Below, piece by piece: positions 1-64,000 of a DNA stretch of 64,000 bases. The first letter of the stretch is position 1; every line of letters starts with the position of its first letter. Both the position numbers and the translations under genes were made by a program. The notes under the pieces are model-generated. The model made no database searches and was not told where the DNA came from. It saw only the letters and a list, made by a program, of their open reading frames with translations. The stretch comes from a bacterium (GTDB lineage Bacteria > Joyebacterota > Joyebacteria > Joyebacterales > Joyebacteraceae): assembly GCA_025774245.1 (NCBI GenBank), contig JALGWI010000003.1, positions 14,866 to 78,865 of the forward strand. The letters are read 5' to 3'.

Positions 1-1022
1 ATCTGAGCTCCGAGCCCGTAGTCCCTGAGGTCCGCCGGGAACCCGAGCTCCTCGTTCGCCTCCACAGTGTCCCTTCCGCGGTCCTGAAGCTCGTAGGCCA
101 TGAGCTTGTTCCGAAGCCCGATCCCCCTCCCCTCCTGCCGCATGTAGAGGACGATCCCCTCGCCTTCCTTCTCGACCATCCGCATGGCGGCCGCCAGCTG
201 GCTTCCGCAGTCGCAGCGAAGCGAACCGAAGATGTCGCCGGTCAGGCACTCCGAATGCACCCGGACGAGCACGTCCTTCTCGGCCGTCGGGTTCCCCTTG
301 ACCAGGGCGATGTGAAGGAGATCGTCGAGGTCGCTCTCGTAGAGGTGCAGGTCGAACTCCCCGTAGCGCGTCGGCAGCACGGTCCTGACGACCTTCCGCA
401 CGAGCTTCTCGGTCTTCTCGCGGTACTCGATGAGGGCTCGGACGCTGACGATCTTGAGGTCGAACCTGTCGGCCATCTCCTCCAGCTCAGGCATCCGCGC
501 CATCGTTCCGTCTTCGCCCATGATCTCGCAGAGAACGCCGGCAGGCTTGAGGCCCGCGAGCCGCGCAAGGTCGACCGCCGCCTCGGTGTGCCCCGCCCTC
601 CGGAGCACGCCTCCCTCGCGGGCCCGAAGCGGGAAGATGTGTCCGGGGCGTCCGAGATCGTCGGGCCGCGTCTTCGGGTCGACCAGCGCGCGGATCGTCG
701 CGGCGCGGTCGTGCGCGGAGATCCCGGTCGTCGTGCCCTCGACGGCGTCCACGGAGACCGCGAAGGCCGTTCCCATGATCGACGTGTTCTTGCCGACCAT
801 CGGGTGGAGATCGAGCTCGTCGAGCCGCTCTCCCGTCATCGGGACGCAGATGAGGCCGCGTCCCTCGCGAGAGATGAAGTTGATGTCGGCCGGCGTGACC
901 TTCTCCGCCGCCATGATGAGATCGCCTTCGTTCTCCCGCGTCTCGTCGTCGACGACGATCATCATCTTCCCGTGGCTGATGTCCTCGATCGCCGACTCCA
1001 CTGCAAGGATGCTGTCAATCAT
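1..1022 (-). CDS. ribBA: Bifunctional DHBP synthase / GTP cyclohydrolase II (3' end runs off the window)
   Basis: Manual translation from ATG at 1022 gives [35 protein letters not shown]..., later RAGHTEA and [21 protein letters not shown]; follows ribD-ribE. Confidence 0.95.
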
Positions 1023-1027
1023 GTTCT

Positions 1028-1692
1028 CTACTCCAGGAATCCCAGTTCCTTGAGACGTTCGGCCGTGAGGCCGCTCTCTCTCCCGTCGCTCTCCCTCTCG
1101 CCGCCGTTGGTCGGCGCGCCGTCGCGCGCCCCGGACGAGAGCTTCTCCTGGTGCTTCGCCATGATGTCGGTCTCGACGTTCGCGCGAGACCCGCTCCTGT
1201 AGGACCCGGCGATCGTCGCGCCGAGTGTTTCGGGGATGAGGGCCACCCTGAGCAGCGTCCCCTCGATCCCGGCGACGGTGAGGCTCACGCCGTCGAGCGC
1301 GATCGAGCCGCGCGGCACGACGTGGCGAACGAGCGCGGGCGGAAGCTCGAAGGAGACCACCCGCCCGTTCGAGGTCGGCGCGACCGACGTGACGGTCGCG
1401 ATCCCGTCGATGTGGCCGGTGACCACGTGCCCGCCCATCCTGTCGCCGAGCCGGAGCGCGCGCTCGAGATTGACAGGCGCGCCGGCCGTGAGCCTCCCGA
1501 TCGTCGTCATCGCGAGCGTCTGCGCCACCGCCTCGACCTCGAATCGCCGGGGCCCTGCCCGGACGACGGTGAGGCAGGCTCCGTTCACCGCCACGCTCTC
1601 ACCGCGTTCCAGCTCCACCGCGAAGGGCGCGCGGACGACGATCGTCGCGCCGTCGCCTTGCCGGCGGAGCGTCTCGACGGTGCCGCGCGTCT

Positions 1693-1711
<19 letters not shown>
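1028..1711 (-). CDS. ribE: Riboflavin synthase alpha chain
   Basis: N-terminal (M)FTGLVE motif from GTG 1711; NGACLTV and VNLERAL...[11 protein letters not shown]. Confidence 0.95.
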
Positions 1712-2892
<1,181 letters not shown>

Positions 2893-2950
2893 CTTCCGTC
2901 ACCTCTCGTGGCTCTCCGCCTCCGCCGTCGCACCCACTGTCGCGGCCCAC

Positions 2951-2977
2951 GAAAACGCCCCGGATCTCTCCGGGGCT
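2951..2977 (-). terminator. Intrinsic terminator-like hairpin in the rib leader (riboswitch expression platform)
   Basis: Minus strand reads gccccgga-gaga-tccggggc-gtttt, between the aptamer and ribD. Confidence 0.65.
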
Positions 2978-3009
2978 CGTCGACGACGAGCGACCTCCGC
3001 CCGTCGTGG

Positions 3010-3131
3010 GGTTCCTTCTCTCATCCAGACTCTCACTGTCGGCGCCTGAATTCCACAGGCTCTGCGAAACCTGAATCCGCTCGCGGGCTATCACCGCCGG
3101 TGGGGAATTGCACCCCGCCCCGAAGGAACAC
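3010..3131 (-). ncRNA. FMN riboswitch (RFN element)
   Basis: Minus strand: ttccttcggggcggggtgcaattccccaccggcggt...agcccgcgagc...ccgacagt...agtctggatgagagaagg, matching the conserved RFN blocks, upstream of ribD. Confidence 0.95.
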
Positions 3132-3151
3132 GTATTCCGTATGCAGCCTCT

Positions 3152-3180
3152 AATCTACCACCGGTCGGGACGGCTGTCAA
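3152..3180 (-). promoter_or_regulatory. sigma70-type promoter of the rib operon
   Basis: TTGACA-17 nt-TAGATT just upstream of the FMN aptamer. Confidence 0.75.
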
Positions 3181-4184
3181 GCGCTCTCGGACGGCTCCGA
3201 CGCGCGGTCGGCCGCGCCCTGCCCGACCCCCAGGAGGCCGTGCGCGAAGGCCGTCGGATCGAACTCCTCGAGGTCGTCGGGCCCCTCGCCGGTCCCCACG
3301 AACCGGACCGGGATCGAGAGCTCCCTGGCGATCGGAATGACGATGCCGCCCCGCGCCGTGCCGTCGAGCTTGGCGAGAACGATGCCCGTCACGCCGACGG
3401 CCTCGTCGAAGATGCGGGCCTGCGAGAGCGCGTTCTGTCCGGTGTTCGCGTCGACCACGAGGAGTACCTCGTGGGGCGCGCCCGGCATCCTCTTCGCGAG
3501 CACACGCTTGATCTTCCGGAGCTCCTCGAGCAGGTTCTTCTGCGTGTGGAGGCGCCCCGCCGTGTCTACGATCAGGAGGTCGGCGCCTCGAGAGACGGCG
3601 GCGTCGAGGGCGTCGAACGCGACGGCCGCCGGATCGCCGCCCTGCTCCCCGGCGACAAACTGCGCGCCGCTGCGGTCGGCCCAGATGGAGAGCTGCTCAC
3701 TCGCCGCGGCTCTGAACGTGTCAGCCGCGGCCACGATGACCTGGTCTCCCCGGGACACGAACCTCGTGGCGAGCTTCCCGATCGACGTCGTCTTGCCCAC
3801 GCCGTTCACGCCGACGATCATGAGTACCCTGGGCCCGGCAACGTCCGCCGGCCCGGGGGCGTCCGTCGGCTCGCCCTCGCTGCCGTCTTCCGCGGGCGAC
3901 GGCTTGTCACGGGAAGCGCAGAGGATCCGCTCGATCTCGTCCGAGAGCACGCCCGCGATGTCTTCCGGACCGCCCGCTCCATGGCCGACGTGCGTCCTCA
4001 GGACGTCGACGAGATGCATCGAGGTGTCGACGCCCACGTCGGCCGAGACGAGCGTCTCCTCGATTGCGTCGAGGCCGCTCTCATCGAGGGCGGCCCCGCG
4101 TCCGAGGGCGCTCCTGATGCCTCCCAGGATCGCCCGTCTTGTCTTGGCGAGGCTCTCAGTGAGCCTCGTAAACCGGTTCCTCAC
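3177..4184 (-). CDS. ftsY: SRP receptor FtsY (short form, no long acidic A domain)
   Basis: GVNGVGKTT, AADTFRAAA, DTAGR, AKLDGTARGG; GTG start at 4184 with upstream GAGG. Confidence 0.95.
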   Translation of the reverse strand: MRNRFTRLTESLAKTRRAILGGIRSALGRGAALDESGLDAIEETLVSADVGVDTSMHLVDVLRTHVGHGAGGPEDIAGVLSDEIERILCASRDKPSPAEDGSEGEPTDAPGPADVAGPRVLMIVGVNGVGKTTSIGKLATRFVSRGDQVIVAAADTFRAAASEQLSIWADRSGAQFVAGEQGGDPAAVAFDALDAAVSRGADLLIVDTAGRLHTQKNLLEELRKIKRVLAKRMPGAPHEVLLVVDANTGQNALSQARIFDEAVGVTGIVLAKLDGTARGGIVIPIARELSIPVRFVGTGEGPDDLEEFDPTAFAHGLLGVGQGAADRASEPSESA

Positions 4185-7100
4185 TCTCCACCTCGTCGGC
4201 CACCGTGTCGAGCCGCACGGAGACGATCTTCGAAACCCCCGATTCCTCCATCGTGATGCCGTAGAGGCGATCGGCGGAGCGCATCGTGGACTTGTTGTGA
4301 GTGATGATGACGAACTGGGTGCGCTCCGAGAACTCACGGAGCATCCTGATGAATCGCCTGACGTTGGCGTCGTCGAGCGGGGCGTCAACCTCGTCGAGGA
4401 TGCAGAACGGCGACGGTTTCACGAGGTAGATCGCGAAGAGAAGGGCGATCGCCGTGAGCGCGCGCTCTCCGCCGGAGAGGAGGCTCAGGCGGCCGAGCCG
4501 CTTACCCCGTGGGGACGCCACGATCTCGATCGGTGACTCGAGGGGATCCCCCGGCTCGAGGAGCCTGAGATCCGCCTCTCCCCCCTCGAAGAGACGCTGG
4601 AAGGTCGCGATGAAGTTCGTCCGCACCAGGCCGAACGTCTCGACGAACATCTTCGTCGCCGATGAGTTGATCTTCTCGATGGCCTCCTTCAGAGACGCCT
4701 TCGACCTCTCCAGGTCATCGAACTGAGCCGAGAGGAACTCGAGGCGCTTGCTCTCTTCGTCGTACTCGTCGAGCGCGAGCAGGTTGACCGGTCCCATCGA
4801 GCGCAGTCTCGCCCTCAGGCGATCGACCTCTTCCCTCACCTTGGGCACGTCGAAGGGCTCGGTCTCGGGGTCCTCGGGCAGGTCGCCGAGCTCGTGAATG
4901 TCGACCGAGTAGTCCTCCCTGAGACGCTCCCGCATCGCCTCGCACCTGCTCTTGCGCTCGGCGTCCTTGACCTCGAGCTCGTGCAGTTCGGTCTGCACGC
5001 GGTCCTTGGATTCCCGCGATGATCTGGTGTCGGAATCGAGCTTCTCGAGCTCCGTTTTGAGCCCGCCGGTGGTCTCCCGCATCGCGTCGCGCTCGGTCTC
5101 GAGCGCCCGCTTGCCCGCGTCGATCTCCTCGAGGGCGCGCGAGTCCTCGCCGATCCTCCCGTCCAGCTCCGTGACGACACGGAGGTGCTCGGAGCGTTCG
5201 AGCCTCTTCCGCTCCGTGACACTCCTCGCTGTTCTCGCCGTCTCGGTGAACTGCGCGTGCTCGGTCTTGAGCGCGGTCAGTCCGGACCGGGCCGACGCGG
5301 CCTCGATCCCGCGCTGCTTCTCCTCCTCGGAGATCTTGCCCCTCTGGCGTCCGACCCTGGTGAACTCGCGCTCCAGCTCGTCGAGCTTCTCGCCGAGCTC
5401 GTCCTCGCCCCTCGAGAGGAGCGTGAGTCGTTCGGCGAGCGACTCCACGTCGCGCCTGGTCGTCTCCATGCGCGATCCGAGGACGTCCCTCTGCGATGAC
5501 AGCTCGACGATCTTCTCGGCGAGGTTGGTCTTGGCGAGCTCGAGTTCCGTCAGGCTTCTCTTCACCTCCCAGAGCTCCGCGTCGGCCACCTCCGCGTCCT
5601 CCTCGGACGACGTCGCCGCCTGGCCGGCGGCTGCGAGAGCCTGCGAGGCGCGCCCCTCGGCGACCTTCGCCTCCTCGAGGCGTCGCGTGAGCGACTCGAT
5701 GTCGCGCCTCGCCGCCTCGACGCGGGCCGCTCGCCGGAGAAGCCCGGCCTCCTCGTGTCCCTGTCGTCCGCCTGAGAGCACGCCGACCGCCGTCGCCATC
5801 TCACCGTCGGGACTCACGAACGAGAGTTCGCGCGCCTCGGGTCGAGACGCCAAGTCGAGGGCGACGCCGAGGTCCTTCACCACGAGCACGCCCTCGAGAA
5901 GGAACTCGACGAGCGGCGCGCACTCCGGGTCGCACCGGACGAAGCCTGCGGCCGGTCCGATGACTCCCTCGGCGGACAGAAGGTGCTCCGGCACCGAGTC
6001 GACGCGGACCCTCCTGAGCTCCGCCAGCGGGACGAAGGTCGCGCGGCCGAGCGATCCGGCGGCCAGATGGCGCATGGCCGACTTCGCGCTCGCGACGTCG
6101 CGTGAGACCACGTACTGAACCGAGCTCCCGAGCGCCGTCTCCACGGCGGCCGCCATCGAGGGTTCGACCTCGATGAGATCCGCCACGGTTCCCATGAGCC
6201 CGTCGATGTCGTGCGAGCGGTCAGAGAACAGCGCGCGCACGCCGTCCTGGAATCCGCCGTAGCCGTCCTTGATCTCGGAGAGGAGTTCCTCCTTGTGGCG
6301 GGCGGCGTCGAGCTCGCCGGTCACCCGGCTGACCTGCTCCCGCGCCTTGAGGAGGTTCTCCCTCGAGTCGTTCAGAGTCGATGTCTTCGCCTTCTCCGAC
6401 GTCCGGGCGTCGTGGAGGGCGCCCATCAGCCGTCTCTCGTCCTCGAGGATCTCGAGGATCCTCTCCTCCTTCTCGGCCAGCGTCCTTCTCGCGTCGCCGA
6501 GCGAGGTCTCGATGTCGAGGTGCTCCTTCATGAGGTCGTCGAGGCGCGCGCGGTAGCCCTCGAGCTCGCCCTTGACGCCCGCCGAGCTCTCGAGTCCATC
6601 GATGCGCGTCTGCTTCTGTCCCGCGAGGGCGTCGGTGAGTCGGCGGTACTCCTGCTCGATCGCGGCGAGCTCCTCGGACTTGGCGCTCATGTCCTGGTCG
6701 CGTTCCTCGAGCAGCCCCGTCACGGTCTCGATCTCGGCGTCGAGATCCGCCGACCGCTTGAGGGCGAGGTTGAGGTCCGCGCCTATGTCCGTGAGCTCCG
6801 TGTCGAGTTCGCTGACCCGGCGCTGGGCCGCGCTCCGTCTCTCCCGGGCGACCAGCAGGCTGTCGGCGAGGCGCCTCGCCTTCGACTCGAGGTCCTTCAC
6901 CTCGAGCTCGAGGCTCGCGAGCGCCTCCTCCCTGTCCTTGAGCTCGGTCCGGATCCCCAGTCCCGAGCGCTCCGCCTTCCCCAGGGTGCCCTCGCTCTCC
7001 TCGAGAGCCGACCGGAGCTCGGCGACCCGCGCCGCGGAGGCGTCCCTCTCGGAGTGCCACCTCCAGTACTCCTTCCGGCCGAGAGAGATCTCGAGCTCGG

Positions 7101-7767
7101 TCAGGCTGTCCGTGTAGTGGCGGTGGCGGCGCGCCTGGGCCAGCTGGCGCTTGAGGGAACGTACCTGCTTCTCGACCTCGGTGATGATGTCGGCGACGCG
7201 CTGCATATCGACTTCGGTCGCGTCGAGCTTGTTCAGCGCAGACCGCTTCCGAACCTTGTACTTCATGATCCCGGCGGCCTCCTCGAACATGAACCGGCGG
7301 TGCCCGGTCGAGTCCGAGAGCACCGAGTCGACCATCTTGCGCTCGATGAGCGAGTACGTCTTGGATCCGATTCCGGTGTCGAGGAAGAGGTCGCGGATGT
7401 CGCGCAGCCGGCACGTGTTCTTGTTGATGATGTACTCGCTCTCGCCCGACCGGAAGACCCGCCTGCCGATGACGACCTCCGAGTAATCGGTTGGAAGGTA
7501 TCCCTCGGTGTTGTCGATCGAGAGCGTCACCTCGGCCATGCCGAGGCGTCGGCGCTGCTTCGTGCCGTTGAAGATGACGTCGGACATGCTCGAGCCCCGG
7601 AGTTCCGACGGGCTCTGCTCGCCGAGCACCCACCGGATCGCGTCGGCCACGTTCGTCTTGCCGCAGCCGTTCGGCCCCACGACACACGTGATCCCCGGAC
7701 CGAATTCCAGGGACAGCTTGTGCGCGAATGATTTGAACCCGAAGATCTCGAGCTTCTTAAGATGCAC
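4156..7767 (-). CDS. smc: Chromosome segregation protein SMC
   Basis: GFKSF, GPNGCGKTN, coiled coils, hinge GRATFVPL, LSGGE signature, LDEVD. Confidence 0.97.
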   Translation of the reverse strand: MHLKKLEIFGFKSFAHKLSLEFGPGITCVVGPNGCGKTNVADAIRWVLGEQSPSELRGSSMSDVIFNGTKQRRRLGMAEVTLSIDNTEGYLPTDYSEVVIGRRVFRSGESEYIINKNTCRLRDIRDLFLDTGIGSKTYSLIERKMVDSVLSDSTGHRRFMFEEAAGIMKYKVRKRSALNKLDATEVDMQRVADIITEVEKQVRSLKRQLAQARRHRHYTDSLTELEISLGRKEYWRWHSERDASAARVAELRSALEESEGTLGKAERSGLGIRTELKDREEALASLELEVKDLESKARRLADSLLVARERRSAAQRRVSELDTELTDIGADLNLALKRSADLDAEIETVTGLLEERDQDMSAKSEELAAIEQEYRRLTDALAGQKQTRIDGLESSAGVKGELEGYRARLDDLMKEHLDIETSLGDARRTLAEKEERILEILEDERRLMGALHDARTSEKAKTSTLNDSRENLLKAREQVSRVTGELDAARHKEELLSEIKDGYGGFQDGVRALFSDRSHDIDGLMGTVADLIEVEPSMAAAVETALGSSVQYVVSRDVASAKSAMRHLAAGSLGRATFVPLAELRRVRVDSVPEHLLSAEGVIGPAAGFVRCDPECAPLVEFLLEGVLVVKDLGVALDLASRPEARELSFVSPDGEMATAVGVLSGGRQGHEEAGLLRRAARVEAARRDIESLTRRLEEAKVAEGRASQALAAAGQAATSSEEDAEVADAELWEVKRSLTELELAKTNLAEKIVELSSQRDVLGSRMETTRRDVESLAERLTLLSRGEDELGEKLDELEREFTRVGRQRGKISEEEKQRGIEAASARSGLTALKTEHAQFTETARTARSVTERKRLERSEHLRVVTELDGRIGEDSRALEEIDAGKRALETERDAMRETTGGLKTELEKLDSDTRSSRESKDRVQTELHELEVKDAERKSRCEAMRERLREDYSVDIHELGDLPEDPETEPFDVPKVREEVDRLRARLRSMGPVNLLALDEYDEESKRLEFLSAQFDDLERSKASLKEAIEKINSSATKMFVETFGLVRTNFIATFQRLFEGGEADLRLLEPGDPLESPIEIVASPRGKRLGRLSLLSGGERALTAIALLFAIYLVKPSPFCILDEVDAPLDDANVRRFIRMLREFSERTQFVIITHNKSTMRSADRLYGITMEESGVSKIVSVRLDTVADEVESEEPVYEAH

Positions 7768-7776
7768 CCGACCTCC

Positions 7777-9999
7777 TCACTCGACCTGTGAAACGCGCTC
7801 GACCCAGGCCCCTTCGTACCCAAGTTCCTTGACGGTGTCAAGGACTTCCGTCGCCGATCCGAAGCTCGGATAGCCTCCCGCGACCGCGACACGATACCAG
7901 ACACCTCGCTCCGGCAACTCGGCGCGGATGATCGCGGCGTCGACGCCCCTGGCGGCGAGTTCGGTCAGGTCGCGTCCGGCCGCCCCCTCCTGACGGTGGG
8001 AGCTGACGAAGATGCGGAACGGACCTCCGGTACCACGAAGGACTCCGGCCTCGCTGACGACCTGGCCCGGCCCGACCTCGACCGCCGGCGCCTCCTCGAG
8101 CGCGTCCGGACTCACCTCCGTCACGGCCCCCGACGCCACCCCCGGCTCCGTCTCCGCGGCGGCACCCGGTTCGCCCTCGGTCTGGCCTTCTGTGGGCGCT
8201 CCGGCCTCCTCGGTCGCACCCTCCGTCGATGCGACGCCCTCCGGTTCCTCTGTCGGTGCCTGCTCCCCGGTCGGCGGCGGCACCGCCCCGTCCACGGTGA
8301 TTGGTTCCTCCCGTTCCCAGAAGCGCCACGACACGTCCGGCATCTGGTTCACCCGCCAGACGATGAGGGCGATCACGGGAAGAAGAGCGAGGAGGGCGGC
8401 CACCGTGGCGATCCTGCCGCGCTTCTTCCCCTTCCCGCGTCGCGGTGGAGCGGCGATGACCCTTCCGCGCGACCCGTCCGGGGTTGGCCGGCGCCACTTC
8501 TCCTCCGGACGGGAACTCCGCCTGCGGCGGCGCCTGTAGCTCTCCTGTCTCTCCGGAGCCGGCTTCTCTTCGGCCGGCTTCGCGTCGGCTGGTTCCTGCC
8601 CGGTCGGTCTCGCTTCGACCGGCCGATCTTCCGGCGGTTCCGCCTCCACGAAGCTCCCTGAGGCAACCGGCGTCTCGGCCGCTTCCTCGTCGGGCGCTTC
8701 CGCCGCGGGCAGCTGCTCGTCGGCCGGCTTCGGTTCGGTCGGCTCTTCCTCGGCCGGCTCCGATTCCGCGACCTCCCCCGAGAGAACCGGCGCCTCGGCC
8801 GCTTCCTCGTCGGGCGACGCGGCGAAGCCCGGCGTCGGCTCGGGCGGGCTCTCCTCGGTCGGCTCACTGGGGACGGACGGAACAGCAGCGGGCGGAACGT
8901 CGAGGGGTTCGGAAGCGCCGGGCTCGGCCGCGACGGGCGCAGGTTCGGTAGGCTCCTCCGCGTCGAGCCGCCTCTCGCCCGGTCGCTCGGTCGCCTCTTC
9001 CCCGGGATGCGCCTCCGGTTCCGGCGGCCTCTCGGGCTGCTCGAACGGCGCGTCGGTCTCGGCTCCGCTCTCCTGCCCGACCGGAGCTTGCGGCGCCGGT
9101 TCCTCCCGCTCGATCTCCTCGGCCACGGGCTCCGGTGGAGCGGGCGAGGGCTCCTCCGGCTGTGGCTCCGGCCGAGCCGCCGCCCAAACCCTGGGTGGCG
9201 CCGGCACGTGCGGGGTCGTCGCTTCCTCTCCGGCGGTGGCGTCCTCGGGCGCGCCTGCCGCCGTCGGCGCGGGTTCCGCCTCGGTACCCAAGGCCGACTC
9301 GTCGGTCACGAGCATGGCGACGCTGTGAGGCCGCTCGTGCGGAGGCATTGCCGTGAGCATCCCTCCGATCGACTCGATCTCCGCTGCGGTCCGTCCGACG
9401 GCGACGACCGTCGTGAGCGCCCGTGCGGCGACGCCGACGTGCCCGTCGGCGATGACGATCAGGACCACGCCGTTCCGATCGAGGGCGGCCATGGTCTGAT
9501 CGAACCGCTCGGACTCGAAGACGCCGCGCGCGGAGACCGGATAGGAGCCGGACGTCACGAGCCGGACACCGGCCGCCAGCGTGCGCCTCACGATGATCGA
9601 TGGCGAGACGCCGAAGACGACGCCGTCGACCAGCCCCTCGTCGCTGTCCTCCAGGAGCGCCTTCCCGATCACCGGCGACTCGACGCTCGCATCGACGAGC
9701 ACGATCCGCTGTCCCCCGTCGGCCATCCAGGCCGCCGCGTCGCGAGCGATCGACGCCGCGAGAAGGGTGTCCTTCGCAGCGATCGCGATCCTCGATCCGA
9801 GCTCCGGCCGCACCGCCTCCTCGAAGGCGGTCATCCAGTCGAAGCCGAGGTCACTCACCACCGGCCGGACGAGCACCGGCCGCTCGAGCGGTCGACGCAG
9901 GCGAACGACAAGCCCGTCACCGAACGGACCGGCGTCGCCGAGCCCCTGAACGGCGGCGAGGTTGAGCTCATCTCCTGCAGTGAACGTTTCGGGCATCAC
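7777..9999 (-). CDS. Membrane protein: degenerate ParA/BY-kinase-like N-domain, Pro/Glu-rich linker, one TM helix, C-terminal SPOR domain
   Basis: N-terminal RIVLVDAS..SP resembles Walker A'; TM IATVAALLALLPVIALIVW; C-terminal F.I.VSS...GVWYRVAVAGGY...A SPOR-like; overlaps selA stop. Confidence 0.7.
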   Translation of the reverse strand: MMPETFTAGDELNLAAVQGLGDAGPFGDGLVVRLRRPLERPVLVRPVVSDLGFDWMTAFEEAVRPELGSRIAIAAKDTLLAASIARDAAAWMADGGQRIVLVDASVESPVIGKALLEDSDEGLVDGVVFGVSPSIIVRRTLAAGVRLVTSGSYPVSARGVFESERFDQTMAALDRNGVVLIVIADGHVGVAARALTTVVAVGRTAAEIESIGGMLTAMPPHERPHSVAMLVTDESALGTEAEPAPTAAGAPEDATAGEEATTPHVPAPPRVWAAARPEPQPEEPSPAPPEPVAEEIEREEPAPQAPVGQESGAETDAPFEQPERPPEPEAHPGEEATERPGERRLDAEEPTEPAPVAAEPGASEPLDVPPAAVPSVPSEPTEESPPEPTPGFAASPDEEAAEAPVLSGEVAESEPAEEEPTEPKPADEQLPAAEAPDEEAAETPVASGSFVEAEPPEDRPVEARPTGQEPADAKPAEEKPAPERQESYRRRRRRSSRPEEKWRRPTPDGSRGRVIAAPPRRGKGKKRGRIATVAALLALLPVIALIVWRVNQMPDVSWRFWEREEPITVDGAVPPPTGEQAPTEEPEGVASTEGATEEAGAPTEGQTEGEPGAAAETEPGVASGAVTEVSPDALEEAPAVEVGPGQVVSEAGVLRGTGGPFRIFVSSHRQEGAAGRDLTELAARGVDAAIIRAELPERGVWYRVAVAGGYPSFGSATEVLDTVKELGYEGAWVERVSQVE
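8665..8816. repeat. Imperfect 120-bp (40-aa) internal duplication in the SPOR-protein linker
   Basis: aaccggcgYctcggccgcttcctcgtcgggcg at 8665 and 8785 (1 mismatch in 32 bp), encoding PDEEAAE(A/T)PV. Confidence 0.8.
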
Positions 10000-11414
10000 G
10001 ATCCCCCGAATGCTTCGAGGATTGCCTTTCCCAGGAAGTCGTCGTCCGAAGGTGACACCGTGCGGAGATCGAGGATGATGCGGTCCTCCCTCGTGCGGAC
10101 GATCACGGGCGGAGAGACCTCGAGCAGATTCGCGACGATCGTCGCCGCCGAGACGCCCTTCGGAGCGATGTCCACGCCCCTGCTCGGGATCTCTCGCTCC
10201 GGTGCGGCTCCCCCGCCGACGCGCGACGTGATCTCCGTGACCGTGACGTCGGCCCGATCCCCCAGTCCGGCCGCGAGCGAACCGACCATCGCCTCCGCTC
10301 TCGCGGCGAGCTCGTCGACGGGCGTCGTGATCGCGGCGAGCACCGGCACCTTCTCGAGGGCGGTGCCGTCGAGGTAGTGAGTGAGCGTTGCCTGGAGGGC
10401 GGCGAGCGTCAGCTTGCCGGGACGGAGCGCGCGCGTGAGAGGGTTCGACCGCATCCGCGCGATCACGTCGACCGATCCGACGGCGATGCCGGCCTGAGGA
10501 CCTCCGAGCAGTTTGTCCCCGCTGAAGGTCGAGACCGTCGCGCCGGCCTTCACGCTCTCGGCGACCGTCATCTCCCCCGGGATTCCGAGCTGCGCCGTGT
10601 CCACGAGGATCCCGCTGCCGAGATCGTGGATGACCGGTACGCCGACCCGCGCGCCCAGCTCGGCGAGCTCGCGGAGCGAAACACGCTCGACGAAGCCGAC
10701 GATCTCGTAGTTGCTCCAGTGGGCCGACATGATCGCGCCGGTGCTGCTGCGGATGGCGGCTTCGAAGTCGGCGAGGTGGGTCCTGTTTGTGGAACCGACC
10801 TCGACCATCCTGCTTCCGCTCTTCTCGAACACCTCGGGCAGCCTGAACGATCCGCCGATCTCGATGAGCTCGCTCCTCGAGATCACGACCTCCCGTCCGA
10901 CGGCCAGCGTGTTGAGCGCCAGCATCACGGCGGCCGCGTTGTTGTTGACGACGAGCGCGTCCTCAGCGCCCGTAAGCTCGCAGAGGGCGTCCCGGACGAG
11001 GAGATCGCGCTTGCCGCGCCGGCCCTCGACAAGATCGTACTCCAGATTGGAGTAGGCGCGGGAGACGGCCGCGACGGCCTCGATGGCGTCCCCGGAGAGC
11101 GGCGCACGTCCGAGGTTGGTGTGGACGACGACACCCGTGGCGTTGACGACGGCCACGAGGTTTCGCATCGACGCGCGCTCCACCGCCCGTCCCAGGAGCT
11201 CGAGAATGGCCCGGCGGACCTCGGCCTCGGACCCCGTGCGTGGCTCCCTTCCGCCGAGAATGGCCCCGCGCTCTTCCTCGAGCGCTGCCCTGACGGCCCG
11301 CACGACCATGGACCTCGGGCGGCCGTCGAGAACCCCCTCCGCTTCAAGGTGTCGCACCGCCTCGTCGACCGAGGGGATGAATCTGAGATCGTCACGACCG
11401 GTCATGGCTGGCAC
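9996..11414 (-). CDS. selA: L-seryl-tRNA(Sec) selenium transferase
   Basis: VVNATGVVVHTNLGRAPL, VNNNAAAV, ELIEIGGSFRLP, FSGDKLLGGPQAG (PLP lysine). Confidence 0.95.
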   Translation of the reverse strand: MPAMTGRDDLRFIPSVDEAVRHLEAEGVLDGRPRSMVVRAVRAALEEERGAILGGREPRTGSEAEVRRAILELLGRAVERASMRNLVAVVNATGVVVHTNLGRAPLSGDAIEAVAAVSRAYSNLEYDLVEGRRGKRDLLVRDALCELTGAEDALVVNNNAAAVMLALNTLAVGREVVISRSELIEIGGSFRLPEVFEKSGSRMVEVGSTNRTHLADFEAAIRSSTGAIMSAHWSNYEIVGFVERVSLRELAELGARVGVPVIHDLGSGILVDTAQLGIPGEMTVAESVKAGATVSTFSGDKLLGGPQAGIAVGSVDVIARMRSNPLTRALRPGKLTLAALQATLTHYLDGTALEKVPVLAAITTPVDELAARAEAMVGSLAAGLGDRADVTVTEITSRVGGGAAPEREIPSRGVDIAPKGVSAATIVANLLEVSPPVIVRTREDRIILDLRTVSPSDDDFLGKAILEAFGGS

Positions 11415-11531
11415 TTGGGATATGCGCCCGCGCGGGCGCTCGGGCGGGCGGAGCGGCGAGACACGCTCTGACGCCCATGACAGAAGAACCGCCCCGCGCT
11501 TGGGGGGCGGGCCGCCGCTTCAAGCCTCGAC

Positions 11532-11561
11532 AGGATAGCCCGCCTTCTGACCGAGGGTCAA
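11532..11561 (-). promoter_or_regulatory. Possible sigma70-type promoter for selA-SPOR-smc-ftsY
   Basis: TTGACC-18 nt-TATCCT about 120 bp upstream of selA. Confidence 0.45.
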
Positions 11562-11756
11562 GCCATTTCGCCTGATCGAGGGTTTGACCGGACCGCCGCA
11601 GCCGGCTGAGAGAGGACGTCGGCCGCGAGACCGACGATCCTCCGGCTCGGGGGGCCCGCGCGGAGGGAGCGGGCGGAGAGGCGTCAGGCGTCCGCCGTGG
11701 CCGGCTCGCCGCGACACGACCCGCCCGGCTCCGCGACGGCTCCGCGAGCGCTCGCT

Positions 11757-11795
11757 TCGCACGGTGCGAGGCGAGGCCCGTTTCGCACCGTGCGA
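11757..11795. promoter_or_regulatory. Pair of palindromes, candidate enhancer (UAS) for a sigma54 activator
   Basis: TCGCAC-N-GTGCGA at 11757-11769 and 11783-11795, about 95-130 bp upstream of a -24/-12 promoter. Confidence 0.55.
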
Positions 11796-11889
11796 CACGG
11801 GGCGTCGCGCGCCCCACCGGGCAGCGTATCCGTAACATACCAACATACAATGCGTTACGGATGCTCGACTTCGCGGTTGCATTTGTGAT

Positions 11890-11905
11890 TGGCACGTCAA
11901 TTGCA
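11890..11905 (+). promoter_or_regulatory. sigma54 (-24/-12) promoter
   Basis: TGGCACGTCAATTGCA, an exact match to TGGCACG-N4-TTGCW, upstream of CDS 12096. Confidence 0.8.
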
Positions 11906-12095
11906 CGATTTGATGTGGGGATCCCCCGGAACAGGCTCTGGGGAGGGCTCGCGATTGGGAAGGAGGTGAGGCCGGAACGGAGTACGCCGGGCGGGATCGC
12001 CAGTCCGGCGCGTTCGCATTCGCGGTCGTGGGAGCGCGATCTCCCGCCCGCGGATTCGCCGGGGGCCATAGTGAGCGCCAAAGGAGTGAGGCACG

Positions 12096-13319
12096 ATGAA
12101 GAACCTGCTATCGATTGCTGTCGTCCTGATCGCTGTGTTCGCAGTCGCGACGTGCAGCTTCGCGAAGAAGACCGAAGCGACGTGCGCCAAGACGGTGGCC
12201 GTGAACGAGGGACGCAGCCCGGTCATCCTCTTCTTCGACGACATGGAGAGCGGGACGAACGGATGGACGAGCTTCGACAACACTGCTACGACGACACCCA
12301 AGTTCCATCTCGACACGTACTACGCATACGAGCGGACGTACTCGTGGTGGTGCGGCGAGCTGAACGCGGCCTTTTCGGGTGGTGACGGCTACGCCAACGG
12401 TTGGGACATGCGGCTCGACATCCCGCCGACCGACGTGAGCGGCGCAACGTACCCGATCCTGACCTACGCTCTTCGTTACGACTCGGAGCCCGGGTACGAC
12501 TACACCTACGTCCAGGCGGAGAGCCTCGGCGTGTTCCGGAATCTGAACCGCGGCTACAACGGAACGAGCGGCGGCTGGCAGGATCTTGGCGCCTACGGAT
12601 TCGCCATTGGGAACTACGACAATCCGTTCGTCGGCCGCTTCCGCTTCATCTCGGACGGCGCGTGGTCGGACGCCGACGGACTCTACGACACCGACGGCGG
12701 CGCGTTCCACATCGACAACGTCAAGCTCTTCGATTTCTACGGCGGCATGACCTACTTCCTCGACGATGGCGAGGGCGGCGGCCTCTGCGTGCCCTCCGTT
12801 CCGGCATCGGCCGGCGACTGGTGGCACATCATCGACAGGGCTTGCCCGGCGTACAGCGCCCCGCACTCGTGGTGGTGCGGCGACGACGCCGACACGGGCC
12901 TCATCCCGCCGAACCTGAGCAACGCCCTCTACTCCCCCGTCATCAACACGGTCGGGGTCTCCATCTGCACCATGCGGATGATGCTGCATGCCGAGGTGCC
13001 CACGGTCGACAACGACTACTGGACCGAGGAGGTCACGACCGACGGGGGCTCGAACTGGCAGCTCACGGGAGCCTGGTGGGGCGACTTCGGGCAGTGCGAC
13101 GGTTGGGGCACGTCCGGCATCAACGGCACCGACCTCTCACAGTATCTGCCGGGCAACTCGTTCCAGTTCCGCCTGACCTTCTTCACGACCGACAACGGGT
13201 GTGGTCCGGGCGCCGCCGGTGGCGCCGGCATCACGCTGGACGACTTCTGGGTCGAGGACTGGACGGGAACGGCCGTCGAGGAGACGACCTGGGGCAAGTT
13301 GAAGGCCCTCTACCGGTAG
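12096..13319 (+). CDS. Secreted protein with two tandem beta-sandwich domains (immune inhibitor A/MAM/cleaved-adhesin-like) and a C-terminal TWGxxKxLYR motif
   Basis: Signal peptide MKNLLSIAVVLIAVFAVATCSFA; repeated F.DD.E.G...H...AY...SWWCG blocks; RYDSE..YDY and FRF.SD/FRL.F.TD; RBS aaggag. Confidence 0.75.
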   Translation: MKNLLSIAVVLIAVFAVATCSFAKKTEATCAKTVAVNEGRSPVILFFDDMESGTNGWTSFDNTATTTPKFHLDTYYAYERTYSWWCGELNAAFSGGDGYANGWDMRLDIPPTDVSGATYPILTYALRYDSEPGYDYTYVQAESLGVFRNLNRGYNGTSGGWQDLGAYGFAIGNYDNPFVGRFRFISDGAWSDADGLYDTDGGAFHIDNVKLFDFYGGMTYFLDDGEGGGLCVPSVPASAGDWWHIIDRACPAYSAPHSWWCGDDADTGLIPPNLSNALYSPVINTVGVSICTMRMMLHAEVPTVDNDYWTEEVTTDGGSNWQLTGAWWGDFGQCDGWGTSGINGTDLSQYLPGNSFQFRLTFFTTDNGCGPGAAGGAGITLDDFWVEDWTGTAVEETTWGKLKALYR

Positions 13320-13364
13320 TCCGGGAACGACTGGGATCGCGTCGAGGCGTCGGCGCGACAAACA

Positions 13365-13400
13365 GCGCGAGGGGCAGCGGACGATCCGCGGCCCCTCGCG
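13365..13400. terminator. GC-rich hairpin between convergent genes
   Basis: cgcgaggggc-agcgga-cga-tccgc-ggcccctcgcg. Confidence 0.55.
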
Positions 13401-13482
13401 TGCTATTGCAGACGAGCCATCGCAGGCGCGTCGTCGTCGGGCTGTCCTCCTCGCGCATCCGTCGCCACGCCCTCCCCCGTGA

Positions 13483-14796
13483 CTACAGGTAGCGGAGAGC
13501 GATGTAGCCGGTCGTGATGGCGAGGCAGATTGCGGTGATGGGTACGCCTATCCTCGCGTAGCCCGCGAACGTCAGGGGCTCTCGTCCTTGCCTCGAGAGA
13601 CCGACGACGGCCATGTTCGCGGCGGCGCCGACGACCGTCGCGTTCCCACCGAGGCACGCTCCGGCGGCGAGAGCCCACCAGAACGCGTAGGAGATCCCGG
13701 GATCGCCCGCCTGGGCGAAGTGGTTCACCAGAACCTGGACGAGCGGGATCAGCACCGTCACGGTCGGCACGGCCGAGATGAGCGCGGCGAGCGCCGCGGT
13801 CCCCCACAGGAGGAGCAGGATGAGGACGGCCGGGTTCTCCGAAAGCGACAGGAAGCCGTGGGCGAGGAACTCCACGACGCCGACCTTCTCGAGGCCGCCG
13901 ACGAGCACGAAGAGGCCGATGAAGAAGAAGAGCACACCCCACTCGACGTCGGCGAGAAGCTCCTCCGGATCGGCCCGCGTGACAATGAGGAGGAGCGCCG
14001 CCCCGGCGAGCGCCACGGTGGCGGGTGCGAGACCCAGCTCGTGGTGGAAGAGGAACCCGACGAGAACCAGGCCGATCACGAGGATGCTCCGTTTGAGGAG
14101 CCCGGGATCCCTGATAGCCTGTGCGGGGTCCATCGACGCGAGCGATTTCATCTTCGCGTCCTCGGGGGGCGCAAGGAAGCTCCCCCTCGTCCAGACGCGC
14201 AGGTAGACGAGGCTCACGACGAGGCAGATCGCCGCGAGCGGGCCCAGGTTCGTCAGGAAGTCGACGAAGCTCAGACCGCCACCGTCCGGCGGGATGATCG
14301 CGCGGCTCCCAACGAGGATATTGGGCGGATCGCCGATCATGGTTGCCATCCCGCCGATGTTCGCGCTCACGATCTCCATGACGAGGAACGGCAGGGCGCT
14401 CTTCCCCAGGAGGTCGGAGACGAGGAACACGACTGGCACGATCATGAGGACGGTCGTCACGTTGTCGATGAGGGCCGAGGCAAAGGCGGTGATCGCCGCG
14501 AAGCCGGCGAAGATGAGGAACATGCGCCCTCGGCCCTGCTTGGCGACCTTGAGCGCGAGGAAGCGGAACACGCCGGTCCGTTTGAGGACCGCCACGATCA
14601 GCATCATCCCGACGAGGAGGCCGATCGTGTTGAAGTCGACGAAGCCGACGGCCTCTTCCTGGGACAGAGAAAGCCCCGGCAGGAGCAACAACGCAAGAGC
14701 TCCCGCCAGGGCGATCGTGGTTCGGTGAAGTCGCTCGGTGACGATGAAGAAGTAGGTGATCAGGAAGACCGCCGTCACCGCGACGACCGGGTACAT
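13483..14796 (-). CDS. ArsB/NhaD/SLC13 (ion transporter superfamily) permease
   Basis: Multiple TM helices; SALIDNVTTVL, SANIGGMATMIGDPPNI, GACLGGNAT..GAAAN. Confidence 0.88.
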   Translation of the reverse strand: MYPVVAVTAVFLITYFFIVTERLHRTTIALAGALALLLLPGLSLSQEEAVGFVDFNTIGLLVGMMLIVAVLKRTGVFRFLALKVAKQGRGRMFLIFAGFAAITAFASALIDNVTTVLMIVPVVFLVSDLLGKSALPFLVMEIVSANIGGMATMIGDPPNILVGSRAIIPPDGGGLSFVDFLTNLGPLAAICLVVSLVYLRVWTRGSFLAPPEDAKMKSLASMDPAQAIRDPGLLKRSILVIGLVLVGFLFHHELGLAPATVALAGAALLLIVTRADPEELLADVEWGVLFFFIGLFVLVGGLEKVGVVEFLAHGFLSLSENPAVLILLLLWGTAALAALISAVPTVTVLIPLVQVLVNHFAQAGDPGISYAFWWALAAGACLGGNATVVGAAANMAVVGLSRQGREPLTFAGYARIGVPITAICLAITTGYIALRYL

Positions 14797-14823
14797 TCTC
14801 CGAAGGCCTTTCTGCCTGCTACA

Positions 14824-15993
14824 CTACTCAGGCGAGAGGACGTCCGACTCGTCGAACGGGGGACTCGCCTCTCCCATGTTCTCGATCATCCACTGGGCCG
14901 AGTCGACCAGCTCCGAATCGGGGTATTCCGACAGCACGCGCTCGAAGGCGTTTCTGGCGGGCCCGTAGTTGTTGAGCTCCTCCGCGTGGATGAACCCGAT
15001 CATGAACTGCGCCTCGGCGGCGTGGTCTCCCTCCGGGTAGTTGAAGACGAGCTCCGTGTAGTAGTTCAGACGGTCGAGGGGATCGTCGGTCTCCTGGGCG
15101 AGCGTGAAGAGCTCTTCCTCGGTCCGGGGTTGGCTACGGAACGCCTTCTCGTTGATCTCGGCGCCGTGCCGCTCCTTCAGCTGTGCCAGAGTCTCCTGGT
15201 AGTACTCCCTCACCTTGGTCGGCTTCAGGCTCTGGACGATCTGGTCCCGCACGTCATCGAGGGGCTTCTTGCCGGCTTCGATCTTCTCCTCGATCCGGAC
15301 GATGTGCCAGCCCTTCTCCGACCTCAGGGGCTCCGTCACCTCCCCGACCTTCCACGCGAACAGCTCGTCGATGAAGTCCGCGTCGATTCCGACGTTCGGC
15401 AGCTCGTCGCCCAGGTGGAGCGACCGCATCAGCCCCCCGGCCTGCTTCGTCGACGCGTCTGTAGACACCTCGCGCGCGACCGAGGCGAAGTCCTCGCCCG
15501 CGAGCACCCGTCGCCGGGCCTCCGCCGCCTGCCCGCGCGTGTTCGTCATGATGTGCCTGAACTTGATCCGCGCGCGCCGCTGGAACTGCTCGTCGTGCTC
15601 ATCGTAGTACGCCTCGACGTCCGTCTCGGGTACGTCGACGACCGCCTCGATCTCATCCCGGTAGAACGCCTGGATCATCGCGCGACGCTTCATCTGCTCC
15701 AGGTTCTTCACGACCTCCGCGTCCTTGTCGTAGCCGGCTCGCTCCGCGGCCTGGTAGAGGACCTCCTCCTCGATGAGGCGCTCGAGGAAATCGATCGTCC
15801 CCTCGGGGCCCTGGAACTGCTGCCGGGTGAACGGCGGGAGCTCCGCGAGCTTCTGCTTGAGCTCGGTCTCCGTGATGTTCACGCGCCCTACCCTGGCAAC
15901 GACCTGCTCTCCCTGATCGCCGCCGCATCCGGACAGGAGGGCGGTCGTCACGCAGAGGGAGATCAGGAGAAGCGCGTAGACGAATCTCTGCAT
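14824..15993 (-). CDS. Parvulin-type peptidyl-prolyl isomerase lipoprotein (PrsA/SurA-like) with C-terminal TPR-like domain
   Basis: Lipobox LLSGC; FRHIM...FASVAREVSTD...GG...GWHIVR rotamase motifs; C-terminal YP....AEAQFMIGFI...F..V...YPDS. Confidence 0.82.
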   Translation of the reverse strand: MQRFVYALLLISLCVTTALLSGCGGDQGEQVVARVGRVNITETELKQKLAELPPFTRQQFQGPEGTIDFLERLIEEEVLYQAAERAGYDKDAEVVKNLEQMKRRAMIQAFYRDEIEAVVDVPETDVEAYYDEHDEQFQRRARIKFRHIMTNTRGQAAEARRRVLAGEDFASVAREVSTDASTKQAGGLMRSLHLGDELPNVGIDADFIDELFAWKVGEVTEPLRSEKGWHIVRIEEKIEAGKKPLDDVRDQIVQSLKPTKVREYYQETLAQLKERHGAEINEKAFRSQPRTEEELFTLAQETDDPLDRLNYYTELVFNYPEGDHAAEAQFMIGFIHAEELNNYGPARNAFERVLSEYPDSELVDSAQWMIENMGEASPPFDESDVLSPE

Positions 15994-16083
15994 ATGTTCC
16001 TCCCGAGTCTCAGTCGATCGAGTCTCGGCCGACGACCAGAGCGCCGTCACGGGGACGGCGGCCCGCCGGCCGCGATGCTCGAC

Positions 16084-16527
16084 CTACTCCCTGATGACCC
16101 ACACCTTGATTTCCGCGAACACGTCCTTGAACAGCTCGATCTTCACGGGGTAGACCCCGAGCATCTTGATCGGCTCTTCCAGCTTGATCACGTGCTCGTC
16201 GACCTCGACGGCCTGGTCCGCAAGAGCCGCGACGATGTCGCGCTCGTGAACGGCACCGTAGAGCTTGTCGCTCTCGTCCGCCTGAACGCGCACGGTACAC
16301 GAGACCGCGTTGAGCTTCTCGGCCATCTCCTCGGCGGCGCTCTTGTCCTTCCTGAACCGCGTCTCCTCGAGCTTGATCTTCCCCTGGAGGCGAGCGAGGT
16401 TCCCCGCGTTCGCAGGCAGCGCCTTACCGCTGGGGATGAGGAAGTTCCTTCCGTAGCCGTCCTTCACCGTCACGACGTCGCCCTGGGAGCCGAGACGCTG
16501 TACGTCCTCTGTCAGAATCAGTTTCAT
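16084..16527 (-). CDS. rplI: 50S ribosomal protein L9
   Basis: MKLIL.EDV..LG..GDVV.VKDGYGRNFLIP. Confidence 0.97.
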   Translation of the reverse strand: MKLILTEDVQRLGSQGDVVTVKDGYGRNFLIPSGKALPANAGNLARLQGKIKLEETRFRKDKSAAEEMAEKLNAVSCTVRVQADESDKLYGAVHERDIVAALADQAVEVDEHVIKLEEPIKMLGVYPVKIELFKDVFAEIKVWVIRE

Positions 16528-16560
16528 CGTGCTTCCCCCTGATGCCGTGGGTCCGTGACC

Positions 16561-16797
16561 CTACCCGTGCCTGTGGTGTCTGCCGACGTACGGCATGAGG
16601 GCGATCTGTCTGGCGCGCTTGATCGCGGTGGCCAGCTGTCGCTGGTGCCGCGCGCACGTCCCCGTCACTCTCCGCGGGATGATCTTGCCGTGCTCGGTGA
16701 CGAAGCGCAGAAGGCGCTTCTCGTCCTTGTAATCGAGCTTCACGATCTTGTCCTGGCAGAATCGGCAGAACTTCCCGTGTCGTTCCCTTCTCGCCAT
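16561..16797 (-). CDS. rpsR: 30S ribosomal protein S18 (Zn-binding C+ form)
   Basis: CRFC...[33 protein letters not shown]. Confidence 0.97.
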
Positions 16798-16837
16798 GAG
16801 TGCCTCCGTAGGTGGTGGATTCCTCGCCAGAGGCGAG

Positions 16838-17128
16838 CTACTCTTCCAGGTTGATGCTCATGTGCCTCAGGATGTTCTCGTTGAGGCGATAGACCTGGCC
16901 GAGCCTCTCGATCGAAGCCGGATCAGTCTCGTACTTGAGAAAGGCGTAGTAGCCGTCGGTCTGCCCCTTGATCTCGTAGGCGAGTCGACGTCTGCCCCAC
17001 TGATTCCACTCCTGGATCGCGCCACCCTCTTTGGCGATGAGCTCCTCGATCTTGGCGATCTCACGCGCGAGCCCGTCCTCGTCGAGAGCGCTGCTGAAGA
17101 TGAACGTTGCCTCGTACGCTCTTCCCAT
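16838..17128 (-). CDS. rpsF: 30S ribosomal protein S6
   Basis: [22 protein letters not shown]. Confidence 0.95.
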
Positions 17129-17321
17129 CTGTTGAAGCCCTCCTCTCGGTCTTCACATCGCGACCCCGCCACGTGGACGGAGTGAGGAGACCCCGCCTTG
17201 AGGCGCCGCTTTTGCGGCCGACCTCCCGGCGAGACGTACCTCCAATCCGCACTAACATTCCCGGACTCTACCGGGGCCGGGTTCCCCACGCCTGTTCCGT
17301 TTCACGGCGCTTCGCGCGCCT

Positions 17322-18416
17322 CTAGTGGAAGTGCACGAGGATGACGTCGCCGTCGACGACGACGTTGTCGCGCCCCTCCGTTCTGACGTGGCCCTTCTCG
17401 CGAGCGCCGTGCATTGAACCGCCGTCGACGAGATCGTCGAACGACACGACCTCCGCCTTGATGAAGCCCTTCTCCATGTCGGAGTGGATCGTGCCGGCCG
17501 CCGTGACGACCGACGTCCCCTCCCGGACCGTCCATGCCCTGACCTCGGTGCCCTTGATCGTGAAGAACGTCACGAGGCCCAGCAGCCGGTACCCGGTCCT
17601 GACGAGTCGCATGAGCCCCGGTTCTTCGAGTCCGAGGCCGGTCAGGAAGTCGGCGCGCTCGTCTGCGGCAAGGCCGACGAGCTCCGACTCGAGCGACGCG
17701 GCGAGCGGCAGTACCTTCCAGGGCGGCTCACCGGTAGCGGCCGCGATCCGCTCGACCCACTGCTTCTCTCCGTCGCCGACGTCGGTCTCGGAGATGTTCG
17801 CGACGAAGAGCACGTCCTTCGCGGTCAGGAAGCAGTACTCCGCGAGCTCCCGCTTCTCCGTTTCGGAGAACTCGAGCCGGCGGATCGGCGTCCCGGCGTC
17901 GAGCGCTTCCCTGGCGCGCTCGAGAGCGGTGACGGCGGGTTCCGCCTCCTTGTCTCCCCTTGAGAGGTCCTTCCTCTTCTTCTCGAGGTTCCTGTCGACC
18001 GTCGCGAGATCGGCGAGCAGGAGCTCCGTCTCGATGATCCCGATGTCGCGCTCCGGGTCGATCGGCCCCTCGACGTGGCCCACGGAGGGGTCCTCGAAGC
18101 AGCGAACAACCTCCACGACGGCGTCCACGTCCCTGATGTTCGCGAGGAACTTGTTCCCCAGGCCCTCTCCGTGGCTCGCGCCCCTCACGAGGCCGGCGAT
18201 GTCCACGAACCGGATCGTCGTCGACGTCAGCTTCTCGGGCTCGAGGAGCCCGCCCAGACGGACGAGCCTCTCGTCAGGCACCGGGACCACGCCGACGTTG
18301 GCGTCCACCGTGCAGAACGCGTAGTTGCTGCACGGAACGCTCGTCCCGGCCAGGCCGTTGAAGAGCGTGGACTTCCCGACGTTCGGGAGTCCGATGATGC
18401 CGAGGTCGAGCGACAC
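17322..18416 (-). CDS. ychF: Redox-regulated ATPase YchF
   Basis: GLPNVGKSTLFN, FVDIAGLV.GA..GEGLGNKFL.NIR, C-terminal TGS domain GFIKAEV. Confidence 0.96.
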   Translation of the reverse strand: MSLDLGIIGLPNVGKSTLFNGLAGTSVPCSNYAFCTVDANVGVVPVPDERLVRLGGLLEPEKLTSTTIRFVDIAGLVRGASHGEGLGNKFLANIRDVDAVVEVVRCFEDPSVGHVEGPIDPERDIGIIETELLLADLATVDRNLEKKRKDLSRGDKEAEPAVTALERAREALDAGTPIRRLEFSETEKRELAEYCFLTAKDVLFVANISETDVGDGEKQWVERIAAATGEPPWKVLPLAASLESELVGLAADERADFLTGLGLEEPGLMRLVRTGYRLLGLVTFFTIKGTEVRAWTVREGTSVVTAAGTIHSDMEKGFIKAEVVSFDDLVDGGSMHGAREKGHVRTEGRDNVVVDGDVILVHFH

Positions 18417-18473
18417 GATCGCTCCCCAAGCTCCTTCGGCCCCTCGCCTCCCCGGCCACGCCTGCGGGCCAAT

Positions 18474-20513
18474 CTAACCGCGCACGAAGAGCGGGGCCAG
18501 TACGAGCGCGATGACCGACATGAGCTTGATCAGGATGTTGATCGAAGGCCCCACCGTGTCCTTCAGGGGGTCGCCGACGGTGTCCCCGACGACGGCTGCC
18601 TTGTGCGCAAGGGAGCCCTTGCCGCCGAAGTGGCCCTCCTCGATGTACTTCTTGGCGTTGTCCATCGCGCCGCCGGAGTTCGCCGTCTGGATTCCGAGCA
18701 CGACACCGGTGACGACGGCGCCGATCAGCAGCCCGGCGAGCGCCTTCTCGTCGTAGAGGCCGACGATCACGGGCGCGAGGATCGCCAGGATGCCCGGACG
18801 GACCATGCCTGCGATCGCGCCCCGCGTGCTGATGTCGATGCAGGTCGTCGAGTCGGGCATGACCTCGCCCTTGAGGAGGCCGGGTATCTCACGGAACTGA
18901 CGCCGCACCTCGTCGATCATCTTGAACGCCACCTTGGACACGGCGCCGAAGAGCATCGAAGAGAAGAAGAACGGGAGCATCCCGCCCACCAGGAGGCCCG
19001 CCATGACCTTGGGGTCGGTGAGGTCCGCCATTTCGATCCTGGCCGAGGCCATGTAGGCGGCGAGGAGCCCGATCGCCGCAAAGGCCGCCGAGCCGATCGC
19101 GAAGCCCTTGCCGATCGCCGCCGTGGTGTTCCCGACGGCGTCGAGGTTGTCGGTGATCTTGCGGACTTCGGGATCGAGCCCGGCCATCTCCGCGATGCCG
19201 CCGGCGTTGTCGGCCACCGGCCCGTAGGAGTCGACGGCCACGACGATCCCGGTCGTCGCGAGCATGCCGAAGGCCGCCATCGCGACTCCGTACATCCCCG
19301 CGAACTGGTGCGCCAGGATGATCGAGACTCCGAGCGCGAGCACCGGCACGGCCGTGCTCGCCATGCCGACGGCCGTCCCCGACGTCACGGTGATCGCGGG
19401 ACCGGTCTGGGAGGCCTCCGCAAGCTGCTTGACGGGAGAGAACTTGCTCGACGTGAAGTACTCGCACACGAAGCCGATGATGACACCCGACGCGATTCCT
19501 GCGAGCGTCGCGTAGAACGGACCCATCACGCCATACGTCGTCCCGCCGATCGCGAACGTCGTCCCGAAGTTCCGGACGATGATGTAACTCGCGATCGCCG
19601 TGAGGGCGGCGGCAACGTACGTTCCTCCCATGAGCGCTGCCTGGGGGCTCCGCCTCCCCACGATCCTTACGAAGATGACCCCGATGATGGAGGCGATGAG
19701 CCCCGCCGACGCGATGTAGAGGGGAAGCGTCATGAGGCTCTGCGCGCCGGCCGTGCCGAAGCCCAGGAGGGCCGCGGCGAGCGCCATGCTGGCGATGATC
19801 GACTCGACGTACGACTCGAGGAGGTCGGCGCCGAGACCGGCGACGTCTCCCACGTTGTCGCCGACGTTGTCGGCGATCACCGCGGGGTTCCTCGGGTCGT
19901 CCTCCGGGATGTCGGCCTCGATCTTCCCGACGAGGTCCGCTGCCATGTCGGCGCCCTTCGTGAAGAGCCCTCCGCCCGACCGGGCGAAGAGCGCGACGAG
20001 GCTCGCTCCCATGGCATACCCGTTCACGATGACGGGCTCCCGGAAGATCAGGTAGACGATCGCCAGGCCGATGAGCGCGAGGCTCGCGACGCTGATGCCC
20101 ATGACGGCGCCTGCCGACACGGCCACCCCGAGCGCGCCCTTCACTCCGCCGTCGACCGCGGCCTGCGTCGTCCTCGAGTTCGCCTTGGTCGCGATGCTCA
20201 TGCCGACGTAGCCGGCGATCGCGGAGACGATCGCTCCCAGGACGAAGACGACCGAGGTCCTCCAGCCGAGCGGCAGGTCGGGTCTCCCGGTGAGGATCGG
20301 CGCCAGGGCGATGACGATCGCCACCGCGGCGACGACGATCGAGACCGTCATGTACTCACGCTTCAGGAAGGCCTTCGCACCGCTCTGGATGGCCAGCGAG
20401 ATGCGGACCATGGTCTCGTTCCCGGGGTTCTTCCGCAGGACGTCGATCACGAGGATCACGACGAAAACGAGTCCGACGACGCCGGCGACGAGCGGAGTGA
20501 CAACCTCGCTCAT
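18474..20513 (-). CDS. hppA: Membrane-bound ion-translocating pyrophosphatase, K+-dependent type
   Basis: GGLFTKGADMAADLVGKIEADIPEDDPRNPAVIADNVGDNVGD; GNTTAA (Ala at the K+-dependence site); GDTVGDPLKD. Confidence 0.96.
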   Translation of the reverse strand: MSEVVTPLVAGVVGLVFVVILVIDVLRKNPGNETMVRISLAIQSGAKAFLKREYMTVSIVVAAVAIVIALAPILTGRPDLPLGWRTSVVFVLGAIVSAIAGYVGMSIATKANSRTTQAAVDGGVKGALGVAVSAGAVMGISVASLALIGLAIVYLIFREPVIVNGYAMGASLVALFARSGGGLFTKGADMAADLVGKIEADIPEDDPRNPAVIADNVGDNVGDVAGLGADLLESYVESIIASMALAAALLGFGTAGAQSLMTLPLYIASAGLIASIIGVIFVRIVGRRSPQAALMGGTYVAAALTAIASYIIVRNFGTTFAIGGTTYGVMGPFYATLAGIASGVIIGFVCEYFTSSKFSPVKQLAEASQTGPAITVTSGTAVGMASTAVPVLALGVSIILAHQFAGMYGVAMAAFGMLATTGIVVAVDSYGPVADNAGGIAEMAGLDPEVRKITDNLDAVGNTTAAIGKGFAIGSAAFAAIGLLAAYMASARIEMADLTDPKVMAGLLVGGMLPFFFSSMLFGAVSKVAFKMIDEVRRQFREIPGLLKGEVMPDSTTCIDISTRGAIAGMVRPGILAILAPVIVGLYDEKALAGLLIGAVVTGVVLGIQTANSGGAMDNAKKYIEEGHFGGKGSLAHKAAVVGDTVGDPLKDTVGPSINILIKLMSVIALVLAPLFVRG

Positions 20514-21112
20514 TGTGCCTCCTCAGGATCGGCCGGCCCGCTCGGGGCCGTCCTGCGGTTAACGATGCTCATGGTCCTGTCCATTCCCTCACGAAGCGTG
20601 CTGTCGACGGCGCGGACGGCGTCAACGATCATCCTCTCGACCCAGGGCAGCTCGTCGTCGCGGAACCGGTCGAGCACGTAGTCGACCCTGTCGACGCCGT
20701 CGGGCGGCTCCCCGACCCCGAGCCTCAGGCGCGGGAAGTCCTCCGTTCCGAGGATCCCGATGATCGACGTGAGCCCGTTGTGACCGCCGTCGCTGCCCGA
20801 GCGCCTGAGCCTGAGTTGTCCAGGCTCGAGGTGGACGTCGTCGCAGATCACCAGGAGGTCGGAGGGTTCGCAGGCTGTCTCCCGGAGCACGGCGGCGACC
20901 GCGTGGCCGCTGTCGTTCATGTACGTCAGAGGCATCACGAGCCGGACCGGCCGATCCGCGATCCTCCCCACCCCGTTCACAAAGTCGCCCCGGCCGGCCC
21001 CGAGCCTGATTCCAGACTCCTGCGCCAGCCGGGCGACGACCTCGAACCCTGCGTTGTGTCGGGAGCCCTCGTATTTCCTTCCGGGGTTCCCGAGTCCGAC
21101 GACGGTCTTCAC
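20510..21112 (-). CDS. pth: Peptidyl-tRNA hydrolase
   Basis: VGLGNPG..Y..SRHNAG, P.TYMN.SG, GGHNGL. Confidence 0.96.
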   Translation of the reverse strand: MKTVVGLGNPGRKYEGSRHNAGFEVVARLAQESGIRLGAGRGDFVNGVGRIADRPVRLVMPLTYMNDSGHAVAAVLRETACEPSDLLVICDDVHLEPGQLRLRRSGSDGGHNGLTSIIGILGTEDFPRLRLGVGEPPDGVDRVDYVLDRFRDDELPWVERMIVDAVRAVDSTLREGMDRTMSIVNRRTAPSGPADPEEAQ

Positions 21113-21807
21113 TACTCCGAGCTCTGTCCCTTCTTCGCCTCACCGGCTCCAGGCTCAGCGCCCTCCGACGCCCCCTCGGCCCCCTCGGCCTCCTCGCCCT
21201 CGACGACCTCCTCGCCCTCGACGACCTCCTCTTCCTCCTCCTGGTAGATCGTCGGCTGCAGGATCTCGATCACGGGACGGTCCTTGTTGTCGAGGATCTC
21301 CACGTTCGGGACTTCGATGTCTCCGACGTGGATCGAGTGCTTGACCTCGAGTTCCGAGACGTCGATCTCGATGCGCTCGGGGATGTCGGCGGGCAGACAC
21401 TTGACCTCGAGCTGACGCATGGTGTGATCGAGGATGCCACGCCCCTCGCGCACCGCCGGCGACTCGCCGATGACCGTCAGGGGGACGTGCATGATGACCG
21501 GCTTGTTTTCTGAGATCCGCTGAAGATCGACGTGCAGGATCTGCCGCGTCACCGGGTCGCGGTCCATCTCCCTGATGACCGCGCGGGTCGGCTGCTCCTG
21601 TCCGTCGACGGCCAGCTGGATGATCACGTTCCTGCCGACCGGCGTGGAAAGGGCGATCCTGAAGTCGTGCGCATCGATCGCGAGTGACACGCTCCCCTGC
21701 TGTTCCCCGTAGAGAACGGCGGGAATCAGTCCCTCCGCGCGGATGCGCTTCGTCCCCTGCTTCCCGGTTTCGGTCCTCGAGAGGACCTTGAGCTTCACAG
21801 TAGCCAT
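21112..21807 (-). CDS. rplY: 50S ribosomal protein L25 / general stress protein Ctc (long form)
   Basis: IPAVLYG, HVDLQR, P.DIPE.IE.D, acidic tail; ATG at 21807. Confidence 0.94.
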   Translation of the reverse strand: MATVKLKVLSRTETGKQGTKRIRAEGLIPAVLYGEQQGSVSLAIDAHDFRIALSTPVGRNVIIQLAVDGQEQPTRAVIREMDRDPVTRQILHVDLQRISENKPVIMHVPLTVIGESPAVREGRGILDHTMRQLEVKCLPADIPERIEIDVSELEVKHSIHVGDIEVPNVEILDNKDRPVIEILQPTIYQEEEEEVVEGEEVVEGEEAEGAEGASEGAEPGAGEAKKGQSSE

Positions 21808-21877
21808 GTGTCTGTCTCCGTGTCTCCTGGTGATGTCTCCCACGCGTGGCGTCGCGCGACAGGCGCCGCGCCCGCCC

Positions 21878-22810
21878 CTAGACGAAGAGCGAGCTGACGG
21901 ACTTCTCGCCGTGGATCCGGTCGATCGCCTCACCGAGAAGCTCCGCGACCGACAGCACCTTGATCCCCGACTCGGCAAGCCCGTCGTGGCTCAGGGTGTT
22001 CGTTATGACGATCTCCTCTATCGATGAACTCGCGAGCTTCTCGACGGCGCCTCCGGAGAAGAGCGCGTGCGTCGCGCCCGCGGTGATCTTCTTGGCTCCC
22101 AGCCTCTTGACGGCGGCGGCCGCCTCCATCATCGAGCTTGCGGTGTTGATGATGTCGTCGACCATGACGACGTGTTTCCCCTCGACCTCGCCGACCACGT
22201 TCATCACTTCGGTCGCGTCCGGCTTCGGCCGGCGCTTGTCGACGAATCCCAGTGACGCCCCGAGCCGCTTCGCGAACGCCCGGGCCATCTTGATGCTCCC
22301 TATGTCCGGCGCCATGACGACCATGTCGTCGGTCGAGTGCTGATCGAAGTACCGCAGCAGGACCGGCGCGGCGTAGATGTGATCCAGGGGAATGTCGAAG
22401 AAGCCCTGGATCTGCGGCGCGTGCAGGTCCATCGTGAGCACCCTGTCGGCTCCGGCCACCGTGAGCAGGTTTGCGACGAGCTTCGCGGTGATCGCGACGC
22501 GGGGCCTGTCCTTCCTGTCCTGCCTGGCGTATCCGAAGTACGGGACCACTGCCGTGATCCGATGTGCCGACGCCCGCTTGAGGGCGTCGATCATGATCAG
22601 GAGCTCGAGCAGGTTTTCCGCCGGCGGCGCGGTCGGCTGGATCACGAAGGCGTCGACACCGCGGACGTTCTCGGTGATGCTGATGCGGATCTCGCCGTCT
22701 GCGAACCTGCTGATGTCGGCTTCGCCGAGCCTCATTTCGAGATAGGTGGCGATCTCTTCTGCGAGCGCACGGTTCGCGTTCCCGCTGAACAGCCCTAGCT
22801 CGTTTGGCAT
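21878..22810 (-). CDS. prs: Ribose-phosphate pyrophosphokinase
   Basis: FADGE, PYFGYARQDRK, MDLHAPQIQGFF, VDDIINT. Confidence 0.97.
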   Translation of the reverse strand: MPNELGLFSGNANRALAEEIATYLEMRLGEADISRFADGEIRISITENVRGVDAFVIQPTAPPAENLLELLIMIDALKRASAHRITAVVPYFGYARQDRKDRPRVAITAKLVANLLTVAGADRVLTMDLHAPQIQGFFDIPLDHIYAAPVLLRYFDQHSTDDMVVMAPDIGSIKMARAFAKRLGASLGFVDKRRPKPDATEVMNVVGEVEGKHVVMVDDIINTASSMMEAAAAVKRLGAKKITAGATHALFSGGAVEKLASSSIEEIVITNTLSHDGLAESGIKVLSVAELLGEAIDRIHGEKSVSSLFV

Positions 22811-22874
22811 CGGTTGTCTCCCCTGTCGTGGCCGTGACCATGCCGCAATAGCTTCACCGCCCCAGCAGACTGGC

Positions 22875-22948
22875 TGGCTGGGGCGGGAGGATTCGAACCT
22901 CCGATGCGGGATCCAAAGTCCCGTGTCTTGCCACTAGACGACGCCCCA
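22875..22948 (-). tRNA. tRNA-Gln (anticodon TTG)
   Basis: tggggcgtcgtctagtggcaagacacgggac-t-ttg-gatcccg...ggttcgaatcc...ccagcca; U1:A72 pair, encoded CCA. Confidence 0.95.
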
Positions 22949-22960
22949 GCGACCTCCTCC

Positions 22961-23293
22961 CTAGTCGCAGACCTCGTCGACTGAAACCAGTTCGTGGTCG
23001 GACAGCGGCCGCGTCTCTGCGCCAGCATCAGTGCCCTCCAGGGCGAGTTGGCGTTGGTACTCGGCGAGCACCGCCCCCTCTATCATCTCCCTGGTCTCGT
23101 TGTTGATGGGATGAGCTATGTCGCGGAATTCACCGTCCTTCCTTCGGCGGCTCGGCATTGCTACGAAGAGATCCGAGTTGCCCTCGATGACCTTGAGGCC
23201 CCTCACCACGAAAGCGTTGTCGAACGTGATGCTAACAAAAGCCTTGAGCCTGTCTTCGTGACGCAGCGTCAGCCTGACCTCAGTGATCTCCAT
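22961..23293 (-). CDS. spoVG: SpoVG family nucleic-acid-binding protein
   Basis: MEITEVR...LKAF.SITFD..FVV.GLKVI.G...LFVAMPSR...F.DIAHPIN. Confidence 0.95.
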
Positions 23294-23324
23294 CGTGTCA
23301 CCGCCCTTTGCCTGGATAAAGGGA

Positions 23325-24257
23325 CTAGATCTGCTCCGGGTTCCGCTGCACGTCTCGCGCGTCCTGAGGCGGACGCTCCTTTGTCACGATCCTGCACCCG
23401 GTGTCGATCGGCTCTGCGATATGTACCTGCCATTCGCGCCCTTGAAGCTCAGACGCGATCTTTGCCGCTTCCTCCCCTGTCGTCGTCAATCCCAGGACGG
23501 TCGGACCGCTCCCGCACATGAGAGCCGCGAGGACACCCAGCTCACTCAGCCGGTTCCTGACGCGTCCGACCTCCGGGTACGCCAACACGACACCAGCCTC
23601 CAGATCGTTCCTGAGGGCCCGAACGAGCGCCTCGGAATCGCCATTCTGGATAGCTGAACAATTGAGTCTAGTGAACCCTTCCCGACCTGTCAACCGGATT
23701 CTCGACTTCCGGTACGCCTCGGCAGCCGATACCTCGAACGGCGGGGTCACGAGGACGAACCAGAGGCCCGAAAGGGCCGGGAGCGGGTCGAGGATCTCCC
23801 CCCTGCCGCGGCCGCGGCTGGTGCCGCCCCGGATCAGGAACGGGACGTCGGAACCGATGTCGAGGGCGAGCGCCTCCAGATCGCTCAGGGCGAGCCCGAG
23901 CGCGAAAAGCTCGTTCATGCCCGCGAGAACCGCTGCCGCATCCGCGCTCCCGCCCCCGAGGCCGGCGCCGACGGGGATGCGCTTCGTGAGGTGGATCGAG
24001 GGAGCCGGGCATCCCTTCCTCTCCCTGAGAAGATCGGCCGCGCGGACAGCGAGATTCCTGGCGTCGGTCGGGACCGGGTGGCCGGCGGCGGTGAGGACGA
24101 CCGACGCCAGGGCCGTACCCGAATCGAGAACGACCGTGTCCGAGAGGGACACGGTCTGGAAGATCGTATCGATGTCGTGAAAGCCGTCCGGTCTCTTCGC
24201 GACGACCTCGAGGCCGAGGTTGACCTTCGCGTGGGCCTCGATCGTCACCGTGGCCAT
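23325..24257 (-). CDS. ispE: 4-(cytidine 5'-diphospho)-2-C-methyl-D-erythritol kinase
   Basis: AKVNLGL.V...[34 protein letters not shown]; start ATG 24257. Confidence 0.95.
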
Positions 24258-24298
24258 CTCGGGTGTCGCCTCCCTCCTGACGCAGCGGTCCCGGCGCG

Positions 24299-25195
24299 CT
24301 AGACGTAGATCACGACGGCGACCACGGCGATCCAGAGCACGATGTTGACGGCGAGCGGCGTGTCGGTCACGAGCGCCCGGGACGGCTTGCCGCCGCCCGC
24401 GTCGGTCGTGTACATGAGGTAGAGGTACCTGAGCACCCCGTACACGACGAACGGGACCGTGTAGACCAGGTTCGCGCTCCCGACCTTGTCGACCGTGCCT
24501 GGCCAGATCGTGTAGATCGCGTACGATACGACGGTCGACGCCGTCACGACGCCGATCAGGGAATCGATGAGCGCCGGCGGGTACGCGCTGAGCGTGGGGC
24601 GGTGCCCGGCCGCCGCGCTTCCGAGCAGCATCACCTCGTGGCGTCGCTTCGCGAGCGCGAGGAAGAGGGCCAGGAAGAAGGTGCACACGAGGAGCCACGG
24701 CGAGAGCTCCGTTCCCGGCGCGGGTCCGCGCAGCACCTCGACGCTGCCGACCGCGCGCAGCACGAAGCCGATGGCGATCGACATGACGTCGAGAATCACC
24801 ATCTTGCGGAGCGCCAGGCTGTAGAGGACGTTCAGCCCGAGGTACGCCGCCGCGGAGTGTCCGAACGACGGGTGGATCGAGTAGGCCCACACGAGCGCGC
24901 CCGTCGCCATGACGAGTCCGGCGGCCGCGGCCACGCCGACGGCAAGCTCGCCGGACGCGAGCGGCCTCAAGCGCTTCTCCGGATGCTCGCGGTCCCGCCT
25001 CATGTCGGCGAGGTCGTTCAGGATGTAGCTCGCGCTCGACAGCAGGCAGAAGACGAGGAACCCGGAGAGCGAAAGCCGCATGAGCTCGGCGTTCCCGAGC
25101 CCTCCGGCGAAGAGCAGCCCGGCGAAGAGGACGAGGTTCTTCGTCCACTGGTCCGGGCGCATCGTCGCGAGAAGATTGCGTAGCATACTGGTCAT
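24299..25195 (-). CDS. UbiA-family prenyltransferase, decaprenyl-phosphate phosphoribosyltransferase-like
   Basis: RP.QWTKN, SSA.Y.LND..D...DR.HP.KR.RPLASG, KRR.E; multi-TM. Confidence 0.85.
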   Translation of the reverse strand: MTSMLRNLLATMRPDQWTKNLVLFAGLLFAGGLGNAELMRLSLSGFLVFCLLSSASYILNDLADMRRDREHPEKRLRPLASGELAVGVAAAAGLVMATGALVWAYSIHPSFGHSAAAYLGLNVLYSLALRKMVILDVMSIAIGFVLRAVGSVEVLRGPAPGTELSPWLLVCTFFLALFLALAKRRHEVMLLGSAAAGHRPTLSAYPPALIDSLIGVVTASTVVSYAIYTIWPGTVDKVGSANLVYTVPFVVYGVLRYLYLMYTTDAGGGKPSRALVTDTPLAVNIVLWIAVVAVVIYV

Positions 25196-25204
25196 CTCCT
25201 GCTT

Positions 25205-25864
25205 CTACGGGACGCGTCGCTCGCCGTGGTTCGTCAGGATGTCGCGTACCTTCGTTACGATGAGATCGACGGCCACGACGTTCAGGCCGCCCTCGGGGAT
25301 GATGACGTCTGCGTACCGCTTGCTCGGTTCGACGAACTGGAGGTGCATCGGGCGCACCGTCTGGAGGTACTGCTCGATGACCTGGTCGACGTTCCTCCCC
25401 CGCTGTCCGATGTCGCGCTTGAGCCTCCGGATGAAGCGCTCGTCTGCGTCGGTGTCCACGAAGAGCCTGATGTTCATGATCTTCCGGAGCTCGGTCTCGG
25501 CCAGGACCATGATCCCCTCGAGAAGGATGATCCGAGCGGGGCGCACCGTGATCGTCTCCTCGAGCCTCGTGTGTGTCTCGAAGTCGTAGATGGGCTTCTC
25601 GATCGCGCGCCCCGACTTGAGGTCGTTCAGATGAGCGATGAGGAGCCGGTTGTCGAACGAGTCGGGGTGGTCGTAATTGATCCGCTCGCGTTCGGCAGGC
25701 GTGAGGCCGCTCCGGTCGACGTAGTACGAGTCGTGGTGCATGATGACGACGCTCTCCTGAGGGAAGTGCTTGAGCACCTCCTTCGCGACGGTGGTCTTTC
25801 CCGACCCCGTGCCCCCGCCGATTCCCATGATGATCGGGTCCACGTTCGTGTCTCCTCCCGTCAC
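25205..25864 (-). CDS. udk: Uridine kinase
   Basis: GGGTGSGKTT, DSYY, NYDHP, RR.KRD..RGR, FVEPSKRYAD.IIP. Confidence 0.95.
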   Translation of the reverse strand: MTGGDTNVDPIIMGIGGGTGSGKTTVAKEVLKHFPQESVVIMHHDSYYVDRSGLTPAERERINYDHPDSFDNRLLIAHLNDLKSGRAIEKPIYDFETHTRLEETITVRPARIILLEGIMVLAETELRKIMNIRLFVDTDADERFIRRLKRDIGQRGRNVDQVIEQYLQTVRPMHLQFVEPSKRYADVIIPEGGLNVVAVDLIVTKVRDILTNHGERRVP

Positions 25865-26454
25865 TCGCCGAAGAGGTCTCTCTCGACCACCTCGCAGATG
25901 GCGTGGCCGATCGCTATGTGCACCTCCTGGACTCGCTGGGTCTCGCTGATCGGCGCCCGGATCGCGACGTCGCAGAGCGCGGCCATCGGACCGCCGCCCT
26001 CTCCCATGAGCCCTATCGTTGCGACGCCCCTGCTCCGCGCCTCCTCGAGCGCCCTCACGATGTTCGCCGACGACCCGCTGGTCGAGATCCCGACCAGAAC
26101 GTCGCCCGGAACACCGAGCGCGTCGACCTGCCTGGCGAACACCATCTCGTAGCCGTAGTCGTTCGAGACCGCCGTCAGGACCGACGGGTTGACCGTCAGT
26201 GCGAGCGCCGGCAGCCCCCTCCGGTCCTTCTTGAGCCTGCCGGCCAGTTCCGCCGCGAGGTGCATGGCGTCGGCGGCGCTCCCTCCGTTTCCGCAGAGGA
26301 GCACCTTCCCGCCTTTTCTCAGCGTCTCGGTGACGATCGCGGCCGCCCTGGCCACGTCTGCCGGGAGCGTCTCGGCCGCGCGCTCGAGCGCGGCGGCCGA
26401 CGCGCGGAAGATCTGCTCGATGGTCGCGACAGCGTCAGGGTTCGTGTTCGACAT
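25861..26454 (-). CDS. gmhA: D-sedoheptulose 7-phosphate isomerase
   Basis: CGNGGSAADA.H, NDYGYE.VFARQ, ISTSG.S.N, QEVH. Confidence 0.93.
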   Translation of the reverse strand: MSNTNPDAVATIEQIFRASAAALERAAETLPADVARAAAIVTETLRKGGKVLLCGNGGSAADAMHLAAELAGRLKKDRRGLPALALTVNPSVLTAVSNDYGYEMVFARQVDALGVPGDVLVGISTSGSSANIVRALEEARSRGVATIGLMGEGGGPMAALCDVAIRAPISETQRVQEVHIAIGHAICEVVERDLFGE

Positions 26455-26487
26455 CTCTCCTACCTTTCGGGTGGCAGCGCCCGCCCA

Positions 26488-27330
26488 TCACCTTTCGGAG
26501 ACGTACTCGACCAGGGCCTCGCGCCACGGCCGCGGTTCCCATCCGAGGAGCGACGCCAGTCGCCTGAGATCGAGGAGCGAGTTCGCGGGTCTCCGTGCCG
26601 GCCTCGGGAACGCGTCGCTTCCGACGGGCAGGACGTTCACGTTCCCGCGTCCCGCCGCCTCCAGGATCGCCCGCGCGAATCCGAACCACGTGGAGCTTCC
26701 CGAGTTCGTAGCGTGGACGATGCCGGTCGCATCGCCCCGGACGAGGTCCTTGATGATGAGCGCCAGGTCGCGCGCGTTCGTCGGCGCGCCGGCCTGATCG
26801 ACGACGATCCTCAAGGTCTCCTCCGTCTCCGAGAGCGCGAGGATCGTCTCCACGAAGTTCTTCCCGGCGTGGCCGTAGAGCCACGAGGTTCGGACGATCA
26901 GGTGCGCAGCTCCCGACTCCCCCACCTCCCGCTCCCCGGCGAGCTTCGACTCGCCGTAGACATTGAGCGGGGCTGTTCTGTCGTCCTCGAGATAGGGCTC
27001 GTTCTTCGTTCCGTCGAAGACGTAGTCGGTGCTCATGTGCAGGACGCGGGCGCCCGCCCGCGCGGCCCCGCGCGCGACGTTCCCCGCCCCCGGCCCGTTG
27101 ACCGCGAGCGCAAGGTCGGGCGCAGACTCCGCGCCGTCGACGTTGGTGTATGCGGCGCAGTTCACGACGGCGTCCGGCCCGACCTCGGCGATGGCGGCGG
27201 CCGTCGCTTCGGCGTCGGTCACGTCGAAGTCGCTGATGTCGACGCCGACCACGTCCGCGTTGGCTCGCAGCGCGTCGACCACCTCCGTGCCGAGCATCCC
27301 GAGGGCGCCGGTCACGAGGATCCTCTTCAT
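26488..27330 (-). CDS. rfbD: dTDP-4-dehydrorhamnose reductase
   Basis: TGA.GMLG, NCAAYT.VD, STDYVFDG, YG.SK, RP.NS.LD. Confidence 0.94.
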   Translation of the reverse strand: MKRILVTGALGMLGTEVVDALRANADVVGVDISDFDVTDAEATAAAIAEVGPDAVVNCAAYTNVDGAESAPDLALAVNGPGAGNVARGAARAGARVLHMSTDYVFDGTKNEPYLEDDRTAPLNVYGESKLAGEREVGESGAAHLIVRTSWLYGHAGKNFVETILALSETEETLRIVVDQAGAPTNARDLALIIKDLVRGDATGIVHATNSGSSTWFGFARAILEAAGRGNVNVLPVGSDAFPRPARRPANSLLDLRRLASLLGWEPRPWREALVEYVSER

Positions 27331-27355
27331 CGCACCCCCGTCCTTGAGAACGGCG

Positions 27356-28429
27356 TCAGGGAACCTCGATGCGGCTCGCGTCGCCGAGCATGAACCGGTA
27401 CGCCTTCGGCATCGTCGCGCTCTTCTTGATCTCCACGTCCTTCCCGACGAGGCTGCGTTCCATGCGGGCCCCGAGGTTGACGATCGTCGAGCGCTCCAGG
27501 ATGATGCTGTGCTCGATCTCCGCGTTCTGGACCGTCACCTCGTAGTAGATCGACGTGAACGGACCGATGTAAGACTTCACGATCCTGCTCCCGCGCCCGA
27601 TCACGAGCGGACCGCGCAGAACGCTCCCCTCGATGACGGCGTCCTCCTCGATCACGACGTTCCCGTCGATGCGGCAGGACGGGTCGACCGAGCCCCTGAT
27701 GTCCCGGTCGACCGTCTCGAGGATCATCCGGTTCGCTTCGAGGATGTCGTCGAGCTTGCCGGTGTCCTTCCACCAGCCGGTCACCTCGTGCGCCCGGACG
27801 TCCTTGTCGGTGTCGATCAGGCGCTGGATGGCGTCGGTGATCTCGAGCTCACTCCGCCGGGACGGCTCGATGCTGCGCGTCGCCTCGAAGATCTCCGCGT
27901 CGAACATGTAGACGCCCACCAGGGCGAGGTTCGACTTCGGATGCTCGGGCTTCTCCTCGAGCCTGGCGACGCGTCCCTCGGAGAGCTCCGCGACGCCGAA
28001 GTCGGACGGGTTGTCGACCCGGGCGAGGAGGATCTGGGCGTTCGGCTTGTTCTTCTGGAACTCGGCGACGAAGTCGGATATCCCGCCGGTGATCAGATTG
28101 TCTCCGAGGTACATGACGAACGGCTCCTTGCCCATGTACTCCTCGGAGATCGCGACGGCGTGCGCGAGCCCGCGCGGCTCGTCCTGCCGGATGTAGGTCA
28201 CCTTGAGTCCGAACGACGCGCCGTCGCCGACGGCGGCCTCGATCTCCCTGCGCGTGTCGCCGACGATGATGCCGACGTCGACGATGCCCGCGTCCCTGAT
28301 CGCCTCCAGGCCGTAGAAGAGGATCGGCTTGTTCGCGATCGGCACGAGCTGCTTCGCGCTCGTGTGCGTGATGGGACGGAGCCTCGTTCCTTTGCCGCCC
28401 GCCAGTACGAGAGCCTTGATGCGTATCAC
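27356..28429 (-). CDS. rfbA: Glucose-1-phosphate thymidylyltransferase, long form with hexapeptide C-terminus
   Basis: LAGG.GTRLRP.T.T.AKQLVP.ANKP, YLGDN, EKP, ELEITDA, WWKDTG. Confidence 0.92.
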   Translation of the reverse strand: MIRIKALVLAGGKGTRLRPITHTSAKQLVPIANKPILFYGLEAIRDAGIVDVGIIVGDTRREIEAAVGDGASFGLKVTYIRQDEPRGLAHAVAISEEYMGKEPFVMYLGDNLITGGISDFVAEFQKNKPNAQILLARVDNPSDFGVAELSEGRVARLEEKPEHPKSNLALVGVYMFDAEIFEATRSIEPSRRSELEITDAIQRLIDTDKDVRAHEVTGWWKDTGKLDDILEANRMILETVDRDIRGSVDPSCRIDGNVVIEEDAVIEGSVLRGPLVIGRGSRIVKSYIGPFTSIYYEVTVQNAEIEHSIILERSTIVNLGARMERSLVGKDVEIKKSATMPKAYRFMLGDASRIEVP

Positions 28430-28481
28430 CTGCCTTTCAGCCGCGCGGCCGGCGCTCGACGCCGCGTTCCGCTCGTCCGGT

Positions 28482-29240
28482 TCAGGATCCGTGCACGGCG
28501 GCAGCGATCGCCCTCGCGAGCCCGGCGTCGCCGGTCCGCTCGATGATCTCGCCGGTCACGACGAGGCTGGCCCCCGCCGCCACGAGGTTCTCCGCCTGCT
28601 CGGCCGTGCGGATCCCTCCGCCGACCATCACGGGGATGTCGATGTATCCGGTGACCGCCGAGACGATCTCGGCCGGCACCGGCTGATCGGCGCCGCTCCC
28701 CGCGTCGAAGAACGCGATCTTCATTCCGAGGTACTGCCCGGCGAGGGCGTGCGCCATCGCGATGTCGGGCTTGTTCCTCGGGAGCGGCCGCGTCGCGCTC
28801 ATGAACTCGACCGACGTCGTCCGGCCGCCTTCGACGAGCATGTAGGCCGTCGGGATCGGCTCGAGGCCCGACTGCTTCAGGAGCGGCGCGCCGATCACGT
28901 GCTCGCCGATCAGGAACTGCGGGTTCCTCCCGCTCACGAGCGAGAGGAAGAGGATCGCGTCCGCCTCCGGCGCCACGAATCCGGCGTTGCCCGGGAAGAT
29001 GACGACCGGGAGATCGACCTCGCGCTTGATCGCGGCGATCGTCTCGGACGAACGCCGCGTGAGCGAGAGGCTGCCGCCGACGAGAAGCACGTCGGCCCCC
29101 GCCTCGGCGGCGAGCATGGCCAGGCGCACGTTCTCGTCCGGGCCGAGCCGGTCGGGATCGAGAAGGACGAGGTAGAGCGCCCCCTTCTTCTCGATCGCGC
29201 CCGTGATCGAACGCAGGACGGGTCCCGGCGGAACGGTCAC
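28482..29240 (-). CDS. Geranylgeranylglyceryl/heptaprenylglyceryl phosphate synthase, group II
   Basis: LLDPD, VGGS, FPG, LSL.SGRNP..LIG, PTAY.L.EGG, LGMK..FDAGSG, VGGGIR, VVTG. Confidence 0.9.
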   Translation of the reverse strand: MTVPPGPVLRSITGAIEKKGALYLVLLDPDRLGPDENVRLAMLAAEAGADVLLVGGSLSLTRRSSETIAAIKREVDLPVVIFPGNAGFVAPEADAILFLSLVSGRNPQFLIGEHVIGAPLLKQSGLEPIPTAYMLVEGGRTTSVEFMSATRPLPRNKPDIAMAHALAGQYLGMKIAFFDAGSGADQPVPAEIVSAVTGYIDIPVMVGGGIRTAEQAENLVAAGASLVVTGEIIERTGDAGLARAIAAAVHGS

Positions 29241-29264
29241 CGGCGGCCTCCCTTCTCTCTCACC

Positions 29265-31941
<2,677 letters not shown>

Positions 31942-31955
<14 letters not shown>

Positions 31956-32601
31956 CTGCCCCTCCGTCTCGGTTCTCCATCCGCTCCCTCACGACGGCAG
32001 CCACCACCTCGTGGCTGAAACCCCTCCGAACGAGATAGGCGAAGAGCTTCGCCCGCTCCCTGTCCGGCAGCCCGCCTTCGTGTTTGCGGGTCTTCTTCAG
32101 CGACGCCCGGCGTGCCAGCTCGATCTCCGGGTTCTCCTCGTACGTCTCGTCGAGGATCCTCGTCGTGACCGCCTGGTCGACGCCCTTCGCGCGGAGCTCC
32201 TGTCTGAGGAGCATCGGTCCGACGGGCCTCAGCCGCACCCGCTCCCCGGCCCAGAGCCTGGCGAACGCCTCGTCGTCCACGAGCCCCACCACCTCGAGAT
32301 CGGCGACGACCTCCTCCGACAGGGTCGTGTCGAACCCGCTTCTCCGGAGCCGGTCGAGGAGCTCGCGCCGGCTCCGTGCGCGGACGGTCAGAAGGCCCAG
32401 GGCCTTCTCCTTCGCCTTCGCGCGCTCCGAGTCGGCTTCGATGCGCTCGACCTGGTCCTGGGCGAGCTCGACACCGACCTCGAGACCCAGGCGCGCGGCG
32501 ATCTCCTCGGAGACCGTGAACGCCGGGCGACCGTCTACGAAGACGGCCAGGCGAGATGAGCCCTCCCTGGCCTTCTGGATGGCCGTGATCCTGCCGCTCA
32601 C
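31942..32601 (-). CDS. recX: Regulatory protein RecX
   Basis: AL.LL..RARS..EL..RL, GLVDD..FA, L..KGV, YL.RRGF; directly downstream of recA. Confidence 0.9.
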
Positions 32602-32677
32602 CGCTTCCTCGCTCGCGCTCCCGTCCCGGCTCCGGCTCTCTGCTGCCCGCCGTGGTGCCGGGACTCTTCCTCCGGCG

Positions 32678-33811
<1,134 letters not shown>

Positions 33812-33914
33812 CTTTCCCTCCGCTGTCGGGCTTCGGTTTCCGATTCCGTCCGGGGTCTCTTCGAAAGCAGCCGGCACCCGCGTCTCGGGGGCCCGGTGCT
33901 CACTCTTCGGGGGA

Positions 33915-34556
33915 TCAGGGGCCGTCGCCGGGGGGCGCCTGGCCGGCAGGCGCCTCACCAGGGGACGTTTCTCCGGAGGGCGTCTCTTCCGGGGCCGCCT
34001 CGCCCAGGGGCACGGCCGCTATCAGCTCGTGGAGCGCTCCGCCGGGCGCGAGCGTGCTCCTCATGACACGCACCTCACGCACCTCGACAATCTCCTCCGG
34101 CGCGGCGAGCCCGTCGAGGACGTCCTCGATGTCCCCTCCGCCCCGCGGGTCCCTGATGCGGCCGATCGTGATGTGGGGGCTGAATCTCCGCCGCTCCCTC
34201 GGGAATCCCAGGGGCTTGAGTTCGCGCTCGACGGCCGCGGCGATGTCCCAGAGCTCCTGGATCGGCTCCGCGCCGACCCAGACCACCCTGGCGCGCCGCG
34301 GCGACGGGAAGGCCCCGAGCGACCGGCTGGCGAAGGAGAACGGCGGAACCTCGCGCGCCGCCGCCCCGACGGCCTCGATCACGTCCTGGACCACGTCCTC
34401 CTCGACGTCACCCAGGAACTTGAGGGTCAGGTGCAGCGTCGCGTCCCGCGACCAGCTCGCCTTGAGGCCGCGCCGGCGCATTTCCTCGATGAGGTCGAGT
34501 ATGCCTGCTTTGAGCGGGCGCGACAACTCCAAAGCTACGAAGATCCTGAGGGCCAC
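33915..34556 (-). CDS. thpR: RNA 2',3'-cyclic phosphodiesterase (2'-5' RNA ligase family)
   Basis: Two HxT motifs ([15 protein letters not shown]); cinA-thpR-recA synteny. Confidence 0.92.
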
Positions 34557-34574
34557 GTCCGTTCCTCCCGCCGG

Positions 34575-35807
34575 TCAGAGGAGCGCCCGGCGCAGCATGT
34601 CGAGCGCCGCCTGGGCCGCCATCTCGCGGACGGTGTCGCGTCCTCCCGAGAAGCGGAAGCGCTCGACGCGCTCGCCGCGATCCCACGAGACTGCGACGAA
34701 GACCAGGCCGAGCGGCTTCTCGTCGTCCCCACCTCCCGGGCCCGCGATCCCCGTGATCGCGACGCCGTAGTCCGAGTGCGCCTTGTCCCGCACACCCTCG
34801 GCCATCTCGAGCGCGGCCTCCTCCGAGACGGCCCCGTGGTCCTTGAGCGTCTTTACGCGAACGCCCAGGAGCCTCTTCTTGAGGTCGTCCGAGTAGGCGA
34901 TGACTCCTCCGACGAAGTACTCCGAGCTGCCCGGGATCCTCGTGAGCCGCCAGCCGAGCCTGCCGCCGGTACACGACTCCGCGACGGCGACCGTCTTCTT
35001 GCCCATCTGGAGCAGGTAGCCGACCACCTGCTCGATCGGCTCCTCCCCGGTCGCGTAGACCGCGTTGCCGAGCTTCTCGCCGATCCGCTCCGCGGCGTCG
35101 TCGGCCGTCCTTCGCGCCTCTGCCGGCGTGTCGCCACGGCAGATGACGCGCACGTCGACGCCCGTGGCCGACGCCGTGTAGGCGATCTCGGTGCGCGCGA
35201 GTTTCCTCGTCAGCCCCTCGATCTCCTCGGCGATCGCAGACTCGGGGACGCCGGTCGTCCTCAGGATCCGCTCCTCGGTGAGCCGCCTGAGCCCCCTCCC
35301 CTCGAGGAACGGGACGACGTACGATTCGACCATCCGCTTCATCTCGGCGGGCACCCCCGGCAGGACGAAGAAGAGTGTCCGGTCCTGCTCCATCAGGAGC
35401 CCCGGCGCGGTTCCGATCGTGTTCTCGATGGCTCGCGCCCCCTCCGGGATCATCGCCTGCGCGACGTTGATCTCCGGCATCGGCCTGCCGAGTTCCTCGA
35501 AGTGCGCGGCGATCCGCTCGAGCGTGTCGTCGTCGAGCACGAGGCTTCGTCCGAGGACCCTCGCCACGACGTGCTTCGTGCGGTCGTCGCTCGTAGGGCC
35601 GAGGCCGCCCGTCGTGATGACGACGTCGGCGTCGCCGAGCGCGCGAAGCAGGACCTCCTCGATGGCCTTGGGGTCGTCGGGAACGGTCGTCGCCCTCGTC
35701 ACGTCCGCTCCCAGGGCGGCGAGCCTCGCTCCGAGGTGGGACGTGTTCGTGTCGACGCGGCCGCCGTCGAGGAGCTCACGACCGATGGTGACAATCTCCG
35801 CCTTCAC
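34575..35807 (-). CDS. cinA: Competence/damage-inducible protein CinA (NMN deamidase domain)
   Basis: TGGLGPT.DD.T, GTAPG, LPGVP.EM, AESCTGG, HGAVS, TGIAGPGG. Confidence 0.94.
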   Translation of the reverse strand: MKAEIVTIGRELLDGGRVDTNTSHLGARLAALGADVTRATTVPDDPKAIEEVLLRALGDADVVITTGGLGPTSDDRTKHVVARVLGRSLVLDDDTLERIAAHFEELGRPMPEINVAQAMIPEGARAIENTIGTAPGLLMEQDRTLFFVLPGVPAEMKRMVESYVVPFLEGRGLRRLTEERILRTTGVPESAIAEEIEGLTRKLARTEIAYTASATGVDVRVICRGDTPAEARRTADDAAERIGEKLGNAVYATGEEPIEQVVGYLLQMGKKTVAVAESCTGGRLGWRLTRIPGSSEYFVGGVIAYSDDLKKRLLGVRVKTLKDHGAVSEEAALEMAEGVRDKAHSDYGVAITGIAGPGGGDDEKPLGLVFVAVSWDRGERVERFRFSGGRDTVREMAAQAALDMLRRALL

Positions 35808-35832
35808 GGTGACACCGTCCGGGAGGCCGCGG

Positions 35833-36330
35833 CTACCAGCCGCGGAAGAGGAGCATGAGCCTGACAAGGATGTTCGCGTAGACGCCTGCGATGACGTCGT
35901 CCATCACGATGCCGAGCCCGCCGGGGAGGGATTCGGCTCGGTCTGCGGGGAACGGCTTCAGAATGTCGGCGACTCTGAACAGCAGGAACGCCACGGCGTA
36001 GACCAGCAGCGTCTTCGGGAGGAGCAGGATCGCGATCAGGAAACCGGCCCACTCGTCGACGACGATCTTCGACGCGTCCTTTCCGAACGACGTCTCGGCG
36101 ATGCCTGCCGCCCAGACCGAGAGCGCGAGGAAGGCCACGACGGTCAATAGGTGCACGGCGATCGCCAGAGGCGGACTCGCGGACGTGATCTCGGGGGCGA
36201 TGAACCAGAGGAGCACAGCGCACCCGAACGCACCGACCGTTCCCGGGGCCACGGGGGCGTATCCCAGGAACCCGCCGGTCGCGATGAGCCTGACGAGCGG
36301 TGAGAGCCGGGGCGGCGTTCCGTTCGTCAT
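35833..36330 (-). CDS. pgpA: Phosphatidylglycerophosphatase A
   Basis: APGT.G, IVVDE..G, FR..DI.KPFP, GG.GIVMDD..AG. Confidence 0.93.
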   Translation of the reverse strand: MTNGTPPRLSPLVRLIATGGFLGYAPVAPGTVGAFGCAVLLWFIAPEITSASPPLAIAVHLLTVVAFLALSVWAAGIAETSFGKDASKIVVDEWAGFLIAILLLPKTLLVYAVAFLLFRVADILKPFPADRAESLPGGLGIVMDDVIAGVYANILVRLMLLFRGW

Positions 36331-36336
36331 CTCCTC

Positions 36337-36942
36337 CTAGCTCCTCTCTCCTCGCTCCGCGCGCGCGACGCTGTCCCCCGCGCCGGCGACGCCCCGCCCG
36401 CTCAGGAGGTACTCGGCACCGGAGACGATCGTCAGCACGACGGCGCAGGCGCCCATGATCCACAGGACGGTCTCGATGTGCGTCGAGAGGGAGGGCGTCA
36501 AGGGGGTGCCCACGCTCGACCGGACAGTGAGATAGAGGAGGATCGCGGCGATCCAGGCCATCTGCGAAGCGGTCTTCCACTGCGCGATCCGGCTCGTGAC
36601 GAAACCCTCGCCGCTCTTCAAGACCCCGGTGCGACATCCGAGTATCAGGAGCTCTCGCCCAACGATGGCCGCGACCATCCAGATCCGCATGTACGGGAGA
36701 CCGAGAAAGAGGAGCCCGAAGAGGACGAGCGAAACGAGCACCTTGTCGGCCAGGGGATCCATGAGCTTGCCGAACTCGGTGACGTTGTTCGAGCGGCGCG
36801 CGAGGTACCCGTCCCAGAGGTCGGTGAGCATCGCGACCAGGAAGAGGTAGAACGCCAGCCGCACGGCGCCCGCGAGCAGGCAGATCAGAACTACCGGCCC
36901 CAGGATGAGGCGCCCGACGGTCAATCCGTTCGGCCAGTTCAT
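36337..36942 (-). CDS. pgsA: CDP-diacylglycerol--glycerol-3-phosphate 3-phosphatidyltransferase
   Basis: PN.LT..R, TD.WDGYLAR, GK.MDPLADK. Confidence 0.92.
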   Translation of the reverse strand: MNWPNGLTVGRLILGPVVLICLLAGAVRLAFYLFLVAMLTDLWDGYLARRSNNVTEFGKLMDPLADKVLVSLVLFGLLFLGLPYMRIWMVAAIVGRELLILGCRTGVLKSGEGFVTSRIAQWKTASQMAWIAAILLYLTVRSSVGTPLTPSLSTHIETVLWIMGACAVVLTIVSGAEYLLSGRGVAGAGDSVARAERGERS

Positions 36943-37013
36943 GGTTCCTCACGCGCTCTGAGGAAGCGGTCCTCGCGAGCCTCCGTTCGGTCCCGCGTCC
37001 GCCCGCCTACCGC

Positions 37014-37943
37014 CTACGACTGGGTGAGCTCCTCCCGCTTGAGGAGCCACGCCCAGTTGCGGTCCACTTCCTCCTGGATCTCGTCGATGATGTGCTTGTT
37101 CTGTTCCTTGAAGAGGTGGCGGAATCTCCCCTGCCCCTCCATCCACTTCGCGACAGGGATCTTCTCCTTCGGCTTCCGGGTCACCTTGAACTTGCCGTGC
37201 TCGACCTCGAAGAGCGGCCAGAAACAGGTCTCGACGGCGAGCCTGGCGACCTCCATCGACTCCTCCATCGGGTACCGCCAGCCCCTCGTACAGGGAGTCA
37301 GGATGTTCATGAACGCCGGGCCGTCGATCGCGAGCGCCTTCTCGACCTTGTCCGAGAGGTCCTTTGGGAAACCAGGAGTGGCCTGAGCCACGTAGGGGAT
37401 CCTGTGCGCGATCATGATCTCGGTCAGCGGTTTCGGGAACTCCTTCTTCCCGGGGACGACCTTCCCCACAGGAGTGGTCGACGTCGCGGTGCCCTTCGGC
37501 GTCCCGCCCGACCTCTGGATGCCCGTGTTCATGTAGGCTTCGTTGTCGTAGCAGATGTAGAGCATGTTGTGTCCGCGCTCCATCGCACCCGAGAGAGCCT
37601 GGAGCCCGATGTCGTACGTGCCCCCGTCGCCTGCGAACGCGATGAAGTTGATCTTCTTGTCGATCTTCCCCTGCCGTCGGAGCGACCTGTAGGCCGCTTC
37701 CGCACCCGATATCGTCGCCGCGGAGTTCTCGAAGGCGCTGTGGATGAAAGGCGTGCGCCAGGCGGTGTAGGGGTAGATCGTTGTTACCACCTCGACGCAT
37801 CCAGTCGCGCAGCCGCAGACCGTGTCCTTGCCCGCCGTCAGGAGCGTCTGTCTCATCGCCGTCATCGGCAGGCAACCCGCGCACGCGCGGTGCCCGCCGG
37901 CCATGAGCTCCTTCCGCCCCGCCAGTTGTTTGACGCCCGGCAT
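37014..37943 (-). CDS. porB: Pyruvate/2-oxoacid:ferredoxin oxidoreductase beta subunit
   Basis: GHRAC.GC, TGC.EV, GDGGT.DIG.Q, YDNEAYMNTG.Q. Confidence 0.93.
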   Translation of the reverse strand: MPGVKQLAGRKELMAGGHRACAGCLPMTAMRQTLLTAGKDTVCGCATGCVEVVTTIYPYTAWRTPFIHSAFENSAATISGAEAAYRSLRRQGKIDKKINFIAFAGDGGTYDIGLQALSGAMERGHNMLYICYDNEAYMNTGIQRSGGTPKGTATSTTPVGKVVPGKKEFPKPLTEIMIAHRIPYVAQATPGFPKDLSDKVEKALAIDGPAFMNILTPCTRGWRYPMEESMEVARLAVETCFWPLFEVEHGKFKVTRKPKEKIPVAKWMEGQGRFRHLFKEQNKHIIDEIQEEVDRNWAWLLKREELTQS

Positions 37944-37957
37944 CTGTGGTTCCCTCC

Positions 37958-39136
37958 CTATTCTCTCAGTCCAAGAAAGCGGATGTTATCGGTCGGCGTT
38001 CCCTTGACGGCGATCGTCTCGAGGTCCTTGAAGACCGATCGGATGTGGTCCATGGAGACGTCCCGGCCGCCGAGGCCGTAGATGTAGTTCACGAGTCCGA
38101 CGCCGCTGCTTCCGAAGAGCGCCGCCCTGATCTCCTTGTGCACCGGCCCGCCCGGGGCGCCGAACGACACCGACCGGTCGAGCACGGCGACCGCCTTCGC
38201 GTTCTTCAGACTCTCGGCGATCTCCAGCTCCGGGAACGGGCGGAAGCAGCGGATCTTGAGGAGTCCCGCCGCCGTCCCTTCTGCGCGAAGCTCGTCGATG
38301 ACGACCTTCGTGGTACCGGCCGTCGAGCCGAGCGCCATGATCACAAGCTCGGCGTCGTCGAGCCTGTAGGCCTCCAGCATGTCGTAGGAACGGCCGGAGA
38401 GCTCGTCGAAGAGCTTCCCGACCTCCTTCACGGCCGCCCGCGCGTTACGCATCGCCTCGACCTGCTGGCGCTTGTGCTCGAAATAGTAGTCCTGAAGGTC
38501 GAGCGGGCCGAAGGTCATCGGCTGGTCCGTGTCGAGGAGGCTGTACTTCGGTTTGTACTCGCCGACCCACTTCTTCACGACGTTGTCCTCGAGACCGTCG
38601 AGGACCTCCGCCGTGTGGCTGAGGATGAAGCCGTCGAACGTGACCATGACGGGGAGGAGGACGTCGGGCGTCTCCGCGATCCGCACGGCCTGGATGACGT
38701 TGTCGTAGACCTCCTGCGCGTTCTCCGAATAGAGCTGGATCCAGCCCGTGTCGCGACAGCCCATCGTGTCGCTGTGGTCGCAGTGGATGTTGATCGGCCC
38801 CGAGAGCGCGCGGTTCACGACCGGCATCACGATCGGCAGCCGGTACGACGCCGCGATGTAGACGATCTCCCACATGAGGGCCAGCCCGTTTGCCGAGGTG
38901 GCCGTCATCGCCCTCGCGCCCGCCGCCGCCGCCCCGACCGTCGCGCTCATCGCGCTGTGCTCCGACTCGACCAGCACGAACTCCGCCTTCACGTCTCCGT
39001 CAGCGACGTGCTCGGCGAACTTGTGCATGAGCTCCGTCTGCGGGGTGATCGGAAACGCGGCCACGACGTCGGGGTCGATCTGCCTCATCGCCTCGGCGGC
39101 CGCGTCGTTCCCCGTCAGGATGAGTCTTCTGCCCAC
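37958..39136 (-). CDS. porA: Pyruvate/2-oxoacid:ferredoxin oxidoreductase alpha subunit
   Basis: PITPQT, VESEHSA, NRAL..P.NI..DHSD, FRPFP. Confidence 0.93.
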   Translation of the reverse strand: MGRRLILTGNDAAAEAMRQIDPDVVAAFPITPQTELMHKFAEHVADGDVKAEFVLVESEHSAMSATVGAAAAGARAMTATSANGLALMWEIVYIAASYRLPIVMPVVNRALSGPINIHCDHSDTMGCRDTGWIQLYSENAQEVYDNVIQAVRIAETPDVLLPVMVTFDGFILSHTAEVLDGLEDNVVKKWVGEYKPKYSLLDTDQPMTFGPLDLQDYYFEHKRQQVEAMRNARAAVKEVGKLFDELSGRSYDMLEAYRLDDAELVIMALGSTAGTTKVVIDELRAEGTAAGLLKIRCFRPFPELEIAESLKNAKAVAVLDRSVSFGAPGGPVHKEIRAALFGSSGVGLVNYIYGLGGRDVSMDHIRSVFKDLETIAVKGTPTDNIRFLGLRE

Positions 39137-39190
39137 GTAGCGATCTCCCTTCAGATTCCAGAGGATTTGTTCCTGGCGTCGGCGCGAGCG

Positions 39191-39490
39191 TCAGCTCTTG
39201 TCGACGTCGGTCTCCAGTTTCATCTCGATTGACTTCGGATCGACCGGGCACTCGAACGCGCAGATGCCGCAGCCCTTGCAGTGCTCGTAGTCGATCCCGG
39301 TCATCTTGGCCTCGGCCACGAGGATGGACGAATCGGGGCACGCCACCCAGCACCGAAGGCAATGTATGCAGGTCTCCTCGTTCCAGATCGGCCGGTAGGT
39401 TCGCCACGAGCCCGTCTCGTAGGTCTCGGCGTTCCCCGCCTCCTCGATGGCGCCGCCGATCGGGATCTCAGTCCACGCCTTCTCTCTCAT
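39191..39490 (-). CDS. porD: Pyruvate/2-oxoacid:ferredoxin oxidoreductase delta subunit (2x[4Fe-4S])
   Basis: TGSWR..RP, CIHCLRC..ACP, CKGCGICA.ECP. Confidence 0.93.
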   Translation of the reverse strand: MREKAWTEIPIGGAIEEAGNAETYETGSWRTYRPIWNEETCIHCLRCWVACPDSSILVAEAKMTGIDYEHCKGCGICAFECPVDPKSIEMKLETDVDKS

Positions 39491-40059
39491 TCCTCCTCGA
39501 CCTCCTCGTAGGCTCTCCGGATCGCGCGCACGTTCCCCTCCAGCACCTCCGGCCTGAAACCGTGAGAGAACTTCTTCTTGATCTGGTCGATCACGGCCTC
39601 GAGCGACAGCACGCCCGAGGCCTTGATGAGGGCGCCGAGCATGGGCGAGTTCGGGATCGGTCGCCCGATCTCCTCAATGGCGATCCCCGTAGCATCGATC
39701 GTGAAGATCTTCCGCCCCTTGAGCTTGAGCTCCGCGCGCACGTCTCCCGCCGATCTCACCGTGTTCACGATCATGATGGCGTCCTCGGGCGTCCCCGACG
39801 CCACGTCGGCGGTCGAGAGAAGCGTGTCGTCGAGAACGACGACGATCGAGGGCGAGTAGACGGCGCAGTGCACCCTGATCGGGCCCGCGCTGATGCGGGT
39901 GAACCCGCGCATCGGCGCTCCCATTCTCTCGGGGCCGTAGTCCGGGAATCCCTGGCTGTACTTCCCCTCCATGGCGGCGGCCTCCGCCAGCAGCAGGGAC
40001 GCCGTCTTCGCTCCCTGCCCCCCGCGGCCGTGCCACCTGATCTCCAGCATCTCCGGCAT
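39487..40059 (-). CDS. porC: Pyruvate/2-oxoacid:ferredoxin oxidoreductase gamma subunit
   Basis: EIRWHGRGGQG, FP.YG.ER.GAP, PN..MLGA. Confidence 0.93.
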   Translation of the reverse strand: MPEMLEIRWHGRGGQGAKTASLLLAEAAAMEGKYSQGFPDYGPERMGAPMRGFTRISAGPIRVHCAVYSPSIVVVLDDTLLSTADVASGTPEDAIMIVNTVRSAGDVRAELKLKGRKIFTIDATGIAIEEIGRPIPNSPMLGALIKASGVLSLEAVIDQIKKKFSHGFRPEVLEGNVRAIRRAYEEVEEE

Positions 40060-40119
40060 GTGTGCTCCTCCGGGGAAACTCGTAAATGCCCGTAACGACG
40101 GTGAACAGACCGAATTTGT

Positions 40120-40148
40120 AACTTAGCATCCGCTCATGAGAGGGTCAA
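40120..40148 (-). promoter_or_regulatory. sigma70-type promoter of the por operon
   Basis: TTGACC-17 nt-TAAGTT about 60 bp upstream of porC. Confidence 0.6.
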
Positions 40149-40213
40149 GAAGAAAGGAAGCGCGGGAGAGCTGGGGTGCAGACCGTGGTCCGCGCGGGGA
40201 GTCGCGCGCCGGC

Positions 40214-40813
40214 TCAGAGCTCGCGCCGCTCCTCGAGGGCCGTCCCGAGTGTGAGCTCGTCGGCCAGCTCGAGGTCTCCGCCGACCGGGAGCCCGCTCGC
40301 GAGCTTCGTCACGCGCACTCCGGCGGGCGTCAGGAGCTTCGCGACGTAGAGGGAGGTCGCCTCCCCCTCCGCCGTGGGGTTCAGGGCGAGGATGATCTCC
40401 GAGAGGCCGCTTCCCCTGGCGCGATCGAGGAGCGCGTTCAGGCGGAGATCCTCGGGGCCCACGCCGTCGAGCGGCGAGAGGAGCCCGCCGAGCACGTGGT
40501 AGCGGCCGCGGAAGCGTCCGGTGCGCTCAAGCGCGAAAATGTCACTCCCGCGCTCGACGACGCACACGAGGCTCGCGTCGCGTCTGGCGTCGGTGCAGAT
40601 GCTGCAGGGGTCGTCCTCGGTGAGCCCCCCGCAGATCGAGCAGCTCTTCGTCCGCTCCCTGGCGTCGACGATCGCTCGGGCGAACTCGCGGCACTCCGCC
40701 TCCGACGAATCGATGAGCCTCAAGGCAATCCTCGTCGCCGACTTGCGGCCGATGCCCGGAAGCCGCGAAAAGAGGGCGATGAGCCTCTCGAGTGCGGGAG
40801 GAAGCGATGCCAC
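40214..40813 (-). CDS. recR: Recombination mediator RecR
   Basis: LPGIG.KSA.R, C..C....C..C zinc finger, YHVLGG.LSP, EGEAT, GLPVG. Confidence 0.96.
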   Translation of the reverse strand: MASLPPALERLIALFSRLPGIGRKSATRIALRLIDSSEAECREFARAIVDARERTKSCSICGGLTEDDPCSICTDARRDASLVCVVERGSDIFALERTGRFRGRYHVLGGLLSPLDGVGPEDLRLNALLDRARGSGLSEIILALNPTAEGEATSLYVAKLLTPAGVRVTKLASGLPVGGDLELADELTLGTALEERREL

Positions 40814-40864
40814 GGTGGGGCTCTCCTCGGTCAGGGGTCAGCCTCGGTCAGAGGTTGCGCTCGG

Positions 40865-41179
40865 TCAGAGGTTGCCCAGAGGAGGGATCATGCCGGTGAC
40901 CTTGGTCATCTCGCGGGCCGCGGTCTCGTCGGACTTCTGCTTCGCGTCGCGGAGGGCGGACAGGAGAAGGTCCTCGAGCATCTCGTTGTCGCCGCCCTCG
41001 AGCACCTCCGGGTCGATCGAGATCGAGATGACGTCGCGCTGACAGTTCATCTTGATCTTGATCGCGCCGCCGCCGGCGCTGCCTTCGACCTCCATCGTTG
41101 CGAGGCTCTCTCTCACGGCCTCGAGGCGCTTCTCGAGCTTCTGCGCCTCCTTCATCATCTTGTTGAGTCCCTTGCCCAT
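40865..41179 (-). CDS. ybaB: Nucleoid-associated protein YbaB/EbfC
   Basis: MMK.AQ, G.AGGG, I.IDP, MLEDL..A; dnaX-ybaB-recR synteny. Confidence 0.93.
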   Translation of the reverse strand: MGKGLNKMMKEAQKLEKRLEAVRESLATMEVEGSAGGGAIKIKMNCQRDVISISIDPEVLEGGDNEMLEDLLLSALRDAKQKSDETAAREMTKVTGMIPPLGNL

Positions 41180-41183
41180 GGGA

Positions 41184-42947
41184 TCAGCGCTCCTCTTTCT
41201 CCTGCGCGGTGATCTCGCCGTCGAAGATCTCGAGTACCTTCCTCACGACTGGGTCCTGCGACACGTCCGTCCCCGCGGCCGGCGCAGCCCCCGGACGTCC
41301 ACTCGGAGCGGGCCGCCCGCCCGTCGTGGGTGTCCCGCGTGCCGCCTCGGCGGGCGCCTGAGGGGGCACGCCGAAGGTGAAACCGAGCTTGACGGTGCCG
41401 CCGAAAATCTCGCTCGCTGCGCGCTCCATGAGCCGCATGTTGCCTCGGTCCCGGAGCTGGTCCTTGTGGAAACCGGATCCGTTGGGGACGAGGAGCTTCA
41501 TCGTTCCCCCTTCGGCGCCGGACGGGACCGCCTCTCCCAGAAACGCCGCCAACGCGGGCTTCTCGGCCCTGATCCTCTCGAGCACGTCCGGCCAGCGGGC
41601 GACGTCGATCGATGAGGCGGCGGCCACAGGTGCTGGCTTCTGGGCCACGGCCACGGCCGGTTGGTTGGCTCCTCCGGAGGGCGCCGAAGCCGCGGACGTC
41701 TTCCTGCGCGCGGTCCCGGTCCCGCGGGCCGCGCCTCCTCCCCCGGACTCGGTTCCGGTGCCGCCCGCAGCGCCGCCGGTTCGCGCGCCTCCTCCCGCAC
41801 CACCTCCCGCCGCGGGAGGGGCGTTCTCGATGGCCCGCACGACGTCCTCGATGTCGATCGCCCGCGCGAGCTTCGCCATGCGCAGAAGGGCGAGCTCCAC
41901 GATGAGTCCCGGCTGCGTGCTCCACTTTGCCGCGGCCTGGGCGTCGACCCCGATCCGGATGAGCCGCAAGAGCTCGTCCTCCGTGAGGGCCGTCGATGCG
42001 CCCTCGTGCTTCTTGTAGTCCGCGATTCTCCCGACGAGACGCTCGGGGGAAGGCGCCGCGGCGACGAGCAGCAGGTTCCTCAGGTGGTCGACGATTCCGT
42101 CGATCAGATCTCTGGGATCGAAGCCGGCGTCGAGGGCTCCCTCGAGCGCCCCGAGCGTCGCGCCGGTGTCGTGCTTCGCCACGGCGTCGCTCAGGGCGAA
42201 GAAGACGTCGATGTCCGGGATGCCGAGCACCGCCGCGACGTCGTCGACCGTGATCTCCTCCTTGCCGACGGAGATGAGCTGGTCCATGAGGCTCTCGGCG
42301 TCCCTCATGCTGCCGTCGGCCCTCGCCGCGACGAGCTTGATGGCGCCGTCGTCGATCTTGAACTTCTCCGCCTTCGAGATCTCCGTGAGGCGTCCCTCGA
42401 TCTCCGGCGAGGAGATCCGGTGGAAGTCGAACCTCTGGCAGCGCGACGTGATCGTGTCCGGTATCTTCCCCGGCTCCGTCGTGGCGAGAATGAAGACGAC
42501 GTGCGGCGGCGGCTCCTCGATCGTCTTGAGGAGCGCGTTGAAGGCCTCACGCGTCAGCATGTGCGCCTCGTCGATGATGTAGATCTTCATCCTTCCGGAG
42601 AGGGGCGCGTACTGCACGGTCTCCCTGATGCCGCGCGCGTCCTCGATCTTGCGATTCGAGGCGCCGTCGATCTCGATGACGTCGAGGCTCTTCCCGAGCG
42701 CGATCTCCCCGCACGACGAACACGTTCCACACGGCTCGTCGGTCGGGCCGTTCTCGCAGTTCAGGGCCTTGGCGAGGATCCTCGCGACGGTCGTCTTGCC
42801 GACGCCGCGGGGACCGGCGAACAGGTAGGCGTGTGCGATGCGGTCGGCCTTCACCGCGGCCGCGAGGGTCAGCACGACGTGCTTCTGCCCCACGACATCG
42901 GAGAACGACTCCGGCCGCCACTTTCTGGCGAGCACGAGGTAGGACAT
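41184..42947 (-). CDS. dnaX: DNA polymerase III subunit gamma/tau
   Basis: MSYLVLARKWRP, GPRGVGKTT, IDEAHML, SRCQ.F, GSMRDA. Confidence 0.97.
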   Translation of the reverse strand: MSYLVLARKWRPESFSDVVGQKHVVLTLAAAVKADRIAHAYLFAGPRGVGKTTVARILAKALNCENGPTDEPCGTCSSCGEIALGKSLDVIEIDGASNRKIEDARGIRETVQYAPLSGRMKIYIIDEAHMLTREAFNALLKTIEEPPPHVVFILATTEPGKIPDTITSRCQRFDFHRISSPEIEGRLTEISKAEKFKIDDGAIKLVAARADGSMRDAESLMDQLISVGKEEITVDDVAAVLGIPDIDVFFALSDAVAKHDTGATLGALEGALDAGFDPRDLIDGIVDHLRNLLLVAAAPSPERLVGRIADYKKHEGASTALTEDELLRLIRIGVDAQAAAKWSTQPGLIVELALLRMAKLARAIDIEDVVRAIENAPPAAGGGAGGGARTGGAAGGTGTESGGGGAARGTGTARRKTSAASAPSGGANQPAVAVAQKPAPVAAASSIDVARWPDVLERIRAEKPALAAFLGEAVPSGAEGGTMKLLVPNGSGFHKDQLRDRGNMRLMERAASEIFGGTVKLGFTFGVPPQAPAEAARGTPTTGGRPAPSGRPGAAPAAGTDVSQDPVVRKVLEIFDGEITAQEKEER

Positions 42948-42989
42948 GGCAGTCCTCGTTCGGAACGGGAGAGAAAGGACCCTCTGCTC

Positions 42990-43257
42990 TGGCACGCGTC
43001 CGCCTCGACCTCCGCACCCGGAGAGGACGAGGTCAGTTGGCTCCAGTCAAGCTCCCCCGCGGCACACCGAGGAACCAGCTTACGGCTGCTGCCTCCCGGC
43101 CCTGACCGGATTCACCGGGCTCGGTTGCGCGGGACCTGACCTTCAACGCTACTTCTCCGCGCTCCCTGCCGGACACAGGAGGCCTCGAGCAGATGTTCGA
43201 CCCCGCTGTAGCGGATTGCGGGTCACAGGGCACCGCTAGTTCCCCGTCTAGCGCGCC
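42990..43257 (-). ncRNA. ffs: Signal recognition particle RNA, large (Alu-domain) type; ends approximate
   Basis: Minus strand: gcgctagacggggaactagcggtgccctgtgacccgcaatccgctacagcgggg (Bacillus-like Alu 5' domain) and gtcagggccgggaggcagcagc (helix 8); directly upstream of dnaX. Confidence 0.9.
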
Positions 43258-43331
43258 AGAGCAGAAGGCCCTTCTGAGATCTCACGGCCCCGGGGCCGCC
43301 TCGAGTTCGATCGAGAGGCCCCGGGGAAAGC

Positions 43332-43407
43332 TGGTGGAGATGAGCGGGCTCGAACCGCCGGCCTCTGCCTTGCGAAGGCAGCGCTCTCCCAACTGAGCTA
43401 CATCCCC
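43332..43407 (-). tRNA. tRNA-Ala (anticodon CGC)
   Basis: ggggatgtagctcagttgggagagcgctgcc-tt-cgc-aa-ggcag...ggttcgagccc...tccacca; G3:U70 pair. Confidence 0.95.
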
Positions 43408-43436
43408 AGGCGGTATGGTTGTCAATACTGCGCAGC

Positions 43437-43527
<91 letters not shown>

Positions 43528-43538
43528 GGCGAGTGTCC

Positions 43539-43629
43539 TGGCGGTGGGGGTGGGATTCGAACCCACGGTACCCAGAGGGTACAACGGTTTTCGAGACCGT
43601 CACGATCGACCAGACTCCGTCACCCCACC
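43539..43629 (-). tRNA. tRNA-Ser (anticodon CGA)
   Basis: ggtggggtgacggag...acggt-ct-cga-aa-accgt, long variable arm, CCA. Confidence 0.93.
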
Positions 43630-43657
43630 GTGGTCTTCGTCCGCGTGCGCGATGGCC

Positions 43658-44098
43658 TCACCCGCCGTGCGTCCGGATCCTCCCGAAGAAGCCAGAGACG
43701 AGCGCAGAACACTCGTCGGCCCTGACGCCCGACGTGATGGCCACCCTGTGGTTCAGACGCGGGTCGTCGGCGATGTTCCCGAGCGACCCCGCGTATCCCG
43801 CCTTCGGGTCGTCGCATCCGTAGACGAGACGTTTCAGTCGCGCCTGGACGATGGCGCCCGCGCACATCGGACAAGGCTCCATCGTAACGTAGATCGTCCC
43901 GTCGGTCAAGCGCGGCACCCCGAGCGCGCGACACGCGGCTCCGACGGCGATGATCTCCGCGTGCGCGGTCGGATCGCAGAGCGCCTCGGTGCTGTTGTGA
44001 CCGCGTCCCACCACCCGGCCGTCGACCACGACGACGGCGCCGACGGGTACCTCGTCGACCTCGACGGCGCGCTTCGCCTCGTCGAGGGCCGCGCCCAT
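43658..44098 (-). CDS. tadA: tRNA-specific adenosine deaminase (start may be slightly upstream)
   Basis: EVPVGAV, DPTAHAE, TMEPCPMCAGA, DPKAG. Confidence 0.94.
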   Translation of the reverse strand: MGAALDEAKRAVEVDEVPVGAVVVVDGRVVGRGHNSTEALCDPTAHAEIIAVGAACRALGVPRLTDGTIYVTMEPCPMCAGAIVQARLKRLVYGCDDPKAGYAGSLGNIADDPRLNHRVAITSGVRADECSALVSGFFGRIRTHGG

Positions 44099-44173
44099 CC
44101 ACCGCTCGTCTTCTTCCCGGCTCCTCTTCGTCGTGATCCTCCGTCGTGTGCGCCGGGGCCGCCGGCGACCTAC

Positions 44174-44202
44174 AACCTAGCAGCGGGCCTTCGGGCTGTC
44201 AA
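44174..44202 (-). promoter_or_regulatory. sigma70-type promoter for tadA-tRNA-SRP-dnaX
   Basis: TTGACA-17 nt-TAGGTT. Confidence 0.65.
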
Positions 44203-44239
44203 CCCGGGAGGCCGGTCCGTGAGTGCGGGCCGGGAACGC

Positions 44240-44275
44240 GAAACCCCCGGCGGCGCGGGGCGCCTCCCGGGGGCG
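44240..44275 (-). terminator. Probable terminator hairpin after the diguanylate cyclase gene
   Basis: Minus strand cccccggg...ggcgc-ccc-gcgcc...ccggggg-tttc. Confidence 0.45.
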
Positions 44276-44328
44276 TGGGACTCTCGGACATCGGCTCCCG
44301 CGGCGCCCGGTTCGGGCACCGCGCGGGC

Positions 44329-45300
44329 TCAGTGGACGCCCTCCTCGCCGTAGACCGCGACCCGGTTCTTGCCGGCCGCCTTCGCCTGGTAGAGGGCCTG
44401 GTCCGCGTGCTCCAGGAGTTCCCGCTTGCTCTCCGCCTGGGCCGGGAAGGTCGCGACGCCGACGCTGATCGTCAGGCGTCCGCCCGGAAGCGCCTCCTCG
44501 CCCTCGAAATCGGACTCGTCGATGAGGTTCCGGACGCGCTCCGCCATCCTCCTCGCGGAGTCGGGCTTCACCTCCGGCACGATGACCGCGAACTCCTCCC
44601 CTCCGTACCGCGCGACGAAATCGCAGTTGCGGGAGGAGCGCTTGAGGAGCCGCGCGAGCCTGCGGAGAATGAGGTCGCCGGCCGGGTGCCCGTGGGTGTC
44701 GTTGTATCGCTTGAAGTCGTCGATGTCGATCATGAGCAGACTCACGACCCTGCCGTAGCGCTCCGCGCGCGAGACCTCGGTGTCGAGGAGCTGGTGGAAG
44801 AAGCGGTGGTTGTAGAGCTCGGTCAGGCCGTCCTTCCGCGAGAGTTCCTTGTAGAACTCGCCCTCGGCCGCCCGCTTCCGGAGCACGCGCGCCTCCAGAG
44901 CGTTCGAGACGATGATCCTGATCTGGTCGATGTTGAACGGCTTCGTGATGTAGTCCGACGCTCCGAGCTTCATCGACTCCACGGCCGTCTCCATCGAGGC
45001 GTACCCGGTCATCACAACCACGGCCACCTCGTACGGCAGCCGCTTCGCCGCGGCGACGACCCCGAGCCCGTCGAGCTCCGGCATGACGATGTCGGTGATG
45101 ATGACGTCGTACTGGTCGACCTGCATCTTGTCGACGGCCTCGCGGCCCGAGCACGCGAGATCGATCGAGTACCCTTCCTCGCCGAGCACCTCCTTGAGGA
45201 ACTCGCGCATGATCTCCTCGTCGTCGACGATGAGAAGTCGCGCGACCTGGCGCTCCTCGGTCTCTTCGCTCTCGTGCTGGATGTGATCCGGCGTGATCAC
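44329..45300 (-). CDS. Response regulator diguanylate cyclase (REC-GGDEF)
   Basis: LIVDDE, TDIVMP, KP receiver motifs; DIDDFK.YND..GH..GD; RNCD I-site; RYGGEEF. Confidence 0.92.
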   Translation of the reverse strand: MITPDHIQHESEETEERQVARLLIVDDEEIMREFLKEVLGEEGYSIDLACSGREAVDKMQVDQYDVIITDIVMPELDGLGVVAAAKRLPYEVAVVVMTGYASMETAVESMKLGASDYITKPFNIDQIRIIVSNALEARVLRKRAAEGEFYKELSRKDGLTELYNHRFFHQLLDTEVSRAERYGRVVSLLMIDIDDFKRYNDTHGHPAGDLILRRLARLLKRSSRNCDFVARYGGEEFAVIVPEVKPDSARRMAERVRNLIDESDFEGEEALPGGRLTISVGVATFPAQAESKRELLEHADQALYQAKAAGKNRVAVYGEEGVH

Positions 45301-47459
45301 TGCAGTCCTCCGGAAATGCCCACCTCGACGCTGGCTTCGGCCAGCGGCAGCCGCACGGTGAAGGTTGTGCCTTCGCCGACGCTGCTCTCCACCTCGATCT
45401 GTCCCTCGTGGTCCTTGATGATGCCGTAGCTCACGGAGAGCCCGAGGCCCGTTCCCTCACCGGTCTCGCGCGTGGTGAAGAAGGGCTCGAACACCCTCGG
45501 GAGATCGTCTTCGCCGATGCCGCATCCCGAGTCCTCGAACGCAACCTCGAGGGTCTCGACGCCGTCCTCGTCCGCGGTGCGGAGCGTCCGCACCGTGAGC
45601 GTGTCGTCGGCGACCATCGCGTCGCGCGCGTTCATGATGATGTTCACGAAGACCTGCCTCAGCTGGTACGGGTCGCCCAGGACCGGAAGGCGCGAACTGT
45701 CGTAGTGCGTGTCGAGCCGGATGCCCCTTGTGGTGAGCTGCCTGCCCGTCACGCGTAGCGCCTCGCGCACCACGTCGTGGATGTCGATCTGGGAGTAGGC
45801 CGACTGCGAAGCCTGGGAGAACGTCAAGAGGCTCTGCACGATGCCCCGGCAGCGCTGCGAGGCCTTCTCGATCGAAGTCAGGTGCTTGATGAGCCGCTCC
45901 CACTCCTCGTCGGTCAGGTCCTGGCGGTCCATCTCGCGGACCTTCTCGAGCGTCAGCTGCGCGTAGCCGAGGATGCCGCCCAGGGGATTGTTGAGCTCGT
46001 GCGCAACGCCCGCGGCCATCTCGCCGACTGCCGCCAGCCGACCCGACTGCACGACCCTGGTCTGCATCTCCTGAAGCTCCTGCGTCCTGTCGGCGACACG
46101 CCCCTCCAGCTCGCTGTTCAGCCGCTCGAGCTCCGACCTCATCTCCTCGAGCTCCCGCGTGCGCTCCTCGACCTTCTCCTCGAGCTCTCTGTTCCACTCC
46201 TCGGCACTCGAACGCGACTTCTCGGCGCCCTCGTACATCTTCGCGTTGTCGATCGTGCGCGCCACCTGGTTCGCCAGCATCTGGAGGAGTTCCACCTGGG
46301 CGCGACCGAACGCGCGCGGCTCGGCGCTCTGGGCCGACAGCACGCCGATCAACCTCTCGCCCGACGTGAGCGGGATGCCGAGCCAGGTTCTCACGTACTC
46401 CCGTCGTCGCCGGGACTCCTCGAGTATCCAGTGGTCGAGCTTGCGTTCCTCGTCGCCTTCGGTGATGTCGTCGACGAGAAGCACCTCTCGCTTGCGGACC
46501 ACCCACCCCGTGAGTGTGTCTCCAGGCTTGGTCTTCCGCGGCGGCAGGCGTCGGTCCCCGGCTCCCCGGACGCGGTACTCGATCTCCTCGCTCTCCTCGT
46601 CGTAGAGGCACACGGCGAGCATCGAGGTTGCGAAGAGCTCCTGCGTGCTCTCCTCGAGGTGATCGACGAGCTCATCGAGTTTGAGCGTGGACGACAGGAG
46701 CTGCCCCACGGCGTTGATGGCCTTGAGCTCGGAGACGCGCTTCTCGAGCGACTCCTTCGTCTCCCAGAGTGTCTTCCCCGCGGCGCTCGACACAATGAGC
46801 ACGACCGCGAGGAGCGGGAAGGTCGTCGAGTCGCCCGGCATGTAGGCCGCCGCCAGGAGCAGGGCGAGCGGCAGCATCGCGATCTCGACGATGACGCCGG
46901 TCCCGCCGATCCACCGCGTGTAGCTCCTCAGCGAACGCCTCGGTTCCGCTCCGGAGACGGAGCGCACGATGACGCTCGTCGCGGCGAGCATCGCGAACAT
47001 ACCCACGAAGCGCGCGGCGTCCACGAACGTGACGCCGACCGATAGGAGCTTTCCTCCCGTGAGCACGTACGCGCAGCCCGCGGCGAAGACCGCGATCACC
47101 TGGACCCCGACCTCCCGGGCGAGCCGCTTCCGCCGGTGCCCGAAGCAGGCGAGTTCCACGGCGATCGTGCCGGCCGCGGTGACGATCAGCGCGACGTCCG
47201 TTCCGAAGAGCGCCACCGTGGCGATGAAGACCGCGGCGCTGAAGTTGACGTAGGTGTTCTTGCCGATCTGGAAGGCGAAGAGCCCGGTCGCCAGGGCGAG
47301 GGCGCTCATGATCCCGACGGCGCCCCAGTCGGTCCATTCGATCCCGTAGACCGCGATCGCGAGAAGGAGGACCGCGCCGGCTGGCGCCATCCACCAGATG
47401 TCCCTGCGGACGGCCGGGACGAGCGTTTCCTTCTCGGGTATTGCGTCAGTGGTCTGCAT
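45297..47459 (-). CDS. Membrane sensor histidine kinase (multi-TM N-domain, GAF, coiled coil, HisKA/HATPase)
   Basis: Hydrophobic N-terminus; GAF WLGIPL...IGVL; AHELNNPL H-box; N.IMNA.DA, DSG.GI, FEPFFTT, GTGLGL. Confidence 0.9.
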   Translation of the reverse strand: MQTTDAIPEKETLVPAVRRDIWWMAPAGAVLLLAIAVYGIEWTDWGAVGIMSALALATGLFAFQIGKNTYVNFSAAVFIATVALFGTDVALIVTAAGTIAVELACFGHRRKRLAREVGVQVIAVFAAGCAYVLTGGKLLSVGVTFVDAARFVGMFAMLAATSVIVRSVSGAEPRRSLRSYTRWIGGTGVIVEIAMLPLALLLAAAYMPGDSTTFPLLAVVLIVSSAAGKTLWETKESLEKRVSELKAINAVGQLLSSTLKLDELVDHLEESTQELFATSMLAVCLYDEESEEIEYRVRGAGDRRLPPRKTKPGDTLTGWVVRKREVLLVDDITEGDEERKLDHWILEESRRRREYVRTWLGIPLTSGERLIGVLSAQSAEPRAFGRAQVELLQMLANQVARTIDNAKMYEGAEKSRSSAEEWNRELEEKVEERTRELEEMRSELERLNSELEGRVADRTQELQEMQTRVVQSGRLAAVGEMAAGVAHELNNPLGGILGYAQLTLEKVREMDRQDLTDEEWERLIKHLTSIEKASQRCRGIVQSLLTFSQASQSAYSQIDIHDVVREALRVTGRQLTTRGIRLDTHYDSSRLPVLGDPYQLRQVFVNIIMNARDAMVADDTLTVRTLRTADEDGVETLEVAFEDSGCGIGEDDLPRVFEPFFTTRETGEGTGLGLSVSYGIIKDHEGQIEVESSVGEGTTFTVRLPLAEASVEVGISGGLQ

Positions 47460-47594
47460 GCTGCAACCCCCCGGGCCGCGACGTCGGGCCTCACGGCCCC
47501 CCGCGGCTTCGACCCCTGGACACCAGGGCAGGCTCGACCGCGGCCCCGGAGCCCCTGCGGCGTCCGGGCAGCGATCTCGCACGCGCGGGATAAA

Positions 47595-47610
47595 TGCAAG
47601 TCACGTGCCA
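47595..47610 (-). promoter_or_regulatory. sigma54 (-24/-12) promoter for the kinase-DGC pair
   Basis: Minus strand TGGCACGTGACTTGCA, exact consensus match, 136 bp upstream of the kinase start. Confidence 0.75.
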
Positions 47611-47767
47611 CGATGAAAGATCCGTGTCGCACTGCGGTGCGATATCGGGCAGATTCGACGCGATAGTGACACGGGCGAGGAGGAGGTCTCTCCCGGGCCG
47701 TGAAAGCCGGAGGGGCGCCGGGCGGCGCCCCTCTGAGTGTGTACCTGTGCCGGCACCCCGCCCCGCC

Positions 47768-48658
47768 TCAGCGGGTGTCGTCCCCGGTTCCCGGGCTCCC
47801 GGGCTCCCGGTCGACATGCCGGGAACGCTCGGCCGTGACGATCTCCACGGTGAGCTCGACAGAGCCTCCGGGCACGTCGAGCCCGGAGAGGACGAGCGAG
47901 TTCGTGCCTCCGCCGAGCTTCCAGGGTCCGAACCTCCCCTCGCGGTCGACCGACTCCGGTCCGCGCCGCCCGTCGCACGTAACGAGCGAGACGGAGACGC
48001 CTCGCGCGGGCGACCCCTCGAGGATGACGCGGCCGACGAGCGACGGTGCGCCCGCGGCGATCTCGATCCTGCCGTCGAAACCGAGCCCGCCCTCGTCCGC
48101 CCAGGCCAGCCTGTGGGAAGGCGCAGCTCCCCTGGCGAGCGCGGGCCTGAGCTCCTCGCCGGCTCCGAGGCCGGCTCGCACGGCGGCCGCCTGGGAGCGC
48201 GCGAAGTCCCGCGCGACCGAGAGAGCTCTCTCGGTCAGGCGGACCACGGCGGTTCTCCCCTCCGCCTCGAGCCGGGCGAGCGCCGACCGGACGACGCGCT
48301 CCGGCGCGTCCGCCTCCTCCTCCCCCGCGAGGCTCCTGAGATCCGCCACCTCCGCCAGGCACGCTCCGCACGATGCCAGGTGCTCCTCGACCGACGCGAC
48401 GACTCGCTCGTCGGCGCTGCCGTCGGCGTAGGCCGCGAGGGCTTCCGCCTCCGGGCAGCCCGGCGACCGCGCGGGCGGCGCGTTCGATGCATCGCGGAGA
48501 ATAGACGTCACGCGCTCGATCTCGGCCAGGCGCGCGGCGCACCGACCGCACGACGCGACGTGCTCGCGCACGGTCCGTCCGGACTCGTCGTCGAGCGCAT
48601 CCGCCGCGAACGCCAGGAGCGCCGCATTCTCGGGACACGTCCCGCTCATGTTGTTCAC
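47768..48658 (-). CDS. Soluble anti-sigma factor with two zf-HC2 (ZAS) motifs and a C-terminal beta-sandwich-like domain
   Basis: CP...L..F..D.L......HVASCGRC and CP....L..Y.DG......HLASCGAC; no TM helix; start overlaps the sigma stop. Confidence 0.8.
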   Translation of the reverse strand: MNNMSGTCPENAALLAFAADALDDESGRTVREHVASCGRCAARLAEIERVTSILRDASNAPPARSPGCPEAEALAAYADGSADERVVASVEEHLASCGACLAEVADLRSLAGEEEADAPERVVRSALARLEAEGRTAVVRLTERALSVARDFARSQAAAVRAGLGAGEELRPALARGAAPSHRLAWADEGGLGFDGRIEIAAGAPSLVGRVILEGSPARGVSVSLVTCDGRRGPESVDREGRFGPWKLGGGTNSLVLSGLDVPGGSVELTVEIVTAERSRHVDREPGSPGTGDDTR

Positions 48659-49269
48659 CTCTCTTCCCAGTAGCGGCTGACTCCGCTCTCCTGCCGGAGC
48701 TTCGCGAGCGCCCGGAAGACGAGACCGCTCATGGCCCCGACCGACGTCCCGAGCTGCTCGGCGACCTCGCGGTACGTGAACCCCTCGAAGTAGATGAGCT
48801 TCACGACCACGGCCTCCCTCGATGAGAGCGCGCGCGCGATCGCCTGTTCGAGCGACATCCGGAGATCGCGGTTCCCGATGCGTTCGGGCGATCCGGTCCC
48901 GCCGGCCTTCGGCTCTTCCCTGTTCTCCTCGACCTCATCGCACTCCCGCCTCCGCGACCGCTTCCTGAGCGAATCGATGCAGACGTTCCTGACGATCCTG
49001 TAGATCCACGTCTCGAGCTTGCAGTCGCCCTTCCAGGTCGCGAGCGCTCGCCCGTTGCGCCGGAGGAATTTGTAGATCGCCTCCTCGAAGATCTCCTCCA
49101 TCGCCGTCTCGTCCCAATCGGCGTCGAAGCGCGCGTTCGCCCGGACGATGGCGCTGTAGATGAGCTTCCGGTAGCGGGTGACGAACTCCGCCCACGTATC
49201 GGAATCGCCGGCCCGGAGTCGCTCGATCATCCGGGCGACGTCGGCATCGATCTTCCCTCGAGTCGCCAA
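48655..49269 (-). CDS. ECF sigma-70 family RNA polymerase sigma factor
   Basis: Region 2 TWIYRIVRN.CID.LRK; region 4 L...E..V..L.YFEG.TY.EVA..LG.S...RAL.KLR; TTG start with RBS. Confidence 0.92.
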   Translation of the reverse strand: MATRGKIDADVARMIERLRAGDSDTWAEFVTRYRKLIYSAIVRANARFDADWDETAMEEIFEEAIYKFLRRNGRALATWKGDCKLETWIYRIVRNVCIDSLRKRSRRRECDEVEENREEPKAGGTGSPERIGNRDLRMSLEQAIARALSSREAVVVKLIYFEGFTYREVAEQLGTSVGAMSGLVFRALAKLRQESGVSRYWEER

Positions 49270-49290
49270 GACGGGTACCCCTCTTCCTGT

Positions 49291-49318
49291 CCAACGGTCG
49301 TCCGACGGGGGCGTTTTC
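49291..49318 (-). promoter_or_regulatory. Candidate ECF-type autoregulatory promoter
   Basis: Minus strand GAAAAC-16 nt-CGTTGG (AAC/CGT ECF signature) 22 bp upstream of the sigma start. Confidence 0.5.
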
Positions 49319-49329
49319 TTCGCGCGAAC

Positions 49330-50847
49330 TCAGGGTCGATTCGGAACGGCCCCGGGGCTCGCGAGGTTCAGGGCGGGATCGCCATAGAGGACGTAGTTCG
49401 CCCAGGTGATCGGGTGGGCGCCGAGGAGTGCTGCGCGGGCGGCCGTCACGGCCCCGCCGAGCGTCGCGCCGCCGGCCAGCTCGCGGTAGAACGCCCTCGC
49501 GAACGAGGCGCTCCCCGCGTCGTGGAGCTCCCACAGCGTACCGAGGTACGCGGGGACGCCCCACCGGAGGAACTGCCGCGCCGTGTCGGCCGACCCGCTC
49601 TCCTCCAGCCCGGTGTCCGCGCCGGACCCGCAGGAGTTCGCGAAGACGAGAAGCGGGGGCACGTCCGGCCTCGAGCCGAGGTCGTCGGGCGAGACGGCCT
49701 CGCCGTCGCCGAGCACCCAGCCGGTCCTGCCTTCCGTGTGGGACGTGTGGCTCGCGAAGTGAACGACGTCGAACCCCTCCGTCAGAAGGAGCTTCAGTTC
49801 CCGCGCGCTTCGCGGGGACTTGCGCTCCGCGCGAAGGAGGTCGGGTCGTTCGGCCGCGAGGTCGAGAAGGAGCGCCGCTTCGCGCTCCGCGTCCGGCAGC
49901 TCGCGCCCGGGGCTGCCGGCCTCGAGGTTCGCGAGGAGCAGCAGCCGCAGCGGGCCGGGCCTCCGTGAACGATTCGGTGGCGCTCCGAGCTCGTCGCGGA
50001 TCTGTCGCGACGTGTTGAACAGCTGCCAGAGGAACTGGCCGCCGGGGCGCGGCACCATGAGTTCCCAGGGGAACCGGGCGAGCTCGGGCTGGAGCCTGAG
50101 CAGCAGGTGGTCGCCCGGAAGATCCGCGATGCGGCCGCGGGCCTCGGAGTCCTCGCCGAGAAGCGCGTCGCCGAGCCCGACGCCGAGCGAGTAGACGCGC
50201 CGCTGCCAATCGGCGATCTCGTCGCGACCGGGCGCGGCGGCCCCGAACGCGAGGGAGCGTCGGGCGAGTTCGTCGAACGCCGTCAGGATCGCCGCCTCGG
50301 CCTCGGGGTTGCGCGCGCTGACGAAATCGCGGCCGCTGGCCCCGCGCGAATCGGCGATCATCGCCGTGAGCTTCCCCGGCGGCTCCGCGCGCAGGTGCAC
50401 GTCGGGCGTCATCGCCGCCCGGAGGGGCTGCGCCCGCTCCATTCCCCGCCATCGCCAGACGACGAGGGCGACGGCGAGCGCCAGGAGTGCGCCGAGCCAC
50501 GCCGGATGGAGGAAGGCCTCGAAGACGGCCGCGGCGCCGTGATAGACGGCGCGGTAGATCGCCGATCGGCCGCCGTAGGGAATGCTCCTGAGGGCGCCCC
50601 AGAGAACGACGAGAGCGGCGACGATCCAGAGGAGAGGGACGGCCGCCCTCGGGGATCGCGACCGCGCGCCCGCCGAACCCGCGCCGACCGACCCCGCGCG
50701 GTTCCCGGCTGAGTCCGCCGTCGTCTCGAACCGTCCGCCGCAGGCCTCGCAGCGTACCGTTCGGCGGACCGTCCGGTCCGTCCCGCTCCAGCGTTCCTCT
50801 TCGGTCGCGAGCTTCCCACCGCAGCGCGGGCAGGCTTCACGCTTCAC
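49330..50847 (-). CDS. CHAT-domain (caspase HetF-associated) protease with N-terminal Zn ribbon and TM helices
   Basis: CPRC...CEAC; hydrophobic segments; LARFPWELM, L..AE.EA, VVHFASH, VFANSC, F...GV..YLGTLW, F...FY..L..G..LG.AV..AR, WANYVLYGDP. Confidence 0.85.
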   Translation of the reverse strand: MKREACPRCGGKLATEEERWSGTDRTVRRTVRCEACGGRFETTADSAGNRAGSVGAGSAGARSRSPRAAVPLLWIVAALVVLWGALRSIPYGGRSAIYRAVYHGAAAVFEAFLHPAWLGALLALAVALVVWRWRGMERAQPLRAAMTPDVHLRAEPPGKLTAMIADSRGASGRDFVSARNPEAEAAILTAFDELARRSLAFGAAAPGRDEIADWQRRVYSLGVGLGDALLGEDSEARGRIADLPGDHLLLRLQPELARFPWELMVPRPGGQFLWQLFNTSRQIRDELGAPPNRSRRPGPLRLLLLANLEAGSPGRELPDAEREAALLLDLAAERPDLLRAERKSPRSARELKLLLTEGFDVVHFASHTSHTEGRTGWVLGDGEAVSPDDLGSRPDVPPLLVFANSCGSGADTGLEESGSADTARQFLRWGVPAYLGTLWELHDAGSASFARAFYRELAGGATLGGAVTAARAALLGAHPITWANYVLYGDPALNLASPGAVPNRP

Positions 50848-50896
50848 GGATTCCCTCCGTCGGCTCGGCGCTCACCCGGCGGGCGCGCCGTGCGTG

Positions 50897-53101
50897 TCAC
50901 ACGGGCGGCAGCTCGATGACGCTGTCCGCCAGATCGGCTCCGTGCTTCTCACACGCGAGGACGATCACCTGCCGCTCCCTCGAGATCTCCCGCAGGAGTT
51001 CGAGCGCGGCGCGGCGCCGCTCGGGATCGCAGTTCACGAGCACGTCGTCCAGGATAAACGGCGACCCGTCCGAGCCCCCGAGGAACATCAGGAGCGCGTA
51101 GCGCGTCGCGAGGTACAGCTGGTCGACGGTCCCGACGCTCAGATCGGCGGCGTCGAGCGCCGGCGATCCCGCGGGCGTGACGGGAGTCGCCGCCGAACCG
51201 CTCCCGGCCGGCACGCTCCCGGCCGGCACACTTCCAGCGGCGGAAGCAGTGGAGACTGGAACAGAGACCGGCCTCGCGACGGAGACGCTGAGGTCGTCCC
51301 CCACCGTCACCTCGGAGTAGCGGCCCAGCGTGAGCGTCGAGAAGACCCTCCCGACGACGGGCTCGATCGCGGAGGAGGCTTCCTCCTTCGTGCTCGAGAG
51401 CGCCGACTCGATGCCGTCGCGCGCGAGGCGCAGGATCCGTTCGCGGACGGCAAGCGCGTCGAGCTCGCCACGGACGGCTTCGAGGCGCGCCTCGAGATCG
51501 GGCAGGGAGTCGCCGGACGCGGACTGCTCGAGACGGATCTCCGCGCGCTTCACGGTCTCCGACAGGCGGGCGACGGTCTCCCGGAGCTCGACGCCTCTGG
51601 TGCGAAGCGCGGCGATCTCCGTTGCCGAGAGCACGGTCGCCTCGCCTCCCGTATCCTCGAGGATCTCCTCGAACCCCTTCAGCCTGCGCTCGAGCGCGGT
51701 CGACTCGACCAGGAGATCCTCCTCGTACCGATCGGGCCCGACGTCCCCGACGATGCCGGAAAGGAAGTCGGTCTTCCGTGCGACCTCCTTCTGGGTCTCG
51801 TCGTTGGCGGCCCGTGTCTGCTCGAACGCCTCCCAGGTCGCCGCTCCCACGGCGGCGAGCACCTCCCGGAGCGATGCCTCGTTCCGCTCGCGCGCGGCCT
51901 CCTCGCGCCTCACGTCGTGGGCGAACGCCCAGAGGCGCGTCGTCCTCCGGAAGAGCAGGATCGCCGCGACGGCTGCCGCCGCGCCCGCCGCGATGAGCCA
52001 CACGCGGAGCGCGGGCGAGATCGGCGCGAAGATCGGCGTGAAGATGAGGGCGAGCGCGGCCGCGCCCGCCACGATCGCGATCGCTCCGGAGCGCCGGCCA
52101 GCGTTCTGCCACTCGCCTCGCGGAGCTCGCTCCGCGAGCACGCCGATCCTCCGCTTCGACTCGTCGACGGCGGCCTTGGCTTCGACGACCGGCATCTCCT
52201 TCTCCGGTGCCGTGCGGGGGATCCTCTCCCACGCGGCGGCGAGGTCGGAGCGGAGCTTCCGGACGCGCGCGATCTGGGTCTCCTTCTCCGTCAGCGCCTT
52301 CCTGACCTCGTCGAGACCCTCACCGCTCTCGCGGCGTTTCTCCTCCACCTCGAGGGTGCGCTCGATCCTCCCCAGCTCCTCCGCCGCGGACGCGAGCTCG
52401 TCGCGCTCCTTCTCGAGTCCGCTCCGCGTTCGGAGAAGCTCGTTCCACCCTCGGCCGGCCTCGTCGATCCGACGCTCGAGATCCGTCTCCGAGTCGGTGA
52501 GCGTCCTGAGCCGGCCGGCATTCTTCGCCGGGCGGTCGAAGCCCCGCCGCATCGCGGCGATCTCCCGCTCGATCCTGGCGACGACGCCTGCCGCGTCGAC
52601 GGCGCCGCTCGCGCTCGTCATCTTGCGCTCGATCATGGGCACGAGTTCGCCCCGCCTGCTCTGCCCCGCGCGGCCCTCGAGGACCGCCAGCTCGCCCTGC
52701 CGAACGGCGGCGACCGATTGGAAGGCGTCCCGCGTGGCGAAGCCGAGGACCTCTCGGATGCGTTCGTCGATCCTGTTCTTGTCGGCCACGACCGTGGACT
52801 GCGTCAGATCGGTGAGCTCCCCGCGGCCGGCGCCGAAGTCCTTTGTGAGCCTCTCGAGCGCGCCCTCGTGCTCGAAGTCGAGCTCGAGCCGCATCGCGCT
52901 CGTCGATCCCCACCTCTCGAGCCCGAGGACCGTCTGCGCCTTCGATGCTGCGTCGCAGAAGAGGACGGTCGCGATCGCATCGACCACCGTGCTCTTGCCG
53001 GACTCGTTCGACCCGACGATAAGATTGAGGCCGGGCTCGAGGAGGATCTCGAAGTCCGCGAACCTCCTGAAGTTCACGAGTCTGAGGCGTCGGATTCTCA
53101 C
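50897..53101 (-). CDS. YhaN/SbcE-like SMC/Rad50-type AAA ATPase with an internal TM hairpin
   Basis: GTG 53101 VRIRRLRLVNF; G.NESGKST; coiled coils; central hydrophobic pair; LSVGT..QLYLA.R and ILDD. Confidence 0.85.
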   Translation of the reverse strand: MRIRRLRLVNFRRFADFEILLEPGLNLIVGSNESGKSTVVDAIATVLFCDAASKAQTVLGLERWGSTSAMRLELDFEHEGALERLTKDFGAGRGELTDLTQSTVVADKNRIDERIREVLGFATRDAFQSVAAVRQGELAVLEGRAGQSRRGELVPMIERKMTSASGAVDAAGVVARIEREIAAMRRGFDRPAKNAGRLRTLTDSETDLERRIDEAGRGWNELLRTRSGLEKERDELASAAEELGRIERTLEVEEKRRESGEGLDEVRKALTEKETQIARVRKLRSDLAAAWERIPRTAPEKEMPVVEAKAAVDESKRRIGVLAERAPRGEWQNAGRRSGAIAIVAGAAALALIFTPIFAPISPALRVWLIAAGAAAAVAAILLFRRTTRLWAFAHDVRREEAARERNEASLREVLAAVGAATWEAFEQTRAANDETQKEVARKTDFLSGIVGDVGPDRYEEDLLVESTALERRLKGFEEILEDTGGEATVLSATEIAALRTRGVELRETVARLSETVKRAEIRLEQSASGDSLPDLEARLEAVRGELDALAVRERILRLARDGIESALSSTKEEASSAIEPVVGRVFSTLTLGRYSEVTVGDDLSVSVARPVSVPVSTASAAGSVPAGSVPAGSGSAATPVTPAGSPALDAADLSVGTVDQLYLATRYALLMFLGGSDGSPFILDDVLVNCDPERRRAALELLREISRERQVIVLACEKHGADLADSVIELPPV
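51200..51229. repeat. 15-bp tandem duplication in a low-complexity insertion of the ATPase
   Basis: (gctcccggccggcac)x2 encoding VPAGS VPAGS. Confidence 0.8.
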
Positions 53102-54240
53102 CCGAGCACGTCCTTTCCCTGAAGGAGGGCGACCCCGAGCTGGAGGGCGTCCTCGATCTCCCTTCGCTCCCCTTCGCCGCCCGCCTCCTCGAGCCTCGCC
53201 TTCATGCGGCGCGCGAAGCGCCCGACGACGAGCCGCTCGGGCAGCGCGCGGAGTTCGTCCTCCCCGAGCCGCACGTGGTAGTCGCGATCCGCCAGGGAGA
53301 CGTGGAAGTAGAGCGGCGCGAGCGCCTCGAGGAGCGCGTCGGGCGAAAAGCCGGAGTCGACCTCGACGAGGCCGTTCAGCGTGAGCCGCACGATCGCATC
53401 GCCGTTCGGCGCCACCGCCGCCACCACCCGCTCCTCGACGTCCTTCGTTCCGGCAGCGCCCGTGACGTCGAGGGCTCTCTCCTCGATCGTCCGCGTGCCC
53501 ACGCGCTCCTTCCGGACGGTCGCGGCGCCGTGCGAGAGCTCCACGACGGCGACGTGGCCGGCGCCCGTCTGGTCGATCGCGACGACCTCGGGAGCGCCGG
53601 GGTAGACGGCCGGTACGGCCGTGCCCTCGATCTCGCGCCACGAGTGCCAGTGCCCGAGCGCGAAGTAGCACCAGCCGGCGGTCCGGAGCTCGAGGAGATC
53701 GATCGGGTGGTCGTCGGGAGCGACCGGGACGACGTTGACCGAGCCGTGCGCGACGGCGACGTTGAACGGGAGGGCAGGATTCGGCTCGAGGCCGGCGAGC
53801 TGGTGCGAGGCCGAACGGTTCGAACGCGGCGGGGTGCCGCGGACCGAGATCCCCGACTCGGGGAGATCGACGCTCGTCCTGTCGTCGAGTCCGAGGACGG
53901 TGAGCCCCGGCGCCCGCGAGAACTCCGTGCGGTAGGCGGAGTAGATCGAGCCCGTGCCGAGGAAGTCGTGCGATCCCGGCAGGACCACGACCGCGCCTTT
54001 GGACGACTCGGTGAGCCGGGTGAGCTCTCGGATCGCGAAGCGGACCTCGGACGCCGGCGGCGTGTTCGAGTCGAAGAGATCGCCCGCGACGAGAAGGCAG
54101 TCGGCCTTTCGGTCGAGGGCGACGTCGACGATCGAGCTCATCGCCCGCCTGAGCTCGCCCCGCTGGTCGGCCGCCCTGTCGCCGAGCCAGCCGAGGGGCG
54201 CGCCGAGGTGGATGTCCGCCGTGTGAATCAGTGTGGGCAT
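53098..54240 (-). CDS. YhaO/SbcD/Mre11-like metallophosphoesterase (DNA repair exonuclease)
   Basis: HTADIHLG, AGDLFD, LPGSHD, AHG, ALGHWH, YPG; stop overlaps the ATPase start (GTGA). Confidence 0.88.
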   Translation of the reverse strand: MPTLIHTADIHLGAPLGWLGDRAADQRGELRRAMSSIVDVALDRKADCLLVAGDLFDSNTPPASEVRFAIRELTRLTESSKGAVVVLPGSHDFLGTGSIYSAYRTEFSRAPGLTVLGLDDRTSVDLPESGISVRGTPPRSNRSASHQLAGLEPNPALPFNVAVAHGSVNVVPVAPDDHPIDLLELRTAGWCYFALGHWHSWREIEGTAVPAVYPGAPEVVAIDQTGAGHVAVVELSHGAATVRKERVGTRTIEERALDVTGAAGTKDVEERVVAAVAPNGDAIVRLTLNGLVEVDSGFSPDALLEALAPLYFHVSLADRDYHVRLGEDELRALPERLVVGRFARRMKARLEEAGGEGERREIEDALQLGVALLQGKDVLG

Positions 54241-54275
54241 GCGACCTCCCGCCGGGAAGTGTGCGTCACGCTGAC

Positions 54276-54304
54276 ATCGTAGGTGCGCCCGGGCGACAAG
54301 TCAA
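54276..54304 (-). promoter_or_regulatory. sigma70-type promoter for the nuclease-ATPase(-CHAT) unit
   Basis: TTGACT-17 nt-TACGAT 36 bp upstream of ATG 54240. Confidence 0.6.
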
Positions 54305-54399
54305 GGAGGCGACGTTCGCGCCCAGGACCTTCCGGGACCTCCCGGGGCCGCGGGGCCCGGCCGCGCCGCCGGAGCGCTCGGGGCCCGCCGCGCTGTCGG

Positions 54400-54435
54400 A
54401 AACGAAAACGGGGGCACCCCGTTCGGCACCCCCGC
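54400..54435 (-). terminator. Intrinsic terminator after the lipoprotein gene
   Basis: Minus strand cgggggtgcc-gaacgg-ggtgcccccg (with G:U pairs) followed by ttttcgttt. Confidence 0.6.
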
Positions 54436-54462
54436 TTCCAGCAATCCGTCTCGCGTCCGGTT

Positions 54463-55686
54463 CTACTCCTCGTCCATCCAGTCGGCGATCTCCTCCCACG
54501 CCAGATTGGTCATGCCCGGCGTGACGTCGCTAAACGTCGGGTCCGGGAAGTCGATCGGCCTCACGACGTCCGGCTCGTCCGGGTTCGGCCACGTGAGCTC
54601 GGGGAGGTAGTCCGTGATCGGGTCGAGCGGGTCCATGAAGAACTCCTCGACGTCGAGCGTGATCACGACCGCGGGCGCTCCGGGCTCGAGCTCCGCGAGA
54701 TCGATCTCCGCCTGCTCGTGCAGCGCCTCGTCGATCATGTCCGCGTAGAACCTGAGGGAGTCGACAGACCCCTCTCCGAACATGTCGTCGAGCACGATGT
54801 ACATGCCGTCGGACTCCGTGATGAGATCGAACGTCTGAGGTCCGGTCTCGCTCTGGAGCTCGTCGCACGCTTCGTTCACGTGGACGACCATGTCGTCCAG
54901 CTCTCCGAAGGCCGCCTGCAGGTGGTTGCCGGGCCTCAGAGTGAGGAAGTCGGGATCGTCCTCGAGCAGTTCCTGCAGCGTCTGGCCGTCGGCCCAGTCC
55001 ACGTTGTAGGCAACCGTCATCTCGAAGACCGCCTGCAGCACGTCGAGCGGTGCGTGGGCGAAGTAGGCGTCGGTCGCGTCGAGCACGACCGTGATCGTCT
55101 CGCGCTCCTCCTCCGGAATCTCGATGACGAGCTCGACCTCGCAGTCGAGGTCCTCGAAGTCCGTGAGGTTCGCGTCGACGTAGTTGAGCGCCGGAATCAC
55201 CTCGTCCTCGATGTACTCCTGAAGCTGCGAGAACGGGAAGTCGTCGCGCTGCCGCTCCTGAAGGCTCTTCGCGATCTCGAGCGCGTCACGGACGTCAGGC
55301 ATGCCGAGGTACCAGAAGAGCGGCGACCGGCCCCTCTGCTGCCACTCGTCCTCGAAGAGATCGTTCAGGATGTCCGCGAGGTCCGGGTCGGTGATGACGA
55401 CCAGGAGCCTTGAAAGCGACGCCAGCAGAAGCGCGCCGCAGTGGTCGGGGTCGGCGTCCAGGGCGTCCTCGAAGTGCTCGTAGGCGCTCGAAGCATCGAC
55501 CTCCCACTCCCACGGGGGCAAGTCCGGGTCGACGTTCTGCATCCCGTCCTCGAGCTCCTGGAAGCCCAGAGCGAAGTGCTCGTCGGCCGACTGAGCGCTC
55601 GTGCCGTCCTCGGTGGAGCACCCGGCCAGGAGCCCAACGACGATCGCACAGACGGCGCCGAGCGCCGCGAATCGCAAGATCTTCAT
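54463..55686 (-). CDS. Acidic lipoprotein of unknown function
   Basis: MKILRFAALGAVCAIVVGLLAGC lipobox; RBS aaggagg; very D/E-rich; TPR-like start. Confidence 0.75.
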   Translation of the reverse strand: MKILRFAALGAVCAIVVGLLAGCSTEDGTSAQSADEHFALGFQELEDGMQNVDPDLPPWEWEVDASSAYEHFEDALDADPDHCGALLLASLSRLLVVITDPDLADILNDLFEDEWQQRGRSPLFWYLGMPDVRDALEIAKSLQERQRDDFPFSQLQEYIEDEVIPALNYVDANLTDFEDLDCEVELVIEIPEEERETITVVLDATDAYFAHAPLDVLQAVFEMTVAYNVDWADGQTLQELLEDDPDFLTLRPGNHLQAAFGELDDMVVHVNEACDELQSETGPQTFDLITESDGMYIVLDDMFGEGSVDSLRFYADMIDEALHEQAEIDLAELEPGAPAVVITLDVEEFFMDPLDPITDYLPELTWPNPDEPDVVRPIDFPDPTFSDVTPGMTNLAWEEIADWMDEE

Positions 55687-55732
55687 CCTCTTCCTCCTTG
55701 TGTCTGAAGCCGCATCAATCCCTGCAGAACGA

Positions 55733-55782
55733 TGCAATCTCCGTGCCGCCGCCACGGTATGTCCGCCTCTCCCGTGTGTCAA
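55733..55782 (-). promoter_or_regulatory. Tandem sigma70-type and sigma54-like promoters for the lipoprotein
   Basis: TTGACA-17-TACCGT (55782-55754) and CGGCACGGAGATTGCA (55748-55733). Confidence 0.5.
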
Positions 55783-55825
55783 CAGCAATGAGAAGCGCTC
55801 CCCTCGTGCAAGCGGGAGCGCTTGA

Positions 55826-55903
55826 TGGTACGCCCAGGAGGACTCGAACCCCCAACCTTCTGATCCGTAGTCAGATGCTCTATCCAAATTGAGCTATGGG
55901 CGC
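55826..55903 (-). tRNA. tRNA-Arg (anticodon ACG)
   Basis: gcgcccatagctcaatttggatagagcatctga-ct-acg-ga-tcaga...ggttcgagtcc...acca. Confidence 0.95.
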
Positions 55904-55913
55904 TATTTCGATC

Positions 55914-56003
<90 letters not shown>

Positions 56004-56036
56004 GGGCATACTGAGTTGGTCCAGGTCTCGATGTTC

Positions 56037-56123
56037 TGGCGGAGGGCGAGGGACTCGAACCCCCAAGGGCGTAAGCCCGGCGGTTTTCAAGACCGCTGCC
56101 TTACCAGTTAGGTCTAGCCCTCC
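56037..56123 (-). tRNA. tRNA-Ser (anticodon TGA)
   Basis: ggagggctagacctaactggtaaggcagcggt-ct-tga-aa-accgc, variable arm, CCA. Confidence 0.93.
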
Positions 56124-56137
56124 TCGCCTCCGGAGGC

Positions 56138-56166
56138 AGTATAGCAACGCCCCAGAGGGGTGTCAA
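56138..56166 (-). promoter_or_regulatory. sigma70 promoter of the tRNA Ser-Ser-Arg operon
   Basis: TTGACA-17 nt-TATACT followed by a GC-rich discriminator. Confidence 0.85.
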
Positions 56167-56233
56167 ATCCGATTCAGCCGGCGTCGCGCTCGCCACGGCT
56201 GAGCGTTCGGCCGACGGCTCCCGCGCGGCGCAC

Positions 56234-57220
56234 TCACTCCCACGACGACGGTCGCGTTCGTTTGCCTCCCGGGCGGTAGCCGGCCTCCTCCGTGGCCCAC
56301 TCACGCATCTGCCGCCTCGCGCGCCTGACGCGGACGACGACCGCGACGAGGAAGAGCACGGTCGCAAAGGCGAAGATGAGATTCCAGCGCGTCAGGATCA
56401 GCGCCCAGGAGAAGCTCTGATCGAAGTGCCCCAGGGCCGCGGCCTCGAAGCCGCTGCGGTCGCCCCCGTAGAGCGTCTCGAGCGCGGCGTCGAAGCCGCC
56501 CGCTTCCCTCACGGCGCGGACGAGCTCGCCCGGCCGCGGGATCCCGGTCTCCGCCATGAGGAACTGGACGGCGTGGAAGCTCTCGGCGTACGCGAGCGCG
56601 GCGCCGTTGGCGTCTCCGGGGAAGGCCCGCTCCAGCGAGGAGAGCGTGTAGAGCGTGCCTCTCGCTGCCGCCGCTGCGAGCGATGGCGACTCGGAGAGAC
56701 GCCACTCCCCCGCTACCGCCATCGCGACGCCCTCGTGGAACCACCGCGGCACCCAGACATCCTCGAGGACGCGACCAGCGGCGACGTGTGCCAGCTCGTG
56801 GACGAGGACGTCCTCCATCTGGAGGGGGTAATCGACGATCCGGGGGCTCTTCATGATGACGAGGCCGCGTTCCGGGAACGCACACCCCACCCACCAGTCG
56901 GACGCCCCGCCGGTCGTGTGCGCCTCGAACTCCTCGTGCGACGGAGCCACGATGATCCTGACGGGCTCGAGGGTCGCGAGCGACATGCCGGCGGCGATGC
57001 CGGGAGCACGCGAGGTGGCGATCTCGAGCATGAGTCGCCCCGCCCGCGCGTCGTCGTCGCGGAACGCGACGACCGTTCCTCCGTCGGCGACCTCGGTCCA
57101 CCCGTCATCGGTCGGATCGGCCGGGGTCTCCGCGGCGCGACACGCGAGCCCGGCGACAAGAAGAAGGAGGGCGACCGCTGCCGCCCTCGTCACGTTCCGT
57201 CGAGCGATCGGAAGCATCAC
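56234..57220 (-). CDS. Peptidase MA-family (gluzincin-like) metallopeptidase, exported, C-terminal TM anchor
   Basis: Signal peptide; HELAH...PRWFHEGVA; AY.ES; C-terminal hydrophobic helix followed by RVRRARR. Confidence 0.8.
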   Translation of the reverse strand: MMLPIARRNVTRAAAVALLLLVAGLACRAAETPADPTDDGWTEVADGGTVVAFRDDDARAGRLMLEIATSRAPGIAAGMSLATLEPVRIIVAPSHEEFEAHTTGGASDWWVGCAFPERGLVIMKSPRIVDYPLQMEDVLVHELAHVAAGRVLEDVWVPRWFHEGVAMAVAGEWRLSESPSLAAAAARGTLYTLSSLERAFPGDANGAALAYAESFHAVQFLMAETGIPRPGELVRAVREAGGFDAALETLYGGDRSGFEAAALGHFDQSFSWALILTRWNLIFAFATVLFLVAVVVRVRRARRQMREWATEEAGYRPGGKRTRPSSWE

Positions 57221-57224
57221 CGCG

Positions 57225-58409
57225 TCAGTTCCTCCCGGGCGCGAGTGGCGAGATCGCGCGGAGCCGCTGGACGATCCCCGGAAGGACCTCGAGGAGACGG
57301 TCGACGTCGTCCTCGGTGTTCGCTCGACCGAGGCCGAATCGGACCGATCCCTGAGCCACGTTCGCAGGTACCCCCATCGCGGAGAGCACGTGCGACGGCT
57401 CGGCCGAGTCGGTGGTGCACGCGGAACCCGTCGAGACGGCGAATCCCTCCATGTCGAGCGCGAGCACGACGCTCTCCCCCTCGACGTAGTGGAAGGCGAG
57501 GTTCGCCGTCCCCGGGATCCTCCTGTCGGGATGGCCGTTCAGCGTCACGTCCGACACGGCCGCGATCGCGCCCTCGACGAGCCGGCGGGTCAGGGCTTCG
57601 AGGCGCGCGGCCTCGTTCGCCATCCCGCTCGTCGCGATCTCGATCGCCTTGGCGAGCCCCACGATCCCCGGCACGTTCTCCGTTCCCGGACGCACTCCCC
57701 TCTCGTGGCTGCCGCCGTGCGAGAGCGGGTGGAAACGCGTGCCCCTGCGCACGTAGAGGGCACCCACCCCCTTCGGCCCGTAGAACTTGTGGGCCGACAT
57801 CGCCAGGAGATCGACGCCGAGGGCGTCGACCTTGACTGGGATCTTCCCGACGGCCTGCACGGCGTCGGTGTGGAACAGGATCCCGCGCTCCCGCGCGATC
57901 CGGCCGATCTCCTCGAGCGGCTCGATCGTGCCGACCTCGTTGTTCGCGTGCATGATGGTGATGAGGCGCGTGTCGTCGCGGCACGCGCGGCGCACGTCCT
58001 CCGGATCGATCAGGCCGTCCGAGTCGACTCCGACGAAGGTCACGTCGAATCCGAGCTCGTCGCGGACGTAGCCACAGCTGTTTAGCACCGCGTGGTGTTC
58101 GATCTCACTCGTGATGATGTGTCCGCGCGCCTCGAGATTCAGGAGCGCCACGCCCTTGATCGCGATGTTGTCCGACTCGGAGCCGCCGCTCGTGAAGACG
58201 ACCTCGGTCGTGTCGCACGCGAGGGCGTCCGCGACCGTCCTGCGGGCCCACTCGACGGCGTCCCTCGTCTGGTGAGCCATCCCGTAGGGGCTCGAGGGGT
58301 TGCCGTACCGCTCGCTGAAGTACGGCAGCATGGCCTCGACGACGCGCGGGTCGGCCGCCGTCGTCGCGTTGTGGTCCATGTAGGTCGTGGCGCTTCCCTT
58401 CGTGCCCAT
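57225..58409 (-). CDS. iscS: Cysteine desulfurase, IscS/NifS type
   Basis: YMDHNATT, GNPSS, FTSGGSES.N, MHANNEVG, HTDAVQ, SAHKFYGPKG, STGSACT. Confidence 0.92.
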   Translation of the reverse strand: MGTKGSATTYMDHNATTAADPRVVEAMLPYFSERYGNPSSPYGMAHQTRDAVEWARRTVADALACDTTEVVFTSGGSESDNIAIKGVALLNLEARGHIITSEIEHHAVLNSCGYVRDELGFDVTFVGVDSDGLIDPEDVRRACRDDTRLITIMHANNEVGTIEPLEEIGRIARERGILFHTDAVQAVGKIPVKVDALGVDLLAMSAHKFYGPKGVGALYVRRGTRFHPLSHGGSHERGVRPGTENVPGIVGLAKAIEIATSGMANEAARLEALTRRLVEGAIAAVSDVTLNGHPDRRIPGTANLAFHYVEGESVVLALDMEGFAVSTGSACTTDSAEPSHVLSAMGVPANVAQGSVRFGLGRANTEDDVDRLLEVLPGIVQRLRAISPLAPGRN

Positions 58410-58539
58410 CGCTTCCCGCCTCATCGGAGTGCGGCCGGCCCACTCGGGGACCGGCCGCCCGTCGTCTTCGCAAGGGGTCGCTCGCTCCCGCGACGGCGGC
58501 CCGTTGGGCCCGGGCCTGCGAGTCACGGAGCGGCCGGTG

Positions 58540-59763
58540 CTACTCCCCGCCCTTGTCCCAGATGCCGCGGAGCTTCTCCTGCTCCGCGATCTCGATCAGC
58601 TTCTCCTGTCGCGTGATCTCCTTCGTGGCGTGCGAACGCCATTCGCTGTCGCGCTTCGCAAGCTCGAGCTTGCTGATGGCCTCGCGGTACTTCGCCATCG
58701 CGGAGTCGAACTGGCCGCTCTTCTGGAGCGACTGCGCGTGCTTCTCGAGCGCCTTGGCCCAGGTGATGTACGCGGTGCCGCTGTTGGGCGACCTCTCGAG
58801 GAGGCGCCTCGCCGTCGCGATCGCGGAGTCGTACCTCCCCATGTCGTTGTAGGCGTCCGCCAGGGCGCCCATGTAGTCGGCGTTGTCGGGATACTGCTCG
58901 ACCAGCGCCTCGTACTGCGCGACCGCCTTGTCGGTCTGGCCGCGGGCGCGGTAGACGGAGGCCAGGTTCGCCCTCGCCGCGACGTCCGCCGGGTTCTGTT
59001 CGATGACCGTGAGGAAGAGCGTCTCGGCCTCGTTCATGGCTCCGACCTTCATGTAGAGGAACCCGAGCGTCGACAGGGAGTACGTGCTCGCGCCGCCGAA
59101 GCCCCGCACCTTCTCGTACGCGACGATCGCCTGATCGTAGAGCTCCGCGCGGTAGTAGAGCTGGGCCAGGGACTGCACCGCCCTCGAGTCCGTCGGCGCA
59201 AGCTCGTGCGCGCGGCGGTACGCGTTGATCGCGGCCAGGTCCATCTCCATCTTCTCGTACGCGTAGCCCAGATTCAGATACGCGTCCTCGTTGTCGAAGT
59301 CGAGCTGGACAGCAAGGACGTACTCCTCCACCGACTCCTGGTATTCGCCGGTGACGAAGTGCGCGTACGCCAGCGACGTGTGCGAGTACGGATCGTCGGG
59401 CGCCAGCTCCGTTCCCTTCTGGTACATCTCGAGGGATTTGTCGAACTCCTGCGTCTCGATGAGATAGAGCCTGCCGAGACCGTAGTAGGCGTCCACGTAG
59501 CCAGGATCGAGGTTGATCGCTTTCTGGTAGTTCTCGATGGCCTTCCCGATCTCACGGACGCGAACGAACTCGGCGGCGCTGTTGGCGGCGCGCTCGGCCG
59601 GGGAGATCTCCCGGTCGCTGGCGGCCGCGTCGCCCTCGTGCCCCTTGATCGTCATGGTCTGCTCTTCGGCCTCGGGCATCGTACCAGTGCACCCGGTCAG
59701 GATTGCGAATACCACGATCACCGCCGCGAGCGCCCACACCATATCCGATCTGGATCTCTGCAT
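58540..59763 (-). CDS. TPR-repeat lipoprotein
   Basis: Lipobox ILTGC; many TPR units (A...Y.KAI.LDP...AY..LG). Confidence 0.82.
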   Translation of the reverse strand: MQRSRSDMVWALAAVIVVFAILTGCTGTMPEAEEQTMTIKGHEGDAAASDREISPAERAANSAAEFVRVREIGKAIENYQKAINLDPGYVDAYYGLGRLYLIETQEFDKSLEMYQKGTELAPDDPYSHTSLAYAHFVTGEYQESVEEYVLAVQLDFDNEDAYLNLGYAYEKMEMDLAAINAYRRAHELAPTDSRAVQSLAQLYYRAELYDQAIVAYEKVRGFGGASTYSLSTLGFLYMKVGAMNEAETLFLTVIEQNPADVAARANLASVYRARGQTDKAVAQYEALVEQYPDNADYMGALADAYNDMGRYDSAIATARRLLERSPNSGTAYITWAKALEKHAQSLQKSGQFDSAMAKYREAISKLELAKRDSEWRSHATKEITRQEKLIEIAEQEKLRGIWDKGGE

Positions 59764-59898
59764 ACGATCGCCTCTCTTCTCCTGCACTGCGGGGAGGACC
59801 GTCGGTCGCCCTCTCCTCTGTCCAACGGGGGGTTGCCTCTGCGTCGGCTTCGGGGCGACGGCGCCACTGCGCCCGACCCGGGAGCCTCTCGAACCGTC

Positions 59899-60534
59899 CT
59901 AGTCCGTTCCCCGGAACTCCTCGATCATCTGGATGTTCTCGCGGCAGATCTGCGCTGCCGGAGCGTCCGGATCGATCTCGATCACCCTCTGCCACTCCCT
60001 GATCGCCTCGTCGAAAATCTGTGCGTCGGCAAACGCTACGGCGAGGTTGAAGTGGGCCTCGAGGTTGTTCGCATCCATCGAGATGGCGGTGCGATACAGC
60101 TCGACGGCCTCGTTGTACTTCCGCTGCGCGTAGTACGTGCTGCCGAGGTTCGTGTAGATCATGGCGTTCTCGGGGTCGAGCTCGAGGGCCCTCTCGAGCT
60201 CCTCGACGGCCTCCGACAGCTGCCCCCGATCCGCGTAGAGCGCTCCGAGGTTCAGCCGAACCCCGGCGTGCGAAGGGTCGATCTCGACCGCCCTGTGGTA
60301 CGACCCGAGCGCGTCGTCCAGCATGTTGCTCTCGTAGTAGACGTTGCCGAGCTCGATCAGGAGTTCCACGTCGTCGGGACTCGCTTCGAGCTGGCTCCTG
60401 AGCTCCTCGATCCGCGCGAGCGTCTCGTCGGCCTCAGCCGCGAGGTCGTCCTGCGCCCACGCTGCGGCCCCCGTGAAGAGGACCACGGCGAGGACGAGAC
60501 ACCCGAATCGCATTGCATTGTGTCCGCGCAGCAT
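59899..60534 (-). CDS. Exported TPR-repeat protein
   Basis: Signal peptide ending AAAWA; TPR units LG..Y...A...Y.RA.E.DP. Confidence 0.82.
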   Translation of the reverse strand: MLRGHNAMRFGCLVLAVVLFTGAAAWAQDDLAAEADETLARIEELRSQLEASPDDVELLIELGNVYYESNMLDDALGSYHRAVEIDPSHAGVRLNLGALYADRGQLSEAVEELERALELDPENAMIYTNLGSTYYAQRKYNEAVELYRTAISMDANNLEAHFNLAVAFADAQIFDEAIREWQRVIEIDPDAPAAQICRENIQMIEEFRGTD

Positions 60535-60585
60535 AGACTCGGTTCCTCCGGGTCGGCGACGGGCGTGCCCGCCGCCATGGCGCGC

Positions 60586-61416
60586 CTATTCCTCAGGGGT
60601 GCTGGGGGCGCTGGGAATGCTCTCGACTCTGAGCGACACGATCTTGTCGGGCTCGGCGACGGCGCCGTTATCGGCCTGGTCGCCCTTCTTGATCGAGTCG
60701 ATGACGTCCATGCCCTCGACGACCTGGCCGAAGGCCGCGTACTTGCCGTCCAGGTGCGTCGCGCTGGCCAGCATGATGAAGAACTGGCTTCCCCCGGAGT
60801 CCGGGTCGTTCGAGCGAGCCATCGAGACCACGCCCTTCACGTGATTGAGGTCGGCGTTGAACTCGGCCGGGATCGTGTAGCCAGGGCCGCCGAAGCCGCC
60901 CTTGTGCTCGACGTCGCCGGTCTGAGCCATGAACCCGTCGATGACGCGATGGAACTCGACGCCGTCGTACCGGCCGCTGTTGGCCAGGTAGGCGAAGTTC
61001 ACGACCGTGTTCGGGGCTCTGTCCTCCCAGAGCTCGATCGTGACGGTCCCCTTCTCGGTCACGAGGATCGCGACCTTGTTCCCCTCGGGCAGGTAGGGAA
61101 CCTCCATGGTCTTCTTGGCACCCGTCGCGCCGCCCTTCTCGTCGCTTTCGAAGTAGGTCAGAGTGGCTGTCACCGGCTTGGCCTCCTCTGCGGTATCCGA
61201 GGCCTCCTCAGTCGGAGCCTCCTCTGCGGTATCCGAGGCCTCCTCAGTCGGAGCCTCCTCTTCGGTGGCTGCTGCCTTCTCCTCCGGAGCGGCCTTGTCG
61301 ACCGTCTCCCCCTTCTCGCTCGAAAGCCCGGGGTCGCCCGACTGCGAGAACGCCGGCACCGCGAGCGCCAGTAAGACGAGTGCTACCGCGACAGGAAAAC
61401 ACGTACGCGAACGCAT
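60586..61416 (-). CDS. Exported cyclophilin-type peptidyl-prolyl isomerase
   Basis: Signal peptide; AP.TV.NF, FHRVIDGFMAQ.GD, GPGY, SMAR...DSGGSQFFI, HLDGKY..FGQV. Confidence 0.92.
   Translation of the reverse strand: MRSRTCFPVAVALVLLALAVPAFSQSGDPGLSSEKGETVDKAAPEEKAAATEEEAPTEEASDTAEEAPTEEASDTAEEAKPVTATLTYFESDEKGGATGAKKTMEVPYLPEGNKVAILVTEKGTVTIELWEDRAPNTVVNFAYLANSGRYDGVEFHRVIDGFMAQTGDVEHKGGFGGPGYTIPAEFNADLNHVKGVVSMARSNDPDSGGSQFFIMLASATHLDGKYAAFGQVVEGMDVIDSIKKGDQADNGAVAEPDKIVSLRVESIPSAPSTPEE
61181..61260. repeat. 36-bp tandem repeat (about 2.2 copies) in the cyclophilin acidic linker
   Basis: gcctcctctgcggtatccgaggcctcctcagtcgga x2 plus a partial copy; encodes EEAPTEEASDTA. Confidence 0.9.
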
Positions 61417-61559
61417 GCTGTCCCCCTTCAGTGAGGCACGCTGGCCGTGAACTAGACTGCATCCTATGAACATAATCTAACCGTCGGCGCTTTGAGGTGT
61501 CAAGCGGCATCTGGCCCGGCCTGTGGCCGGATGCCCGCCACTCGCGGTTGCGGGGCCGA

Positions 61560-61588
61560 TTGACCGCCGCCCCGCAGCGGTGTACAAT
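61560..61588 (+). promoter_or_regulatory. sigma70-type promoter of glnA, divergent from a TTGACA/TAGATT promoter near 61474-61503
   Basis: TTGACC-17 nt-TACAAT with an extended -10 TG. Confidence 0.7.
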
Positions 61589-61717
61589 CTCCTCCGACTC
61601 CGGTTCGCGGGCGGCGCGACGCTCTGCGCCGTCCGGGACCCATCGAGGGCGCGGCGTTTCACCGTCACGCCCTCTTTTCGCCGTGACGGAGCACCGACAC
61701 CCCAAGAGGAGATACCG

Positions 61718-63175
61718 ATGGACGAGCTCAGGGAGCTGGCCGTGACCCTCGCCGAGGCCGCGAGCGAGCGGGACTTCGTGGAGACCGCCGTTGACGGAGG
61801 CGTCGACTTCATCGACCTCAGGTTCGCCGATCTCCCCGGCCGATGGCACCACGTCACCATCCCCACGGCCCGGTTCGAACCGGAGATCTTCGACCGCGGC
61901 GTCGGGTTCGACGGGTCGAGCGTCTCGGGATTCAAGTCGGTCGAGAGGGGCGACATGGTCCTGCTCCCCGACTACCGCACCGCCCTGGTCGCCCAGTACG
62001 GGGAGCACCTCGTGGCCACCCTGATCGCTTCCGCCGGCGAGGCCGACACGAAGCGTCCCTTCGAACTCGACCCGCGCACGATCGCCATGACGGCCGAAGA
62101 AGTACTCAAGCGCTCGGGACGCGCCGACGAGAGCCTCTGGAGTCCGGAACTCGAGTTCTACCTCTTCTCGGCGGTCGACTACGAGGACGCTCCGAACGGC
62201 TCGTTCTACGAGGTGGCCTCCGAGGAGGCCGGGTGGTCCGATCCCGACGATCCGGAGCTCGCGCTCGGCTTCCGCATCGATCCCAGGGGGGGCTATCAGG
62301 CGACCCCGCCGTCGGACCGCTACTTCGAGCTCAGGAACGAGATCTGCGCCCGCATGGAGGAGTCGGGGATACCCGTGAAGTACCACCACCACGAGAACGG
62401 CAGGCCGGGGCAGCAGGAGATCGAGATCCACGCGGAGCCGCTCGTCCGTTCCGCCGACCACCTGATGCTCGGGAAGCACATCGTGAGGAACACGGCCGAC
62501 GAGTGGGGCGTGGCCGCGACGTTCATGCCCAAGCCGATTCCCGACGAGGCCGGGAGCGGGCTCCACCTTCACATCCGGCTCGTCAAGGACGGCCAGTACG
62601 TGCTGCACGGGGACGAGTGCGCCGGCCTGTCGCGCGAGGCGCTCTCCTTCCTCGGAGGCATCCTGACCCACGGGCGCGCGCTCGCCGCCATCACGTCGCC
62701 GAGCACGAACTCGTACCGGCGCCTGCGCCCCGGCTTCGAGGCCCCGGCGACGCTCACCTTCTCGGCCGGGAGTCGCAGGGCCGCGATCAGGATCCCCAAG
62801 TACGCGACCGAGCCGCACATGAAGTCGGCCGAGTACCGTCCGTCCGACGCGACGGCGAACCCGTACCTCGCGATGGCCGCGCTCGTGGCGGCCGGGCTCG
62901 ACGGGATGGAGCGCGGGATCGACCCGCAGCAGGAGGGTTTCGGACCGTTCGAGGGGAACGTCGACGAGATCGCCCGGGACCGCAAGATCGTGCCGCTGCC
63001 CGCGACGCTCGACGAAGCGCTCCACGAGCTTCGCGAGGGCGGCGGGTTCCTGAGCGACTCGGGCATCTTCCCCGAGAGCTTCGTCCCCGTCTGGATCGAC
63101 CTCAAGGTCCGGGAGGCGGAGACCGTCGCGGGCCGGCCGCACCCGACCGAGTACTCGCTCTACTTCGACTGCTGA
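61718..63175 (+). CDS. glnA: Glutamine synthetase type I
   Basis: FDGSS, ELEFY, HHHE, TFMPKP..GSGLH, NSYRRL.PGFEAP, R.AAIRIP, EYR..D..ANPYL; RBS gaggag. Confidence 0.94.
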   Translation: MDELRELAVTLAEAASERDFVETAVDGGVDFIDLRFADLPGRWHHVTIPTARFEPEIFDRGVGFDGSSVSGFKSVERGDMVLLPDYRTALVAQYGEHLVATLIASAGEADTKRPFELDPRTIAMTAEEVLKRSGRADESLWSPELEFYLFSAVDYEDAPNGSFYEVASEEAGWSDPDDPELALGFRIDPRGGYQATPPSDRYFELRNEICARMEESGIPVKYHHHENGRPGQQEIEIHAEPLVRSADHLMLGKHIVRNTADEWGVAATFMPKPIPDEAGSGLHLHIRLVKDGQYVLHGDECAGLSREALSFLGGILTHGRALAAITSPSTNSYRRLRPGFEAPATLTFSAGSRRAAIRIPKYATEPHMKSAEYRPSDATANPYLAMAALVAAGLDGMERGIDPQQEGFGPFEGNVDEIARDRKIVPLPATLDEALHELREGGGFLSDSGIFPESFVPVWIDLKVREAETVAGRPHPTEYSLYFDC

Positions 63176-63214
63176 TCCCGGGTCGCCCGCGAGGGTGAGA
63201 CCGGAGACGAAACG

Positions 63215-63245
63215 AGAGGCGCCCCGGGATCGCCGGGGCGCCTCT
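63215..63245. terminator. Hairpin terminator between convergent glnA and the CA-like gene
   Basis: agaggcgccccgg-gatcg-ccggggcgcctct. Confidence 0.7.
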
Positions 63246-63276
63246 GTCTGTCTACGAACGTCGGCTGGCGCGCCGG

Positions 63277-63702
63277 TCAGCCGTCCCGCGCATCCGCCAC
63301 GGCTGCCCCACGGGTGCAGACCTCGCGAACCGTCCACTCTGCGTCGACCCAGAGCCCAAGCACAGCGGCCTCCGGGAAGCTCTCCGCGATGCACTCAGCT
63401 GACGCGACGAGTTGACGTATCTGGTGCTCTTTGCCTTCGGGGTTCCCCGCGCAGTCCGCGTGGGCCACAACCGCGACCACGGTCGATCCGTGTGTCGTCA
63501 CGGACATGCCCACTCGTCGCAGTATCGATTTCCTGGCTTCAGAGTCGACCGTATCGGCGAGGAAGCGCACCGGACCTGCTTCGGTCACGACGTCCACATA
63601 CCGAACGTGCAGGCGTTCCTGCAGGTAGCGGATGACGGGCAGCTGGACTCTCCCGTCGATGCAGTTGACGGCCGTGCAGAACGTCACGCTCGCCTTCTCC
63701 AT
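63277..63702 (-). CDS. Putative beta-class-like carbonic anhydrase (start 63702 or GTG 63687)
   Basis: NCIDGR and AHADC Zn-ligand motifs. Confidence 0.75.
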   Translation of the reverse strand: MEKASVTFCTAVNCIDGRVQLPVIRYLQERLHVRYVDVVTEAGPVRFLADTVDSEARKSILRRVGMSVTTHGSTVVAVVAHADCAGNPEGKEHQIRQLVASAECIAESFPEAAVLGLWVDAEWTVREVCTRGAAVADARDG

Positions 63703-63719
63703 TCTCGCTGAGCGCCCGG

Positions 63720-64000
63720 CTACGGTCTGAGACGCGAGAGCATCCTCGGAAACGCCGTGGTCTCGCGGATGTGCGGGAGCCCGCAGACCCACGTGACGAA
63801 CCGCTCGATGCCGAGTCCGAACCCGCCGTGAGGCACCGAGCCGTACCGTCTGAGGTCGAGGTACCACTGGTAGTCCTCGATCGGCAGGTTCTCGTCGCGC
63901 ATCCTCTGCTCGAGCGTGTCGAGGTCCATCGCGCGCTGGCCGCCGCCCACGATCTCGCCGTATCCCTCCGGGGCCAGCATGTCGACCGACAGGGTGACGC
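63720..64000 (-). CDS. asnS: Asparagine--tRNA ligase, C-terminal part (5' end outside the window)
   Basis: [40 protein letters not shown]. Confidence 0.93.

Follow-up and report, generated by a model that had tools for sequence, protein, structure and literature searches.

A CHAT protease, ECF sigma factor and soluble double-ZAS anti-sigma form a recurrent bacterial gene unit and a candidate cut-to-release switch

Gene content and organisation of the locus

Five co-oriented genes lie on the minus strand of the 64-kb window (the whole stretch of DNA that was analysed), in the order SbcD-like, YhaN-like, CHAT, ECF sigma and anti-sigma. The successive intergenic distances are -4, 49, 60 and -4 bp, and GC3 is 0.88-0.92 across all five genes, as is typical of coding sequence. 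The features are as follows, all on the minus strand.

54304..54276, minus: sigma70-like promoter-like site TTGACT-17-TACGAT, upstream of the SbcD-like gene
54240..53098, minus: SbcD/Mre11-like (YhaO/SbcF-like) metallophosphoesterase, 380 aa (Metallophos, TIGR00619)
53101..50897, minus: YhaN/SbcE-like SMC-type ATPase, 734 aa (AAA_23, AAA_27, SMC_N)
50847..49330, minus: Zn-ribbon-2TM-CHAT protease, 505 aa (PF12770)
49747-49749, minus: codon of the putative catalytic H367 in the CHAT gene
49630-49632, minus: codon of the putative catalytic C406 in the CHAT gene
49323..49297, minus: ECF-type bipartite promoter-like motif GCGAAGAA-N14-ACGAC, inside the CHAT-sigma gap
49269..48655, minus: ECF sigma factor, 204 aa (Sigma70_r2, Sigma70_r4_2, TIGR02937)
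48658..47768, minus: soluble double-ZAS anti-sigma, 296 aa (two zf-HC2 stretches)
48131..48133, minus: codon of anti-sigma Arg176, an invariant linker residue and proposed P1

Gene and profile calls agree with the initial annotation on the kinds of the five genes, their shared orientation and their gaps or overlaps of at most 60 bp. That annotation also placed all five under one sigma70-like promoter. The site upstream of the SbcD-like gene is present (one found against 0.1 expected from shuffles) and is kept as TTGAC-N17-TAsGAT upstream of sbcD in three genera (g1, g5 and g6), while genera g3, g4 and g8 carry GGCAC-N5-yTGC there instead, which is sigma54 promoter-like. However, a second, conserved motif of ECF type stands in the CHAT-sigma gap, which makes it improbable that a single simple transcription unit covers all five genes. 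They split into two separable modules: A (54240..50897), the SbcD-like and YhaN-like pair, and B (50847..47768), the CHAT, sigma and anti-sigma trio.

The flanking genes are housekeeping genes (dnaX, recR, a tadA-like deaminase and a class-V aminotransferase), and about 20 kb around the five genes is syntenic within Eisenbacteria. All five genes occur in 17 of 20 Eisenbacteria loci, the other three of which end at contig edges. The locus is vertically inherited within housekeeping synteny. PADLOC gave only generic ATPase and CHAT matches on the window proteins, no CRISPR-like array was found in the window, and no Cas proteins were found among the 15 window proteins scanned. Given these flanks, this inheritance and the PADLOC result, the defence side of the earlier damage/defence framing finds no support.

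The SbcD-like and YhaN-like pair

The SbcD-like protein matches Metallophos at 31.6 bits (cut-off 21.5) and TIGR00619 at 67.6 bits, under the cut-off of the latter. Its stop codon is overlapped by the GTG start of the YhaN-like gene, as GTGA. The YhaN-like ATPase scores 46.2 bits against AAA_27, the YhaN-type Pfam family (cut-off 22), and falls far under the cut-offs of the NCBIfam equivalogs for Rad50 and SbcC. The membrane hairpin already described for this protein is borne out: a central hydrophobic helix pair at about residues 337-384 keeps its hydrophobic character in 21 of 21 orthologues. Inspection of the sequence revealed no CxxC hook. By tblastn, this is the sole SbcCD/Mre11-Rad50-like pair in the source genome.

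B. subtilis SbcE is described as having a hydrophobic central domain and no CxxC (PMC2811018). The present pair resembles the SbcE/SbcF (YhaN/YhaO) system of that report in that a hook-less SMC-like ATPase with a hydrophobic centre adjoins an SbcD-like nuclease, but the likeness goes no further than the ATPase head and general arrangement, and no yhaM-like gene comes next in the window locus. By analogy with what is described for SbcEF, module A is probably a membrane-associated DNA-end processing complex.

The CHAT protein

The CHAT protein matches PF12770 at 95.5 bits over residues 241-490 (cut-off 24; 97.5 bits in the genome search), and an orthologue was found in all but one of the phylum sample's genomes (30 of 31). 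The AF2 model (pLDDT 79.6) shows an N-terminal Zn-ribbon (C6, C9, C33 and C36) and TM helices at 69-88 and 115-139; the CHAT fold comes after these, behind a three-strand-plus-helix unit at 149-199. Basic residues flank the TM helices on the inner side, so that the catalytic domain is predicted, from model and sequence, to be cytoplasmic after an in-out-in TM hairpin. A profile search for TPR in this protein found none.

The model has a caspase/separase-type fold, and Foldseek returned 49 matches to it in the PDB at E up to 0.001. The best were Csx29, separase, DdvA and SAVED-CHAT, with Csx29 and separase at E 1.5e-10; at the sequence level, the CHAT profile found nothing in the PDB at E up to 0.01. 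All 17 orthologues carry H363, H367 and C406, and the equivalent His, His and Cys do not vary in a cross-phylum alignment of Eisenbacteria, the Nitrospirae MAG, Leptospira and Desulfobacteraceae. We take H367 to be the catalytic His, from the HxxGH motif. With this invariant dyad and a modelled fold like that of Csx29 and separase, the protease looks active.

The ECF sigma factor and its upstream motif

The sigma factor comprises sigma-2 and sigma-4 regions only, with scores of 25.9 bits for Sigma70_r2 (cut-off 24), 44.1 bits for Sigma70_r4_2 (cut-off 25.7) and 95.1 bits for TIGR02937 (cut-off 42.9). The ECF-type motif in front of it runs from 50-55 nt to about 27 nt upstream of the start codon. 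It recurs at the equivalent position in all 21 Eisenbacteria loci (its spacer is not conserved) and is the only conserved occurrence in each locus examined (7-18 kb). From this pattern, the motif at 49323..49297 is a putative promoter. A genome-wide search with the motif pattern gave 26 matches against 12 in the reversed control, and a relaxed pattern gave five intergenic candidates only. The motif in the CHAT-sigma gap is missing from the initial annotation.

The anti-sigma

Each of the two ZAS domains of the anti-sigma carries an H-x3-C-x2-C motif with an upstream Cys (ZAS1: C8, H33, C37 and C40; ZAS2: C68, H93, C97 and C100). In the AF2 model they form three-helix bundles with pLDDT > 90, followed by a low-confidence linker (113-177) and a confident β-sandwich (181-273). 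Neither CHCC set varies in the 14 sequences compared. In agreement with the initial annotation, the model has no TM helix; across the family, a hydrophobic 19-residue window above 1.6 occurs in only 2 of 58 anti-sigmas. The profile matches ZAS anti-sigmas only, including RsiW (E 3.3e-6), the DdvA N-terminus (E 6.1e-5), RslA and ChrR, and no Csx30 chain is among its 18 PDB matches at E up to 1.

Sequestration of an ECF sigma is the textbook function of ZAS anti-sigmas. Together with the 4-bp overlap of the two genes, this family knowledge suggests that the protein binds and inhibits the neighbouring ECF sigma.

R176 is identical in all 64 aligned anti-sigmas (the window protein, six from Eisenbacteria, one from the Nitrospirae MAG and 56 metagenomic). 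As modelled, the architecture of the anti-sigma is suited to cleavage in the linker, and Arg176 is the putative P1 residue of the cleavage site.

Modelled docking of the anti-sigma on the CHAT domain

Modelling of the CHAT/anti-sigma complex had been put forward as a check in the initial annotation. The model of CHAT residues 140-505 with the anti-sigma reached a score of 0.64, against 0.00 for the best of three controls. Of 157 solved complexes, 116 attain this mark, as do 2 of 215 mismatched pairs; since the alignments were self-made, these counts apply roughly. The runs share at least 80% of contacts, and the partner pLDDT is at least 70. The modelled interface pairs CHAT residues 304-344 and 380 with residues 219-236 and 258-265 of the β-sandwich; it includes the GPES loop, which is invariant in Eisenbacteria and aligns with a family-wide RE.AS motif. 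By hand count, about 30% of CHAT interface residues are invariant or near-invariant against about 27% overall, with no clear excess.

The model supports docking of the C-terminal β-sandwich of the anti-sigma on the CHAT domain. No anti-sigma residue lies at H367 or C406, so that what the model shows is exosite docking, with no substrate in the active site.

Co-loss and recurrence of the trio

In one Eisenbacteria genome of 100% completeness (G003), the locus reads SbcD-YhaN-HK, and CHAT, sigma and anti-sigma are all missing. The trio recurs outside Eisenbacteria. Among 55 GTDB loci of CHAT relatives there, the closest by tblastn E-value is in a Nitrospirae MAG (L134), in the order ECF, soluble zf-HC2 anti-sigma, CHAT. 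Six Leptospira species carry a looser version of the trio, in which the gene between a sigma-like gene and CHAT encodes a 245-aa protein; this middle protein is without a ZAS motif, and its likeness to the anti-sigma falls short of significance (hhalign E 0.19). A quick CHAT tree has Eisenbacteria, the Nitrospirae MAG and Leptospira branching from one unresolved node and so does not establish that the association arose once.

A metagenome scan yielded 52 loci in which the sequence upstream of the CHAT match extends for 1500 nt or more; 48 have ECF and anti-sigma, three have anti-sigma only and one has neither. These loci carry no taxonomy and are not independent, with several near-duplicates among them (e.g., L164/L165, L170/L171 and L227/L228). 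An HMM built from Eisenbacteria anti-sigmas alone recognises 50 of the 52. As to the neighbourhood check foreseen in the initial annotation, CHAT-ECF-ZAS linkage recurs outside the phylum, but linkage to SbcD/YhaN was not seen in the loci scanned there.

Comparison with known systems

The nearest known counterparts of the trio are Craspase-Csx30-RpoE, DdvA and the EACC2-caspase/ECF neighbourhoods. In type III-E systems, Csx29 is reported to cleave Csx30, which binds an ECF sigma (PMC10028731; bioRxiv 10.1101/2022.08.17.504292). The Craspase arm (Csx29, Csx30 and CASP-sigma/RpoE), as described there, shares with the trio a CHAT protease, an ECF sigma and a two-domain inhibitor with a flexible linker, whose cutting was shown for Csx30; Csx29 chains are also the best Foldseek matches of the window CHAT model, as given above. 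However, the 15 window proteins scanned include no Cas7-11 or other cas match, and the window holds no CRISPR-like array. Furthermore, the window CHAT protein has a Zn-ribbon and TM hairpin in place of the TPR of Csx29, and the inhibitor is a classical ZAS anti-sigma rather than a Csx30 relative.

In DdvA of Myxococcus xanthus, a ZAS domain is fused to a CHAT domain, and CHAT-mediated cleavage has been proposed (PMC11506125). DdvA-DdvS, as presented in that report, likewise brings a CHCC-type ZAS and a CHAT domain together with an ECF sigma in a single regulatory unit. The DdvA N-terminus is matched by ZAS2 of the window, and the Foldseek match of DdvA to the CHAT model has E 1.5e-7. DdvA is a single polypeptide with a transmembrane ZAS and a periplasmic TPR-CHAT, whereas in the window ZAS and CHAT are encoded by different genes, the CHAT domain has a predicted cytoplasmic location and lacks TPR, and the anti-sigma is soluble, which would make an RseP-type intramembrane step unnecessary. 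The window context is also no CBASS/CRISPR island.

The EACC2-caspase systems are a computational prediction in which a constant α+β unit precedes a caspase-fold protease, an ECF sigma is encoded nearby and the sensor regions vary, with trypsin-like peptidases, CHASE2 and TM segments among them (Kaur, Iyer, Burroughs and Aravind, eLife 2021, PMC8195603). By that description, the resemblances are the ECF neighbour and the similar kinds of variable modules in metagenome CHAT relatives; the 149-199 unit ahead of the CHAT fold in the window AF2 model may be another. In hhalign of the window protein with the Nitrospirae and Leptospira proteins, only the CHAT part aligns. The main text of the EACC2 paper names a DUF1822 TPR protein as partner, and 'anti-sigma' occurs zero times in it; the proteins scanned in the window and in the relatives' loci yielded no DUF1822. 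In addition, the variable part in Eisenbacteria is N-terminal (Zn-ribbon and TM hairpin), and the gene order differs from that described. CalpL-CalpT-CalpS of type III CRISPR is described as a tripartite unit of soluble protease, anti-sigma and ECF-like sigma (bioRxiv 10.1101/2024.05.08.593097), but CalpL is a SAVED-Lon protease activated by CRISPR cyclic oligoadenylate, whereas the window has CHAT and no such genes.

A proposed cut-to-release mechanism

We propose that module B is a cut-to-release switch, a reading that we hold to be moderately probable. The N-terminal Zn-ribbon and TM hairpin would hold the CHAT protease at the membrane with its catalytic domain in the cytoplasm, and the soluble anti-sigma would sequester the ECF sigma via its ZAS domains; judging from the models and sequences, protease and anti-sigma are both cytoplasmic. 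The anti-sigma would dock on the CHAT domain through its C-terminal β-sandwich, as in the complex model. In response to a signal, for which the conserved 27-residue loop that joins the TM helices is a possible sensor, the protease may then cut the modelled flexible linker, most likely after Arg176. The N-terminal fragment would presumably be degraded, and the freed sigma could drive transcription at its own putative GCGAAGAA-N14-CGAC promoter and at other targets. That CHAT cleaves a TM-less anti-sigma to free the sigma had been put forward in the initial annotation. Co-loss, wide recurrence across unrelated lineages and the complex model favour such a link between the three proteins, while cleavage itself is an inference.

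In an alternative that we regard as unlikely, the β-sandwich binds CHAT uncut, as a tether or pseudo-substrate, and sigma is released by conformational change or by ZAS thiol oxidation. CHAT would then provide the membrane sensor for an anti-sigma split into two halves, or the protease would be inhibited by the anti-sigma as separase is by securin, and the protease would have other substrates. The modelled docking away from H367 and C406 fits this reading, as do the separase-securin complexes among the nearest folds to the CHAT model. ZAS domains of the RsrA/ChrR type can act as redox switches that free sigma by thiol oxidation with no protease involved, and the window anti-sigma has both CHCC sets invariant and a profile likeness to this type. 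However, the dyad is invariant in the 17 orthologues and across phyla, which points to selection on protease activity within the trio, and a fully conserved Arg in a variable linker is better explained by a processing site than by a tether. Separase and gingipain R are among the clan CD relatives that cleave after Arg.

The initial annotation had suggested that the YhaN/YhaO complex could sense DNA ends or foreign DNA and activate CHAT, which would make the five genes one damage/defence-to-transcription module. In Eisenbacteria, the trio does lie immediately downstream of YhaN wherever the contig reaches, with all five genes in the 17 loci noted above; the YhaN-CHAT gap is at most 4 bp or an overlap in 3 of 19 loci (L021, L034 and L035), which suggests co-transcription there, and the YhaN-like and CHAT proteins are both membrane-anchored. 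Yet G003 keeps the pair without the trio, and SbcD/Rad50-like genes were found in none of the 55 GTDB loci of CHAT relatives outside Eisenbacteria and none of 78 metagenome loci (one 65-aa ORF match in the GTDB loci, E 0.0019, was marginal and was discounted). The CHAT proteins of other lineages bear variable sensor modules of their own (DUF4384, TPR, a cyclase domain and CHASE2), and the flanks are not those of a defence island. As the 20 kb synteny extends across the family, the adjacency is inherited and has no independent weight. We thus consider a YhaNO trigger improbable; the SbcD-like and YhaN-like genes are probably neighbours outside the switch, in line with the initial annotation's own caution that the link may be simple adjacency.

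It is very improbable that the CHAT gene adjoins the sigma/anti-sigma pair with no functional tie to it: the separate promoter-like motif between them and 16 other CHAT-relative loci with no sigma or zf-HC2 neighbour among 40 neighbouring proteins scanned would suit such a reading, but all three genes are missing together in G003, the complex model passes its controls, and the trio is kept in the 48 of 52 metagenome loci, the Nitrospirae MAG and Leptospira despite differing gene orders and sensor domains. CHAT, sigma and anti-sigma are a real unit, and the family is widespread in bacteria.

A conserved five-gene locus in a vertically inherited region

The initial annotation described five co-oriented genes and a sigma70-like site at 47768-54304, and that description stands as written after examination of third-position GC, intergenic gaps and matches to Pfam, NCBIfam and PADLOC, from which the gene identities were taken.

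Features of the five-gene locus
54304..54276, minus strand: sigma70-like site, 5' of the SbcD-like gene
54240..53098, minus strand: SbcD/Mre11-like metallophosphoesterase (Pfam/NCBIfam/PADLOC)
53101..50897, minus strand: SMC/Rad50-like ATPase (AAA_23, AAA_27 and SMC_N matches)
50847..49330, minus strand: CHAT protein (Pfam/NCBIfam/PADLOC)
49269..48655, minus strand: ECF sigma factor (Pfam/NCBIfam/PADLOC)
48658..47768, minus strand: anti-sigma factor with two zf-HC2 motifs (Pfam/NCBIfam/PADLOC)

The gaps between the genes, in order, are -4, 49, 60 and -4 bp. Third-position GC is 0.88-0.92 across the five genes; the out-of-frame stretch 5' of the ATPase start has a value of just 0.45, which fixes that start.

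Names attached to close homologues and to GTDB records assign the genome to Candidatus Eisenbacteria. A CHAT orthologue is present in 30 of the 31 genomes of our phylum sample, all from one family. The complete five-gene set is kept in order at 17 of the 20 Eisenbacteria loci compared, the remaining three ending at contig ends, and both flanks are syntenic too, over ~20 kb. These flanks carry dnaX, recR, a tadA-like deaminase, a GAF histidine kinase, a REC-GGDEF regulator, an MA-type peptidase, a class-V aminotransferase and TPR proteins, all housekeeping or ordinary signalling genes. The region is thus a vertically inherited core rather than a mobile island, so that linkage within the family carries no independent weight as to function.

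Directly 5' of the five genes, a 474-aa protein (54463-55887, minus strand) has no Pfam, NCBIfam or PADLOC match; it is syntenic in most Eisenbacteria loci and was not found by tblastn in loci L036-L038 of genus g5. Directly 3' of the anti-sigma gene lie a GAF-HisKA-HATPase histidine kinase and a REC-GGDEF response regulator (44329-47582, minus strand). A tandem repeat at 61181-61266 (36-nt unit, 2.4 copies, 98% matches) sits in a coding-dense stretch.

The trio is absent as a block from one genome

G003, which is 100% complete, is the only one of the 31 genomes that has no CHAT gene. Its orthologous locus runs SbcD, YhaN-like ATPase, histidine kinase, with the kinase directly after the ATPase, and the CHAT, sigma and anti-sigma genes (the trio) are jointly absent. 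A concatenated six-protein tree, midpoint rooted without an outgroup, read without regard to support values and retaining 16 of 22 taxa (six with <60% of columns were dropped), nests G003 within the family. This nesting favours deletion of the trio in G003 rather than its gain elsewhere. Whether loss or gain, the three genes form one unit, which the nuclease/ATPase pair can do without.

The trio recurs outside the phylum

The CHAT alignment was used to scan GTDB, with each species represented by one genome; of the 79 loci obtained, 55 lie outside Eisenbacteria. Closest of these 55 by tblastn E-value is L134, from a Nitrospirae MAG, where an ECF sigma gene is followed by genes for a soluble zf-HC2 anti-sigma factor with a β-rich C-terminus and a CHAT protein, in the latter of which a cytoplasmic CHAT domain precedes a TM helix, DUF4384 and a domain of trypsin-like type. 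When the loci were recounted with an anti-sigma HMM built from 18 Eisenbacteria rows, L134 was the only match among the 55. Six Leptospira species (L093, L094, L097, L098, L100 and L121) carry a cluster at ~5990-10234 that comprises a sigma-like gene (305 aa), a 245-aa protein whose C-terminus weakly resembles CarboxypepD_reg, a CHAT protein (606 aa) and a 238-aa protein of no recognised family. The 245-aa protein contains no ZAS motif, and its hhalign comparison with the anti-sigma factor was not significant. At 16 other CHAT-relative loci, neither a sigma factor nor a zf-HC2 protein turned up when 40 neighbours were scanned; only a subset of CHAT proteins thus shows the association.

Searching metagenomes with the Nitrospirae-type CHAT protein as the seed yielded 78 loci, which are without taxonomy and include some near-duplicates. 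Among the 52 in which the sequence 5' of the CHAT match extends for 1500 nt or more, 48 have an ECF sigma and an anti-sigma gene directly upstream on the same strand, three have the anti-sigma gene only, and one, encoding a CHASE2-CHAT protein, has neither; an anti-sigma gene is also present in 11 of 12 loci with 800-1499 nt upstream. GC content spans 0.34-0.64 in 17 sampled loci, and several lineages are therefore involved. The sensor parts of the CHAT partners, in these loci and the L134 type, vary among DUF4384, TPR arrays and a nucleotide cyclase with a CsgG-like domain. A CHAT tree from a quick search lacks resolution at its deep nodes.

Outside Eisenbacteria, a second TPR-CHAT gene often follows the first CHAT gene, as with the large proteins encoded at L134 7086-10505, L163 6939-10241, L167 7184-10135 and L170 6851-9316, which hints at a two-protease arrangement in several of these trios. 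At L168 (4248-7622) and L186 (4248-7472), the trio CHAT protein has an N-terminal adenylate/guanylate cyclase and C-terminal TPR and CsgG-like parts, an arrangement by which nucleotide signalling may feed into the same CHAT-sigma switch. Clusters of zf-HC2 proteins of ~285 aa occur in other phyla in the ESM Atlas.

The CHAT protein and the anti-sigma factor

In the orthologue alignment, H363, H367 and C406 of the CHAT protein are invariant. Its AF2 model (pLDDT 79.6) comprises, in order, a Zn-ribbon, helices 69-88 and 115-139, a small α+β unit and the CHAT fold; the 27-residue loop between the two helices is conserved. Foldseek ranks Craspase Csx29, separase, DdvA and SAVED-CHAT at the top, and the CHAT profile gave no sequence-level match in the PDB. 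From a protein search the genome had seemed to carry only one CHAT gene; this was rejected, as a Pfam family search gives three. The other two lie on contigs C28 and C94, neither of which has an ECF or anti-sigma HMM match.

Both CHCC zinc motifs of the anti-sigma factor are invariant in the Eisenbacteria alignment. Its AF2 model is confident for two three-helix bundles and a β-sandwich (181-273), and of low confidence for the linker (113-177) ahead of the sandwich. The profile matches RsiW, the DdvA N-terminus, RslA and ChrR, with no Csx30 chain among its PDB matches; Foldseek with the whole model found nothing at E ≤ 0.001, the top hit being ChrR (E 0.015) and the rest generic Ig-like sandwiches. 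In a family-wide alignment of 64 anti-sigma sequences the second ZAS motif is universal (H93 98%, C97 and C100 100%), and the first ZAS domain, with an occupancy of 0.10-0.20, is in essence an addition made in Eisenbacteria.

Complex modelling of CHAT(140-505) with the anti-sigma factor, a check named in the initial annotation, gave a score of 0.64 against 0.00 for the best of three controls. The score mark is met by 116 of 157 solved complexes and 2 of 215 mismatched pairs, counts that are only a rough guide here because our own alignments were used. The runs share at least 80% of contacts, with partner pLDDT of at least 70, and the modelled interface pairs CHAT 304-344 and 380 with anti-sigma 219-236 and 258-265, taking in a GPES loop that is the counterpart of a family-wide conserved RE.AS motif. 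The model supports binding of the two proteins. Some of the score could reflect likeness to the Craspase-Csx30 complex, since that structure is already solved, although at the sequence level the anti-sigma factor does not resemble Csx30.

Candidate promoters

A promoter-like motif, GCGAAGAR-N14-RCGWC, begins 50-55 nt 5' of the sigma start codon in 21 of 21 Eisenbacteria loci (GCGAAGAA-N14-ACGAC on the minus strand of the window). Its spacer is variable, and it is the sole conserved occurrence in each locus. We read it as a putative autoregulated ECF promoter, a reading that places the CHAT gene outside the sigma/anti-sigma unit; CHAT may be transcribed by read-through from the upstream genes. 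A genome search for GCGAAGAR-N13-15-RCGWC gave 26 matches against 12 in a reversed control, and a relaxed pattern gave five intergenic sites with a downstream gene, one before a sugar nucleotidyl transferase / hexapeptide gene; no regulon can be defined from these matches. No shared motif was seen upstream of the sigma genes in 46 metagenome loci.

A second exact match to GCGAAGAR-N13-15-RCGWC in the window lies at 24174-24200 (minus strand), and genus g5 (L036-L039) has an extra copy within the sigma coding region, conserved in 4/4 loci. Upstream of the sbcD-like gene (window 54240-54500, and L021-L040), a sigma70-like TTGAC-N17-TAsGAT occurs in genera g1, g5 and g6, and a sigma54-like GGCA(C/T)-N5-(C/T)TG(C/A) in g3, g4 and g8 (12 of 19 loci with enough upstream sequence). 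The promoter type of this orthologous operon thus seems to differ between genera.

A probable protease-gated sigma switch

The gene content, co-loss, recurrence and conserved residues of the trio are observed. We consider it probable that the three proteins form a protease-gated ECF switch, in which the ZAS domains of the anti-sigma factor would hold the sigma factor, and the β-sandwich would, as modelled, dock on the membrane-anchored, cytoplasmic CHAT protease. Upon a signal, CHAT would cut the anti-sigma linker, most likely after R176, and so free the sigma factor. Cleavage of the linker is what we infer, as are the cut site, the signal and the regulon.

The anti-sigma factor might instead act as a non-proteolytic tether or securin-like inhibitor. 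In its favour, the complex model places no anti-sigma residue at the CHAT catalytic dyad; against it, the linker residue R176 is identical in 64/64 anti-sigma factors. We regard this alternative as improbable, although it is the strongest of those considered.

The initial annotation had gone further, to a five-gene cascade that the nuclease/ATPase (YhaNO) pair could trigger, while allowing that this link may be simple adjacency. This pair is the only one of its kind in the genome (tblastn). In the ATPase, a central membrane hairpin is conserved and a CxxC hook is lacking. B. subtilis SbcE (YhaN), as described in PMC2811018, has the same layout; it works with SbcF (YhaO) and has a role in double-strand-break repair and competence. 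It is conceivable that in Eisenbacteria the switch lies under a membrane-anchored SbcEF DNA-end machine, such that broken DNA, or DNA entering at the membrane, would lead to anti-sigma cleavage at Arg176 and hence transcription, as a CRISPR-independent counterpart of the Csx29-Csx30-RpoE arm. YhaNO and the trio are always adjacent in the Eisenbacteria lineage, sometimes overlapping, and the ATPase and the CHAT protein are both membrane-located. Outside that lineage, however, nothing speaks for such a trigger: SbcD- or Rad50-like genes occur in 0 of the 78 metagenome loci. Within Eisenbacteria, G003 retains the pair without the trio. We therefore hold a YhaNO trigger to be improbable, while release of sigma by CHAT, the core of the proposed cascade, gains from co-loss, recurrence and modelled binding. 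That CHAT and the sigma/anti-sigma genes are simply unrelated neighbours is very improbable beside that same co-loss and recurrence.

Known systems and significance

Among the central themes of bacterial signalling is the regulated proteolysis of anti-sigma factors. To our knowledge, CHAT proteases have so far been tied to sigma factors only in CRISPR type III-E (Craspase) and in the fused DdvA. In outline, the logic of the trio matches that reported for Craspase Csx29-Csx30-RpoE (PMC10028731; bioRxiv 10.1101/2022.08.17.504292), DdvA-DdvS (PMC11506125) and CalpL-CalpT-CalpS (bioRxiv 10.1101/2024.05.08.593097). The locus differs from Craspase in having no array in the window, no Cas7-11 among 15 window proteins scanned, and no TPR or Csx30 relative, from DdvA in having no fused ZAS-CHAT polypeptide, and from CalpL in having no Lon/SAVED protease. 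Caspase systems in which a constant N-terminal domain accompanies variable sensor parts, next to an ECF sigma gene, were predicted by Kaur et al. (eLife 2021, PMC8195603), whose main text has no mention of an anti-sigma factor; the trio family may overlap these systems. The ECF reclassification paper (PMC7826278) uses neither 'CHAT' nor 'caspase' in its main text, and our literature searches gave no experimental report on a trio of CHAT protein, soluble ZAS anti-sigma factor and ECF sigma factor that is independent of CRISPR.

Together, these results suggest that stand-alone ECF / soluble ZAS anti-sigma / CHAT trios make up a large family across many lineages, with interchangeable sensor modules, a docking β-sandwich on the anti-sigma factor and one invariant linker arginine as recurring features. 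The predictions are precise and can be tested by a few point mutants. If the mechanism holds, it would provide compact, orthogonal protease-gated switches for synthetic biology, give context for the acquisition of a transcriptional output by Craspase, and activate ECF factors in a single cytoplasmic step, with no need for a site-1/site-2 cascade.
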